A DNA stretch of 64,000 nt from Blasia pusilla. Lineage: Eukaryota. Below the pieces are notes generated by a model, which made no database searches, was not told where the DNA came from, and saw only the letters and a list, made by a program, of their open reading frames with translations. The stretch spans positions 48,794,001 to 48,858,000 of the forward strand of contig CM114271.1 of NCBI GenBank assembly GCA_050084515.1. The letters are read 5' to 3'. Numbering within the stretch: position 1 is the first letter of the stretch; the number at the start of each line of letters is the position of its first letter. Both the position numbers and the translations under genes were made by a program. This document shows, piece by piece, positions 1-64,000 of the stretch.

Positions 1-3000
1 TAATTATCGTAGGAACTCCATCCCTACAATCTGATCCTTAATTGCTCCACTCTTGAGCAACTCCACTAGGATTGAGAAGCCTCCTCCTCTTCAAATCCTG
101 TTACATCTGTCGCATTGCACAAATTTCTCAATTTTGAACATCTCACTTTGATTGCACCAATTCTTCTGCCCCTTGTCCTTCCGCATGGTCAGGATTCACT
201 AGCTTGCAATTTTTGCAAACTCCACAGTACCACAATTGTGCTCTACACCACAAATTGAGTCCGACTTTCTCTTCTATTCAAAACCAGTGTGCATCTCATT
301 AGGATATAAAGTTGAATACGAACTATAAACTTTGATGAAATCTCCAATCAACCTTGCGTCATCCAAACAACCATACTCATGATTCTGATACGCACTGCTG
401 TGACAACAAGAGACGGTATACACAAGGATTCCCAAAATTTGTGATCTCCTTATTGATCACTCCAAGCCCACTCTTCAAGAGAGAATCCAGGCTCAATACA
501 TGCATGTCGCAATGTATCATGGATCCCAACAAGGGTCTACAATCCTAAAGAGATGAGCTCCAAATTAGACTCATTCGAGGTATACTCCCCTGGGCGCCTC
601 CATGGGTGACCTGTACACGCAGCTCACCTCCCTCCTAGCAGGTCACTACCAACCTATAGTACACCCATACTAGCTCCCTAACAACTACACATGCGGTCCC
701 CTCATGAGACCAACTACCAACTAACTCATGACCCTATAGGTCCAAGTGGAGCCATACATGGCTGGGAAGGTCAACCTCTCCAAGGTTGCCACTCCTCATA
801 AAGGGAAGGGTGACCTACACTCCTAGATCACCTCCTAAGAGCAGGTCACATATGAACTCTCAAAATAAGGAAGTACAAGACCCCTCTAAGGTCTCGATAC
901 TATTCAGCCCTACGCCTCATCTACCATGATATTTGTCGTATTGTACAACAGTGAGCATAGCAATCCCAAGCCTTTTACCACTCCGTAACTATTTTGGATC
1001 TAGTCTCCTATTCATGCCAGTGATCAAACACACAACAAGGCCCTTTACAAACCCCTACCTGTTGTATCACATATATACTCTCAATCCATGCCAACACAAC
1101 CTTGTTGCCCGTAAATTTGATAATCATCTGCATCTGTTTCAACTTCTTCCATCCACGTGTTTACTAAACTTACAATTTTTACCTATTTGTTTCCACATTT
1201 TCATGGAATATCCATTGTTTTCTCTTTACTACACTTCCAATTTTTATCTATATGTTCCCACCTTTTTAGAACTCGCCCATTTTTTTCTCCGTTTTCAAAG
1301 TTGTTGTACTGCGCTGGTAACTCCTACATTGACTCTATGAAGGGCCGCATTCTTGTTAATTGGCATTGCTCTTGATTGAGATGGCCGCCCGTTATCTGGG
1401 GAGAGTTGAACTAGGGAGCTCTTTGGGAGGACTTTGTATCAATTTGGCCAACCTCTTGTCACCTAGTGCTCGATGGAGAGAGGTTGGTTGGATTGCAATT
1501 CATGTGGCAAATATGGACTTGAGAAGCCTGTGTTTTGTGAAGAGTACAATGAGGCTTGAGCAAAAGGTGTAGTACGCATTATGATGGGCCATACATACAC
1601 TATGCCAAAATAGGAAAATGTTACATTGATGACATTCTCATCTTATGATAACACATGTCAAATTGTGAATCTATTGCCTAATTGGAGGATGCAAATTTTT
1701 TTAGCCATTATGATAGACACATCACTAGATATCTTTCAAAAATATTTGTGATCACGTTAAATAGGGGTTATACAAAGAGGTTGGTAAGGAAAGTGAACTA
1801 TTAAATGCAAATTTGTGCATCTCATAATCCCTTACTAGTTCGATTAAATGGGATAACACATTATGTAGGCCTAATTAACATGACCGAATCTTACACTTTT
1901 CTATCCAAAGCCATACTAGGAAATAGGCTGTTGGAGAACAATTTCATCACGAATAGACGTAGGTGCCGTGAAAGCCAAAAGGCACTCTTTGTGGTAGAAG
2001 AATTCGAGCAATTGGTTCTTCTTCAAATCTTTGAGCATCTATTATGATTGCCTACTCAAGCATCGGACAACACAACCACACATGAGATTTCCCCACGGCA
2101 CAACATACCTTGCATTAGAGGCAAAATGGTTGCAACCCACTAGCGCAAGTACATGCATATCAATTGATGTACATGTGAGGTTAACCATTGTTAAAAAAGA
2201 TTACCCAAGAAATTTTTTTCATTTAATGATGAAAACTAGTGTCCGGATCACAAGTATGGGAATGAAAAAAAAGTTGAATTTATTTATTTTAACTATTTTC
2301 TTATCAACTAAAAAGTTATATAATTTTCTACTCTTTTATACATATCATTTCTCAAATTATTTCGAAAATAATATGTAATTTCCCCTCCAAATTAAACTTG
2401 AAATTAAAAAATGTAATTATATTTGTACCTAATTATTAGAGATTAAATATAAAATTTAAAATAAAATATAGTTAAAATGAGGGAGACCTAAGAAATTTTC
2501 TAAAGGGATTGAATTTAAAAGAATCAAGATTCAATTTTTAGGTTAGTATAAGATAAAATCAAACATAAATTGAGAGAGGTGACAAGTTTCACATATGGCA
2601 GTCCATGGCCGATAACAATATGATATAAATCTTTTGCTAACATAGCAAAATCCAAAAGGAAAAATAGATATCGATGATGTTCACCAAAAAAATACAACCT
2701 TTTCTTTTCGCAAGAAAGTCCATTTTATCTTCATCTTATAGATCTAAGTTGAGGTCCTTCTGATTGCCACTAGTTAAGTTACATTTAACTCTAATATTGC
2801 TAGTAGGTAATAGGTATGCACATCCTATTCATAGGCTCTTACCATTAACTTACTAATGATGTATGTTTCTTCCCTCTCCACTTCTTCAAAGTTGATAGAG
2901 ATGTAATTTACTTCCCCATACATCCGAAATTCACAATTAGATTATTTCAATTGGTTTCTTTTCTTTTGAGCTACAAAAATTGTCCCTTTCAATTATTGTG

Positions 3001-5346
3001 CACTATTAATAAAGAATGTCCATGCCTTCCGCTCTTAAATTTTTAGCAATATTATTTCAAATTATAAATCTGTGCTATCTACTTGTTATGACAAGTGTTG
3101 ACATTTCATCTTTTGATAAATCCAAAACCCGTTTTCTCATAAACAATGTTCATATTATGTCAATAATAATTGAAATAAGAGAAGATTCTGATTATCAACA
3201 AGAACCTCAAATTGATTAGAATTCTCTTCTCAAGTAGGAAAGAGAAAATTTCATGACAAATTTTCAACATTGATTCATTTTCTGCACGATAAAATTTCAT
3301 CATAAAATTTAATAGCTTTGACGACTTTGAGGAATAACAACATTGATTCATTTTCTACATGAAAATTTGAACTTCCTATGTTTTTCTCATTATAAAATTT
3401 AGTAGATTTGAAGACTTTGAGGAATAACTAGATAATTTTCAATACTAGTTTAACATATAATATATAATAGTTCTAAATTAGCGATAATAATTTTATGCAT
3501 TTATATACGTTAAGGGAAAGCATGGATAACTCATGAGTGATCATCATAAAATGGTTGAAAGAATGTATGCAAGACTCAATTTTGGTGTGGTGTGGAGTCT
3601 TGTCCTTTTCTTTTGACAATCAATCTAGGAAGAAAGAAGTGTATATAAAAATAAAACAAAGAGAAAACAACATTTATCATGATAGAGCCATATAGACTTT
3701 ATAGAGTAATCAATAAACATGCACTAGCTTGTGAGAACATACCTCAGATTGGTGTGTCCCTTCATCATGAACATAAGCGATAATCCAACCATCATCCTCA
3801 TCTATAGCATCTTGTTTGGCCACAAACATGGGCTCACTTCCATATCGTTGTGGACCAAGCTCGTGAATTTGAGTCCTTAGGGGGCCCTACAATCAACAAA
3901 GAAAACATATCCTTATAATCACCATTTTTGCTCAATATGACTAGCATCAAGGTGAGAAAAAATAGTTAGACTTTCTTGGATGTATAGATATCCAAAATAT
4001 TTGTACACTTCTATATAAAAAAAAAAATTACAATATCACCCACAACAAATCAAAGAGGCCTATGGGACAAGTATATGGTTATAAAATCTCCTTTGATTGG
4101 TATCATTATCAATATATTTAAGGGATTGGAGGACACCTTCTTGGTTTGTCCATAACCTCAAATGTTTGACATGTCATTTCAGGAGTAAGAAAAGGATCAA
4201 AGAAGAAGAAAATCTTTAGAGAAAACACACACACAAGCATGCCAACAAGCAACCTTATTGAATAGGCCTATTAACTTCATGCAAGACACAATATCCACCC
4301 TAATATCTTTTATAATCAATCTCGGGTTGTGAAGATTGTGTATAAGGACAAATCTACGATTTATGAGATGTTTGACGTACCTTGCCGTCTTCAATGCTTG
4401 AGAAATCAACTTTGAGTATTTTTCCATAATATGGCATGCCTGTCAAAAGGAGATATATTCCAAAGCAGTAATCTTAAGATAATACAGAGATTCAGAATTC
4501 CAAGCTACCCTACCGTTAACTATAAGAAACATGTCCAATATGTGAAAAATGATAAATTAAATACATCTCTAATCAGATAATTAAAAAAATCTCAATCTAA
4601 ACAAGAAGCATGCTAATTCAAATTATTCTTTTTATCTAGTGTCACATATATTCGTATTTTGTAACATAAGGAGGCATATTCTTTTTCTTTAGTAACAACA
4701 ACTAGTTTCCATGCCCTCAAGATGGATAATGAAAACTTTGGATTCATGTCATACAATAAAAATATCAATTTCCTTTCTTGTCTTCTTATTAAATTTCCTC
4801 CCACAACCCCATATTTCCTTTGGAAATGGCCCATCCCATCACCTCAATCCGAGGAAAATATCCTCCTTCCCTTCTCTTTGAAAAAAATTCCCTTCTCCTC
4901 CTTTTATTTTGAGAACGAAAATTTTTGAACTCCCAATAAAAGCGATGTCAAATATCTCACCCTTCTTTGGGTAACCCCCTTACAACAACTTCCTAGTTTC
5001 ATACGTCTCCTTTCTATGGATTTCCTAACTTTATCACTCTTTTTTTTTCAAAAGTTGAGAAAATTTTCCTTTACAAATTTTCGGAGTGGATGGATGTTTT
5101 GGCTATGCTTTTGTTGAAGTCCTAGGTTAGGGTTTCCATCCTTTCCCATGGGAAGGACGTCGCGGCGACCTTCAGGGTTACTGAAGGTCGCCGCGAATTT
5201 TCCCCAAAATTATTGGGGAAAATTGGGGACAACAAAACCAAAAAACCGTAAATAAAACCCGATAACTAAGCGTTCAAACCCAACGTCATGTCTATATGAT
5301 AATTTGAGACTCCCGCGGGCATCACATTTGAGACTGTGATTTGTAC

Positions 5347-8300
5347 CAGATTTCATACTGCGCTCGTAGTCACTGCCGAGGAGATACCCGTACCGATACT
5401 TCCTTCCTGTATAAGCTTCATTGATTCTTGGCATCTCCATGTAACTGTAGTTGTCATCATCCGTTAGGCTCCTCTCGGCCACAGTCCCTGCAGCGCGAAT
5501 TAAAGGGTAGACGTGCATTTAGTGCAGTCAGGGTACGTACTTATATACCAACCTTTGAGTAATAAACCAGTGTGGCGCTTAGAGATAGGGAGAAATTCGT
5601 GGTGAATTGTTAGTGGAATCTAAGGAATAGCGAAAAAAAAAGGCCCTAATCAGTGATTTTGTAATCTTCTGAAGAAATCACATTACCAGTTTCCATGTTG
5701 ATACGCCACTCGTGAATGTAAGTTCGGAGCAAGCCGTCTATGAGAGGATCACATCCCATCTGCGACTGCCCCTGGTCATCACACAAAGTAATTCCACGCC
5801 TGTACCAGTCTACACGGTCGAGGGTCGCATCGCAGTTGAGAAATGAGTTTCTGGATCTCAATCCAAAGATCACTATCTGTGCACACAATCATTGCCGCAC
5901 GAAATCGCACAGTTGTATGCGTCAGTGGGACCTTCAGAGATCGATTAGCAAGCTAAATGGATGCCTAATCCATCGCTTTGTAAGGCACATGGCCTGATAG
6001 TGGGAGACATTTCTGCCAGAAGAATCCTAAGTTGAGTCGATTTCAGAGCTGCAGTCACCTCGTTGGCATCCTCGTAGCTGTTGAAGAAGTGAAACGTAAA
6101 GCCCATTTCCACAGGAAACGAGCGCACGGAGTTACTACCATCACCAAAGCTGCGAGGGATGACCCATAGCCTTGCGAAGCTGTCCTCCTCGAACGCGATG
6201 AGACTGCGCAGAGCTCAAAGCCATCACCACCATGAATGGAAGGAAACATCGAGCTTGAACCGACTGGCAAGCGAAACTTGATCATTCAATGTCAGAGGAC
6301 TACAGCAGCGAACTTCAGCGATTTCACTTTAACCCGTTCAAACTGCGACGCTCTAAGGTCCACATAAAAGAGAATTGTTTCGTTCGTGCGCATTTTACTT
6401 ACCTTTTCCCTTTCTGGATATGGTTGATTTCTATCAGAAGTGGGAAGTCTGGCGCAATAATGAATCTACAAGAGGACACAAAACTGCCATGAGAATCATG
6501 CGCTGGAGTCACAAAACGGCAGTGCCGAAGAACATCAGACTAAGGAAATTGAAAGAGCGTGTTTAATGTGACTCTAGAGGGACCATCGTACTTGAAATTA
6601 CAAAGGTTGCAGTCCTGAGGTAGGCCCAATCTTTGAAAATATACGGAAAACAGAAGTCCTTAGACCAGGAAACTCACACCGATACAAACTATTACAAAAC
6701 AGAGGTATCTGTAGAGATCCATGCTAGGGCTTGCTGGCAGGTGTCAATCAACTGGCAAGCCCAATATTGCTCCAGCGATTCTCTGCGATGATTAAACTTT
6801 GTGTAGTTCTTTGGCACCAACGAGACTCGTCTGCAGCCGCTTATTACTATCTTCCACTTGACATTGCTTGAGAGAGTGCTGTTTTCTGATGCGGCGCTGT
6901 TACCTGATGATTTAAGGTGGTCGATCGAGACTTGGACTGCTATCTTCGACCACCCCACAATCTTTAACACACCAAACTTTACAGTTGAGGAGCCTCAATC
7001 GTACATCGCATATCTTGTCCTTCAGCGGGCAAACGGCGTGAAAATTGAACTAGGAGAAACGATTTCTCAAAGCGGAGGACGAAAAGAGGACTGTGACCAC
7101 CTTTCTGTTATGGCGACGTCGTGCGATAACGTTGTGCGTTCGGTGTCCAAATCGACTTGATGCACCACTCTTTCACCATCCGCTGCGCACAACATATTGT
7201 CAGAATGAGATATCCCATGCCAAATGATTCCAGCGCAGCGCGCTTGTGGTTCTCTGCTCAGTTCTAAGCGAAATTGTGAAAGACCATGAAGTTACTGCTG
7301 AAGTACCTGAGATGGTGCCCACGGAGTAGAAAGGCTTCACACTGTCATATCCTTGTATAATCATCTCGTTGGACCCAGGGTCAATCTGCGAGCAAATTTC
7401 AATCCGTAGGAACAGATTGTCAATGAGTGTTCCGTGTAAGTTTCTCAGGCTCAAATTTTGTGCTCTGGACATTCTTACGTCCTAAGCATTGCAATTGGTG
7501 CCGTTGGTTTCCGAAGGCATGTTATCTGCCTCGAGAAGTGTGTGACTGGTGCAATATCAGCATCTTTGGCATTTATACGTTGAACCTTCATATGACATAC
7601 GAACTAGGGCTCTTCGAGTCATAGATGTAATCCTGACAACCTCTTGGCGAAACTGGTACAGTAGGCATCACAACTTCTCCACCGATTCATGTGCACTACA
7701 TACACCAATTCAGACTCAGAAAAAACTTGGTCTAAGGATGTGCGAAATGAGCATTCTCGGTGCTCGCTTCGGTTAACAGCAGATGCGAGCTAGACCAACT
7801 TTGGGGTGAGCTGTGAATGAGGCCCGGTTCCAGGTTCCAAAACAGTCGTAGACACCCATAGTGCTGAGATCTGAAACATTGATTTCGTATGGCAAACCGT
7901 TCTCAGCAGCGGCAAACACTCGCCCCCCGTGGCAAAAGACTGACGTATTGCAGGTTTGTTTCGATAAAAATCCATGCCGCAACTGTCCACAAAAGTACCA
8001 GACGATTAGAAAGGCCACAAATGTTTGTGCTGAATGTCGTGAGGCGTCGAACGCCGAAACTATTCTCGTCATTTATTTCAGAATTTGCCATCCACTTCTG
8101 AAGAACAACCATCCGATCACGAGGCGGAAATTCGTCTTACTTGGTTGAGTAGTGGATTCATCATTGTAAGAATTGGCGTGGCTTCCATAATGGCCAATAT
8201 TGTGGGCTTCCCCGTCTTCTTTTCAATCAGGTAGCCTTCGGTTTCAACGTACTTATTTCGGTAAAATAGATCGAAGGTCTCCCCACGCTTCTCGAAGTAA

Positions 8301-11027
8301 GTCGCATGAAGCATCCCGTCACCTTCAAACCAGTGGTATTTCGTGATTCCCAAGGGGGACACCATAAACTTTCCGCCGAACACAGGATTTGGTCCTGCAC
8401 ATGTCAACACTTCTCTCTTAATCGCTGTAGAACCAGATTGAAATCGAAAACTTACAACCGATTCCCCGGATCAGGTACCAGAGAGCGCTTCAGTCGACTT
8501 ATAGCTCTTAGACTTAATCGGCTAATACATATAAGATTTCCGGTAGTCGTACTGTCCACAAGTAGGGAGCAAATTCATCGTAGGCAAAGATTGAAATCGA
8601 GCTCTCAAATCTGCAGAAAAATACAGAAAGCTATTCTAATACATGTCCAGTCTACATGTCGAGCTTTTCAAATCTGAAGAAGTCCGTCAGATCGTGGACG
8701 GACCTGTTCTAATGTAGGTGCCCGCTGGAAATTCCTTGGGTATGGCTCCAGAGATCGTGTGCACGCGAACTTTTGCCCCAATTTCCTCAACTGGACCGAA
8801 GTTTTCCTGCCAGTGGGAGGAGCGCTAGCCCGCAAACCTTGAGGACTGAAAGTCATGCTGTACAAAGAGCAAGAACCGGTACCTACCTAATCGACAACGA
8901 GATAGAAGGAAATAAATGAATGCTGTAGTGCAGGCATTGGGAGTCTACTTACTGAGAAGTAGACGTTGACGTATTCTTCCGACGGTTTGTATAGCGCATC
9001 AAAAAGTGCATCGAGAACAAATTGAGACAGAGTGCCAATTGCTCGCTTGATCAGTCCAGGCCGCCGATCCTTCTATACAGCCGAAACAAAGCTTAAAAGT
9101 CAATCGACATAGAAATTTCAGAGTCCTCCAGATTCAGCCAAAACATGGAGATGACACTGCATCAAATCTCAGATTGAAGGATATCAAAGTGTGCCAATAA
9201 TTACTACCACATATGAGAATTGTGAGTCGAAGTCGCTTGGATGAGAAATTGAGAGCACACATGGAGAAGAACGTCTCACACAGATAAATCTTGAGTGCTA
9301 CCTTCTGCTGAACGACTGGGGGATTCCCGTCATGATCACCCGAGAGATTATTGTCCAAAGCCTCAAGCGCTTGTGTCACTGCAAAACGTTGGCCCTCGGG
9401 CATCCTTGGCAGATTCGTATCGCGTTCCTGTTTCCAACCATCCCAACACCAAATTCAACCAATCACAATGCTCACTTTAAAGCGCTGTGGCGTCAATACT
9501 TGAGCTACTCCTAGTTAATGGCCTTCCTTAACCTGTGGTTCGTTTCCGGCCCTCAGCCATTCGTAAACTTCGGCAGCCTGAGTACTACTGAATGCACCGC
9601 CATTACACCGTACCTGATAAGAGTTTCGCCTTGGAATTTTTAGTCTCGGGTTTTCATCCGTCCGAATTTCTGTCAGAATTACCCAAATCTCTCCTAAAGT
9701 TAAAGTTCAAAGATTAAGTAGTACTTCGTGTCTCATGATTTATTCACTGCTGTACATGTACTCATGATTTATTGATTGCGGATCGTTGAACACATTGATC
9801 GACCAGTTCTTAACTACAAAAAAAACGGATTTCGCGTAGTCGTACTGCGTCTGAAATCACTGCTCTCCACAAGTCCAACATCTGCGCTTGCAGGTTTAGG
9901 TCACAATAGGTGACTCATAAAAGATTGATGTCTGAATGGTACAATCTGTGAGCGCGATCCTCCTCCTGTGAACATCTGATAGTATTAAACTGGTTTTATA
10001 ACCTGGATCCATGGTCAACTCCAGTGAGGTAGGTCCAGAGTTCTCCACTTTCCACGAGCCTGAGTGCAAATTTTAAAATGATTGTTTCGGAATCCGTTTT
10101 ATGACTTTCGCTACCCCGTTGTCAGTACTCCTCGGGATCTTCCGATGACTTCAGCCTCAACTCGCTCCCGTTGCACTTAGAAGATTAATACTAAGTCTGT
10201 CAGTCGATGAGTGAGCCACGGCCAAAAGGCCCAGCCTCTCATCTTCAGACCCGAGAAATCGTCGTTTAACGCAGTAGAGGCATCTTGGCGACGTGAACTC
10301 AGAGAAATGTAATTATCTGAGCACGGTTAATGATATCCTTGATCATACCATAACTCGGGGCATCGCATCACAATCCACCAATCTACGGTGAGGTCTCCCC
10401 ATGAGAGATAATGAATAAACGCAAGCTCTTCTAGTATGCATTCCTCTGTTTTAATTTCAGAAACTTAAGTCCAGTTTCAATTTACGGGCATGACTTCTAT
10501 TCACTTATTAATTCATGACACGTCTAATATCAACTCCCAAGAATGCACTAGACGATGGCAAGCTCGGGCTTGATTCAGTGGCATCCTTCATGCTGACTTT
10601 TGTAGAGGACATGGGTCGTAGGTCGTTCCCGCTCTGGCCCGTTCTCCCTGATCACGCTCCGTCTTTGGCAGGTTACATGCTACTTCTTAATCGCAAATGT
10701 GTACAGGATCCGAACATCCAAATCCAAACCACCCGAAGATCTAGAGAGCGAAAGAAAGACAGAAAATCAATTCAAATCCATGTAGAGGCCCGGACCGTAA
10801 CGGTGGGACGGAAATCGCACCGGGGGGAACGCTCGACGCACTAATTGCTTCGACAGTCTGGGACCATTTCTCAGCCGCGTCGTTGCAAATGAAGTTGCGT
10901 AGTTCACGTGCCCTTCGAACTCGGCGTTTGGCAACACGGATGATTCAAGCGCCGGACATGACAGGCGAAATCCTTGGCACACACCAGTCCTGCACAAAAT
11001 CGCATTAGCTCCTATCACTGCGTCCAT
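5347..11027 (-). CDS. Carotenoid cleavage dioxygenase-like (RPE65/CCD superfamily, CCD-like clade) gene, 13 visible exons, C-terminal exons not found
   Basis: Manually spliced GT-AG exons in consistent phase: 11027-10842 (putative transit peptide, least certain), 9613-9533, 9427-9302, 9072-8953, 8806-8704 (ENFGPVEEIG...TYIRTG), 8394-8141 (PNP...WFEGDGMLHA), 7982-7800 (NTSVFCHGG...FTAHPK), 7385-7307, 7182-7101 (SHDVAITE), 6465-6403, 6203-6059 (FHFFNSYE), 5876-5687, 5487-5347 (EMPRINEAYTGRKYRYGY). Three of the four Fe-binding His motifs are seen. Confidence 0.9.
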
Positions 11028-14000
11028 TGCAGCGCAGTGTCACCTCCAAGAACAAGACTAGCTAGTCGCGGCACACGCTCCTTCAAGAGTCTGCTTTTCA
11101 AATTCGTTCTAATGGACCGCGCTGCGCAACTCTCCCCACTCAGGCACGACTGGGAAAGCCTTCATCGTGGGACATAATCCACTCGTGACCTGCTGAATTT
11201 CAAGTCCCGAGTCTTCCTTCCTCAGCTTTGATGTGTAGGACGCTTCATTACGTCATATCCAATAACACATGAGCTCTGGAACGTTGTTTTCCACATGTAA
11301 TGAACTAGGGTGACCCCAAACTAGCCACGGAGTACTACGTTGTATCCCATCCGCGATTACGCCAATCTGTAAAAGTATCAACTTAAGAATCTTGAGAGGA
11401 ATGTGGCTGTGGCTCTCACAAGTGAGAGTCCAATAAGAACTCACTCTTCGGAAGTTGCCGGTAGATTACTTTAAAAAAATCCCCCAAGTGGTAGTATAAG
11501 AATACAATCCCCCTTCCCACGTCTTTAACGTGAGTTAAAGAGGTAGGCCCCTTTTCTTTTCCAGGGCAGGTTGTGCTCTTCACCTACCCCTAAAAAGGAT
11601 TCTTTGAATGAATTCTTTTAATTCTAGATGGGTTTTTCATCTCTTTTTTTATGAGTTTTTTTTTCCACTACAATTCTACTTCACGTTTATGCACGTTTTT
11701 TAATGCACAAATAGGAAAATATTATAAGTCTTGAAATTTTAGGAGAAAAATTAACTCAAAAGAAAATAGAAGAATACATGATAAGTTAAGGAAACATTAG
11801 TGAATCTTTTTTTAGTTCCATAAATTCTTTTTGAAATGGAATTTCCCTAATCCAATAATGGTCAAATTTTTACAATTCCAAAATTTACGGGAATTCAAAT
11901 CTTAGTAAATTTTAATTTGGATGAATTTTTCAAAAATTGAACCCCCTAATTTTTTGAGAAGTACATTTTTAGATGAAATAGAAAATTATTTCAATAAATA
12001 AATGAGATTAACCTTTCCTCTTAAATGGCCTGAAATAAAAATTTTAAATATCCCTTCCCTTCTCTTACACCTTTAATTACTCGGATGAGATGATTGGGAA
12101 TGAAAAAACTCACACATGGAGGATGATAATGTCAAATTAGAGGACACACCATGAATAAAGTTTTTTCTTAAATAAAAAAAACTCATTTTTTAAGGATATA
12201 TCTAACTTGGCTCAAGAAAAAAATCATATTTTTTCTTTTATTAATTTTGAAAAAAATAATTTATCCATTTTCCAATCCCCGTATTTCAATAAATAAAATA
12301 AATCCTTTTTTTTTTTTTTTCCCTAAAGTGAGACTAAATTTTCCCCCAATCTAACTTGAAAGTTAAAAATAATAAAGAAATAATATTTCTTCCTTTATTT
12401 TGAAGAATATTTCTTGCCCCATTAGTGTCCTATTATCCTTTTCATTTTTTCCCAAAAGAAAATTTAATTTCCCGTCAAGACTAAACTTTAAATTTCGTTT
12501 GCATAAACCTTGAAAAACTAATTTTAAATTTTCAAATGAGAAAATATTTTTAAAAATGAAAGAGACTCTAAAAGATTTCATCGGGCAAGATGGTTGAATT
12601 TGAGTTAATTATAAATAATTAATTCTTATGAAAACCTTACCCATTCTTGTTTTCTACTTAGTATAAGCTAAAATTTAAAAACTCATTAATTCATTGACAA
12701 ATTTCATAGGGTTCTTCAAAGTTTCTCAATTAGTAAAAAAATTAACTTATTTTGATCCAAATTTTTTCTCAAAATATTCTTAAAAAATTCCTCAAAATTA
12801 AAGCTTTAAAAGGATATTAAATGACATATGTCTAAAGTAATAAGTAATTTCCCTTCCAAAATTAACTTGAAATTCAAAAAAAATTCCTAAATTTAGAAAT
12901 AAAATATTTAATTTCTAAATTTAAAAAATGAGAAAGAGGTAAATATTTTTGGGATTATATTTTTTAATCTTTATCTATAAAAAATTATTTAAAAACCTCT
13001 TTTCTATTCAAATCTTAGCTTAGTATAGGGAAAATTAAAGAATATCTTATAAGCTTCACATAGCTTCTTAGCCAAGGCTAACGCCCTTAATAGTATGATT
13101 TCCTTTTAATTTAACCACATCCCTCACCACCTTGAATTCTTTTTTTCCTTCAATTCAAGGGACACATCTTACATACTTGTCCTAAAAGTCATGTGTCCCC
13201 GAGGAGGCTCCTTGTGTAAGTCTATCCCTTATAATGGTATATATTTTGGCTTCATGGACATTAAATAATTTGCATTGTGATTCTTATTTGTTCTAGTAAT
13301 AATCATATGAGAAAAATTGGATATTTTTGGTAGGGTATTTTCCAACAATCAAAATTTCACATGAAAATGTGAAATATATGAAAAAAAGGGAGAATTACAA
13401 TTTTACAATATGAATCCATGAATTAGCCATTAAATTCAATTGAGTTTAGCAAGAAGAAAACACACAAAATTAGTGAAGAGATATTTCCAATTGAACATCA
13501 ATGATAATTATATTCTAACTTTGCATTGAAAAAATAATGCATACGTTTTCCTTCATCAATTTGAATAAAAAAAAGTTGTTCTCTCACTTTTCAAACACTA
13601 TCTCTCAATTAAGAACAAAAAATCACTCTTGCCTAAATCTTGAAAGACTTTGTTCTTTTTCTCCTTCCCCATCTTTCCTCAAAATATTTTATACTTATCC
13701 CTTAGAACCAAAGTTTAACTTCAATTATTTCTATATATTGCTTGTTTCTTCTTTCTCAAATATACAGAATTTGAAGTTTTAGAAAGGAAAAAGAGAAGCA
13801 ATATGAGGGAGGACTAGGAACATCACGTGAAGTTGGAAAAAAATTCAAAAAATAAAATTTTTTTTAAATAAAAACTCAAAAAAAACAAAGAAGATGATCC
13901 GTTCTATGTTTAGATAAAATTAGGTTTAAATAAAAATAAACCTGTTTGAATATGTTTACACACTAGAGTTATCGGAGGAGCTCAAGATCCATCCGATCTT

Positions 14001-15859
14001 CCACGTGTCATCGTTGAAGAAGTTCTTCAAGGATAATGTGCTTCCTAAAATAAGGAAAGTATTGAGATCCACACCGATAAGAATGAAAGATGAATGTGAG
14101 TTTGAGGTGGAGATCATCTTGCATTCAAGACCTAGGGCCAAAAGTAAAAGAACCTTGTCAAGTGGAAGGACTATCATGTGAAGGAGGTGACTTGGATTTC
14201 ATAGGCCAATTTGGAACATGCTTAAGAGATGTTACAACACTTGAAACAAATGCAAGGAAAGCACATGTGTTATTGCATGGAGATACTAGGGACATGACTT
14301 GTGACCATTGGAGTTTGGGTAGCTCAAAAGCCGCTGTAACCAGAATGTGCTAGTTGTACAATAGAGTGATGCATGGATTTGGAGATTTGATGCATAAGTT
14401 GAAGATTGCAATTTTTGTGATATAATAGAATAGTGATGATTAGTTCTTCATGTGCTGAGGATGTATGTCAAGCAGAGATGCAAGGCATATTTTAGGAGAG
14501 TGATTGGATTTGGATAAGAAATTAGAACGTAACTGAGTATCGTAGGACCAACACTTAAGCTCATCTTAGCTTCGACGAGGCAAATTACTTTGTCTGGGGC
14601 TTCGGGTGATCGTTCTTGTGAAGTTATGAGTAAACTTAGTGATGGGCCTAAGTCATATTCAATAGTGATCCAAAAGTAATACGTCTTGCGGACCTTGTAA
14701 ATAGGTGTTATGAGCAAGTGAAGTCTTAGGTAGCATGCTTATTTATTCACCTTATTAGGATAGCTTAGGTTAGCTTGAGGCAACTGATCGAGGGTTATCT
14801 AAGAAGAGAAGTTAAATGTTTCTAAGTGGTGCATGCCACAACCTAAGACTTAAGCCAAAACAAGAATTGTGGATTAGCTACCAAAACATAATTCCATGTC
14901 AAGGGGTTCTCTTTGCAAAATACTTCACATTAAAAGGTTTGCGTTGATGAGGGAATCAACCTCTCTAAAGAGTGATGAGTGTCGCAACCCTCATAACTAA
15001 ATGCACGCCAATATGGAACATCAAAACTCTAGTGGGCTCACAATAGGATGGAAGCCTATTAGAGTCTCACGAATGAGACATGAGTTGTAGAAGCAAGATG
15101 CGAGCTTTGAGGGGCGTCTCAAATGATGATATTTGTGACCTAGCAGAACAAGACCGAACGTCAAGCAAGACTTGAGAAGAGCTGAAGGCCCACAGGAGTT
15201 GGGCACCAAGGAGATTGCAACTTGACTTGGAACTTGGAGTAAGTGTTTGGAGGTTCTCAATATTTGAGGTCATAAAGGTTAGATCCAAAATGCATTTGGG
15301 ATAAATAAGATAGCGTTGGAAAGCTTGTGAGACGAAAATTCCAATGCACAAAATATCTAGACAAACGCATGAATAGAGATCTAGAAACCATTCCGAAGCT
15401 ATCACCTTGACAATTGGGTTGAGGGTCACAAGGAGCGGCCCAAGAGGACTTTCCTAAAAGTAGGGAGGGGGTAGAGATCTCTAGAATTTTATATAAGGGG
15501 GAGGGTCTCCAAGGGTATTTGGAATCGGAGAGAAATATGTACCTATCTTGAGATTTGGGCCACAATCTGTGATTGCCTCTCCAAACCAATTTCCCAAGAT
15601 TCATAGAAAATGACAGCCATGCCCAAAGTGCAAAAATGAAAAACACGTAAATTTTGTGGGAAAGGCACTCATGCCTTTTTGTGCAAAATTGGTTAAGGAT
15701 TTCATTCAAAAGTTCCTTTTTTAATTGGGAAAAAACTTCGCGTATAAGATATTTTAGCCTTCTAGATTTAGTATCCCAAAGTATAAGCCTAGTACATCTA
15801 GTGCCCAAAAAATTGTTTTAGCTCCTTCAAAGAAACTCTATATGAATGTCATGTCTAAA

Positions 15860-16900
15860 GCTTGTCATACCGTCCCGCATACTTAGCAGAAAACTCAGAG
15901 GACAACTGTTTTGGAAGAGTAAGATTCTTCACACTCAACCATACTTGCTCTCCCACTTGGAATCTCACTTGGCCCTAACTTTTGATAACTTGCTTCACGT
16001 ACTTTAGTTTAGCCTTCACAAGAATCTCTTGTGCTCATTTTTTGCGTTCTTGCATTTCAACTAACAAATTCTCTACCATTGCTTGCCGTGCTTGTGCTCA
16101 TGTAGAACCCTCCAAAAGGGTCAGTTCAAGAGAACCTTTCAGCTCAAGTATATAAGCCAAGAGAAAAGGAGATTCTCTGGTTGCACAATGTTGTGCGATT
16201 TATAACTCTACACAACCTTGCTCAACCAAAAACTTTACCCAATCTCGTTGGTCTGCACTCACATAATTCCTTAGGTTTTTGTTCACGATCAAGTTCACTC
16301 GCTCTGTTGTCCATCTATGTGAGGAAAAAGTTATGCTAAAGCTCAACCTTGTCCTCAACCTTATGAAAAAATGTTTCCATAATGCATTGGTAAAATTTGA
16401 ATCTTGATTTGATACAATGCTCCTAGGTAACCCATGTGATCGCCAACAAGTATCTAGGAAAAGCCAGGAGGCTGCGTAGGCGGTCCTAGAATCTAAAGTC
16501 AAGATGAATCTCACAAACTTGCTAACCAATCAACAATCACATGCAAGTATTGCTTTATATCCCTCAAACTCTTAAAGACTCGTTGTAAAGTCCATGCTTA
16601 TGCTTTGCAAGGGTCCTTATGGAATAAAAAACGGATGAAGCAAGCCTTATTTCTTCTCATAAGAAACTTTGCTTGTTTGGCAGGTCTCAAAAGTCTTCAC
16701 AAAATGGGCCGCATCTTCCTTCATGTTGGGCCAAAAGAATCTCTTAGTCAAGACATCAAAGTTGGATTCCTCCCCTTTATGTCCAACCAAGAGCCCATCA
16801 TGACATTCCATCAACACCTTATTCTAAAGCTTCTCAATGTGTTACATGATGTGAACACATTGAAAGTTATCTTGTTCAGTTGCAAAGGTAGTCCACAAAT
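15860..16900 (-). mobile_element. Decayed Ty3/gypsy integrase fragment
   Basis: ORF 16200-16529 reads HGLPRSIVSNQDSNFT...TERVN...LRNYVSADQRDW, a typical gypsy integrase core; an upstream ECHD zinc-binding remnant is present; frameshifts and stops occur. Confidence 0.85.
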
Positions 16901-17977
16901 GAAGAACGGCCAATGAAGTAACCTCTAAGATACGGGAATAAAATAAGAAGATGCATGTTTCAATAGTGAGTCTTGAATCTACTAATATACCGTATCCTTC
17001 ACTAAGAAATTGTTCCCTAGTGTGTGCCTCCTCTCTTAAGAGTTTATTTCAATTATGGAAAATGTCAAAGGATTTCCTCCTTTTTACAAGCAACGAATAC
17101 TTAACATCTTGTAAAACATTAAGCTCTGTATTTTATGGATCGACATTCATACTATGGGTTACTTAGCGTTTCTCTTGGGATGCTCTAAGAATTTGTTCAA
17201 CAGATGATGAAGGAAATATCAGAAGTCCACAGGTTGGATTTGGTAGCTCAATCAAGGGAACATACTGAGAGTAGAGTCGATTAATCCTTAGGTTTACTAG
17301 TAAAACATTTCTTACTTTGTGATACAAAAAGTCAAGGTCTACAGAAAGTGGGTCTGCAAGGTTCCACCCAAGAAGTTGACAATCCACAAGGGAGTCAACC
17401 TGAAAATACCTAGTGTGAAAACCATTGTATTTTGTTTTTATACCCAACCTAGAATCAACTATGGACAGAAATTGCAAGTATAACATGTTAACATTTAGTA
17501 TATAACGTATGTAGGCAGGTGTCATGTACACATTGTGGGCCATACACTCGTGCCCACCTAAAAAATGAGCACACACATAAATTTCTCTTGGGGAGGGTAT
17601 GATATAATGAGATATATACCCATTACATAGTGCATATGGCGGGTACGCATCAATTTTTTTATGGCATTTCTCAGCTACCTGTGTTATAGGATATTGCCTC
17701 GTAGTATCCACAATATTTCATTTTCCTAATCAATCCCAAGCAATGTGCTTGCCAGGCTTTGAGTAGATTTTCAATCTGAGGCCAGACATCACGTACATAG
17801 AGGCTACCTTAGTAGATTACCTGAGTGAGAAACTCTTGACACTGCCTTAGCTTGCACTATCATAACCTAACTTTGTCTAGTAGAAATGTAGACCTGGCTC
17901 TAACAAGTCTCCTTGGTTATAGGAAGGTGATTACACAATACTATAGAGAGTCGGCATGCGGCACCGATCCTACACTT

Positions 17978-18700
17978 TGGCACGCATAGTGATGCCATTT
18001 AGAGGGGGCGCCCATGGACGATTACCATGAGTTCTCCCACATATATGCCCAGGATCGAGATTGAGGCATGACGACTCTATTATGACCCACACTTTGTGTC
18101 ATGGACGGAGCCATTTCCATATGAGGAGGAGGAGTCAGGAGAGGCTACTTCCTCTTCCAATAGTGATATTTTAGGAGGGGTCACTCGCACTAGAGCAGTT
18201 GCATCGTCTAGTCAGGTTCGTCCCAGGTTCAATCCCATGGTTGAGTTCTTTGCTGAGTTGAGGGCGAGCTACCAAGGGGTACGAACGGAGAAGTTTCGGA
18301 GCATCCATGAATTCTAGAGGCGCCCAGGTGAGAGTTTGCGTGAGGCTTACACTCGCTTGCGCCGGTTGATCAATGTCACTCAGGGGATGACAGAGGCTTA
18401 GGCTATCCAGTCATGGTATGGGATGCTAGATCGGACCCTGCGGATATGGGTACGGGAGGGGGTGCTCCTTATGAACACCTCCCCTACGTTGAGAGATGTT
18501 TTTAGGACCGCCGAGAACATTGAGCGGAACATGGCGGAGGAGAGCATAGCCACCATGGGTTCTGGGCGAGAGCAATCACGATTGTCTGCACCACCAGTAC
18601 AGCAACGTGGACTCTGAGATAGGTTGACTGTGGCACCATGAGCTCAGGGAGGACACTAGGAGGCCGTGCCACAAAGACCTGCGCCTTCATATGGGGCTTA
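17978..18700 (+). mobile_element. 5' remnant of an LTR retrotransposon: PBS-like site plus decayed gag
   Basis: TGGCACGCATAGTG at 17978 follows ...TACA ctt (LTR end/PBS-like). The downstream frame reads ELRASYQGVRTEKFRSIHEF*RRPGESLREAYTRLRRL, resembling the retrotransposon gag major-homology region, with in-frame stops. Confidence 0.65.
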
Positions 18701-21278
18701 GCAGCAGCCGCCTACGATTACTTTCATAGTGGCCTAGGTAGGTGTATGAGCAATGTGCAACGATGTTGTCAACAACAAGAGGTATATATAGGCAGAAATG
18801 AATCCTTATGTATTCGTATTGCTATCAACTTGCATTAGGTGTGTATTGCGTTCTTCACATGTTTTCAAGTGCAGACATGGCTGTAAACATAAATGTCATA
18901 TTCTACACTCAGCCGAGATTGTTATGTTAATATGCACTCAAGCATCAATGTTGAATGTCCCTAAGTTACAAAAATATCTCACTACTAGTTGTCACACTAT
19001 GTTTTCTAAAACAACAGCGTGGGTAGGTACATCATCATTGATTGTGTGAATTAAGAGGAGGTATAATGCCTATGGTAACTACCTCAGGTCGATGGGCTAG
19101 CAACTTTCTCGTGTAAACTGAGCATATTTAGGTGTCTACACTCTTGACGGTAGGATGTTTAGGGCATTCTGGACAATAGACCGGAAATTTTCTAAGTGAC
19201 AACTAAATCTAAAAGCTACAATGCACTTATGATGTGGCACAACCCAATGTTTAATGAGATGACTAGAAGTTGCAAGGGGAAATAAAGCATCATACTCAAA
19301 CTCTGGAAGATGCAGATATGTATACATTGCTCGCCATAAACACTACACCCTTAGAAATGTAGGAATAAGATATGATTATGCGACAGTCTGAAGAAGAAGT
19401 TGTCCATATGAAAACAGCATGTGCTTAGCTAGCTACACCTTGGAATGAAGTGGAGAGGTCATACCTGGCTAATGAAGTTACTCAGGAGCAGATTAAGCTG
19501 AAGAAGCAAACATGATCAACCAAACAAATAAGAAGGTGGATAAACAGGGTCTCTATATACATACTTGATAGATGAGTACCCTATTGCCTTATCACCTCAG
19601 CACTATGCAGTACACAGAACATTGTATGCACAATTAGAGCAAGGCTACATGCTTGAAGATAAATTCTGGCCGTACATACCACGTTTCTTGCTGCCAAACT
19701 CTACTAAAAAAATTAAGAATTAGTAACTATAAAGTGTATCAAAAACTTTGTCAGCAAATGCTTCCACAACATGTTGGCCATATAGTCAATGTCGTGCGAT
19801 GTACACACATGTAGTTGTCACGGAGCAATTGAAAACCATGTACCTCCTCGAATTACTCTTGCTTGCACACTTTCAGGCTTACATAGGTGTTGATTGGGAT
19901 GTTGTAGAAACTAACTAGGTAATATTGATTCTTACCTACTGCGCTCAAGCACCAAGTGGAACTACGGATGACTGAAGAACTTTGGAAACTACTGGCAAGA
20001 GGCAATCGTATTTTCATCACATATATGCAGAGTGTCACATGCAAGTGTGCCACACAGGGGGGCATGAGCGAGCACATGCACAGATAGCAATACGCGCCAC
20101 TACAAGATAGCCACGCGAATGGGAAAAAAAAGTGACAACTACAAGAATGAGCAGAGCTCGTCACCTTGACACAAGCAACATCAACATAGCATATGGGTTG
20201 CAAATGGATGAAGAAGTGTGGTGAGGTAGAGGAGGTTGAACTGGTTTTCCTCACCTGAGAAAGCAGCAAGCAGAGAGACAATAGAGACAAGAAAGGAAGT
20301 AACTATCACGATTGAAATTGACAAGAAAACTTTCCAGCACCACCGGGTACATAACCACCGGAGAATTGCTACCAAGGACAATTGTGTGACAAACGTTGGA
20401 AATAAGAGAATAGAGCCCGTGATGGATTTGAACCTAATTTGATGCAAGCTAATGGATTTCTTTCAAGACATTGAACCTCCATTGGGCATAATAACGTGCA
20501 TATTGGCTACTGAAAGGGAATCTACTTCTTTGTGAATAGGAAGAGACTGGCGAGCTTAAGGCAAAAGAATTTAGGGTCGTGAGTTGCAAAAAATGGTGCA
20601 ATGAATTCAGGGCCAAGAACTGCAAATGTGCAAGGCGATAGGGAATCTTTTCAATTGTTTGTCTGAGCCAGATATTGAAATTGTCTAGCCATCAAAACCT
20701 TACATGCTGAAAGTCTAACAGAAGCCGTCCCAAAGCTCCCGCAATGAAGTGAGGTAAGACACAAGGGATAATGGAGGATGAATAAATAAATGTGTCACTG
20801 AAATTTCCTCGCCGCCGACATTTACACTGTGCAGGTCTGATCAATAGAAAATGCATGGTGCATAGTGCAACAAGAGACCTAGTAGCAGAAAAGCATCACG
20901 GCAAAGATAGGGCGCACGAAGGAGAAGGAAATCTTTCCTCAGTTCTTGAGAACGCGCCTGTGCATAAGATACTGCAAGAGCCCACACTTGAATGTGATGA
21001 ATGACGCGCCTGCACAACCATTGTGCCAGGCTGAGCCCAAGTAGGAAATCCAAGAACATCCCGATACCAACCCCAATTCACAAGATGATGGAAGTGGAAG
21101 CACGTAGTGAGCGGGCACACAAAAGCTCTTTGAATTAGTAAGTGCATAGAAAGAAATATTTTTCTTTCTCCTCATATGTATGATAAGATTCACTCCAAAT
21201 TTAGACGATACAATCCGAGAAAAGCTAGTAGAGCAACATCGAGTCCGCTAATAGCTCGAAAAAGGAAATGATGCACTT

Positions 21279-22520
21279 GATAAAAACGGGTGATGGAAAA
21301 CCCATTGGAAGTACAAAAGAGGGGGACTCAAAGAGTCAAAACCTGAAGGCCACAACAAGACCAGAAAAGGAAGAAGGGGGCATTCCCCCCCTGACGACAA
21401 AACTCACCAACAGCAGAGACAATATCAGCAACAACAAGAGAGCTATGACTACTACTAAGTGGGCCTCTAGTGCCCGCGTCTCCCACAACCTGAGCCCGCC
21501 GCAAAAGCCCATTAGCCTGGGCGCGCTGCAATGCTATGGAGACCCGCTGCCTACAATAGAGAATTGCAGTAGCTAAGGACAACCCATTTCTCGATTGGAG
21601 ATGATGGGCGCAGTCCGTAAGGAACGAGTCAAACCTCTCCCCCATAGCCCCATACATCTCTATGGCCAGGGGGATGAAGATGTGTCCCTCGTGAAGTCGA
21701 GTGTAGATATGTGTCTTCTTCGCCGCCGCCGCTCCTTGTAGCATTCGCCCTTAGGCCACCACTTGGGCTCGCACTGCCTCCCGCGTAGGATCTGTAACTA
21801 CCACGTCCGCCACCACCACCTCAACTTCTCGTGTCATATAAAGATCAGCTCGAATAAGGGAATCCCGCATGGAGTAGTGCCTCTCTCTCTGCACATGGAA
21901 GCCACTCTCCCGAGCAATACTGAACATGATATCCCGCACTGAATGGTGAGTGGCTATCCTCTCACCCCCAACTGGACAGCGTGCCAAATGCACACCAAGT
22001 GGATCCAGGCTCCGGTGACACTCGCAGTGTGTCGAACCAACCACCGATGGTTAGGGAAGGCCCAAGCGGAACCGCATCGCTGTGGTATAGGTAAGTGGTG
22101 CGATACAAAAAGCCGGGAGAAGGGGGCGCGCCCCTATCCATGAGTCTGCCCCCTTTGCGGAGCAAGAGCGAATACGGGCCCTAACCTCCATGGGGATATT
22201 CTCGTCAGATATAGTGCCTCTAAAAACTGCCTCAAAGTGGACTTCCATCAAGGAAGATTTGAGCCCAGACTGACCGGAGGTAACTAAGGAGGAGAAAGTG
22301 GGGAGAACGGCTCTGGCCTCAACACGAAAGGAATCTCTACAAGCTGTGAGTGAAGACTGAAGTGGGAAAGAGCCATCCTCAACCTGGGAGACGTAGCGTA
22401 GAAGGAACGATCTATCTCTAACCAAAAATCGGGAGCAAAGGAGGGATGCCACTGTGACCCAACTCCCTAAAAAAGCGAAGGGCACCACTAACTCATTCGA
22501 GAGAAGACCTAATCCACCAA
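21279..22520 (-). mobile_element. CRE-clade non-LTR retrotransposon, 3' portion (RT thumb, CCHC finger, restriction-like endonuclease), 5'-truncated pseudogene
   Basis: FGGLG thumb motif at ~22510, CECHRSLDPLGVHLARC zinc finger, RADL...VADVVVTDP nuclease motif and FIPLAIEMYG...QRVSIALQRAQA tail; one frameshift and a stop at 21751; a 3' UTR stem-loop ATGGGTTTTCCAT. Confidence 0.85.
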
Positions 22521-24273
22521 AAAAAAACCGCCAAGAAGACTATCTACAAGCTAATAACTCGAATGATCAAAAGAGGTAAGGGCATCACATATGCTTGATA
22601 GGCCAGAGCTTCCACGCTCCTACTCTACCAAGCTTACCCACTGCTTACGTAAGCTAATAGTAATTATTAATGCCGCTCCACATCTCCAAGTTGTGAGCCG
22701 CATCCCGCGCCAATCTAACGGCCACAACACTTACACGCATGCTTGAGTGTAGTATGGTTGCCTATCCAGAGTGGGTGGTTCTCCAAGTGGACGTGGAGAA
22801 CGCCTTCAACTCAGTATCTCGGGCTACTATATTCACAGAGTTGAGGGACGCGGGTGGCCCCATGGCGAGCCTCATTCCCTTTGTGGCTTTTTATGGGGCC
22901 CTTCGCCCCTATTTCCACCATTCGAGGAGGAGGTCACGGTCTTGGAGTTGACTCGTCAGGGTGAAGGTGGGCGTTGTTTGGTGGTAAGCGGTTCTTTCTA
23001 CGGTGGAGGGATGAAAGTGGGGATGATACTCATATTGTTGGTCCTGGAGATCTGGTTGTCGAGCAAAAGACAGTTGGCGTGTCGGGCCTGGCGGTGAAGG
23101 TGGGGAAGTGCAAGGCTTGGTCTCCATTAGGCCTACGTGATGATCTACATTTACCCGACGGAGTGACCGTCGGAGGGAAGTCTTGGGAGTAAGGACTTTG
23201 TATCATCGGCTCTTACCGAGGATCTTCTCCACGTTGATGATCTTACGAGGATTGGTGACCCTCAAGTCGCTTCGGCATTCTCTCTTCTTGTTTTGCTCAG
23301 AGACCTGGTTACCTCACTAGAAGGACATCTAGTCACCTTTCTTCCCTATATAGATCCTTTGATAGGAACCAAAGAGTGCCCCATGGGGAGTTAAGAGAGA
23401 CGGGCCTCTTGGCCGATTTCTTTTGGTGGAGGAGGGTTAGTGGCGCTTTTTTAGGAGTTGGGCCATAGTGGCAACTCCCCGATTTTTGGTTAGAGATAGA
23501 AAAGGTCGAGGATGGCTCTTTCCCACTTCAGTCTTCAACACCTTGTAGAGATTCCCTTGAGTTGAGGCCAGAGCCGTTCTCCCCACTTTCTCCTCCTTAG
23601 TTACCTAAGGGCACCATCTTCCTTGATGGAAGCCCACTTTGAGGAGATTTTAGAGCACTCCGGGAAATCCCCATGGAGGTTACCCCGGAAAAAAAACCGC
23701 CAAGAAGCTTGGGCCTATCTACAAGCTAAGTGTCGCGAACCTGGATCCACTTGGTGTGCATTTGGCACGCTGTCGATTGGGGTGAGAGGATAGCCACTCA
23801 CGATGCATCGGGATATCATGTTGCTTGAGTGGCCAGAGAGGCACTTCCACATGGGATTCCCTCATTCGTGCCGATCTCTACTGAGGTGGTTGTACGCTGG
23901 AGTGCGAGTCACGTGAGGCTGAGGTGGTTGTGGCGGACGTGGTAGTCCAGATCCTACGCCGGGAGGCGGATGCGAGCCCAAGTGGTGGCCCAAGGCTTAC
24001 GTAAGCTAATAGAAGAATTATTAATGCCGCCCACATCTTCATCCCCTGCCATAGAGATGTGGGGTGAGCCGCCCATCATCTCCCCGAGAAATGGGTTGTC
24101 CCAATCTAACGGCATAAGCGTTGCGGCGTGCCAGGCTAATGGGACAACACTTAGTAGTAGTCATGCTTGAGTGTTGTTGGTGAGTATGGAATGCCCCCTT
24201 CTTCGCTATGTGTTGTGGCCGTGAGGTTTTGACTTGAGTCCCCTCTTTGTACTTGATGGGTTTTCCATTTAAT
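22521..24273 (+). mobile_element. Scrambled inverted CRE copy including RT core remnants (possible consensus/assembly chimera)
   Basis: RT motifs LQVDVENAFNSVSR, TRQG and DDTHIVGP; 23440-24266 is the reverse complement of 21290-22490 with many short deletions, interleaved with pieces of 22520-22760. Confidence 0.7.
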
Positions 24274-24530
24274 CGAAAGCCATAACCATCTAGGGCAGGA
24301 TTGATTGAGCCATAACCATCCTAGGGCAGGATTTGATTGACCTCGGGTTACAAAGCGGCTTTATTACTTCTTAGTTCCGGCTCGTGTGTGAATAAGCTAG
24401 GTCCGGGGTAATGGAGACAGACGGGATCCAACGTCGCGTTCAGGAAATCTCGGAGCCGGATGTGCCCGGATATCTAGCTCGGATATGTGGCTCAGTGACA
24501 CTTATATCCGCGCAGTCACGGTGAACGTGG
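24274..24530 (+). repeat. Left TIR of MULE
   Basis: CGAAAGCCATAACCATC...CCTCGGGTTAC...TTAGTTCCGGCTCGTGTGTGA...GGAAATCTCGGAGCCGGATG matches the reverse complement of 32690-32872; includes a ~30-bp local duplication. Confidence 0.85.
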
Positions 24531-25478
24531 TTACTACGGCGAGATTTGTGCGAGGCTACTATGACGCGTACCGGTTCGGGACTTGGTCTCGGCCTTTGAG
24601 TACGATGGATCTCTTGGACGCGGTCAGAGTTTGACGCCATTTACCAAAGGACTATATTTTCAACCGAGGCGCCATTTCTATTGCTGCTCCCGATTGCAGA
24701 TCCGTGTTCACTTGCGTCCGAAGGAGGTATGAAACTGGGCGGAAATCAACTATACCGAGGTGAGACGACTCACAATTTATTTGTGTTACATACGATTGAT
24801 TTGATTTTGTATTAGAAATACAAGCTATTTTTGTTTTAATGTACTACTAAGATGGCCAACAATTGAAATGGATTTGATCCGTACTTTATTGTTGTGTGAG
24901 CTAAATGGATTTGATCTATACATTGCGGTATGTTGTGTCAGAGACAACTTGTGTAGCACCAAATCTGAGTAGGAATCATGAGGATTTTGCGTAGCAGTAA
25001 GCAACGAACTACTCTAACCACGAATTGCAAATGTCTGTTTCCAAACACCTTATTTCGTATGGAGAAATGGATAGTGTCAATTCATTAGAAGTACATATCA
25101 CTCTAGGCATTTAGACCGTTTTAATTATTGTGTTGCTCACATGAGTCCTATAAAGTGAAACCAATTGACAAAAGGCTTGTTCTCACACCTATAAGTGCAG
25201 ATTAAAGTAATTTGGATAAATTTGGTCACATGCTTTATGAACCCTGGCCCTCCCCCATTGCAATTATCTCTGAATGTGAATGATGTTGTTCAAAATCTAT
25301 ATGTCAACGCACTCTTGATTTTGAAGTAACGAATTAATAAAATAATCGTTTGTGGATATGTGTTACTAGGTCCTTAAGGTGAACGCTCTTATTATGTGCA
25401 TATGAGAGATTGTCTTAAGATTTGTATCTCAGAAACCCCATTTTTCCATAGTACATAACATGTGATACTTCACTTATC

Positions 25479-28294
25479 ATGTCTAGGTTAATTTCATATT
25501 GTTCTACTCTATCTTGTGATGTTATCCAAAAACCTCAGGCAAGGCCTTTCAACAAGCATGCTCTAACTCACTACGGACCTAAACAAGAAGCCTGGATAGA
25601 GGCATCTCGATTCCCTCATTTCTTATTGGGAGAGGAGCGTTTGAAACATTTCCAAACGCAATTCAAGAAAACCAAGTCAGACGTGAATCATTTTTTGGGC
25701 CCCACTATTTACTATTGGTATGCATATGGCCCACAAGATTGGCGGAAGGCAGTGTGGAAGAATTACCCCTTGAGATATTCTAGAAGAACAATCAGAAGGA
25801 AGGGAGGAAAGGGAGTATGCCTGACATCCATCGTAGACGTCTTGGTTTAGCACAAGGAAGGGGCAGGCAATGTCACTTTGTTGTTATAGCTTCCTATAAT
25901 AGGCCTGGTTGCATGTAAATCCGGTTCCTTCACCCACAACCAAGGTTGTATGTGGACAAAATCCGTGTCCATGGACTTATGTTCGTCCTATGGAAGGACT
26001 TTTCTGCATGGCCCGACCTTTTCCTCCTTTCTCATTCCCCTTACTTGCCTTCGTGTTCCATACTCCCCCGTTTCTTCCTCCCTCCACCTCCACTCCCTCC
26101 TCCCTCATTGATCCTCTCATCCTTGCCTTGCCTTCCATCATGGACTAGAGGTGTGGGTCCCACCTCTTGGAACATGTCCATGGTCATGTCCAGACTTGTC
26201 TGTCCATGTCCGTCCTAAGGAAGGACTTGTCCGCTTTTGTGCAACCATGCTCGCAACACATTGATAAATCTTGTAGCATATGCCATGGTGATTTAGACAG
26301 AACAACTTCAATTGCCAATGTTGAAATTGCTCCCAAGTTGAGCCCCACATGTCGAGACTTTGTGGAGCGTTTGCTGCACGTGAATATAAGCCTGCTCCAT
26401 ATCATGAGGATGCATACCAAATACATTAGAGAAGAAATTGGGGAGAAGTCTACTAGTTCACATACATTAGGGAGAGATGCAATGCTCACTTATCAGGATA
26501 TTTTAAACATTAAAAGTGCCATCAGAAGGCGAGAAGGAGGATATGATGCGATCGTAGTTCAGATGTGGGTCCGAACGCATGAAGACCACCTCCTTTTGTA
26601 CATACCTTTTGACCCCATAGGCATGGAACCATTTGCACTAGTCTTCTCCATCCCATGGATGTTACAAAATCTAGTCAGATTTGGAGATGGAGGGGTGATT
26701 AGCATGGATGCCACACATGGCACCAATACATATGAGGTATGTCATAGTCCCCTGTGTAGCCGAACTCGGTTTCAGGGCCATTATATAAAACTTGTAGCCT
26801 TGCAAGACTAATGGAGTTGTTCAGGAATTTGTGTATATTTTTTATATCTGCCCTGAACCCTTTTGATTTGCAGTTCATATACGTATTTTCTTCAACTCAT
26901 GGCAAGCACTACCGTTATGTTTGTTCGTGGCAATCATCTGATATGGGAACACACTTTGCGCAAATCACCACTTGAGTATTGTCGATATTCCTTTGTTCTG
27001 AGGAAGTGCAAGATACTTTCAATCCAAAGGAGTTGGTAAGTGACTATTTAAAAATCAGCATGTATACCATATGCATGTCATGTCCGTTTTCACATTTGCT
27101 AGCTCTAAGTTTTTTGGTATGGAGACTACAGATCCCGAGCATATGTCTTTGGAGTTAATTCGTAAATATGCAAAAACTAAGGAGCACTTTTTCAAATACT
27201 ATGCTGGATATTGGCACCCAAAATTGTACTCATGGGCGAAAGGATACCGAAATGAAGCCAGGTTTGCACAAGATACCAACGTTGCTATTGAAAGGTGGCA
27301 CGCAACACTCAAGATACATCTTAGAGCAAGCATGCCTACCAAAGGCACAAGAAAGATTATTCGGCTACTACAGATGCTAACTAATGAAATCAAGGATATC
27401 TTTTGGTACATGGCACTTTTGAAGTCTCAAGGGAGGATTCGGAACAAGGCGATCCAAAAAGGTCATGAATACCGCGATACAAAATGCTAAAGCAATTCCA
27501 AATTCGCATGTGAGCTTTTAGAATCATAATGGCACCAAGTATGGGAAGGTGTTGAGTAAATCAAAGCCTGATTTGTGGCATTTGATATGCAACTATGACT
27601 CCAAGAATGCAGTGTGCACTTGCCCACATGCTCAAGAAGGATTCACATGCAAGCATCACGTAAGGCACTCGTTTAGTTCCACAATCCAGCTGCAATAGCT
27701 TGCAATCCATGATGTAGGAAAAATCTGCTATTAAATCTGCTAATTCGGGTGTTCTTGCACATTTTCTCACTTCATCTCCCATTGAAACAAGTGAAGTGTT
27801 TATTGTTGTCTGGGAGCACAGAGGCGGATATTCTTTTATTTCTCAGTACAAAGTTTGGAAGCAAGTGTGGAGGTCTTGAGAGTCTTGCAAATGCCAAAGC
27901 ATTAGCCCTTGCCCCTCGACCAGAAAGCAATGGAATTTACGGAGAGAAAACTAAACCCATATTTCCATATGACCAGGCCAATCAAGATGCTTATGAATTC
28001 GAAAACCCTTTGGAATCTTTGCAAGCTATTGAAAGCATGTGGAATAAATTGTTGTCTATCATCAAAGACACCGACTCAAACCAACTTCTGCAAGACCATA
28101 CTCTACAGCAAGTCACATCCATGTACGAGTCCTTGCTGACTTTGAAGGCAAGGATTGATTGCAATGTTGGAGTGGCTCCAACTCCAATGCAACCAAGGGC
28201 AACCTTCAGTGAAGATAGGCCACTTAACAAGTCTCTAAACACAAGGTGGACTGGGTTGAAGCTTTACACCATAAGTCTCAAAAGCATCCCATGA
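25479..28294 (+). pseudogene. MULE (MuDR-type DDE) transposase with SWIM zinc finger, intron-containing, disrupted
   Basis: GVISMDATHGTN (first catalytic Asp), QDTNVAIERWHATLK (catalytic Glu region) and CTCPHAQEGFTCKH SWIM at 27615-27659 followed by a GTAAGG donor; frameshifts present. Confidence 0.85.
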
Positions 28295-28298
28295 ACAT

Positions 28299-29730
28299 TC
28301 AAAGTACCGTGCGTGGCCCGTGACACGCTGCCCATGAATGCCGTGCATATATGGCATCCAAAAATAACCCTGCAGCGTCTACTAAACCCTTCCTAGTCTC
28401 TACATCTACCTCCAAAATATTTGTGCAAGTCTGGTTGGGAAGCCACACGGCTAACATGTGGGCAATGGCAAATTTTAAACGCCAAAACATGTCTCTTTCT
28501 GGTCCTTTCTTAGGGGCAAACACAGGGAGCATGGAGTGTGCTGCCTTGATCCAATCCGAAGCCACAGATGGTTGATGCAAGGCAGACAACATGTGGTGAA
28601 TCTCCCCAAAGTGGGATTGAGTAGCCAAACATGACCATGGAACAAGCTTCTTTTGGGATATAATGTGACCCTCAAGAACAAGGATCAGGTCTTGTTGTGG
28701 AGGAGTGTCCAATAGCACTCCAGCAACTAGCCTACTATGCTTTTGTGCTTTCTATGCTTAGCCAATGACCGCCTCCTCTGCCCTACATGTACTCATCTAT
28801 TCACATTTTTTCTCAACACTTGTTATTGGTGGAGTCCGGTTTCCCTCTGGAAGAACTTGTGTGACAACAACTCAGACTAATGGGTTAGAATCACTTGTCA
28901 TCAACCAAATAGAAATGGCCCTAAATGGCATGCAAAATAAAAAATGGATGCACAACCTTACTTGCAAGTCTCATGACGGCCATGGAACTGATCACCTCCA
29001 AAAAGTCCAATATCATGGGAGGCGCAAACCCGTCAACGCGTTCGTGAATGTCAATTTCCTCAACAAGGTATATTTTTTTTGGTGTCAACCCGAGCACCCA
29101 CGGCGGTGACCCTCTAGAATCTCTGAGCAATACCCTCCTTTTCAATCTCAACAAAAAAATCACCTCGGCTATATAGTTTTTCTTTGCCCCATTGAAGGCC
29201 TCCTTGATGTATGGGATAATTGTGGCTTTGTATGAACCTCTCTCTTCAGAAACAACTATGAACTATGTTTTACGTAGGTTCTGGAAGAAACAATCCAACC
29301 ATACATGACTACCAAGTTTTCTTGCTTTGGGCGATAATTCTATCAGATAATCAAGTCTATCTGCAAGAGAGTGCAAGCACTCGTACACACCTAAAGGGAT
29401 CCCTAAAATAATCAAGTCTTCTAGGTAGGACACATTCTCGCCATGACTACGTTTACAAATGACATCCTTCAAGAAGAAATCAGGGTCACCGTTGCTGTGG
29501 AATATGTTGTTCACCCACGTATCAACATTACATACCCCTCCAGCCAAATACTTACTAATATTTTCCGGACCCCTAAACCCAATCTGTAGGTCTCTAAATT
29601 TTCCTACATCCAAAAATTTGGTAGTTGGGATGCTCATAGCCACCCAACAGCCTGCCGAAAGCACCCTACAACTACGAACAATGGATGCCACTGAACCCCT
29701 CGAGGAACCCTGGAACCTTGCCACACATTC
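28299..29730 (-). pseudogene. Unidentified second coding region inside the MULE, convergent to the transposase
   Basis: Successive protein-like minus-strand ORFs 29263-29724, 28921-29163 and 28299-28718, separated by stops, frameshifts or introns; no motif recognised. Confidence 0.4.
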
Positions 29731-31444
29731 ATCAAGAATCAGAGAATTTAGTGTCGGATCTGAGTGTGTAACCTATTCCATATGCATTTATACATGTAGG
29801 TGTCATTTGCCATGACAGCATCAGTGGTTGGTATTTATGTTTACCAACCCTTCCTATGCCATGACTTGTAAGCATATGACTAAACCTATATCCAAATAGT
29901 CTTGGTTATGTGGTGGCAAGGGATTTTGCTGCACACATACATGGTGCATGGTCCATCTATTCAGCCTAGTCTTTGCATCAAACTCGGCACTGAATAGTAC
30001 TATGGAAATGTTGAAGGATAAATAAATTTACACTTGTTTAGACTTGCAGTCCATGGCAGTTCACCTTTGGCCTGCCACTTAAAACAATTCATAAAGGTTC
30101 TTGTTCCCAACCTGAATTTTTGATCCGAGACTTACATGTCATCCACTTCCCCCATGAGCTTTTCTTTTCTTGTGAGTGTGAAAGTCTACAAGGCTGGGAT
30201 GAGAGGGAGTGGAATCTCTAGCGGCTTTGCTGCTGATTGAGTTCATTTATTTGGTTTACATTTCAGCAAGGATTGTGGTGAAAATGCACACATACAAACC
30301 ATACATGCATTTATAGATGGGATTTGCACCTTTGGTAACATCTAGATATAGTCTTCATACAAGTGACCACTTAACCCACTACCGAAATTCAGGGTTTAAG
30401 GGAACACGAATGCTAGGAAAATGTGAAGGCTTCGGCAAGTGTGAGGAAATGCATTCATGACAGCCAAAAAATTGCAAATTAGACGCACAGACTCCACGGC
30501 TCATTGAATCTCAAAATTTCGAATGATTGATAGAGGAATTCTACAGCATTGTAATCAACTAATGTGGAAATATACTAAGCGAGTTAAATCCTACCTATTA
30601 TCCAAACATGGAAAACATACCAAAAACCCGTGGCTTCGCTCTTGCATATGAGACGCTCCCCGACGGCCTTAGGCTCGCTTGTTTAGCATGTAAGAGTCGG
30701 AACACGTACAACGCTGCGCGAAAAAAAAGGTTCCTCAAAATGTTCAACTCTCTACGCGACAACTTTCAAAAATTTCCGAAGCCACTCCACTCGGAGTTGC
30801 TTGCTGGACCCACTTCCCTCCCGACTATGTCTTGCAAACCTTCCCTACAACGCCGTAGCAGACGAAGCAGATCGATGGTGAAACGAATGTAAATACAACA
30901 GCCACTATCACTCAAAATCAATCCAAGTCGAGGGTAAGACGATGCATATCATGAAACCAAGCTAACTACAACGGCGGTGATCTGCAAGAGAGGCTTGAAC
31001 TTCCAGCTCCACTCCGAAGCAGCGTTGATCCGCAACAGGCAGCTCGGAGCTAGAAACACTCACCTAAATGCTCACGGATGCTTGATAAGCCCAGACCAGC
31101 TAAATTCTTAGGCTCACACCTTCGCTCAACACTTTGCTGAAACGAAAATCTAGCGGATGCACCTAAAATCTGAAGCGGATGCAGCTAAAATCAGCTCCTC
31201 TTGAAAGCCATAATCAGCTTTGCCCGACCTTCGATCCGCCCGTGGCTGTGCTCCTTCAATCCGCCCAGACCTTTGACGCCCAACCTTTGATCTGCTCGCC
31301 TGCCACTTTGCTCCTTCGATCTGCCTCAACCCCGAACGTCTTCCTCCGACGCCCGTCTCCTTGCGTACCTCATTTAGGGTTAACCGCGCCCGGGCGATAT
31401 ACTTTTCGCAACACGGGGTACCACGCCCTCTTGGCGTCTCCAGA

Positions 31445-32650
31445 TTTTTTTTAGGGAGTTGGGCCACTGTAGCACCCTCCTTTGCTCCCGATTTTTTGTT
31501 AGGAATAGACCGCTACTTTTATTGTATGTTTCCCAGGTTGAGGATGGTATTTTCCCACTTCAGTCTTCACTCACAGCTTGTAGAGACTCCCTTCTTGTTA
31601 AGGCTAGAGCAGTTCTTCCCGCTTTGTCTTCCCTAGTTACCTCTGGGCAGTCTGGGCTCCAATCTTCTTTGATGGAAGCCCACTTTGATGCATTGTTTAG
31701 AGCTACTATGTCGGACAGGAATATCCCCATGGAGGTTCGGGCCCGTATTCGCTCTTGCTCCGGAAAGGGGGCAGGCTCATGGGTGGGGGAACGTACCCTC
31801 ATCCCGGCTTTCCGCATCGCACCACTTACCTATACTACAGCGATGCGGTTCCGACTGGGCCTGCCCCCAACCAAAAGTGGTTGGTTCGACACATTGCGAG
31901 TGTCGCCGGAGTCTGGATCCACTTGGTGTGCATTTGGCACGGTGTCCAGTTGGGGGTGAGAGGATAGCCACTCACGATGCAGTGCGGGATATTATGTTCT
32001 CTATTGCCCGGGAGAGTGGATTCCACGTACAGAGAGAGAGGCACTACTCCATGCGCGATTCCCTTATCCGTGCTGATCTTATATGACGAGGGAGTTTGAG
32101 GTGGTGGTAGCAGTTGTTGTAGTGACGGATCCTACGTGTGAGGCGGTGCGAGCCCAAGTAGTGGCACAAGGGAGATTGCTACAAGGAGCGGTGGCGGCGG
32201 CGGTCAAGAAGACCCACATTTATAGTCGACTTCATGACGGACATTGATTTATCCCCCTAGCCATTGAGATGATGTACGGGGCTATGGGGGAGAGGTTTGA
32301 CTCTCTCCTTACGGATTGCGCCCATCATCTCCAATCGAGAAATGGGTTGTCCTTAGTCACTACGATACTTTATTGTAGGCAACGGGTCTCCATAGCTTTG
32401 CGGCGTGCCCAGGAAAATGGGCTTTTGCGGCGGGCTCAAGCGGTTGGAGACGCCAATGCTAGAGGCCCACTTAGTAGTAGTCATAGTTCTCTATGTGTTG
32501 CTGATATTGTCTGTGCTGTTGGTGATTTTGGTGGTTAGATGGGAAAGCCCCCTTCTTTCTCCTCGGTCCGGTTTTGGCACCTTGAGATTTTTTTTTCCTC
32601 TATGCCCCCTCATTTGTATCGTGATGGGTTTCCCATCCTATTTTTTATAT
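31445..32650 (+). mobile_element. CRE-clade non-LTR retrotransposon 3' portion nested in the MULE
   Basis: Colinear with the 21279-22490 copy (FLGSWATVA, CECRRSLDPLGVHLARC, RADL, FIPLAIE, QRVSIALRRAQ); 3' stem-loop GATGGGTTTCCCATC then a T-run and (TA)n. Confidence 0.85.
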
Positions 32651-32689
32651 ATATATTATTACCCATCTCTCTTGGAACAACCACGTCCG

Positions 32690-32872
32690 TCCACGCTCAC
32701 CGTAACCACGCTGCATATCCGAGTTGGATATCCGAGCCCATCCGGCTCCGATATTTCCTAAACGCGACATCGGACGCAGTCCCTCACACACGAGCCGGAA
32801 CTAAAAAGTAATAAAGCCACCTCGTAACCCGAGGGCAATCAAAGCCTGGCCTCGGATGGTTATGGCTTTCGG
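32690..32872 (-). repeat. Right TIR of MULE
   Basis: CATCCGGCTCCGATATTTCC...TCACACACGAGCCGGAACTAA...GTAACCCGAGG...GATGGTTATGGCTTTCGG is inverse to the left TIR. Confidence 0.85.
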
Positions 32873-34202
32873 ATTTAATTGCGAATTCAGGATCTATAGT
32901 AGGGACCGTAATCAATGTTCACAAAATCCCACAAGCATGGGAATATTCAATCGATTTTTCATGGCCAAACTTATCACCCTTAGTCTCATGTACGTTCACA
33001 ATAGGAATATGGCATCTGAAGGGACGAGGCGCCATCACCCGCTAGGCTCCTGGCCAAAGCTGTAACGTCCAGGACTTTCTGTTCACCGTGAACCAGGAGG
33101 CCACCAGTGGCAAGCCTTATTGAAACTGAGCCTCTCTTTTGTCCAAGCATTGTCTCTCCGAAAGAGCAGGACGGACCGTCAGACGTCCTACTGTAATGGA
33201 CAGACGCATCACTTGTGCGATGATACGGACAACTTTAAATATATCCAGAAAATATGTCCACTTTGGATGGGATTGAACAGTATTAGTGACGCTGATGAAC
33301 TGACGCGTTATCATTCGCAAATCCCCAACGCTTTCTCCTGAAATCCGTGATTATTAGTACATTTCTCGATCGAATTCGGGTCGTCGGATGGCAGGAGGCG
33401 GATGATTTTTGAGCTCTCGTCCGTGGCCATGGGATTGCTCTCTAGACGCTTTTCCGCTTTTAATATTATCATGGTGGATGGCTGGTTCCCCGGATCCCAT
33501 CGGTTTTCAATTTCGCCTGCGCCTACTTTCTTCCCGGCTCTTGGAGTCTTTTTCAACGCATGCAATCAAGCAGTCAAGCAGCAGCCCACTGGGCAGTACA
33601 ACACCTTTTGGAGATGAGAGATTTGCAGGGCAAACCTTCCATTCATTAATACTATTATGCTCCGTCGAGGAACGTGGGGCAAGAATCGAACATTCCATGG
33701 AAGATTTTTCGGGTGATCGGATAAGTTCTGCGGTGTGGGTGGTGAATTCATAGCGACATGTCACGGTATAGGAACGGAATCACGGCAGATGACTGTCACA
33801 CGCGCTTGCTTCAAGATAATGTTTCGTCTTTTTTCTTTTTAAAAGGAAGAGGTGAGTGTAATGGATTGGCACCATTACGTACTTAAAAGGGAGCTTTGGA
33901 GTGTGATCTGCCAGATCAGAGCAGACCAGACGGGAACAGTCGTAGTGTGCTTCTCTGTTCTGCTCTGCAATACACCGTACCTTCAAAGCTGCGCGCTAGA
34001 CGATCTAGTCTTTAGGGAGTAGATCGTTGATAGGCTGCACCTGAAGCCCTCCGGGTTGAACAGCGCAGTTCACGATCTATCCAGGGTCGAGGGGCCAGCC
34101 ACCGAGGGTGTCAATTTGCACAAATTGAGAGCGTGTACAAGACCCTGCTGCCGAACTGTTCTTCCACACCTTCGCAAGCTGTGGAAATACAGTTTGAAAA
34201 GT

Positions 34203-37200
34203 ATGGAAACTCAGGAGACGGGACGAGGGAAGACGGTTTGTGTAACAGGAGCGGGCGGATTTTATGGCTCTTGGATGGTTTCCCAGCTCCTGGAGCGAGG
34301 CTATCATGTGCGAGGTACGGTGAGGCATCCAGGTACTGTAATTCTCTGCACGCTAAACCTTCGTTCTGTCCATCAATCTCTTCTTCACATCGTCCTGAAG
34401 TGGGATCCGGTGCTTGTCTAGAGGTGGTGAACGAACCCAGCTAGCTCTGGCTCCCGATTTCACCTGTGATTCAGTTTCGTTAAATACTCGTATGTCGTGT
34501 TGATGGCCGAATGACGAGATGGCATTTTACAAACTTCCGATTTTATCCTTGAGTGATGATAGTATGCTGGAAAAGTAGCTGTCGATTCTGACTTTACGGT
34601 AGGGCAGCTAAAGAAATGGCTATTTGTGGATTACTTTCCGAAAGATCAGTCAATTGCTGCTGAACGAACGGCTGGCTAGCCGTGACTTCCATGCAAATCG
34701 GTTGATTACCGATCGATGACTTTCCTTTAGCGTCTTCAATTGGTAAGTGGAGGCTAACTGTAAATGCGTTTGTTCTCAGAAAATGAGGAGAAAAATGGCC
34801 ACTTGTGGAAAATGAAGGGCGCCAACGAAAGGCTTCAGCTGTTTAAGGCCGACGTGTTGGACTACGATGCAGTCGCTCTTACCGTTGCAGGATGTGCTGG
34901 AGTCTTCCACACAGCGTGCCCCGTCGTTGTCGACATGGACGATCCTGAGGTGAGCTTCGCCGCTATGAACGGCTTTCAATGATGCTTCCAAATTAACTAT
35001 GCGAACCTCGTGTAATGTCTCTAAAAATTCGTGAGGTGTGAAGCTAAACCACACTCTTCTATCCAAATCAGTTTACTTCTACCTCGGGCTTTCTTTTGAA
35101 TTCGCTGTCTCCTAGTTCGTGGGTTTCCCATCGGTGGTCTTGTTCTGAGCTGTAGTCTGGCATCGAACAGAATTCATGTAGCTCTGCGGTATGATTTAAA
35201 GCTTTCATCCATAAATAGTCTCCAGGAAATTTGGAAACGAGTAGACAATGTGGGAAGTGAGAAGAGTTATCTTCATAATCGAATAACTCTATCGGCGAGA
35301 AAATTTTGGGCACCCATCTATTTGGAATCAGGAGATTGTGGACGTTTGGCTTACCTGAAACTTTGAGAGACGTGCTTTATTTTCCTGTGATATGAAAGCA
35401 GGAGGCTATGGTAAAACATGCATTCGAGGATCGATGAATTGGTACTTTTGATGAAGATTACTCACTAATCTCCTGAAGGTTGTTCTGTCTTCTGTTGCAG
35501 AAGGAGATGATTCAGCCCTGTGTCCAAGGAACCTTGAATGTCCTGAAAGCATCATTCAATGCAAAAGTAGGGCGAGTCATCTACACAGCAAGTATTCTCA
35601 CTATGATGTATAACAAAGAAAACGATGGCAAGCTATGTGATGAGACCTGCTGGTCTGATCCCGACTTCTATCAAAGCATTGGGGTATGTCCATCCACACC
35701 AGCTACCCAGTGCTGTCATCACTTTCATGGATTTTTATCTCCATGCTGGTGTTCAAGAAACTTTGGCACCACTTCATCCACTGAGGTTGAAATCCCCTTT
35801 TCTTGCACCTACCTTGGAAACGCAAGTGGCTTTTGGCTCCAAGTTAGCAGAAAGAAACCCCTTGTCTGTATTCTCTTCACGCACACAAGATGCACAATGC
35901 TGATCTGTAACAGACAGGACTCACAACTGACTCGCCAGACTCTTGCGGTCGCAGTACTGGTATTGTGTAGCAAAAGTACAAGCCGAGAGAGCAGCATGGA
36001 AATTTGCAGAGGAGAAAGGGTTGGATTTGATCTCCATTTCTCCAGCTACGACATTTGGACCCACGCTGCAGAAAGAGACGAACTTGAGCTCTGCTGCCAT
36101 GCTAAATGTCTTTTTAGGTGAGCGGACCTTCACACTTCCTGGCTTTAATGGTGGTAACAACAATATGTATGAATGTATTCATGAAGTAGTTACCAGCGGT
36201 TTGGACTGGGTTAGGTGGGGGTTGTCTGTTTGTGAGCTTCCAAGACTTGCTTAATCCATGGGAATTGGTAACCAATACACCACCTTTGACCTTCGATGAT
36301 TTTAGATCAAAGCTGTTCTTGGCCTTAACTTCTGAATGAATACGGCGTGTCGAAGAAGGCCATTAAAAGTGTGGAGTTAGATCGTATGGACATTGGGATA
36401 GCCCTGAGTAACTAGTTGTTGGATTACTGATTTTCTGACAGCCCACAGATATGTCTCTCCCTCTCTTCTGAGTTATATTGCTTACATCTTCTCTGGTTAT
36501 GATAATAAAAAAGAATGGACCCTACTTTATTGTTCCCTGCACAGGCTCATACATTGAATCTCATACAGCCGGCCCTTAAACAATCGGTAATGAATAAATT
36601 GACCTCTTACCCAAGGGGAACGAATGCCACACCAAGAAAGAACTGAGAAAAAGACGGAATGGTCGTCCAGAGTAAGTAACAATTCCTGATGTTCAATTGT
36701 AAAGATCAAACAACGATGTAGGAACGTCGCTGTGAGAATCTGGTTCCTCCTGGTCATGGAAGCACTCACATTGATGACAGGAAGCTTTGAAAGAAATCCT
36801 TTGTGTATTTCTCATGTTTGAGTTGTAATATCTGTCGATATTGTCGGACTTCCCTTTCTGTGACCAAAAACTGTTTCCGATTAAAGATTCCCGGCAATGT
36901 ACAGGGTCCCACGGGAGAACTCCCCGAACCCTGGCAGGAACCATAGTTGTTGAGGGGGAGAATGAAAAAGAAAGTAGAGAGCAAATGAATGATTTTCCCA
37001 ATGAAAAGTTGGAAATAAATTCCACATGGTCACCAGTGCTAGTCGGTGAATGGACTTCTTAATTGATTGAGATACCACGAGACGTCACTCAGCTATCCAG
37101 TGCAGCAAGGAATCTAGGTTATTGATGACGATACTTTTGGTGGTACTCGGTTGCCTATCGCGGCACAGGTTGATGCTTTTGGAGTGAATTTCGCAAAAGT

Positions 37201-38166
37201 GAAGCAAACAGTCACGGGAGGTTTCATCACCCGACTGGTTTCTCATACGATTGTTCATATGTTTGAAGAGGTCATTAGAAAGAATGACCTCTTGCATACG
37301 AAAATCGTTGAGAAATTCGATGAGCATTTGATCTCAGCAACATTGTCTTGTGTAGAATTGCCCCTATGTTCGCAGATGGTGACGAGAAGGAAGCTTCCGA
37401 TGAGCCACGCTGTTGTCTGTTCTGAATCACAGGGTCGAAGCGCACATTCAGTTACGTCTACTGCGGACCAGTCGACGTAAGAGATGTCGCCGCGGCACAT
37501 ATTCTACTTTTCGAAACTCCATCGGCATCAGGGCGGTACATCTGTGCCGAGAGGTTCGCTCCCTTCAGTGAAATCATGGAGGGCGTCGCTAAGCTTTATC
37601 CGGACGAAAACATCCCTCAGTAAGTGCTCTCTTTCACTTCTGGTATACTTGGTGCATGCAGCTCACAACGTTGCGAAAAGGAGCCGGTTTCTACGTTTAG
37701 GTAGTGCGGTAGGAATTGAGATAGCTTAGACTAGACGAATCGTTTGGTTTACTATCACTTCATGTGCTTCTTCTCCTTCAGTTTGTAACCTAACCTCGCG
37801 AGTATGAACTTCGATTCGGAATCGAGTGGGGCAAGCTGTAAACCTGCCTCTCTACCTAGCATGTCTTATTCCATGCGCTCAGCTCTAGGCAGAGCATGAA
37901 ATAAAAGCTGCATCTTGTTTCTTTTCGTGCGCAGGGCGGAAGGAGACACGCAACCGTGGCTGGTGCGTTCCCGATCACCATCCATGAAGCTGCTAGAACT
38001 GGGATTCGTTTTCAGACCTCACGAGCAAACCCTGATAGACAGCTTTGCATGTGCTGAAGAAAGAGGACTAATTACACCCAAGGCAAAGTCGAAGCGCAAG
38101 GTAGAGAAGATCGTGGAGTCACCGGGGATTCCGAGCGATGTGCCTTCGCCACCCCTAAGTCCCTAG
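34203..38166 (+). CDS. Cinnamoyl-CoA reductase-like / DFR-family extended short-chain dehydrogenase
   Basis: Six GT-AG exons in consistent phase: 34203-34332 ([13 protein letters not shown]), 34780-34949 (GVFHTACPV), 35501-35683 (GTLNVLKAS...WSD), 35955-36117 (YWYCVAK catalytic YxxxK), 37433-37619 ([10 protein letters not shown]...ASGRYIC), 37935-38166 (stop TAG). The exon layout is typical of plant CCR-like genes. Confidence 0.93.
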
Positions 38167-40714
38167 ATGACCTTCTCCTTCGTATCGCCTCATGATGCAT
38201 TCGGTCATCATGAGCCTTTGGACTCGCATATCCATCCACGGGAGGCATTCTATTGCATAACTAGTGGGAAATGTCAGCAGCTCCTTCGAAAGAGCTTGAA
38301 GCACTCGTCAGTGGAAATTTCTTGGCCCACGTCTCGGCTCCAGACGCGTTGTTATCACCACGATGTGTAGAACGGTACAAATCTGAGACTAGTTTCTCGA
38401 GCAGAGAAATGTCTGCGACTGCCGTCCTTTCACTGCTTTGGCTGCTCTCACGGGTACCGAAAATTACTGGCCTTACAATTGTATCCCATATTCGACAATG
38501 AAAACTAGCCACAACTCGCGAGAGGAGGGTATGCTCTGCCGTACAATTTTCAATTATTTGCGTGGAAAAGGCTTACGGATACGAATTTAATCGGAGTGTC
38601 TTATCATTGCGAGGGCTATCATTGCGGAAAGGTAATCAATCGCTTCTTGGTGTTAGCGAACCTCCCGATCACCCTGGAAGTTTGCCGTTCGGACTATTCA
38701 CACGCGATCGCAGCGAGGCAGATGTGGAAACCTGGCTGGGAGATCAACGTTTCCTCTCCTAACAGATCGTCGGCTGTTGTCACGTCGTTACCACGCGCAT
38801 CCTGCCGGCGCGTGGTAACGTGATGGATTTCAATCATCTTGGACGTTACCATAGAAAATCCGCGAGCGCATTATCAGGGAGGACTGGGAGGCACCGGCGC
38901 AACGGGCCTCGGCCGGGCGACATATCCAGATGGCAGAACCGACAGCCTTTACTGCACTTGAAGGCTGAAGAATGGGAGGGCAGATTTCAGGCGATATACC
39001 CAGAACAGTCTTGGCCCCTAACAGCCGAGATCTGTCGCCGCTAGCTCTGAGCCGCATGGGATGTTGTAGGCCAATCACGAATGAAACCGCCGCCTAGAGC
39101 TCGTGGGTTAGCATATCAGGCGTTCCCCTCGTTGTGGGGTTTTCTGTCAACGGTTTGAATCGAACTTACCGCCTTCGCCGTCTCGTGCCGCAAGGGGTTG
39201 AGTTTCGCAAGATAATCGTTTGTGCAATCCTCCTGGGTGTGTGATAATCATCAGTCCTGAGTCGAGCTCGAGTCACCACACGGTCTAAGTTAAGTTTTCT
39301 ATCGATTAGGGTCTATGTTCTGACCCTCTATCGATTGTCAATTTGCGAATAACTCTGTCATACCGGAAAGACAAGAGCTTCCTTGATCTTCCAATTTTTT
39401 TCAATTCTTTGTACCATCAGTTCCCACAGGCGATCGGCCACAAGGTGGTTCACAAGTCTGGATTCTCCGAGCGTAGATTACACACTTCGAGCTCATGAAG
39501 CGACACGCAGAACGCATATGAACCTCAGAAGAATTGCAGTTCTGAAAAGGTAGAGGCTGTAAGTATCATTACTAACATTCCGCTCTAAGAGTCGTTCCAT
39601 TCTGTAAAGGTGCCAAACTGATACTGGTGGACACCACCGACGACCGACGAACGAACAGAGAGTGTAATGTCTCACCGTGACAGGGCCAACCTCCAGGACC
39701 CGGCAACCTAGTTCTCTTTGAGTTTCAAAAATAATTGGTAGGTGCCGTCCCTGCGGACCCACTCATTCTCGTGTCATGCTCAAGATTGGACGCTTCGAAA
39801 AGTGACGTTTCCTGCGAACTGTTACGCACTTTTGATCTTGTCGTCTTCATAGCTTTGCGATGCACAGGTAACGAACGCCATGCCGAGAGTGTGCTTAGAA
39901 TCCTCCTATCACTTTCTGGTGGGTCAAGGGGGCGACGGGTTTGTTGCACGTTATGGTAGGTGAATCCATCAAATTACCTGGCAGAACGAGGTTATTGCTC
40001 GAACTTTCAACACCAAGGGTCGTTATTCGAGGACAGATATTGCGACACTCAAGTCGACAAAGTCAAGAGCTATCCTAAGGAAGCCACGACGGTGGTGTCA
40101 CAAAATCAGCACCTGCGACGTGGACCCGCATGACGGAGTGACCAGGACGACTCAATGAGTGGCAACCCCACCACCGCCAGCGAAGTGATGATCGCCGGGA
40201 AGTGTGAGCAGCACGAAACCAGCAGACCCAGCAGCCAAATTCCAGCGCTTGCCTTGCCTTTCATCGCATCGCCTCTCTGACAGACGTAGCAAGCCCTCTA
40301 CGATGCCTTTGCTGCACGAAAAGAAGCTGCTTATTATCTTGACTTGTGCACTGAAAACGACTCGCACATGCGTTTTGAGAGTGGCCTTTGCGAGCCTTCG
40401 ATGACGTCATGGAACGGACTCTCGTCTCTCATGGTGGAACTCCGCCTTTCATGTGCTGCTGCGATCGATTCTTCTCGAAGGGATCGATCGGGCGTCTGCG
40501 TCTTCCACAGGCGAGAGCGGTTAGATGAACACCGGCGGTGCACTGAGTAGAGACGAATACTCGCGGCATTATGGTATGCCTCGAACGGTGGATCCTGGTC
40601 CGATTCCTGCGCTCATGGGAACTCAAGCATCGAGGAGATCGTCAGAGAGGAGAGTAATCAGCAATATGAAAACGAGCGCGAAACACGGTGTTCAAAGATC
40701 GCAGCAGAAATTCA

Positions 40715-40930
40715 CACGCTGCCTTGAACATAGCTCTTTGAAGCTGTGAACCTGACCGTCCCAAGATCAGACCAGCATTCCGTGGGAATTCCCGTCATCC
40801 CACGAACTCAGTGAGTAATTACAGGGATCCGCATGCTGCCTTGAACCTCTTCGAAATTGTGACCCTGACTGTCCCGAGATCAGACCAAGGTGCCGAGAGA
40901 ATTCGCGTCATCCCATGATCCGAGATAATA
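40715..40930. repeat. Imperfect two-copy tandem duplication (~117-bp unit)
   Basis: GCTGCCTTGAAC...CCTGAC(C/T)GTCCC(A/G)AGATCAGACCA...GAATTC(C/G)CGTCATCCCA occurs twice in succession. Confidence 0.7.
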
Positions 40931-43900
40931 CCTTCCGAATATGACCATAAATCCCCGGGACAGCGGATTCCTGGAGAGGGGAGCTCTCTCAGTTTCATAC
41001 TGAGATAGACAAAGACGAAGAACTCAGAAGGAGACTGTTATACGGCGACTCGGTTGTCTGGACGAAAAGTGGTAGGCTCTGGTGCTCTTGGTCCACAAAA
41101 GATTGGTACCACACTTCCCAAATTTTTTGGCTCCGGATTAGCTGACATCACTGCATTGGCAGTACGATCTCATTTTCTTTCGGTTCCGGCTTCATTTCGT
41201 AACAACCCGGTTGCAACCCCTTCAGGTCTCAATCACTGCTGCCAACCCTAGGTCGCCTCACCTCGTCAGACGTAATTGTCTTGGGCACGAGAGATTGTAA
41301 CCTGCCTGCACTCACTTAGTATGATGTGATCTATTCCGTGAGGAGTCCCACGTAGAGACTTTCCAGAGACTTGATTTCCACATGATTGACCTCTCCATGT
41401 GTGGCCTTTCGAGATTTGGGTGGAGCGCCATGAGGACATATTTTTCTCTACCTTAGTTATTACGCGACTAGCTAATCACATGAGAGAAATTATTTGAGAG
41501 AGCCTTTTTTATTTGCAAATACCTCTTAAAAATTTTGTGCAAGCATGATTAATCCTTTCACTCCCGGTTCATGACATGGGATGCGCACTAGTGTTATATT
41601 AAGGGCACCCCATGCGAGAATTGGGAGATGTTCGCTGTGGGAAGGCTTGTTTCTAATAATATTATGGATGGTGTCTCTCAAAAATTGCTAGTGGTCATTG
41701 CATTCGATCCCTAAGGGGTTCATGCCAATAAGGGCCCTGGATGGCATACGGATAACACAAAAATAGTAGGTAAGATATTCATACTATCCGATCAGTAAGG
41801 TTGCCACGAATAATTTCTATGCCCAAAAGTTTTGGGTGTAAAAAATTCTGGAATCGACCTTCAAGGATTTCTTTCATGCGCATGTCACACCATATCTTGC
41901 CTCTCTACACCTTCGACCACTGCCAACTTTGGGGGAGCAAGATTCCCATCGAGTACGTGAGGCAGTACATAGCCACATCTTCCATGATAACTTTCAATTT
42001 CTATTTGAATTTCACAACATCCACGATGATGGCTTTGATGGAAGGAGAAATGCAATTTCCAACCAATATGCAGTCCTGGTTTTGGATTTTTTTTAACCAA
42101 AAAGAGGGCATGTCGTGTTGGTATTTTTTTAACACGGCATGCCAAAAAATACGTTGTGTTAGTGCTCGCATAAGCACTAACACGGCATGGAGGGGTAGTA
42201 CTACGGGGAGATACAGAAAGCATTAACACGGGGAAGTAACACGGTGTGGAGAAACAAGAGTTGAGTGAGTCCAAATATTTTTACTACAACTCACATCTCT
42301 ATTCACATCCAAAGGTTGAGAAGTTACTTGCAAAATAACTTGCATTCAAAATCGTGTACTAGTAGGGGATGTAACGAAAGACGCCAAGCATTACGTGGCA
42401 ATCTCAACACAAATTCACAGTTAGTGCATGAATTCATCTCATGTAAATCAAAGTTACCCAACGTCCACAATTGCAAGAGATTCATTGCTCTTAGAGAACG
42501 TGTGCACTATGTTTAGGAGCATTATACAAGTTTTGAATGCAATGGCCTCTTTTTGTTACAAACCCAAAATCTTCTTCGTTTTAATGTTTGGCGAAATTGA
42601 GGTTGTGAGTAGTGCAAGCCCACTCCTTGTTGAAATGCTAGTGGTGAGAATCCTTGGTTGGCTTCCTCGGAAAATATGGGCAATTCCCAGCATCTCAAGG
42701 GCCCCCTTGCATGTCGTCGGTAATTACCTAGTTTCCGGAATGCTCTTCCCAAAAGTGTACCATTTCCTGGCCAGACCCTATAATATCTAAGGCTCTATTA
42801 GAAGCTAATGCCCAAGATCTCGCCAATGCATGTGTCAGAAATTGGAAAACCAGCAAGTTTACATGCATGGCAAAGCCACATTTGTTGGAAGGATGAACAA
42901 GTGGATCTTTTTTAAATATTAGAGTAGATAATGGCCACCCGTTAGAGGGGATGTGTTTTCAAATGTTGTACACCACGACACAAATTTTCTCTCTGGGCAT
43001 CCAATCTACATCATAAGGCTCCAATTCAAATAATTTAGACCATGGGCAAGGACAAAAAGTATTTTAGTCATAGGATGCCAAGGTTTGTTCAACTTTGTTG
43101 GATGGGGATGAGCCAGAGGAGGGAATATCCCTTCTTCATTTCAGTGTGCTCTCTTGTTGAGTCATTCTCTTGCATCAGCTCTTTTCTACTCTCTATTGTG
43201 ACCAAGGTTTAGCACATCCCAAATTTTTTAGTAAAAAAAACTACTTTTTCCAATGCTACGGACTATATGCAATTCGTACCTAAGGATCTGAAACACCAAA
43301 ATCTAGGGTCCCTATGAGGTTAACTCCATCACTCTGATCTTGGCTTACAAACTATTAAAAGAAAAAGTCAAAATAATCTTATATCTTACAAAATTGCTAC
43401 TCACATTTCATACATACCTTATATACCAGCTACAAAATCATGTAGCAATTATTAGGAAGTGCATGCCCTTTATTACAAAGTGATGGGAGGATTATTCTCG
43501 TAAGCTATAAGGACTCCTTTAATTCTTTCAAGCAAGATGTTAGGGATAACAAGTCGTAGGAGCATTGGTAGTGGGTTCCATATCATAGATATTGATGTGG
43601 CGTTGTTGCCACAAGCTTGTTGGGCGCCAAGGCCCCTTCGCACCTTAAACTACCCCCACCCCATCCCCTCTCCATTTTTCTCCCCTTCACATGGGGGGAG
43701 AAGAATTCATTTTTGTGATTCTTCTCCGACTCTTTTGATTTCCTAGAAGTTACTACATGGAGAGTTTTTTTATTTCAACAACTCCCTGAGTACTTTAGGT
43801 GGAACATGATAGAAGAAGACATTCATATTTCATGGTGTATGTTTTCATACTAAAGTTTATATGTTTGTATGTGGTGTGGATATTTTGTATCCACACCACA

Positions 43901-45312
43901 CACAAAATTCCTTTGTGAGGAAGTTGTTGGAGATAGCCAAAATTTTCAATTAATCTTTCGGCAATGGGGAGAAAATTTTTAGCAAATGGCCTCCCATGAT
44001 ATGTTGGATTGGTGGAGTATCTTTTCAAATTAGATTAAAGGAGAGAATTGTACAAGATGGATTGAATCCAACTTTGAGAATAGATTGGTGACTAAATTTA
44101 TGAACCCGCTCAGGCTGAAATTGTTTGCCAACTTCTATGGAAATCTAAAAAGCACTTAGACGCTTCTTTGTTAATTTCATAACTCATACCAATATCCATG
44201 ACCAGATTCTTTAGAATGCTTCTCGCACGCTTTGTTAAATGTATGTTTTTTCAAGTTATTGGTACAGTATCATGCAAGGAAGACACATTAATAGATTCTT
44301 GACCCAATTGGTAACGTCCTTGGAATTGGTCTCCTTGAGGAAAAATTGAGTAGTTCCTTTTCAAACTCTCTTTGGCCTCAAAATCCTCACATGAGCCCAT
44401 TTTTCATAGTGGACTTCGTCATCGAGTGTTTAGCCATATGGTTGGGCTCATCCTTTGACATTGGTGGTGACGATGTTCTCTAGTGTCAACCTTGGATAAT
44501 TTGAGACACTATAAACATCTTCAATTGTCAAAAACAAGCTAGATGGCACATCATGAGGCAATGGGTGACAGCCTATGGTTCTTAAGTTAGGAAGAGGAGA
44601 TAGCCTTCATTGTTTTAATTTTGCCCACAAAGAACTATGATCCAGTCAGTTTTTTTTTAGTCTTGAAGAATGATTGTCCATATCACCATAGTGGATAGCT
44701 ACATTCTTGATCAATTTTGAAATTTTGAGCATCAAAATTTTTTCCCACTAACTTATTCTTCTAAGACTAATTTTTTTCAAATTTGGCAAATCCATTGAAA
44801 TGAGCCCAATTCCTCTTCCATTTTTTCTCATCCAGTATTTTTAGCAAGTTCACCATTTGCATAATTTGACACCTTTATCCTCACCTTCTAAAGCTCCTCT
44901 TGAAGAATATCTTATTTTGTGGTGATATTAAGATGCAACTTCAACATGGCATCGATGATTCCTTAGATCACCTTTTTCCTATCCACCTTTGTAGATTTTT
45001 TCCCTCTTGAGGTATCTCTAGACTTGTCCCTTTTACTATTACCGTCTTGGTTGCAAGGCTAATGTCTTTGTGAGGCATTATGTCCATCTTCAACAAAACT
45101 TATGTTATAGCCATAACCAAAAGCATAAGTTTAGGGTAGTAGAAAATAGCCCCATGAAAGTTTCTTCTACTAATTGTTCCAACATACTAATAGTGTTATA
45201 TCATACGTGCATTCATCATAAATCCAAAATAAATAACATGGATTCAAAATCAAACATATTATATAATTTTTTCTTTTGAAGTCTTATAACCGTGACTTGG
45301 CTTTAGAGGATA

Positions 45313-45472
45313 TGTCATACGCATGCACATCGCTACACAACATACATCGGTGTCACCGACCACACATACAAACACATACAAGACCATGCTAACTCATGGC
45401 ATCCAAACATCGAGACAATAAATATATCTCCAATAAATCAAGTAACACTCTCACAATGTCTCACATGGTGCA

Positions 45473-45550
<78 letters not shown>

Positions 45551-45955
45551 AACCCACTCTCCTAATGAGAGGTTTGGGTTACATACAAAAGGCAAGGAGG
45601 ACCATAACTATGTCGCCTCATGCCAAGAGGTTCAACAAAGAGAGATAAGCTCCCTCTATTTGGGTATACCCCCTTCCCTCTCCCAAGATCTCTCCACTAT
45701 TACCTATGATCATAGGTCATCTCCTTGGCTCTTGACTTCTTGTAAGAGTTCAAAGGCCACTTTCTAAAGTGGAAATTCAACTATGCACAAAATAGTAATT
45801 TACCCAAAATAGTAAGTTTCTATGTATGGCTCCAAATGAGCCGAAACAAAGGCAAAACCTGCTCTCTCAAGTTACCCGTGGCCTCAGCAAGTCACACTCG
45901 ACCTCCATGATGGCACTCTACTATATCTCATCGATCTATCCTAAAAGACGTGATA
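45313..45955 (-). mobile_element. Short composite remnant: partial LTR-like segment fused to a (CT)n-containing terminal segment
   Basis: 45313-45435 matches 45958-46085 and 57792-57905; 45435-45955 matches 60600-61149. Confidence 0.65.
45480..45546. repeat. (CT)n microsatellite
   Basis: Direct observation; a paralogous tract lies at 60644-60705 in the same repeat family. Confidence 0.97.
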
Positions 45956-45957
45956 TC

Positions 45958-46152
45958 TGTTATGCGCATACATATCGTTACACAACATACATCACTGTCA
46001 TCGATCACACACACAAACACACATGATCTCATGCTTACTCATGGCATCCAAACGTCGAGACGATAAGCACCAAAATATCTCCAATTGCCGCCCTAGCTCG
46101 TGGTTAGGTCCCTCTAACTCCATATAGCCATTTATCCCTAGCTACCATGACA
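45958..46152 (-). repeat. Candidate short (~195 bp) 3' LTR
   Basis: Bounded by TGTTATG...CATGACA (terminal inverted repeat, TG..CA); a homologous block lies at 57792-57977; no clear polypurine tract. Confidence 0.5.
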
Positions 46153-46269
46153 TGCATCTCTAGGATGCTAAGAGCAAAAAGGTCGGGTGCTCATGTGACC
46201 CCATCGTTATTCATCTTCTTGTCATCCATGTTATAGACACAAGTCAAAATCTATAACTACCTATATATT

Positions 46270-47661
46270 CTATGCACATCGAGGGCACATCCATCATCCT
46301 TGAGGAACCCTAGTGAGAAGGCATAGACATGCCATATGTCACCCTCTTCAACATCCATCATATACTAACATAGTGGCTGCACCACGGACGGAATCACACA
46401 ACATATATTGCAAGCTTATAGGAACTACTGCTAAGCTTGGAATAATTGTACTATCAATGTTAGGAAGGTGACATCGCCTACAGTTACGTTCATGGTCCTT
46501 CCAAACCATACCATCGCGTCCCTCCAATAAGAGAACACCAGATGGAAAAATACCATGCACTCTCTAAATGGTGCGCCCTCTACTCACATCCAACGTCATG
46601 GATGTTTTTTATTGCAAGTAGATGTAATCTCCTTGATGAAACCTCTAGATAGTTGCTCGATAATCACCTCTCCGAATAGTCGCATACCTCAAAGTATCTT
46701 GATGTTGCGCAATCGCCAAGTTCTCAAATGACATGGGCATCACTCTCCAAAATAACTCAGGCCTCTAAGAATAAGCTTGCATCCATACATCATGGTCATC
46801 AAAGTTCAACACCTCATCAGCATCTTGACGAACAGCCACAGGTTAATCTGGCTCTCGGCCATAAAGCAGCAAGTATGGTGAGAAAGACGCTAAGGATGCC
46901 TGCTTGTTGAATCTGTATCTCATCACCAACCATGGTAATTGGAGGTCCCAATCTCCTAGGTGACCTCTCTACAAGCCATACTTACGTAAACCTCTCTACT
47001 AGTCCATCCTCCTTAGGATGATCTCGATAGTGGTGCGGTGGTTAATCAATGCCTGATCATACAAGGCTTGAAACTCCCTGTGAAAATCCGTATCCTAGTG
47101 TGTCAACACCTTAGCTGGTACGCCATAATGACTCAGCACTAGATCTAGGAAGGCATACACTACTTCTTCACTCCCTTTGTGAAGAAATGCAACCAACTCT
47201 ATCCACTTCGAGAAGTGTTCAACCATCACCAACACATAGCAACTATGGCGCTCTATCAAAGGTAAAGGTCCTGCCAAATCCAAACTCCATCTATAGCCTA
47301 AACCTATGATCGGAAGTGGATGCAACTGTGGAGTCGGAGCATTGAAGAATGCCCAGACTCGATCACACACCATGCACCTCGTAACAAACTGCTCAACATT
47401 AGTCTGCATACCTCGCCACCAATACTCTTTCTAGAGCAAGTTGTACGTCCGCTTCACTCCAAAATGACCCAACTCCTTGTGGGCATGATGCACCAAACGT
47501 GCTCTCTGTAAAGGATGAGGCACTACACACACTCTACCATCCTCCCAAACTTGAAACACATGTGTTCCCTCCCACCAGAGTCGTTTGGCTTGCTCTAGGA
47601 TCCGATCCCGCTTTCTAGCATCCACTGTGCTTGCGACGCTACTAGTATGCAAGTACTCCAA
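46270..47661 (-). pseudogene. Gypsy integrase with C-terminal PHD finger (disrupted)
   Basis: HHAHKELGHFG and CMVC zinc-binding motif, WSLDLAGPLP...VEHFSKW core, then DHERNCRRCHLP and a decayed PHD; several stops and frameshifts. Confidence 0.9.
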
Positions 47662-47879
47662 GACTATTCCATCCTCGTGAATATCTTGGCTACCTCTCGT
47701 CTCCTCACTGGCCTTTGGATCTAAGGACCCTCCATCAACTTTGTCATCAAAGTCTTAGAAATTTGGCTTTCCATAGCCAACAAGCCCAAATAGGCTAACA
47801 CGTGCTATCCATGCACCAACTCCTCATCACTCTCTCCATGCCACCAAGCTCCAATCGCATCTTGCTGACTCGGGCATAG

Positions 47880-48492
47880 ATTACGACTCAACCCATCAAC
47901 ATCTTAGTGGAGCGTCCCAGATCGATGTACCATCTAGAAATCATACTCCTGAAAAAAGAAAGCCCAACTTGCAAGCTTCCCTATAAGCTTGTCGGACTCT
48001 ATCAAGCAGTTAAGTGGTTGATGATCAATGATCATGGTAAAGGGGTTTCCAAATAAATAACACGTGAAACGTGCGATAGCCCATATTGCAGCGAAGCACT
48101 CACCCTCATTCAAGCTATACTTTGCCTTTCTGGCGTCGTTCAAGGAACTAGCGTAAGTCACCATGAACTCTCTATCCTCATCGTCATACTGGGTGAGCAC
48201 GGCTCCAAGCCCCAACATGCTCCAATCTCTATGCAATTGGAAAGGACGCTCCTTGATCGGTCTCCTCAATATGGGCACGGACGTCAATCTATGCTTGAGC
48301 AGCTGAAATGCTCTCTCTGCTCATCCCCCCAGCGCCTCTCGTGATCCACCTTGGTCAACAAGGTTAGCGGCTTCGCAATCGAACTGAAACACTTGATGTA
48401 CCGTCCATAGAAGTTTGCCTATCCCATGAATGCACGAACTTGCCTCACATCTATAGGGCATGGAATGCATGAAATAGCCTCTACCTTCGTCT
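47880..48492 (-). pseudogene. RT C-terminus/connection and RNase H of gypsy pol
   Basis: KVEAI...VRAFMG*ANFYGRYIKCFSSIAKPLT, then DWSMLGLGAVLTQ...EGECFAAIWAI...DHQPL...QEYDF. Confidence 0.9.
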
Positions 48493-51400
48493 ACAAAGAC
48501 ACATCAAGGAGGATGTCGCAAAGAAAGTGGCCGAGGTACAAAGAAACTCTTCGGGATCAAAGCCCGGAGTGATCAAGTTAACAACAACATCACAAATTTG
48601 TGAACAACTGCTTGGAATCCCTGGGCAAGGCGAGATCACAACTTCTGAGGAGAAACAACTCTGGGAAAATCTCGCATTTCTCGCTGATCCTGAATGCTTT
48701 GGGAATTTGCTACGTCAAATACGGGTACTGGATGGAAAGACGGCCGAAATGGATGCCATTGCCAGAATCAAGGCCAACTCCAGATTTCCATTTATTCAAA
48801 GATAGCAATTCATGGGCCAGAGAGGCAAAGGATCCAGGGCTTATATCTTCAAAATGTCAACGATAGGGCCGTCGAGTGGCCTCGATCTTATAGATCGAAT
48901 GAGGGAAGGGGAAGATCTTTACGGCAGTTGGGTAAGCTTTGATATTTGCTACAGAGTGCTGGATGGATGGTTGACTATGGGTGCTCACCTTTATGACCAT
49001 GTGGAGAAGGGACAAAAACTATATTTGTCTGTGAGATAAAAGCAGAAGACATTGGCAGTTTGAAGATGTGTTGGTTAATCTTATTGGAGGTGGTGAAGGA
49101 AAACAAAAGGCCACCTCTGGAAATTTATGGATTCATGGCGGACAATGCACAACCTGGGTGGATTACTATCAAGGAAGTGTTCTCGGATGGAGAGGTTCAA
49201 CTAGAGAGGGAAAGGTTGGATGCTTTCCATTGGCAACAGTCTGTGACCCGGTGCACCAAATCTTGCATCAAGGAGAATAAGAGGACAGAGCATGTCAATC
49301 TACTCCAATGCTGCAAGGAGAGCAAAACCTTGAAACAGGCCATGGAGTGCCAAGAAGAACTACACGGGTGGTGGAGGAAGCATGCGATTGAGGGGAAGTA
49401 TAAAGAGTTGTGCTCTTGGCTCAGTTGGTGGACTGTACGAATGAGACAATGGGGAAACTTCATGCGGCAAGTGAGTTCAGTATTTTGTCGTGTCGAGCTC
49501 ATGCTGAGATTGTTTGAAAAGTTGCAACTCAAGTTAAGAAGCATGGGCACTATAGGGATTTCAAACTGAAGAAACCAAGCAATCCGTCGGATGCAACGGG
49601 TTGCCTGAGTGTGCAACCAGTCGGAAACCGACGGGTTGCATCAAGAATGTTTGTGTTTCCCGGCAAAGCGCGACATCATGCATGAGGAATATTTGTGCAA
49701 CCCGTCGGAACGGGACTGGTTGCATGACTGTGCAACATGTCGAATCTCGATGGGTTGCAAGTTGCATGTATACAAGGTCTGCAAATATTTCGACCCGGAT
49801 GGGTTGCAAGCCGCAAGATTGCGAGTTAACTCGGTCTGCAACCCGTCAGATTCTCACAACTTGCGTCTGTCTGCAACGTGTCGGATTCCGACCAATTGCG
49901 TCTGTATGCAACTCCTCGCATTCAGACATGTTGCGGAATCCGACAGGTTGCACAAGCATTTTCGAGACCGGACCGGCTTGCTTCTCACAACCCGTCCGAT
50001 TTTGACGGGTTGGAGTAGTAGGTTCTTGGGTCCTAGGTTGCAATAAAAGGTTATTGGGACATTCCAGGGATGTCTCCGACTTGCAACCCGTTTCAAGTCG
50101 AAGGCTGGAAAATCCATGTATGACCCGTCGGATTCTGATGATTTGCACTTGGATCTTCCAGCCCGGAGTGGCCAAAGTTACTTGCAACCCGTCTGAATCC
50201 GACGGGTTGCAGTAGGTGGTTCTTGGATGTTGCAACAAGTCGGAAACCAACCGGTCGCAGAGTCATTCATGGGATGCTTCCAACTTGCAACCCGTCTGGT
50301 TCTGACAGGTAGCTTTTTTCTTTGCTCATAGTGCTATTTTCGTTCCCTTCTCACATTGCCGTTGTTGCAGGGATTGAACATTCATGAAAATGCCCTCTGC
50401 CCCAACACAAGTGGATCAGAAAGTGTTCATTCCTCCTTGAGGTCGTCACAAGCATGCCAAAGAATTTCACTTTTGGAGGCATGCCAACAAGACCAGGCAA
50501 GAGCAATGCTACAGTCTGCAGCATCCCATATCTTTCTCACAAAATGCATAACAAAAGGAAGGGAGCCTTCAATTTACGAGCTCTATGTCAGGGCGGCTGT
50601 GAGATCTGGTGCTGAAAAACTCTATGTGGAAGCCTTCAATTGGTGCATAGCAGGAACTACCCTTGAGCAAGATTTCCACATTGGTGGGGACATTCGTGGG
50701 CGTGTTAAAAGACGTCCCATACATATGGTGATAGACCAGTCCGAGCGAGACTCGTGGAGACCAGATAAGTATCTTAACTTCAGGCAAGTGAAGAGGAAAA
50801 ATCGAGGAACAAACTTGGTGATTGATTTGGATGAAGAAATTACACGTCCCAGGTATTTAGAGACGCCGGATTGCTCCCAAATCCGTGATGCAGTAACCTC
50901 TCCAAAATCACTGAATGTTTTATTTCAAAAAAATCCTCCGTTGTTGGAAGTTTGCAACATCCGGTCTTTGGGGTGGTTCAACAGTATGGGATTCCGGTCA
51001 TTGAGGTGGATTGCAACCTCAAAAGGTGGCATATATCTCGGAGCAACCTTGGACGTGGATCCACTTGTAGGGCAGAATCTGATGGCATTAGGAGAGCATG
51101 CGGCACTTTCCTAAATAAGAACTGGACGACCACTGCTTGGATTTTGGGGACTCAAAACCTTTGATCGTTTCACGAGGACCGGGGATCAATTGAAGTACTT
51201 CTTCTGCCCAAATGAATCTTGCGCTTTTCAAAAGTCTTATCCGGCTGCCATTGGAGCTCTAGGGAATACCCCCACGATTTGGCCCATTGCCGCAAGTACG
51301 AATTGCACTCAGGACGAAGTGGACAATCTTACAAGTGTTGGTTTCATACTCATAGACGGAGGAAGTTCGGAGCATGTTCGCATTACAGAGACCTTTGCAT

Positions 51401-52300
51401 TTCGTATTCAACCCAAGATTGATTTCAACATGTATCTAAAGAAGGTGGATGATCTCAATCCACTATTTTTGTTTGAGTGTAGAAATGGGGTGAAGAGAAA
51501 CAAAATGTGTAAGCCGACGGTGGAGAGAGCAAAGCAAATTGCATCAGCTCAAGAGGCAAACATGGAAATCATTGCCACAAAAGATGTCCAGAGTAGCAAT
51601 GGAATAGGAAGGATGTATTGGGTCAGGAACAACACTGTCAATTCAAGTGTCATAGGGGTGTATGTGGTGCACATATGTTGCTTTCCCACATGTTCCTATG
51701 ATGACTTTGTCCAAAGAGAGACAAGTGGGAAAAGAGATTTCCCTTGTAAGCACTTGTACTATGTGTTGCTTGTAGTTTTAAGAGAGTTGGAGCTAGGAGT
51801 AGGAATCCACCAACCAATTATATCCCTCAAAGAAGTACAAAGTATTTTAAACAAACCAGTTTGAGGATGAAAAATGAGATCTTAGATTGTACTTTCATTT
51901 GCCAGAACCTTCACTTTGAGCTTGAATGATACATTTTTTCCAAACCTTGGATGGAAAAAGTGATTTGTTCCACATTTATGATTCCACTAATTTTTCAGTT
52001 TTTTAAATTTCATGCAAATTGCAACCCGTCGGATTCAGATGGGTTGCCAAAATGTGGAAGAGGAAAAAAAATCTGTGGGAGTGCCTAAGCACTGAGAACA
52101 AAAGTGCAAAAAAATTCACAAAAAAGTTTCCTCTCTTCAACCCAACAGAAACTCTCTTCAAATCACAGGAAACTCTCTTCAAAGAAAAGTATCTCTTTGG
52201 GTTAAAGGTAGTTTCCTCTCTCCTCTCTTCCTCTCTCCTCTCTCCTCTCTTCCTCTCTCCTCTCTCCTCTCTTTCTCTCCTCTTACCGCTCCTCTCTCCT
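48493..52300 (+). mobile_element. 5'-truncated MULE-like transposase/SWIM fragment occupying the RT position
   Basis: WVSFDICYR, GFMADNAQPGWITIKEVF...DAFHWQQS, NTSGSESVHSS and SWIM-like PTCSYDDF...PCKHLYYV; intron ~49471 (GTGAGT) to 50370 (TTGCAG); stops present; no TIR or TSD visible. Confidence 0.75.
49580..50315. repeat. Array of ~15 degenerate 29-bp palindromes, consensus TGCAACCCGTCGGA-N-TCCGACGGGTTGCA
   Basis: For example 50183-50211 TGCAACCCGTCTGAATCCGACGGGTTGCA; copies are separated by variable spacers; an isolated copy lies at 52020-52048. Confidence 0.9.
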
Positions 52301-52479
52301 TGTGTACCTGCAAAACATCCCAAGAAGTCCAAGGATGTCTCTCTGGGTCTCCCTTGGTGTGTCGATCTCCTCGGGTCTCGCCCCCAGCCACTGCCTCCAC
52401 AGTCTTGGTAGGCATGGGGCTCACCAATGCAACCGCTGTGATCTGTCGCGATCTCATCCGACGCTGCTCAGCCACTCCC

Positions 52480-53430
52480 AAGCTGAAGATCCATGTCAAG
52501 CAGTTCAAGTCCATTGCTTGACCCAAGACATGGCGTCGTGATGCCTCTGACACTGATGGTACTGCCGTTACTCCTGTGGGAAATCCCATTGCCCACTCTC
52601 TCTTGTCGGCGTTGGGCTTCACCGACCTGTGAACCTGGTCATCCCAAACCAAGCCAGGACCGGCCTCCTTATATGCATAGGAAGCGGGAAAACTCACAAA
52701 CGTGGAAAAGGCTGCCCGCGGCCAGCCTACCCTGTTGACCACAATCAACACCGGTCGATCGTCGTGTCTCACTGCTTGTGATCGACGACCCGGATCTTGA
52801 ATGAAATTCACTAACAAGTGGGAGGGACTCTCCACTCTCGTATACGCCCTCCGCAACACCTCGTGTGGTACCATGTTGGTCGACCATAGACGCGGGAGAT
52901 GTGCTCGAGAACCCACACTCGCCCCATCCAAAACTAATGCTAGGCCGATCCAAGAACCCACCTGATGTGTACTTGTCACCACCCGTGACCTCGAATCGCC
53001 CAAGATCGGTACATTCTCCAGAATGTAAGCCGGTGAACGGGAGTGATGCTCCTGCAAATATCTCAAGACCCTCAACATCTCCCAAAATAACTTGGATCGA
53101 GTGTTAGCCAACCCGATGCCTCGTCTAGCACTTGATTGACCTTGACATGGCCAACCTGCAATGACCAAATCAATGGTCCCTACCCACTCCAATACCTGCG
53201 CCCCTAGCAACAAAATATCCCTCGGTAGGGAACTTTGGTACCCCTCTACCGCGGACGCAGACAACAAGTTGGGAAAACATAGGCGTAACTGTGCCACATG
53301 TCATAGTGAGACGCGCCTTGCAACATCATCATTCTCCATATATAGGTACTGCTGCACTCGCACTCTTGGTTGCAAAACAACAGCTAACCCGGTGCTAATC
53401 CCTCCAAAGAGATCTAACACCTGAATAACC
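52480..53430 (-). pseudogene. C5 cytosine DNA methyltransferase domain (Dnmt3/DRM-like appearance) within retrotransposon pol
   Basis: Motif I VLDLFGGISTG (53420), II YMEND, IV DLVIAGWPCQG (catalytic Cys at 53145-53147), VI YILENV, VIII RAHLPRLWSTN, IX REWAMGFP, X LGQAMD, all in one frame with a single TGA at 53301-53303. Confidence 0.92.
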
Positions 53431-53849
53431 TCCTCCGGAATACGCCACACAATGGGTGTGGTATCCAAGGGTGTCATTGTAGTACTCCCTGCTACCTCGG
53501 GTTCCTCAGACTTGTCACGCTCCGATGCAAACGCCTGGCTCCACGCGGTTTACACCTGCTCATCTTCCAATCGTCGAAGCTCCTCAATCAAGCCCCACAG
53601 CGGCACCTCTCCTCCACGGAATGATGCGGCTACCATAACACTCCTCTCCATAGAAACCTCAGGAATGGGAGTATCCTCTGCATAATCATGTTCCTCAATC
53701 AAATCACTAGGCCAAGTGATGGCACTACTAAATGCTGCTAAGGTCGCCACCTCTCCTGGCCGTCGCTCGATCACTATACCTGTGAATCGAACAAGTAATG
53801 AGCTAAGGCGCCCATCGCCTCACTGCCATCCTAATCTGTTGGACGCTGA

Positions 53850-55340
53850 CTCCTCCGAATAATCCAGGGAAAACCCCATCGGGTATAACACTGCTCCACC
53901 AACCAAGACGTCGTAGGACTCTGCATCAATCATTATCGCCTTGGCTCGCACCGCGGACTCATCTGTAGGATGTCCAAGGCGAATCTTCACCACGACCTGT
54001 TGTCGGGTGATATACTATGTGCTCCTTGCTCCACCCAAAGATATCTGTATCCGAAATGGACAACGCTCCACATTGGCTCTCATCAAGCCCAATCCTCTGA
54101 ATGACACTTTCCCCAACATCAGGGGTTGCGCTCCTAAATCCAACAAGACGCGTTGCGGACTAAAAGCTCTACCTCCGGGACTCACCAAGTGGAAGACCTC
54201 TCCTTGGTTACCCAGCAACACAACACTAGGAGAAGCCATGGCACACTCTATCGCGGGTCTAGCGGGCATCTCCGCCATCCTAGCAGCCGCAGCCTGCCAT
54301 GAATATGACGTGGACGGCCGGAGCATCCGCTCTAAGGGCAGGTCCATCACCTCCTCTGCAATCACCTCTAAACATGATACAAGAACTCCAACTCCGTAGT
54401 GACATAGTGAAGCGGCCAACCAAAAAGCCTCAGCGGGCGTACCCCCCAACGTCATAACATCGGAAGAAAAAAATTAAGGAGTGCGGTACACAACAGTGGC
54501 CGCCCCCAACAACGTGCTCGACACATGCCCCTCCTAAGTATCAAAAATAGGAGTCATGGCACTCGCTTCTCCCATCGCCTTCCGTGCGTGTACACCAACA
54601 ATATCACCAACTCTCCAAGAACTTTGATGAGGAACCATTGATGGGGTCCTCATCGCTTCGGACAACGAGAAAGATTGAGGAAGCCTAGTTTGTTTTCTGG
54701 CTTCCCCTCGCTGTGGATCCAACTCTGCGGTTGCTCCACGCATCACATCTATGACGGCCTCTATTTGGACAATCCCGCACATCCAACCAGGATCCTCCAT
54801 ATCTCTGGCTGCTCCATATGATGTCGATGCCACGGATCCGGCATCAGGTAACCTCAATGCCATAGTGAAAATCTGCTGCTATAGCTGCTGTATCTGAGCA
54901 GCCATCCTAGCCTCACATCCAACGTCTCCCTCGGTGCGTCTAGATGGTGGTACTCTACCTCCTCCACGGGCAGCTCCACCACCCTATCGGGAAACTCCAG
55001 CTCCTCGTCCCCCAACGGGACCACTTGGTGCACGATCTCTAGGCCCACCCGGACCGGCTACTTGCTCTAGTGCCCTCTCTGGCCTTGGGTCCAGACATAA
55101 CTCAGGATGTAAACTGAAACACATGGTGCGTGTATGACCATACCTTTGACAATAGTACACTGATAACCTCTTGGTGCAGCACCATCTCCTCCTCCATACT
55201 AAGGCACAAGTCCGTGACCCTGATGAGTGCAATCGCACTGATGATGGGCTCCACCAAATGACCAACAAGTAATAGTAGGCGGTTGTTGCTGAGCGGCATA
55301 TGAAGGTCCATGATTATTGAGTCTAGGAAGTCCATATTAA
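53850..55340 (-). pseudogene. gag C-terminus and aspartic protease of the methyltransferase-bearing element
   Basis: Zinc knuckle YCQRYGHTRTMCFSLHPEL (~55110-55165), RVLLDLGAQPLMLG and YDVLVGGAVL; frameshifted. Confidence 0.75.
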
Positions 55341-57791
55341 GTGGAAGTCAAGAGTCCAAGTTTAGGTATGTTTGAGTTGTCAACATATCATTGAGTTGTC
55401 AAGACTAGACACCGCCGATCCTAGACTTGCGCATTGCATGCTAAAAGGGCTTCCCGGCACACAATATTGCTAATGCGAGTTAGCAAGGGACCAAATTAAG
55501 TGAGCGGGCCGCTAACTCATACCACCGCTAAAGGACCCTCCAGGGTCCAAAGTTATATAAGGGCACAAGGCATGGGTGGCTAGGGAATATGCCCCCACGG
55601 GGACTAATCACAAAGTTGGCCCATGGGTAGCTAAGACATTGCCCGTGGATATACAACTTGAGTCAGACTACAGTGTGGACTCGTCCTCGTCTAGATGGCC
55701 CATGAGACGCTTATATCACAAACCATGAGTTTTCCAGCCATCCAATGGCGCCACAAGCCAAGAGGCTTGAACAAGTTTAATGCACTATGAAAAGTAGAAG
55801 AGGTATGAATGCAGGATTTTTGGGGTGCTACTTCTCATACTGGAAGATTGAGCCCATGTTGAGTGCGACTCATGGAACTAGAGAGGAACGGAGTGCAAGG
55901 CACCAAAGGCCCGGGGCGTCAAGGGTGCTCCTAGAAACTACCAACATGGCATAGAATGTCAAGGGGTGGGGTCACAACACTTTCGATAACTGCTAAGAGG
56001 GGCATGTGGTGCCAAGGGACAAGGAAGGTTGGAGCATTGGCGATCAAGGGGCACATGGAAAACACCAAGGTACGCGCGGAGCACCCGCATCCACAATGTC
56101 CAAAGCAAACACCAAGGGGGTGGGCCAGGTCATCAAGGTGCCCATGGCAGTGCCAAGGGGGCGCAAAGCCCCAAGAGTTCCCATGGCACACCAAGTGATT
56201 GCCAAGGGGCATTGCGCTATGTGCTCTTCGCGTCGAAAGCAGCTGCCATGAGGATCCTAAGTCAGGCATAAGGTTCCAAGAGGTAGATCGCTCATGGGAA
56301 TCGCTAAGGAGACTTGACACTAAGCGCTAAGGGCAAGTGTATTGACGCTATCGGCGTCTATGGCATCCACCAAGTGAAAGCAGTGCCAAGCAGAGGACGC
56401 CAAGGAATGAGGCATGGCCCCGCTCGTGATAAAAAAAAAAATTATATATATATATATATATATATAATGGGAGAGTGCCTTCTTGATTTGCAAACACCTC
56501 TCTCCTTGACACGTGGTGATTGGACAACAATAGAATATTTCACATGCTACGGGCAGCAAGAAAACAAATTTGCAATATCATTAATCTCCTCCCTTCACGG
56601 GCTATACACTAGCTCTTCAAACACTTTTTTTTATTTCCCTTCAATTGCTTGTGCACCTTATGTATATTATTTTGGGAGAGTGCCTTTTTTATTTGCAAAC
56701 ATCTCTATGCTTGATACGTGGCAACACGGCAAGAAAATGTTTCACATGCTATAAGCACAGAAAAAAATGAATTTGTTTATAGCATATACTTGTGTTAAAC
56801 ATAAGAAATTATGAAATTTTGTAAGAAAAAAAACGTTCAAATTTGAATGTTAAATAAATATAAAATATATATTCTGGAAAATGCCCAAAAAAACACTTCA
56901 ATTATGAAAGATAACTTTATATGTTATGCCTAACTTACTTAATTTTTAAGGGTTTTTTCATTCTACCACAAATTTCCTCATCCTTAAGATAGGGAAATCT
57001 ATTTTTTATTTTGAAATATAAGAAGATCATTTATTGAGAATTAATTGGGATAAATTTCTTTAAAAAACCACTCAAAACTTCCCTAAAATTTCTGAACACA
57101 TATAATAATAGGAAGAAGAATTAGAACTAAAATTTGGCTAAAAAACATATAGCTCCAAAAAGAAAAAACCAAAATTATATATTTAAAAAATATTTTTGAT
57201 ATGCATGAATGCATGCAAACTTTGTAATAATTTTTCCCACCAAAAATTTCCCTAGCCTTAAGTTGGTACAATCTTCAAAAAAATTATTTAGATTAATCTA
57301 TGGTTTAAAATGAATAAATCGAGATTATGTGTAAATTCCTATACCAATCCTTCCCTCAAAATCTTGAACTTAGATTGTTATAGAAAGAAGAATAAGGAAT
57401 GTTAGTCAATTACAAAATTGAACCCCCAAAATTCAAGGAAAAACATGGAAGTTGACTATGTACGTAATTTTTTTATCCTTGTGGATAAAATGAAAATGCA
57501 CCCTCTTTCCTTATAAGGTCTTATCGTGTGGGTCTAAAAAGATATATTGATATTCAGGCTTTAGGTTGGACTACTATTTTCCTTCAAATTTTTTCAAGTT
57601 AGATATTCAACCGTCAACAAGTAGATAAAAGTTCAGGTCAAGTTATAGACTTGGATAAAATGAAAAATGCCCACCACCTTTTTCACCAACAAGTATGTAG
57701 AGTATTACAATTATACACTAATTCCTCTCTCATGTGACATTGTCCAATTGGGGTTCATTTGTTCCTTCGGTTTGTCTTTTTGTCTCTTCTA

Positions 57792-60637
57792 TGTTGTGCG
57801 CATACACATCGCTATCACCAAATACACAAAAAAAATACACAAGATACCATACTAACTCATGACATCTAAACATCAATGACAATCGAGAACCAAAATCTCT
57901 CCCATCGCCTGGGGCCCCTAGCTATTGGTTATGTCCCTCTAACTCCAGATAACCATCTATCCCTACCTACCATGACATACATATCTATGACGCTATGAAC
58001 AAAGATGTGAGGTGCTCGTGTGGCTCCGATCCATTGTTAGTTGCCTTCTTGTCATCCATGTTAGAGACCTAAGTCAAAATATAGAACTACCTAAGATCTA
58101 CTCTTTGTACATGTGGGGCACATCCATCGTCCATGATAAACCCTAACGAGAAGTGGCATTAAACATGCCATATGCCATCCTCTCGAACACCCATTGCAGA
58201 CTAGCATAGTGGCTACATCACGCACAGAATCACACAACATACAACGCAAGCCTGCATGAACTACTACTAAGCTCGGATCAACTCTCCCGTCAATGTTAGG
58301 AAGGTGACATGATGCACAATTACGCACATGGTCCTTCCAAACCATACCATTGCATCCCTACAAATAAAGAACATCAGATGGCAAGACATCTCGCACTCTC
58401 AAGATGGTGCGCCCTATGGGCACATCTAGCGTTGTAGGTGCCATATGTTGCAAGGAGACATAGTCTCCCCGATGAAATGTCCGGATAGTCGGCCGATATT
58501 CTACATCCAGAAATACACAAAATGGTAAGCTTGCTCAGGAAGTAGGTCTTCATGTACACAATCAAATGGATCCAAACTCCTGATCCACATACTCTTGCGT
58601 TCTTTTCTTGTCCACTTGGAATTCTCACGAAGTTACCTTCCAATGTGCAGGTAAAGACAATACCTCTGTCAATTGACAAAATCATTGTTATGTGCTGAAT
58701 GTAAGCGTCATAGGGGTAGGAGTACAATTCATTGGCACCGCGCAATTTTTCCTTTTGAAGTTTCTGCATCAAAATCATGGGAACTGGGCAAAATTGATCT
58801 GACAATAGGGAAAGATCGCCGCACATGGTAAAAGACTTGCTTGCTTCCCGGAACAGTGATCTCGTCTTTTTGAGTTCAATTGATGCCGCCAGTGCCACGG
58901 GGTGGAGGGTCTTGAAACGATGGAGGCAATGGTCATAAAGGGATCCATCGCAGCTGCTGACGCTCCAATGTCATGAGCGTTTGCGTCCCACATGCTGACA
59001 AAAACACGTCCGGAAACTCAGGAAACGAGTGGCCATAGCCATGCGGGTTAATTGTAATAAGATTCACAATAATACTCTAATCATTCTTAGGAGGAACCGG
59101 GTATCCGGCTCCCATTACCAAAACTTAGCCATTGACAGTAGTCTCTTGAAGACTGCTCAGAGTTTGGAGAGGTAGGAAGTTTATTGTGAAGAATCGTCCG
59201 ATCATGAGTTGTGGAAAAATCTTTGCCAATAAGTATCATTGCTGTCGCATGAACCTGGCATCGAGCACAGGGGTGAACACCTCTGAGCAAGATCTGAGTT
59301 AGGGACGTTGCTGCAACCATGGATGAGCCCCAGGAGAGTAAGAAACTCCTGAAATTACCTTTGAAAATTTTCACTCACGGCTTGCGATTAGAATTTGCTG
59401 GCCACACTTCTCCGCCTAGTACGTGTAATCAATTTTTCTTGCCAGCCTCCTCCGCTTATAGTTGCTACAATTTCGGACCCCATTTCGACTCCAGCGCCTC
59501 CACACGCTCCATTCCACTTGCTCCACCGTCAGAACAGTAGCTCTCCCATCTCGAAAGTAGACTCTACATTTCTCGACTCTAAAGAATGATCAAAGGCTAC
59601 GAGGTGTCGGGCTCCCTCTGGAAGACGCAATTTAGCACATACAAGTGAAGGGACACCTAGCAAGAAAATCAAATCAAATCATCCACAAACACTTAACCAA
59701 TGGAGCTGGGGTACCGCACAAGTCCAGAATAGAGTCCCCATAAAATAGATAGATTTTAAGAAAGGCTTCACTTCTTATAGACATTTCTTTTGCTTCTTTT
59801 TCCTTTCCCCATATAGTAATCCCCCCATGTTTCAATAAGAGTATAGATTCTCCTGACCATTTGGATCCTCCATCATTAGTTGCCTTCTTGTCATCCATCT
59901 TAGAGACATAAGTCGGAATCTATAACTACCTAGTATCTACTCTATGTACATTTGGGGCACATCCATCGTCCCCGAGAAACCCTAACGAGACATGGCATTA
60001 AACATGCCATATGCCACCCTCTCGAACACCCATTGCAAAGTAGCATAGTGGCTACATCACGCACAAAATCACACAACATACAACGCAAGCCTGCATGAAC
60101 TACTACTAAGCTCGGATCAACTCTCCCGTCAATGTTAGGAAGGTGACATGACGCACAATTACGCACATGGTCCTTCCAAACCATACCATTGCATCCCTCC
60201 AAATAGAGAACATCAGATGGCAAGACATCTCGCACTCTCAAGATGGTGCGCCCTACGGGCACATCTAACGTTGTTGGTGCCATTTGTTGCAAAGAGACAT
60301 AGTCTCCCTGATCAAACCTCAAGATAGTCGGTCGATAATCACCTCCTCGCATACCTAAAAGTATCCCAATGATGCGCAATTGCTAAGTTCTCAAACGTCA
60401 TGGGCATAACTCTCCGAAATAACTCAACCCTTCAAGAACATGCTCTCTTCTTGCGAAAAAATTGGCAACGCTTCCACACTTCCACAGATCTTGCTCCCGT
60501 GAGCCATTGAACAAGGAACACGGTCTCCAACGTGCAACCACATTGAGAAACCAGCAAGCTTCCGCATTGAAGAGCTCTCAATCTCTCATTCTCTCTTTGT
60601 AAATCAAGGTTCTCTCAAGAAGCTCTCTCAATGTGCA

Positions 60638-60708
<71 letters not shown>

Positions 60709-61149
60709 GAGAGGCTTGGATTAATCAAAGGCAAGGAGGACCATAACTCCGCCACCTCATGCTAAGAGGTTCAACAAAGAGAGAATAAGCTCCAATGATC
60801 TCTCCCCTTGGCTATACCCCTTCCCCTCTCCCAAGCTCTCTCCACGGTAACATATGCTCATAAGTCACCTCCTTGGCTTTTGAGTCTTGACCTTCTGTAG
60901 GGGGTCAAGGGCCATTTCTCAAAGTGGAAAGGAAGCTCTACTCAAAACTATAATTTACCCAAAATAGTAAGTTTCTCTATAAAATTCCAAACGAGCCAAA
61001 AAAAGGGGAAACTGCTCTCATAGGTTACGTGTGGCCTCAAAGGTAATTTATGGCCTCAGTAGGTCATCCTCGATCTAGTGAGGCTGTCCTCCACTATCCT
61101 TGAAGGCGCTCGACTATAAACTCGTCGATCCATCCTAAAAGACGTGACA
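57792..61149 (-). mobile_element. Non-autonomous derivative of the same gypsy family: two integrase-tail/PHD copies around unrelated DNA
   Basis: TGT...ACA termini flanked by TCTA on both sides; the joined flanks match an uninterrupted paralog at ~62025-62145; PHD ORFs at 58091-58345 and 59942-60379 (CMLC...CNGCSRGWHMACL...WMCPKC). Confidence 0.75.
60644..60705. repeat. (CT)n microsatellite
   Basis: Direct observation. Confidence 0.97.
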
Positions 61150-62675
61150 TCTACTCTCTATAACGTAGAAAGAAAGAAAGAAAATGATATGGGTCATCCC
61201 CTTGGGCCATCATATATTGGTTTATCGGATCATTTGTGAGGTTTTTCTATTTTTTGAAAATGGATACTATACTTAAAGACTTTGGAAAGTAAAGTGGAAT
61301 TATTATATTAATATTTTCGAAAGTGAAGATGAGGGAATTAAGTCACTTAGTACTGCAAATATACATAATCAGAAAAACATGAAAATTTAATTTTAATCTC
61401 CTACACATCCAATATATGCTATTCCTCAATGATTTTTCATTATAACCACATTTAACATACCTCTTCACATCTCTAAAATAGTGGACTCCTCTTACACTTG
61501 GCCATCACAATGTCTAGTTTGTCTCAATTCTGGAATTTTGACCGTGTTTTAGGAGTTTTGGAATGAAAGTTTCCGGATTTTGATGGCGTTAATATCCATG
61601 AGTGCTTACGAGATTATTAAACTTTGGATTCCTGACCATTTGCATCCTCCTACAATTACCGCACATACACTTTCATCAACCCATATGCCTTTTCTACTAG
61701 GACTCGTGACTAGTGTCCTTTCTGCCATACCCTTAGACAATACCCATTAAGATCTAAAACTCGTGTCACATCGGTGTGCCTTACACTGCTATTGTCCAAT
61801 TAAGTGAATATTCTCCGTCCCCTTTGTTTATCGGTTATCTTAAAAAAACCACACTTCAAGAATGTAATAAGGTGGATTGATGGTCAAGGCTTCCCTTCCC
61901 AAAAGTGTCTTCTTCCACGAAGAATGTTGGAGTGCCCATTCATGGCCACCACATCCCTCAAATACGACATTCATCCCATAGAATCTTGCAATTATAGAGC
62001 ATGACAATTATGCACTAATTGCTCTCTCATGCGACACCGTCCTATCGGGTTTCGTTTGTTCCTTCGTGTCGTCCTTTCGTCTCTACTTCTCTATGAAACG
62101 TAGAAAAAGAAAGAAAGGAAAGGGAAAGGGAATGGGTCGTCGCCCAGCCCCGCCCCTAATCGTTATAGATCTATAATTATTGATAGACCTCTAGGGGTCT
62201 ATCGATATTAATAAAGGGTAGGATGGTCCGCTGGCGGAGTTCTGGCACGTGTAAAACCATCGCAAAGTACAAACGCATAACACGTGTCGAAAATTGCACT
62301 TGAACCCCGGATGTGTAATTGTCACTTTTATTCGGAATTCTTTATTCTAATCACATTTGGTACTTCTTAAGGGAAATCACAAGAAAGTATTGGAGAACAT
62401 AGCATCCACTTATAGTTTACTCCCATTTACATGCCCCACATTCTAATGTTGGTGTCAAATGGCACTTACAACGCCTGGTATGCCTTTCTAATAGAAATAC
62501 TAGTAATGAAAGCTTGCGTCTTGCTCTAACTTTAAACCTTCCCGGAGTTGTAGCCTTAAATATTCATGTAACACATATTCGAAATCCACCCACCTAGGCA
62601 TGTTTTGAATAATCGATAAAATGCCACTCAAACGTCGATGCGAAGCCATCCATCATTCTAGGAACATGTAATGCA

Positions 62676-62718
62676 CATGTCCAAGTTAGCGCATCAAATA
62701 TGCGCTAACTTGGACATG
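62676..62718. repeat. Perfect 19-bp inverted repeat with 5-nt loop
   Basis: CATGTCCAAGTTAGCGCAT-caaat-ATGCGCTAACTTGGACATG. Confidence 0.9.
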
Positions 62719-64000
62719 GATGATTTTTCTTGAATGTAATCGTGCATCAAATATGACAAAAAGCGAGGATTTCGAACAGAAATTGACGAATTTGAAAATA
62801 AAGAGGGGTCGATAATTACATTTCAGGCGAAGACGGGATAGTTACAATAGCCTCACGGTGTGTTGGTCTCCAGATAAATACAGGTCCATCCAAGCGTGGA
62901 GCCCGATATTGGCTCCCCCATGTTTGACCCTTTGTTTTCAAGGGAGGAATAATCTTCGAACATAGTTCCAGAAGGCTCAATTATTGGACGATGCAAGAAA
63001 GGCATCAGATCTTTGGGGCACGACTTTTTGGAAGTGGAAAGTGAATTCAAAAGATACCCTTGAGGTTGTGGTGGGGTGGAGAAAGGAGGGTTTTGATTGC
63101 CCTTTAATTTCTCAATGTCCCCAAATCTTAGGTGCCTTTTTTCCCCCACTTATTCGAATCACATGTCACCAACTCTAATCCACTCTCTATGATTCGAGGA
63201 ATTTGTAGGAGCTATCTTTTCACATTGGGATGTGGTCATTTCCAAAATGGGAGGTTTTCATAATAATTCGTATTTTAGCAAGTACGAACATTTGTGTCAC
63301 CACGCTGTTGAGGCCTTTAATCATAAATATACCATATTTAATCTCTTCTCCTACTAATTTTCATATGTATTGATATTGTTTTATTATAGGATGAATTATT
63401 AACCTTTGTGGATATTTGGCCATGAAAATAAATTTGTCCCATCACGCCATACTCTTAGACGGGACATGGAAAATGGGACCAATAATATTTATTTGTTTGT
63501 AACATTTAAATAAAATATTATGCACAGAAAAAATTTTATTGTATACATCTTGGATTGTAGTTTATTATGGTGAAAAGGAGGGAAAGGGGATTTTTATGGG
63601 TGGGTGTAATGGAATGTAGGTAGGCAAATGGGTGAAGAAAAGGAAAGGAGCCTTTAACAAGAGGAAAGGATGATATGTGGAAAGTGGATGACTCGCCCCT
63701 TGTGCATTGCATGGACATTTCACAAAAATATGCATATTCCACGTGGACCAAATAATGAGCAATTTGCAAGGAAGATGTTATGAGGCCTTTTTATTTTGGT
63801 CCTTTTCCTTTTTATTTGGTCCTTTTTAGAATGAGGAATTTTGGCCTCGTGCTCTACTAGGAATAAGCACATTGGAAATTGCAAAAAGGTTGAAAACTTA
63901 CAACTTTCTATAGTCACACCTTCCCATGCAATCTAGGAGTTATGTTTTAGGAAACTCTCCATATCTAGGCCATATGAGTTGGGTGCGGGCCTAGGATCGG

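Follow-up and report, generated by a model that had tools for sequence, protein, structure and literature searches.

The methyltransferase domain and its surroundings

The window, by which the whole 64-kb stretch of DNA analysed is meant, carries between 55313 and 45500 on the minus strand what is very likely a decayed and rearranged Ty3/gypsy LTR retrotransposon with a single gag-pol polyprotein, a DNMT3-type C5 methyltransferase (DNMT) between protease (PR) and reverse transcriptase (RT) and, after the integrase, a PHD finger. The features are given below in the order of the polyprotein, with the evidence in brackets; P numbers denote related proteins, and motifs were read from the frame translation.

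17936-18723, plus strand: N-terminal gag fragment of the same family, on the opposite strand (tblastn with P0059, P0073, P0103, P0107)
54987-55313, minus strand: C-terminal part of gag with CCHC zinc knuckle, CYYCQRYGHTRTMC (ORF listing; tblastn with Marchantia P0059 from residue 336 onward and P0107 residues 341-370 and from 386 onward)
53823-54521, minus strand: aspartic protease region, VLLDLGAQPLMLGK ... AESYDVLVGGAVLYPMGF, with in-frame stops (tblastn with P0065, residues 27-694 matching 54521-52488 in one HSP)
53550-53822, minus strand: protease-methyltransferase linker, the least conserved stretch (pN 0.444, pS 0.723, n=66)
52509-53417, minus strand: predicted DNMT3-like C5 cytosine methyltransferase catalytic domain (PF00145, motif order, PDB profile, Foldseek)
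53417-53388, minus strand: motif I, LDLFGGISTG
53156-53133, minus strand: motif IV, GWPCQGQS
53027-53007, minus strand: motif VI, YILENVP
52913-52884, minus strand: motif VIII, GSRAHLPRLW
52610-52578, minus strand: motif IX, ADKREWAMGFP
52526-52509, minus strand: motif X, LGQAMD
52296-52508, minus strand: conserved C-terminal extension of the DNMT module, CLTWIFSLGVAEQRR ... HPWTSWDV (alignment; tblastn of P0107 reaches 52296)
52213-52300, no strand: (TCCTCTC)n microsatellite where family homology stops (Tandem Repeats Finder)
48540-52180, plus strand: about 3.8 kb of foreign DNA in place of the RT core (gap in tblastn homology)
48305-48538, minus strand: RT remnant, last ~60 residues (tblastn with P0065 residues 914-976 and P0274 residues 1586-1646)
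47811-48320, minus strand: RNase H domain (PF17917 5.8e-25, PF17919 1.1e-22)
46522-47754, minus strand: integrase with its H2C2 zinc finger and catalytic core, interrupted by stops and changing frame (PF17921, PF00665 weak; tblastn with P0274 residues 1816-2234 and P0075 residues 1148-1649)
46276-46420, minus strand: PHD finger remnant at the integrase C-terminus, three in-frame stops (translation; homology to the PHD of P0075)
45497-45886, no strand: candidate LTR remnant downstream of the PHD finger, uncertain (80% identical to 60644-61039)

The domain is translated from a minus-strand reading frame which runs from 53549 down to 52182, and its motifs I, IV, VI, VIII, IX and X are collinear. 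The window copy has the residues of a C5 methyltransferase, namely the FxGxG of motif I, the PC of motif IV with the catalytic cysteine and the ENV of motif VI, and both PCQ and ENV are intact. The HMM check proposed in the first-pass annotation identified the domain as a C5 cytosine DNA methyltransferase, as Pfam PF00145 scored 35.9 bits against a cut-off of 22 (E 7.3e-9); NCBIfam TIGR00675 scored 35.3, below its cut-off of 100.65. The closest relatives matched with E values of 2.7e-141 to 3e-143 and 59-62% identity over 99% of the query. Search of the ESM Atlas returned generic C5-MTase clusters only (phage, haptophyte) at 0.94, a result which bears on the superfamily and not on the origin. 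The domain is real, beyond chance, and lies at 53417-52509 on the minus strand, where the first-pass annotation had placed a C5 methyltransferase in canonical, non-permuted order (52300-53430). Its statement that introns are absent agrees with the alignment to relatives over 390 residues in one frame. The single stop said to break it was found within the domain (TGA, 53303-53301), but from 55313 to 52182 the frame of gag, protease and DNMT is interrupted by eight stops.

The domain continues the reading frame of the gag zinc knuckle and the protease. What is left of RT, as well as the RNase H and the integrase, belongs to the Ty3/gypsy type. This places an intronless DNMT in the Pol ORF of a Ty3/gypsy element, as had been suggested from the letters. 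Pfam scan of the window protease ORF gave no match, and Asp_protease_2 was detected at the corresponding place in the relatives P0071, P0053 and P0126. The proposed position between protease and RT holds for the family, but the window copy keeps only the last ~60 residues of RT (48538-48305), and the RVT_1 core, about 294 residues in an intact relative, is absent. The foreign DNA in its place possesses plus-strand ORFs and a palindromic motif of 28-29 nt, present eight times (49612-50314, 52020-52048), which a search of the window found nowhere else, and Pfam assigned no family to these ORFs at E up to 1. It is probably the remnant of a DNA transposon. The name 'MULE-like', an impression from the translation, was dropped given the lack of a Pfam family at that threshold and of another copy in the window.

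The plus-strand gag fragment stops where the minus-strand gag starts, with a 40-nt overlap which is 85% identical to 55306-55267. It is possibly the missing 5' part of the window element. The split may have arisen by inversion, which the abutting of the halves in protein coordinates and the shared 40 nt favor, but no LTR pair supports it. No copy of the candidate LTR was found on the 5' side of the window element and no LTR pair flanking it, so it does not represent a complete LTR element. Sister PHD fragments are present in the window at 58091-58357 (PF00628 7.2e-8) and 59942-60382 (1.5e-6). With eight stops, a replaced RT core, a split gag, a broken PHD finger and no LTR pair found, the window copy is dead; it is a pseudogene which cannot be active and an ordinary relic. 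Even in the methyltransferase, HLPR in motif VIII, W in place of the motif IX arginine and the TGA at 53301-53303 depart from a working enzyme, whose features the family consensus does have.

Elsewhere in the window, a cinnamoyl-CoA-reductase-like exon (35477-35776) matched a single protein, Malus CCR2-like, which aligns to 58% of the query at 47% identity and indicates a plant without narrowing the taxon further. The 64-kb window gave no hits in Rfam or tRNA scans.

Class, conservation and possible role of the enzyme

A PDB search with a profile built from 17 family members gave the lowest E values for DNMT3A (2.5e-18), DNMT3B (1.4e-15) and DNMT3C (3.7e-15), followed by DRM (2.5e-9 to 8.7e-7) and HaeIII/HhaI (about 1e-5; HaeIII 1.2e-5). 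Three collinear stretches of the family profile match DNMT3A, corresponding to motif I, motifs IV-VIII and motifs IX-X. Foldseek retrieved DNMT3A/B/C throughout the matches listed (E about 1e-8) with a structure model which is moderately confident, having a mean pLDDT of 55.9 and values below 50 in the target-recognition part. Among solved enzymes DNMT3 is the closest, and the order is collinear. The window domain is predicted to be of the DNMT3 type, an assignment which rests on the profile and fold ranking and not on a rooted tree.

DRM enzymes have a circularly permuted motif order, with motifs VI-X placed before I-V. This order was not observed in the window domain. Plant DRM is alike in its relation to DNMT3, reflected in the profile E values, but its motifs are permuted whereas the window domain is collinear, and DRM chains match only about positions 19-147 of the profile, at the far end of the chain (residues 225-350). 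The motif order shared with DNMT3A and the confined DRM match agree with the earlier view that the domain is not a captured DRM.

The domain resembles host DNMT3 enzymes, represented by the DNMT3A/B structures and by PpDNMT3 as described by Yaari et al. 2019 (PMC6453930), in catalytic fold and motif order. The region of motif VIII is also alike, with AHRARYFWGNL in DNMT3A and AHRPRLWWTNL in the family profile. Unlike the host DNMT3 of animals and bryophytes, the element domain is situated inside a polyprotein without introns and without PWWP/ADD domains; Pfam scans of the window ORFs and 12 relatives detected none of the latter, and a protease lies upstream instead. The family also has PCQ where DNMT3A has PCN.

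To describe substitution, the window copy was compared with related loci for each region. The pN and pS were 0.262 and 0.771 in the DNMT (n=80), 0.218 and 0.695 in the RNase H (n=40), 0.317 and 0.779 in the protease (n=56) and 0.444 and 0.723 in the linker (n=66). Against distant copies the DNMT is conserved like the RNase H and its synonymous sites are saturated, so the low pN holds over deep divergence. Judged from these comparisons, the DNMT has evidently been under long-term purifying selection. Pairwise dN/dS among 38 metagenome loci was 0.55-0.70 for the DNMT, and RT gave 0.37-0.58 when the same loci were paired; therefore the constraint on the DNMT seems weaker than that on RT, or it is blurred by neutral decay. 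These values, from close dead copies, also indicate weaker constraint than the Ka/Ks below 0.2 reported for the DNMT elements of Klebsormidium (PMC5890265).

Residue conservation across the loci is high in the catalytic motifs. The catalytic cysteine is kept in 76/76 loci, with P in 73 and Q in 69 of them, motif VI has E in 72/80 and N in 78/80 loci, and the SAM-pocket F-G-G is kept in 68-70 of 71 loci. PCQ and ENV together are intact in 56 of 75 loci although the copies are dead. The HLPR seen in motif VIII at first reading was found again but is peculiar to the window copy, as the deviating position is occupied by R in 52 of 80 related loci, H in 18, C in 8 and Y in 2. The motif IX arginine is present in 51/76 loci, where the window copy has W.

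For living members of the family a role in methylation of their own DNA can be proposed. The methyltransferase would be made as part of Gag-Pol and would share the particle or pre-integration complex with RT and integrase. With SAM, it may methylate the newly made DNA of the element or the DNA of the insertion site, and the new copy would thus bear a host-like methylation mark on entering the genome. The PHD finger of the integrase would read histone tails and select the chromatin for integration. The mechanism as a whole is offered tentatively, with somewhat less than even confidence.

It is unlikely, but deserves consideration, that the domain is kept for another role, either as a non-catalytic DNA/chromatin-binding module which recruits or titrates host enzymes in a DNMT3L-like manner or as an RNA m5C methyltransferase acting on the genomic RNA of the element. 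The weaker constraint relative to RT among close copies is consistent with this, and the only published assay of the algal counterpart, KnitGypsy-Dnmt3, which was done in yeast, detected no DNA methylation. Its authors call that result inconclusive, and they bring up RNA methylation for a DNMT carried by a LINE (de Mendoza et al. 2018, PMC5890265). However, a mere scaffold would need neither the invariant catalytic cysteine nor the largely kept PCQ/ENV residues and SAM-pocket F-G-G, and the nearest structures are the DNA enzymes DNMT3A/B/C and not DNMT2. Methylation of element or insertion-site DNA is the reading preferred here.

The element family across hosts

Proteins with the order Gag-PR-DNMT-RT-RNase H-integrase were found in Marchantia, Calypogeia, Sphagnum and Closterium. 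The named hosts of relatives are Marchantia, Calypogeia, three Sphagnum species, five Closterium strains and Scenedesmus. The family has 440 representatives at E<=1e-30, and all 150 representatives listed belong to the element family. P0126 (2188 aa) and P0274 (2327 aa) are unbroken and show the order CCHC, protease, DNA_methylase, RVT_1, RNase H and integrase, while Marchantia P0065 shows PR-DNMT-RVT_1-RNase H in Pfam. In metagenome loci RT comes after the DNMT in 45 of the 47 with at least 1500 nt of downstream room, and PR is ahead of it in 44 of 51; copies without the methyltransferase had been named beforehand as the mark of a one-off insertion. Of 13 long related loci, 5 have the DNMT enclosed by LTR pairs of 170-340 bp with 88-94% identity. 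Among the 80 related loci, no intact frame over the DNMT exceeded 451 aa. The window's group in the tree comprises 15 rows, and because all its named members are liverworts, a land-plant family, as proposed in the first-pass annotation, is well supported. On this sequence evidence the DNMT-bearing gypsy element appears to be a family with land-plant members and not a one-off.

It is very improbable that the bryophyte proteins are encoded by host genes which arose through domestication of such elements, with the window copy as a pseudogene of one such gene. Marchantia and Sphagnum relatives are indeed annotated as ordinary gene models, some of them as 'DNA (cytosine-5-)-methyltransferase', but these models include gag, CCHC, protease, RT and RNase H and are numerous (13 from Marchantia among 22 long matches), related loci are bounded by LTRs, and RNase H, integrase and PHD finger follow in the window copy. 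A one-off capture of the methyltransferase, or a fragment of a neighbouring host DNMT3 gene, would suit the local patchwork of missing RT core and adjoining foreign DNA, but it is refuted by the recurrent polyprotein order in the four genera and the metagenome loci, and the frame shared with gag and protease, the unbroken polyproteins and the lack of PWWP/ADD in Pfam scans of family members leave it next to no probability.

A larger sister group, which includes the Scenedesmus element, has this DNMT at another site, after RNase H and ahead of integrase. These RT-RNase H-DNMT-integrase-PHD gypsy elements (pol of Scenedesmus sp. PABB004, P0189, and many unnamed metagenome proteins) share with the window family the DNMT lineage (matching the window with E values of 1e-41 to 1e-49), the kind of RT, RNase H and integrase and the PHD finger behind the integrase, but differ in the place of the DNMT, which in the window family lies between protease and RT. 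The two placements are one change apart on the DNMT tree. In a broader scenario, which is rather doubtful as a whole, an old PHD-integrase Ty3/gypsy lineage across green plants would have had a working DNMT3-type enzyme since before the chlorophyte/streptophyte split, a single relocation in the ancestor of Zygnematophyceae and land plants would have shifted the module, until then at the junction of RNase H and integrase, to that of protease and RT, and living bryophyte members, including those of Marchantia, would methylate their own cDNA or insertion sites.

Relation to known systems and significance

Gypsy-borne DNMT3 as a kind is already published, since KnitGypsy-Dnmt3 of Klebsormidium nitens, the published element nearest to that of the window, was described in 2018 with Dnmt3 in a gypsy Pol (PMC5890265); here the kind is traced into liverworts and mosses. 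Dinoflagellates and a single charophyte alga are the known hosts of DNMT-encoding retrotransposons. The window element and KnitGypsy-Dnmt3 share an intronless, non-permuted Dnmt3-type domain in the gypsy Pol of a streptophyte, with conserved key residues and reported purifying selection (PMC5890265). They differ in host, which is a charophyte alga for KnitGypsy and for the window a land plant, judging from its nearest relatives, the liverworts, with the evidence pointing to a bryophyte. They also differ in repeats, which are reported as DIRS-like there (PMC5890265) and are plain LTR pairs in related loci here. No sequence named Klebsormidium occurred among the homology matches. SymbioDIRS-Dnmt3 of Symbiodinium, for which de novo CG methylation in yeast is reported, is alike in carrying a Dnmt3-type domain in a retrotransposon Pol. 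It differs as a DIRS element which has a tyrosine recombinase and a dinoflagellate host, and its acquisition is described as independent (PMC5890265). Among the openly available main texts searched, none explicitly reports a DNMT-bearing retrotransposon in a land plant.

These retrotransposons encode the type of enzyme which hosts use to silence them. The two pol positions of one DNMT lineage show clearly how a domain can change its place within a retroelement. For annotators, bryophyte models named 'DNA (cytosine-5-)-methyltransferase' may be transposon genes. The family is common in liverworts and mosses and includes many gene models of Marchantia polymorpha, which brings the question of what the enzyme does for its element into a genetically tractable land plant with good methylome data. 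If the broader scenario is true, part of what passes for host 'de novo' methylation in bryophytes would be written by transposons.

Organization and decay of the Blasia copy

The minus-strand frame from 55313 to 52182 keeps a single phase throughout and encodes, in order, a gag C-terminus, a protease-like region, a linker and a C5 cytosine methyltransferase (DNMT) domain. The features of this Ty3/gypsy element are as follows.

55313-52182, first part of the frame, minus: gag C-terminus with CCHC zinc knuckle
VLLDLGAQPLMLGK ... AESYDVLVGGAVLYPMGF, minus: protease-like region, in frame after gag
Between the protease-like region and the methyltransferase, minus: poorly conserved linker
53417-53388, minus: DNMT motif I
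53156-53133, minus: DNMT motif IV (PCQ)
53027-53007, minus: DNMT motif VI (ENV)
52913-52884, minus: DNMT motif VIII
52610-52578, minus: DNMT motif IX
52526-52509, minus: DNMT motif X
48538-48305, minus: reverse transcriptase (RT), last ~60 residues
Beyond the RT remnant, minus: RNase H (Pfam PF17917, 5.8e-25)
After RNase H, minus: integrase
46420-46276, after the integrase, minus: PHD-finger remnant

In the HMM check, the DNMT domain scored 35.9 bits against Pfam PF00145, above the gathering cut-off of 22. This score, the motif coordinates and the downstream RT, RNase H, integrase and PHD finger show that the first-pass annotation, which had placed a C5 methyltransferase at 52300-53430 on the pol strand, was correct in its coordinates, motif list and strand logic. 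The HLPR reading of motif VIII that it recorded is present, though the change is peculiar to this copy, arginine being found there in 52 of 80 related metagenome loci. The copy also has W at motif IX, where 51 of 76 loci have arginine.

The window copy is dead. Eight in-frame stops were found across the gag-protease-DNMT frame, one of them (TGA, 53303-53301) inside the methyltransferase, and three more within the PHD finger. About 3.8 kb of unrelated DNA (~52180-48540) separates the DNMT from the RT remnant, with a (TCCTCTC)n microsatellite at the DNMT junction. Residues 1292-1585 of P0274, an unbroken metagenome relative, including the entire RVT_1 core, are without counterpart in the copy. 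Plus-strand ORFs of 48540-52180 (190-260 aa) gave no Pfam match even at an E-value limit of 1, and one ORF of this segment shows a C-x-C ... C-x-H pattern. A palindromic motif of 28-29 nt occurs in eight copies in the segment (49612-50314 and one at 52020-52048) and is absent from the rest of the window. What remains of an unclassified DNA transposon probably makes up the foreign DNA.

Upstream of the minus-strand gag, the N-terminal gag half is missing. The plus strand carries, at 17936-18723, an N-terminal piece of a gag from this family, which stops where the minus-strand gag starts. The two halves (17936-18723, plus; 55309-55154, minus) sit on opposite strands with 36.5 kb between them, abut in protein coordinates and overlap by 40 nt at 85% identity. 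An inversion of ~36.5 kb, two truncated copies or a join made in assembly could each account for the split. No LTR pair for the copy was found in the window.

Integrase-PHD fragments of a related element are situated at 57833-58508 and 59869-60426, with 78% nucleotide identity to 46015-46759. Their mutual identity of 92% and spacing of 1839 bp represent a local duplication, and their PHD fingers are better preserved (PF00628, 7.2e-8 and 1.5e-6). A 390-bp repeat of 80% identity (45497-45886 and 60644-61039) may be an LTR remnant of the DNMT-gypsy family; its placement relative to the second integrase-PHD fragment misfits a simple element. Elsewhere, a 1.1-kb inverted repeat (21349-22474 and 31447-32578; 85% identity, arms 9 kb apart) contains ORFs of 140-190 aa which matched no Pfam family. 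A host gene with introns, of the cinnamoyl-CoA reductase/NAD-dependent epimerase kind and with a GAGGFYGSW motif, lies at ~34100-36100 (plus); the sole database relative found for it is an apple CCR2-like protein (47% identity). Rfam and tRNA scans of the window gave no match.

Class of the methyltransferase domain

All PDB chains were searched with a profile built from 17 family members. DNMT3A ranked first (2.5e-18), followed by DNMT3B (1.4e-15), DNMT3C (3.7e-15), plant DRM (2.5e-9 to 8.7e-7), HaeIII and HhaI (~1e-5) and DNMT2 (~1e-3). The DNMT3A alignment comprises three stretches in collinear order (motif I, IV-VIII and IX-X), while DRM aligned only at profile positions 19-147, through the C-terminal end of its chain, a pattern that a permuted enzyme should give. 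The AlphaFold model of the window domain, built with X in place of the stop and a 17-row alignment, was moderate (mean pLDDT 55.9; catalytic half 70-86, target-recognition part below 50), and among the matches listed its Foldseek PDB hits were DNMT3A/B/C throughout (E ~1e-8). Atlas neighbours were generic C5-MTases only. Pfam scans of the window ORFs and family members showed no PWWP or ADD domain. On the basis of the profile ranking, the collinear stretches and the Foldseek matches, the domain is DNMT3-like and not DRM, in agreement with the earlier view that it is not a captured DRM.

Distribution, architecture and constraint of the family

The near-length search scored 8000 candidates and picked out 55 relatives, of which the best share 59-66% identity. 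Ten carry organism names: Calypogeia fissa, Sphagnum troendelagicum, S. jensenii, Marchantia polymorpha and Closterium NIES-54. A longer-protein search gave 22 matches, 15 of them named (13 Marchantia models, one Calypogeia and one Sphagnum fallax). The nearest named relatives of the window element are liverworts, at ~60% identity, from which a bryophyte host is likely. Marchantia P0065 has the order protease region, DNA_methylase, RVT_1, RNase H, and Closterium P0053 contains CCHC, protease and DNA_methylase. Two unbroken polyproteins from metagenomes, P0126 (2188 aa) and P0274 (2327 aa), contain CCHC, protease, DNA_methylase, RVT_1, RNase H and integrase.

From 120 relatives in a metagenome scan, 80 loci were retained. 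Where 1500 nt or more of sequence remains downstream (47 loci), the DNMT is followed by RT in 45, and where there is room upstream (51 loci) it is preceded by protease in 44; the same is seen in the named bryophyte and algal proteins, so the methyltransferase is a family feature, as the first-pass annotation had proposed. Of 13 long loci, 5 have LTR pairs (170-340 bp, 88-94% identity, 7.1-8.9 kb apart) on either side of the DNMT. Decay has reached all 80 loci: open stretches over the DNMT extend to 451 aa at most, and the aligned domain is stop-free in only five. The stops are mainly C-to-T (CGA to TGA, 91; CAG to TAG, 43; CAA to TAA/TAG, 58), consistent with decay of methylated DNA. The window copy is an ordinary relic of a real, old and widespread family.

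When 1.84 billion representatives were searched in full with the HMM, 8368 matched at E<=1e-3, of which 1694 passed <=1e-10 and 440 passed <=1e-30. Segments of P0065 and P0075 served as blastp queries to place domains on the 150 listed representatives; 56 showed DNMT alone, 14 the window order (PR-DNMT and/or DNMT-RT) and 80 the order RT-RH-DNMT-INT-PHD, whole or partial. The second order was confirmed by Pfam in the relative proteins P0075, P0076 and P0077 and in the pol of Scenedesmus sp. PABB004 (P0189), a chlorophyte and one named host. This sister group, with DNMT between RNase H and integrase and a PHD finger behind the integrase, is the larger. Elements with DNMT beside RT or integrase also bear a PHD finger on the integrase.

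A DNMT tree (IQ-TREE quick, LG+G4, no outgroup) was constructed from 110 rows, 30 of the first type and 80 of the second, drawn from 243 DNMT-matching proteins by at least 300 profile positions and an assignable order, with 133 left out. This unrooted tree requires one architecture change. A single branch (SH-aLRT 95) separates the PR-DNMT-RT rows from all others, and these rows cluster with 13 second-type rows (SH-aLRT 98). The window belongs to a group of 15 rows (SH-aLRT 99), nine of them named and every one of these a liverwort; the four named Closterium rows belong to the remainder of the PR-DNMT-RT group.

Comparison of the window with the loci showed saturation at synonymous sites (pS 0.70-0.78), with pN of 0.262 for DNMT (n=80), 0.218 for RNase H (n=40), 0.317 for protease (n=56) and 0.444 for the linker (n=66). 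The similar pN of DNMT and RNase H at saturated pS shows long-term constraint on the DNMT about like that on a core pol domain. In the 38 of 80 loci spanning both DNMT and RT (630 pairs with usable distances), summed dN/dS was 0.55-0.70 for DNMT against 0.37-0.58 for RT; both are below 1 and raised by neutral decay, the DNMT being looser. The catalytic cysteine is present in 76/76 loci, F-G-G in 68-70 of 71, and PCQ and ENV together in 56 of 75; the catalytic residues are widely preserved in these dead copies. Beside these counts, a non-catalytic or RNA-directed role of the DNMT seems unlikely. That the DNMT proteins are domesticated host genes is highly improbable, and a one-off capture can be practically dismissed, since RT and protease recur around the domain. 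The DNMT is a fixed, selected part of Gag-Pol, adjoining RT or integrase.

Published elements and possible role

KnitGypsy-Dnmt3 of Klebsormidium nitens has an intronless, non-permuted Dnmt3 domain inside gypsy Pol, with Ka/Ks < 0.2 (de Mendoza et al. 2018, PMC5890265). The same paper proposed that retroelement DNMTs methylate retrotranscribed DNA; in its yeast assay SymbioDIRS-Dnmt3 gave CG methylation and KnitGypsy-Dnmt3 gave none, a result the authors themselves called inconclusive. In their accessible text, PMC12344493 and a 2026 preprint (10.64898/2026.05.21.726589) are worded only for 'streptophytes', and that of PMC11982613, PMC6453930, PMC5784723 and PMC10952607 has no mention of transposon-borne DNMTs in bryophytes. 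No land-plant report of such an element was found in the article texts searched, Marchantia gene identifiers included; supplements, figures, Repbase or subscription journals may already catalogue the family.

The first-pass observation was borne out, and its interpretation, a land-plant family of self-methylating retroelements, in part: with the DNMT-gypsy family, a published kind of element reaches into land plants, and self-methylation stays tentative. Chromodomains of chromoviruses guide integration by reading histone tails. In living members of the DNMT-gypsy family, it is possible, though we propose it with reserve, that the DNMT would be carried in the particle or pre-integration complex and would methylate either the new DNA copy or the site of insertion, and that the integrase PHD finger would steer integration through histone-tail reading.

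Follow-up and report, generated by a model that had tools for sequence, protein, structure and literature searches.

The window, the whole 64-kb stretch of DNA analyzed here, carries on its minus strand two C4HC3 PHD fingers with intact ligands and a third, decayed one, each in frame after the SH3-like C-terminal region of a Ty3/gypsy integrase. We think it reasonably likely that all three derive from the integrase C-terminal module of an element of the Gypsy-DNMT3 group of green plants and algae, in which the PHD finger would read histone H3 unmethylated at lysine 4 (H3K4me0) and steer integration, with a DNA methyltransferase (DNMT) as a writer alongside. Retrotransposons with a DNA methyltransferase gene of their own have come to light only recently, and both the purpose of the enzyme and the choice of landing sites make them puzzling. 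The main result is that a DNMT3-carrying Gypsy clade also bears a conserved, selected and putatively histone-reading finger on its integrase; finger and enzyme are separable for assay, which provides a concrete testable handle. The sole contribution of the window is the presence of this family, as dead copies, in another bryophyte-like genome. Beyond this, the window itself adds little.

PHD fingers and integrase debris in the window

The finger of copy C (59945-60082) has all eight C4HC3 ligands, is followed by a stop codon (59942-59944), and forms the end of a minus-strand ORF of 146 amino acids (59942-60382). The integrase C-terminal, SH3-like region of this copy (60083-60444, minus strand) shares the ORF of the finger as far as 60382. 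Its frame shifts near 60350, and copy C aligns in two frames to residues 872-900 and 901-1034 of ORF2 of L048, an intact relative (related loci are given L numbers). Similarity to the integrase stops at 60444; thus, the rest of this element is missing. In the orientation of the element, truncated copy C is preceded on its 5' side by a copy of terminal repeat A (60600-61152, minus strand) with a (CT)n run; this repeat is 76% identical to 45434-45886, and its part 61101-61152 matches 45908-45958. In copy B, the finger (58109-58243, minus strand) also keeps its C4HC3 ligands, and its ORF stops at 58091-58093. The adjoining integrase C-terminal region (58244-58501, minus strand) has an in-frame stop codon at 58358-58360 and is truncated at 58501. 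Downstream of this finger, comparison of repeats identified a 3' untranslated stretch together with a further B repeat (57790-58090, minus strand), where 57806-58132 matches 45989-46299 and 57790-57883 matches the B repeats. Copies B and C, spaced 1839 bp apart, are 92% identical across 472 bp; an origin by tandem duplication was rejected, because the shared stretch is only 472 bp long.

The two intact C4HC3 patterns of the first-pass annotation are therefore real, with slightly tighter boundaries, and both exceed the PF00628 cut-off of 24 bits (28.6 bits for copy C and 32.8 bits for copy B). Ligand spacing in both is C-x2-C-x11-C-x2-C-x4-H-x2-C-x14-C-x2-C. When the 64 kb were scanned in all six frames with a regular expression, this spacing turned up at sites B and C only, and there were no matches in 100 shuffles of the window; a chance origin of the pattern is excluded. 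The decayed third copy, previously placed at about 46270-46410, was seen at 46276-46407 on the minus strand (copy A), where two of the Cys ligands are now Tyr, three in-frame stops have appeared and one codon is lost. An upstream DHxRNCxxCHLP motif had also been described as conserved, and all three copies indeed have it, as KDH(V/E)RNCxxCHLP (60137-60172 in copy C); in the 'PCHLP' part, Pro, Cys and Leu are nearly invariant among 39 relatives. The word intact applies to the zinc ligands of copies B and C and to nothing else in them: both are truncated pseudogene fragments, in which the conserved family motifs 'PPL' and 'VPxG' have drifted (MPCLVRVSRG in copy C, MPLLVRVYHG in copy B). All three window copies are dead.

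Within the window it is only in copy A, itself broken, that both PHD and DNMT are found; copies B and C are without DNMT. The integrase of copy A (46408-47742, minus strand; Pfam rve and Integrase_H2C2) comprises H2C2, the DDE core and the C-terminal domain in a single kept frame, and the frame from integrase to PHD (46270-47742) has 13 premature stops. Next to it are the C-terminal part of the reverse transcriptase (RT) and RNase H (47760-48538, minus strand; RT_RNaseH, 87.9 bits); the N-terminal part of RT is absent. Between RT and DNMT the copy is split by a foreign insert (48540-52300) with ORFs on the plus strand, including 50332-51864, which has a CxC...CxH motif. The insert has no similarity to any of 80 related loci, and its plus-strand ORFs (48.5-52.3 kb) have no Pfam match. 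On the far side, gag (CCHC), protease and a DNMT3-like methyltransferase share one minus-strand frame (52182-55220) with 8 in-frame stops. The ORF 52182-53300 matches PF00145 (E = 7.3e-9), sharing strand and element with RT, RNase H and integrase, and the DNMT keeps motifs I (FGGISTG), IV (PCQ) and VI (ENV). At the 3' end are terminal repeats in the order B-A-B (45310-46066, minus strand: B1, 45955-46066; A, 45434-45958; B2, 45310-45421). A 5' terminal repeat was not found by blastn at word size 7, and there is no similarity to the gag N-terminus upstream of 55220; thus, we treat copy A as 5'-truncated.

The finger in intact relatives

In intact relatives from metagenome contigs, and in gene models of Marchantia and Sphagnum, RT, RNase H, integrase and PHD lie in this order in one open frame of ~1040 residues. 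The proposal of the first-pass annotation depended on the PHD being in frame with the integrase in intact copies, and this is the case in ORF2 of L048 (1047 amino acids) and also in L044, L042 and L054. The Ty3/gypsy integrase features, namely H2C2, the DDE core, an SH3-like C-terminal domain and the order RT-RNaseH-IN, are present in copy A as well as in intact relatives. Among database proteins, PF00628 was detected in 16 of 16, with rve and PHD in one protein in 10 of the 16. Searches matched 2174 representative clusters at E ≤ 1e-3 (532 at E ≤ 1e-10), and of 455 metagenome stretches examined, 371 proved to be relatives. Against PF00628, the scores of intact relatives are 25.9-50.4 bits, and the Trp two residues ahead of the seventh ligand is invariant in 39 relatives.

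Structure prediction, which had been proposed as a check, gave a PHD fold directly behind an SH3-like barrel (AF2 model of L048 residues 880-1047; mean pLDDT, 82). The PHD thus stands where the first-pass annotation had put it, at the place of a chromodomain, directly behind the SH3-like C-terminal domain of the integrase. No Chromo domain is listed in the three window ORFs (Pfam, E ≤ 1) or in the 37 relatives scanned.

For the PHD alone, dN/dS is 0.06 between L048 and L044 (pN, 0.077; pS, 0.636) and 0.13 between L044 and L042, and the values for the whole of ORF2 (0.06 and 0.08) are like those of the PHD; for more distant pairs, synonymous sites are near saturation. Judged by these ratios (about 0.06-0.13), the PHD of intact relatives is kept under purifying selection. 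The 9.3-kb contig of L048 has no long terminal repeat inside, and its ends are joined only by a 23-nt match. Terminal repeats in the arrangement A-coding-B-A-B are complete in L038 and L045, and L031, like copy A, shows the B-A-B end.

The methyltransferase and the reading frames

A DNMT lies upstream on the same strand in 31 of the 36 loci that have at least 4.2 kb of upstream sequence, typically 3.78 kb away. The remaining five (L041, L056, L066, L069 and L078) also have no gag and no protease match and for this reason are read as 5'-truncated, although they may possibly be genuinely DNMT-less elements. In long algal-type polyproteins (representatives of at least 1600 amino acids), a purpose-built profile detected DNMT in 20 of 20; with Pfam at 1e-4 it was detected in 6 of the same 20. 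The co-occurrence of PHD and methyltransferase that the first-pass annotation expected is thus borne out by both sets. The best solved relatives of the element DNMT are DNMT3A/B/C (1.7e-7).

The idea that a single polyprotein supplies both reader and writer fared less well. In the branch to which the window belongs, DNMT is in the gag-protease frame, ahead of RT, and in both intact relatives of this branch an in-frame UAG, at a UAG-CAR-YYA junction, separates it from RT-RNaseH-IN-PHD; thus, one polyprotein requires readthrough here, and the claim holds for this branch only on that condition. Algal-type relatives have DNMT inside the Pol ORF, and the window's branch does not. The bryophyte branch contributes a different gene order together with a stop codon that is apparently leaky. 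Algal relatives also have ~300 more conserved residues after the PHD, which correspond to a beta-barrel and a methyltransferase-like fold, and some members keep an SPPF-type motif; comparison of this tail with a protein atlas gave sub-threshold leads only (score, 0.85).

What the finger resembles and what it may read

The best PDB sequence matches of the finger are CHD4 PHD2, KMT2C/D, PHD1 of KDM5B and KDM5A, PHF12, ATXR5 and DPF3, along with PHF21A (BHC80), KAT6A, UHRF1, AIRE and BAZ2A. In structural comparison of the finger alone, the top matches include BHC80 (rmsd, 1.3 Å; 43% identity) and ATXR5 with H3 (rmsd, 0.9 Å; 44% identity), and also BAZ2A with unmodified H3K4, UHRF1 with unmodified H3, and DPF3; the modeled finger superposes on those of BHC80, ATXR5 and BAZ2A at 0.9-1.4 Å. 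Two residues ahead of the zinc-ligand His, a position that we take to be the cage Trp site of H3K4me3 readers, all 39 aligned relatives have Gly, Ala or Ser. By sequence and model, then, the PHD is most like fingers that recognize the unmodified H3 tail (KDM5B PHD1, BHC80, BAZ2A, ATXR5 and UHRF1): its closest solved relatives belong to the H3K4me0 type and the presumed cage position has no aromatic residue. By this likeness the PHD is a putative reader of the same type. Since DPF and UHRF1 fingers read K14 acylation and R2, 'unmodified K4' may be too narrow a description.

That the fingers are fragments of a host PHD gene, or a chance cysteine pattern beside unrelated integrase debris, is refuted by the evidence. 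The window copies are, it is true, all fragments amid transposon debris, but the integrase C-terminus and the PHD of copy C occupy one uninterrupted ORF, the same junction recurs in the 371 metagenome stretches and in open frames of 1047 amino acids, and shuffling never produced the pattern. It is also very improbable that the PHD reads H3K4me3 and directs integration to active promoters, in the manner of the gene-start targeting by some DNA transposons and Ty-like elements. Many PHD fingers do recognize H3K4me3, and in one of the structural matches (3sow) a UHRF1 PHD is bound to an H3K4me3 peptide; however, there is no ING-, BPTF- or TAF3-type finger among the best 60 sequence matches, Gly, Ala or Ser occupies the presumed cage Trp position in all 39 relatives, and the titles of the best matches speak of 'unmodified H3K4' or of the 'unmodified H3 N-terminal tail'.

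A different role altogether is possible, if on balance unlikely: the PHD could be a selected appendage of the integrase with a purpose other than H3-guided targeting. It might bind a host factor, nucleic acid, or the DNMT or capsid of the element itself, or it might help with nuclear import or stability. PHD fingers are versatile, and in algae the ~300 conserved residues that follow may make the PHD an internal scaffold. The relative placement of the SH3-like domain and the PHD is uninformative here, as whole-model fold matches (PHF1, MTF2 and UHRF1 Tudor-PHD) have an rmsd of 14-16 Å. Against such a role, the closest relatives of the finger in both sequence and structure all bind the H3 tail, and its position copies that of the chromoviral chromodomain.

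Under the reading that we favor, H3K4me0-guided integration, the PHD on the integrase would bind the N-terminal tail of histone H3 with unmethylated lysine 4 and would anchor the integration complex at nucleosomes away from active promoters, a role equivalent to that of the chromodomain in chromoviruses, and the element's own methyltransferase would methylate the cDNA or the new copy. Landing sites would probably be chosen by chromatin state, and we infer that integration would be steered away from H3K4-methylated chromatin. Reader and writer would be carried by one element; in the window's branch they would be separate products unless the stop codon is read through and the fusion remains uncleaved.

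Comparison with known systems

The nearest described elements are KnitGypsy-Dnmt3, streptophyte Gypsy retrotransposons with a DNMT3-related methyltransferase in their coding region, described by de Mendoza et al. 2018 (PMC5890265); the name Gypsy-DNMT3 appears in bioRxiv 10.64898/2026.05.21.726589. Shared with KnitGypsy-Dnmt3 are the Gypsy domain set and a DNMT3-related methyltransferase with the key DNMT motifs kept and, according to the figure legends of PMC5890265, DIRS-like A-coding-B-A-B terminal repeats, to which repeat A located 5' of copy C also corresponds. By the same account, the DNMT of K. nitens elements is within the Pol ORF, whereas in the window's branch it precedes RT in the gag-protease frame and is followed by UAG in both intact relatives. 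The PHD is unmentioned in the text, legends and three supplements of PMC5890265; the terms 'PHD', 'PF00628', 'Marchantia' and 'KnitGypsy' are absent from those three supplements. A literature search, within the portions of the papers that it covered, returned no described PHD in DNMT-carrying Gypsy elements.

Chromoviruses are defined as Ty3/gypsy elements with a C-terminal chromodomain in the integrase (PMC6673714; bioRxiv 10.64898/2026.05.21.726589). The common feature is a histone-reader domain fused right after the integrase C-terminal domain, with presumed chromatin-guided integration; the difference is that the reader here is a PHD, without a Chromo match, and that it probably recognizes the unmodified H3 tail instead of H3K9 methylation. 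Transposons with a PHD have also been described, including Gypsy-7a_cRei of Chlamydomonas and others (PMC9940879, PMC8557442 and PMC6673714) and Ginger1-9_HM (PMC2836005), and bioRxiv 10.1101/2021.11.30.470311 surveys fusions of PHD and Chromo domains with transposons. In these the PHD is within a Gypsy Gag-Pol or a Gypsy-integrase-like transposase, and the authors propose an insertion bias. In contrast to the elements described here, no methyltransferase is reported for them in the text descriptions.

The ADD domain of animal DNMT3 reads unmodified H3K4. The first-pass annotation had likened the element to this pairing, and the likeness is partial. A DNMT3-type catalytic domain is again accompanied by a zinc finger that resembles H3K4me0 binders. 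However, the finger here is a single canonical C4HC3 PHD, whereas ADD consists of a GATA-like finger and an atypical PHD, and the window ORFs have no ADD_DNMT3 match in Pfam at E ≤ 1. Reader and enzyme are also non-adjacent, and in the window's branch a stop codon, RT, RNase H and integrase intervene.

A wider reading, which we hold to be rather doubtful, is that of a widespread green-lineage clade with a portable epigenetic kit, a mobile counterpart of the ADD-methyltransferase pair that would land in H3K4-unmethylated chromatin and methylate itself on arrival; in algae, the DNMT might even remain linked to integrase and PHD in a single protein. Algal members would add an amino-methyltransferase-like domain after the PHD to this kit. 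Marchantia gene models contain many members of the bryophyte branch, so that insertion sites can be studied in a model plant for which chromatin maps exist.

Integrase-PHD fragments in the window

The window contains three integrase-PHD fragments on the minus strand, which we refer to as copies A, B, and C. The copy C open reading frame (59942-60382, minus; 146 aa) ends in a C4HC3 finger and then a stop, reading ...GDYVSLQQ...TLDV...GRTILRV...LEG...KDHVRNCASCHLP...CMLC-x11-CNGC-x4-H-x2-C-x14-CPKC-stop; Pfam places the PHD at residues 101-145 with 28.6 bits (cut-off, 24 bits). In the copy B frame (58091-58357, minus), the PHD scores 32.8 bits. A six-frame scan found the C4HC3 spacing in the window only in copies B and C, and it was absent from all 100 shuffles of the window. 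The copy A finger (46276-46407, minus) has two cysteines changed to tyrosine, is missing one codon, and is interrupted by three in-frame stops. From the frame reading, Pfam scores, six-frame scan, and copy A, it follows that the first-pass annotation had the PHD coordinates and the DHxRNCxxCHLP motif right; the PHD observation is confirmed, and the interpretation attached to it is partly supported.

None of these copies can be functional. Copy A is the 3' portion of a minus-strand Ty3/gypsy element. Its gag(CCHC)-protease-DNMT region (55220-52182, minus), where DNMT denotes a DNMT3-like methyltransferase, keeps a single frame with eight in-frame stops and retains DNMT motifs I, IV, and VI. A 3.7-kb foreign insert (52300-48540, plus) removed the N-terminal part of the reverse transcriptase (RT); the C-terminal part of RT with RNase H (RH; 48538-47760), the integrase (IN) and PHD in one frame with 13 premature stops (47742-46276), and terminal repeats in the order B-A-B (46066-45310) are all on the minus strand. 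The insert holds a frame (50332-51864) interrupted by one stop, with a CxC...CxH end resembling SWIM fingers; it had no Pfam match, and nothing similar was found among related loci.

Copies B (57806-58501, minus) and C (59870-60444, minus), spaced 1.84 kb apart, comprise the integrase C-terminal region and PHD only. They are 92% identical across 472 bp, and either is 76-77% identical to copy A. Copy B has an in-frame stop directly ahead of the finger, and copy C a frameshift near 60350. Because a copy of repeat A (60600-61152) lies 155 bp upstream of copy C, the latter looks like an internally deleted element, akin to deletion derivatives among related metagenome loci (L009, L018, and L020). 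These three loci (L009 at 9005-10405) have lost RT and RH, and in them DNMT and the integrase C-terminus with its PHD are no more than 1-1.6 kb apart.

Integrase-PHD fusion in relatives

All 16 longer database proteins matched by the 146-aa query contained PF00628; ten also had the integrase core, and three had RNase H-integrase-PHD, two of them with RT too. Named matches came from Marchantia polymorpha and Sphagnum fallax. A full HMMER search of 1.84 billion representatives returned 2174 clusters with E <= 1e-3, 532 of them reaching E <= 1e-10. Of 455 candidate stretches from one metagenome scan, 371 were confirmed, and 80 loci were kept. Two of these, L048 and L044, are intact or nearly so. 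In L048, ORF1 (1369 aa; gag-protease (PR)-DNMT) is followed by TAG and, in the same frame, by ORF2 (1047 aa; RT-RH-IN-PHD); the L044 junction has the identical layout. The IN-PHD frame is still open in L042 and L054. The PHD is therefore in frame with the integrase in intact copies, so the out-of-frame arrangement that would have refuted the first-pass interpretation does not hold. PHD dN/dS was 0.06 for L048 versus L044 and 0.13 for L044 versus L042 (whole ORF2, 0.06 and 0.08), with distant pairs near saturation at synonymous sites.

Association of the PHD with a methyltransferase

We built a DNMT profile from the window's DNMT frame and its matches; the closest solved structures are DNMT3A, 3B, and 3C. 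Of the 80 loci, 36 extend 4.2 kb or more upstream of the PHD; DNMT lies on the PHD's strand in 31 of these, mostly 3.78 kb ahead of it. The remaining five (L041, L056, L066, L069, and L078) also lack gag and protease matches, and we read them as 5'-truncated. All 20 proteins of at least 1600 aa among the 150 representatives listed have RT-RH, a spacer of ~650 aa, and IN-PHD, and the profile matched the spacer in every one (E = 7e-13 to 4e-119), whereas Pfam alone finds DNMT in six at 1e-4. One long protein is annotated 'pol [Scenedesmus sp. PABB004]'. In two representatives, P0045 and P0081, the more than 750 residues ahead of the PHD include no DNMT; both belong to the window's type, which has DNMT in the preceding frame. 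Given the locus and long-protein counts, independent distribution of PHD and DNMT is not borne out.

Two gene orders define the relatives. The window's branch, made up of gene models from bryophytes and metagenome contigs resembling moss or liverwort, has gag-PR-DNMT / UAG / RT-RH-IN-PHD, whereas the algal-type branch has RT-RH-DNMT-IN-PHD in a single frame. Thus, the proposal that one polyprotein supplies both histone reader and DNA methylation writer holds literally for the algal type, but for the window's type only with readthrough of the UAG. The in-frame UAG contexts, UAG-CAG-UUA in L048 (5083-5085) and UAG-CAA-UCA in L044 (4661-4663), fit UAG-CAR-YYA, the leaky-stop readthrough motif of plant viruses, so pol may be produced by readthrough.

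Algal-type proteins have ~300 conserved residues beyond the PHD (P0059 residues 185-485; tails of P0040, P0070, P0116, P0166, and others); the window's branch has no such tail. The tail is modelled (pLDDT 81) as a small beta-barrel with a class I methyltransferase fold after it; the closest structures to this fold are N6-adenine and rRNA adenine methyltransferases (Z 10-12; KsgA/Dim1/Erm, 11-12; M.TaqI, 10.4). Pfam gave weak D12 adenine-methyltransferase matches in two of eight algal-type proteins. The tail has a DPxxGxG-like motif and one resembling (S/A)PP(F) that varies, with some members retaining an SPPF-like form. The tail may be a second methyltransferase within the same polyprotein.

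Predicted role of the PHD finger

A profile covering the integrase C-terminus together with the PHD matched PDB entries for CHD4 PHD2, KMT2C/D, KDM5B PHD1 (the best single stretch, 50.5 bits), KDM5A PHD1, PHF12, ATXR5, DPF2/3, PHF21A (BHC80), WSTF, KAT6A/B, UHRF1, AIRE, and BAZ2A/B. The AF2 model (pLDDT 82) has an SH3-like barrel and then the finger, which superposes at 0.7-1.4 A on BHC80, ATXR5-H3, BAZ2A-unmodified H3K4, UHRF1-unmodified H3, and DPF3 (36-49% identity). An aromatic residue two positions ahead of the ligand histidine occurs in none of 39 relatives. We infer that the PHD reads the H3 tail in its unmethylated state; it would tether integration away from H3K4-methylated promoters, a plausible chromatin-targeting mechanism for the integrase.

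Terminal repeats and relationship to a known family

In L038 and L045, repeat A precedes gag and B-A-B follows the PHD (1676-2017 and 10238-10805; 1768-2074 and 10378-10971, respectively); the B-A-B end is also present in L031 (8838-9434) and copy A. B is ~113 nt, and A is ~340 nt in the loci and ~525 nt in the window. These A-coding-B-A-B repeats differ from ordinary LTRs. (CT)n microsatellites lie within repeat A at both 45459-45548 and 60624-60705; therefore, the simple repeat moves with the element's terminal repeat.

According to the legends of figures 1e and 4c, the DNMT3-bearing Gypsy of Klebsormidium nitens has the same DIRS-like A-coding-B-A-B layout (de Mendoza et al. 2018, PMC5890265), as do L038 and L045 and, at the B-A-B end, L031 and copy A. 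From this matching arrangement, the window element is a relative of that family. The paper's text, legends, and three supplements do not mention a PHD. Earlier reports describe PHD fingers within Gypsy polyproteins and in other transposons (bioRxiv 10.1101/2021.11.30.470311, PMC2836005, PMC6673714, PMC9940879, PMC8557442); in our literature search, no text described a PHD paired with DNMT or the gene order of the bryophyte branch.

Other features of the window

The window is eukaryotic DNA with intron-split host genes: a carotenoid cleavage oxygenase of the RPE65 family (exons at 5213-8470, minus) and an NAD-dependent epimerase/dehydratase (34023-36251, plus). A gag N-terminal fragment from a separate element within this DNMT family (17936-18608, plus) is 44-50% identical to Marchantia gene-model N-termini; close to it is a weak, unrelated integrase-like stretch (16239-16820, minus). 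An inverted pair of 1.2-kb repeats (21292-22474 and 31447-32637; 84% identity, ~9 kb apart) is surrounded by shorter additional matches.
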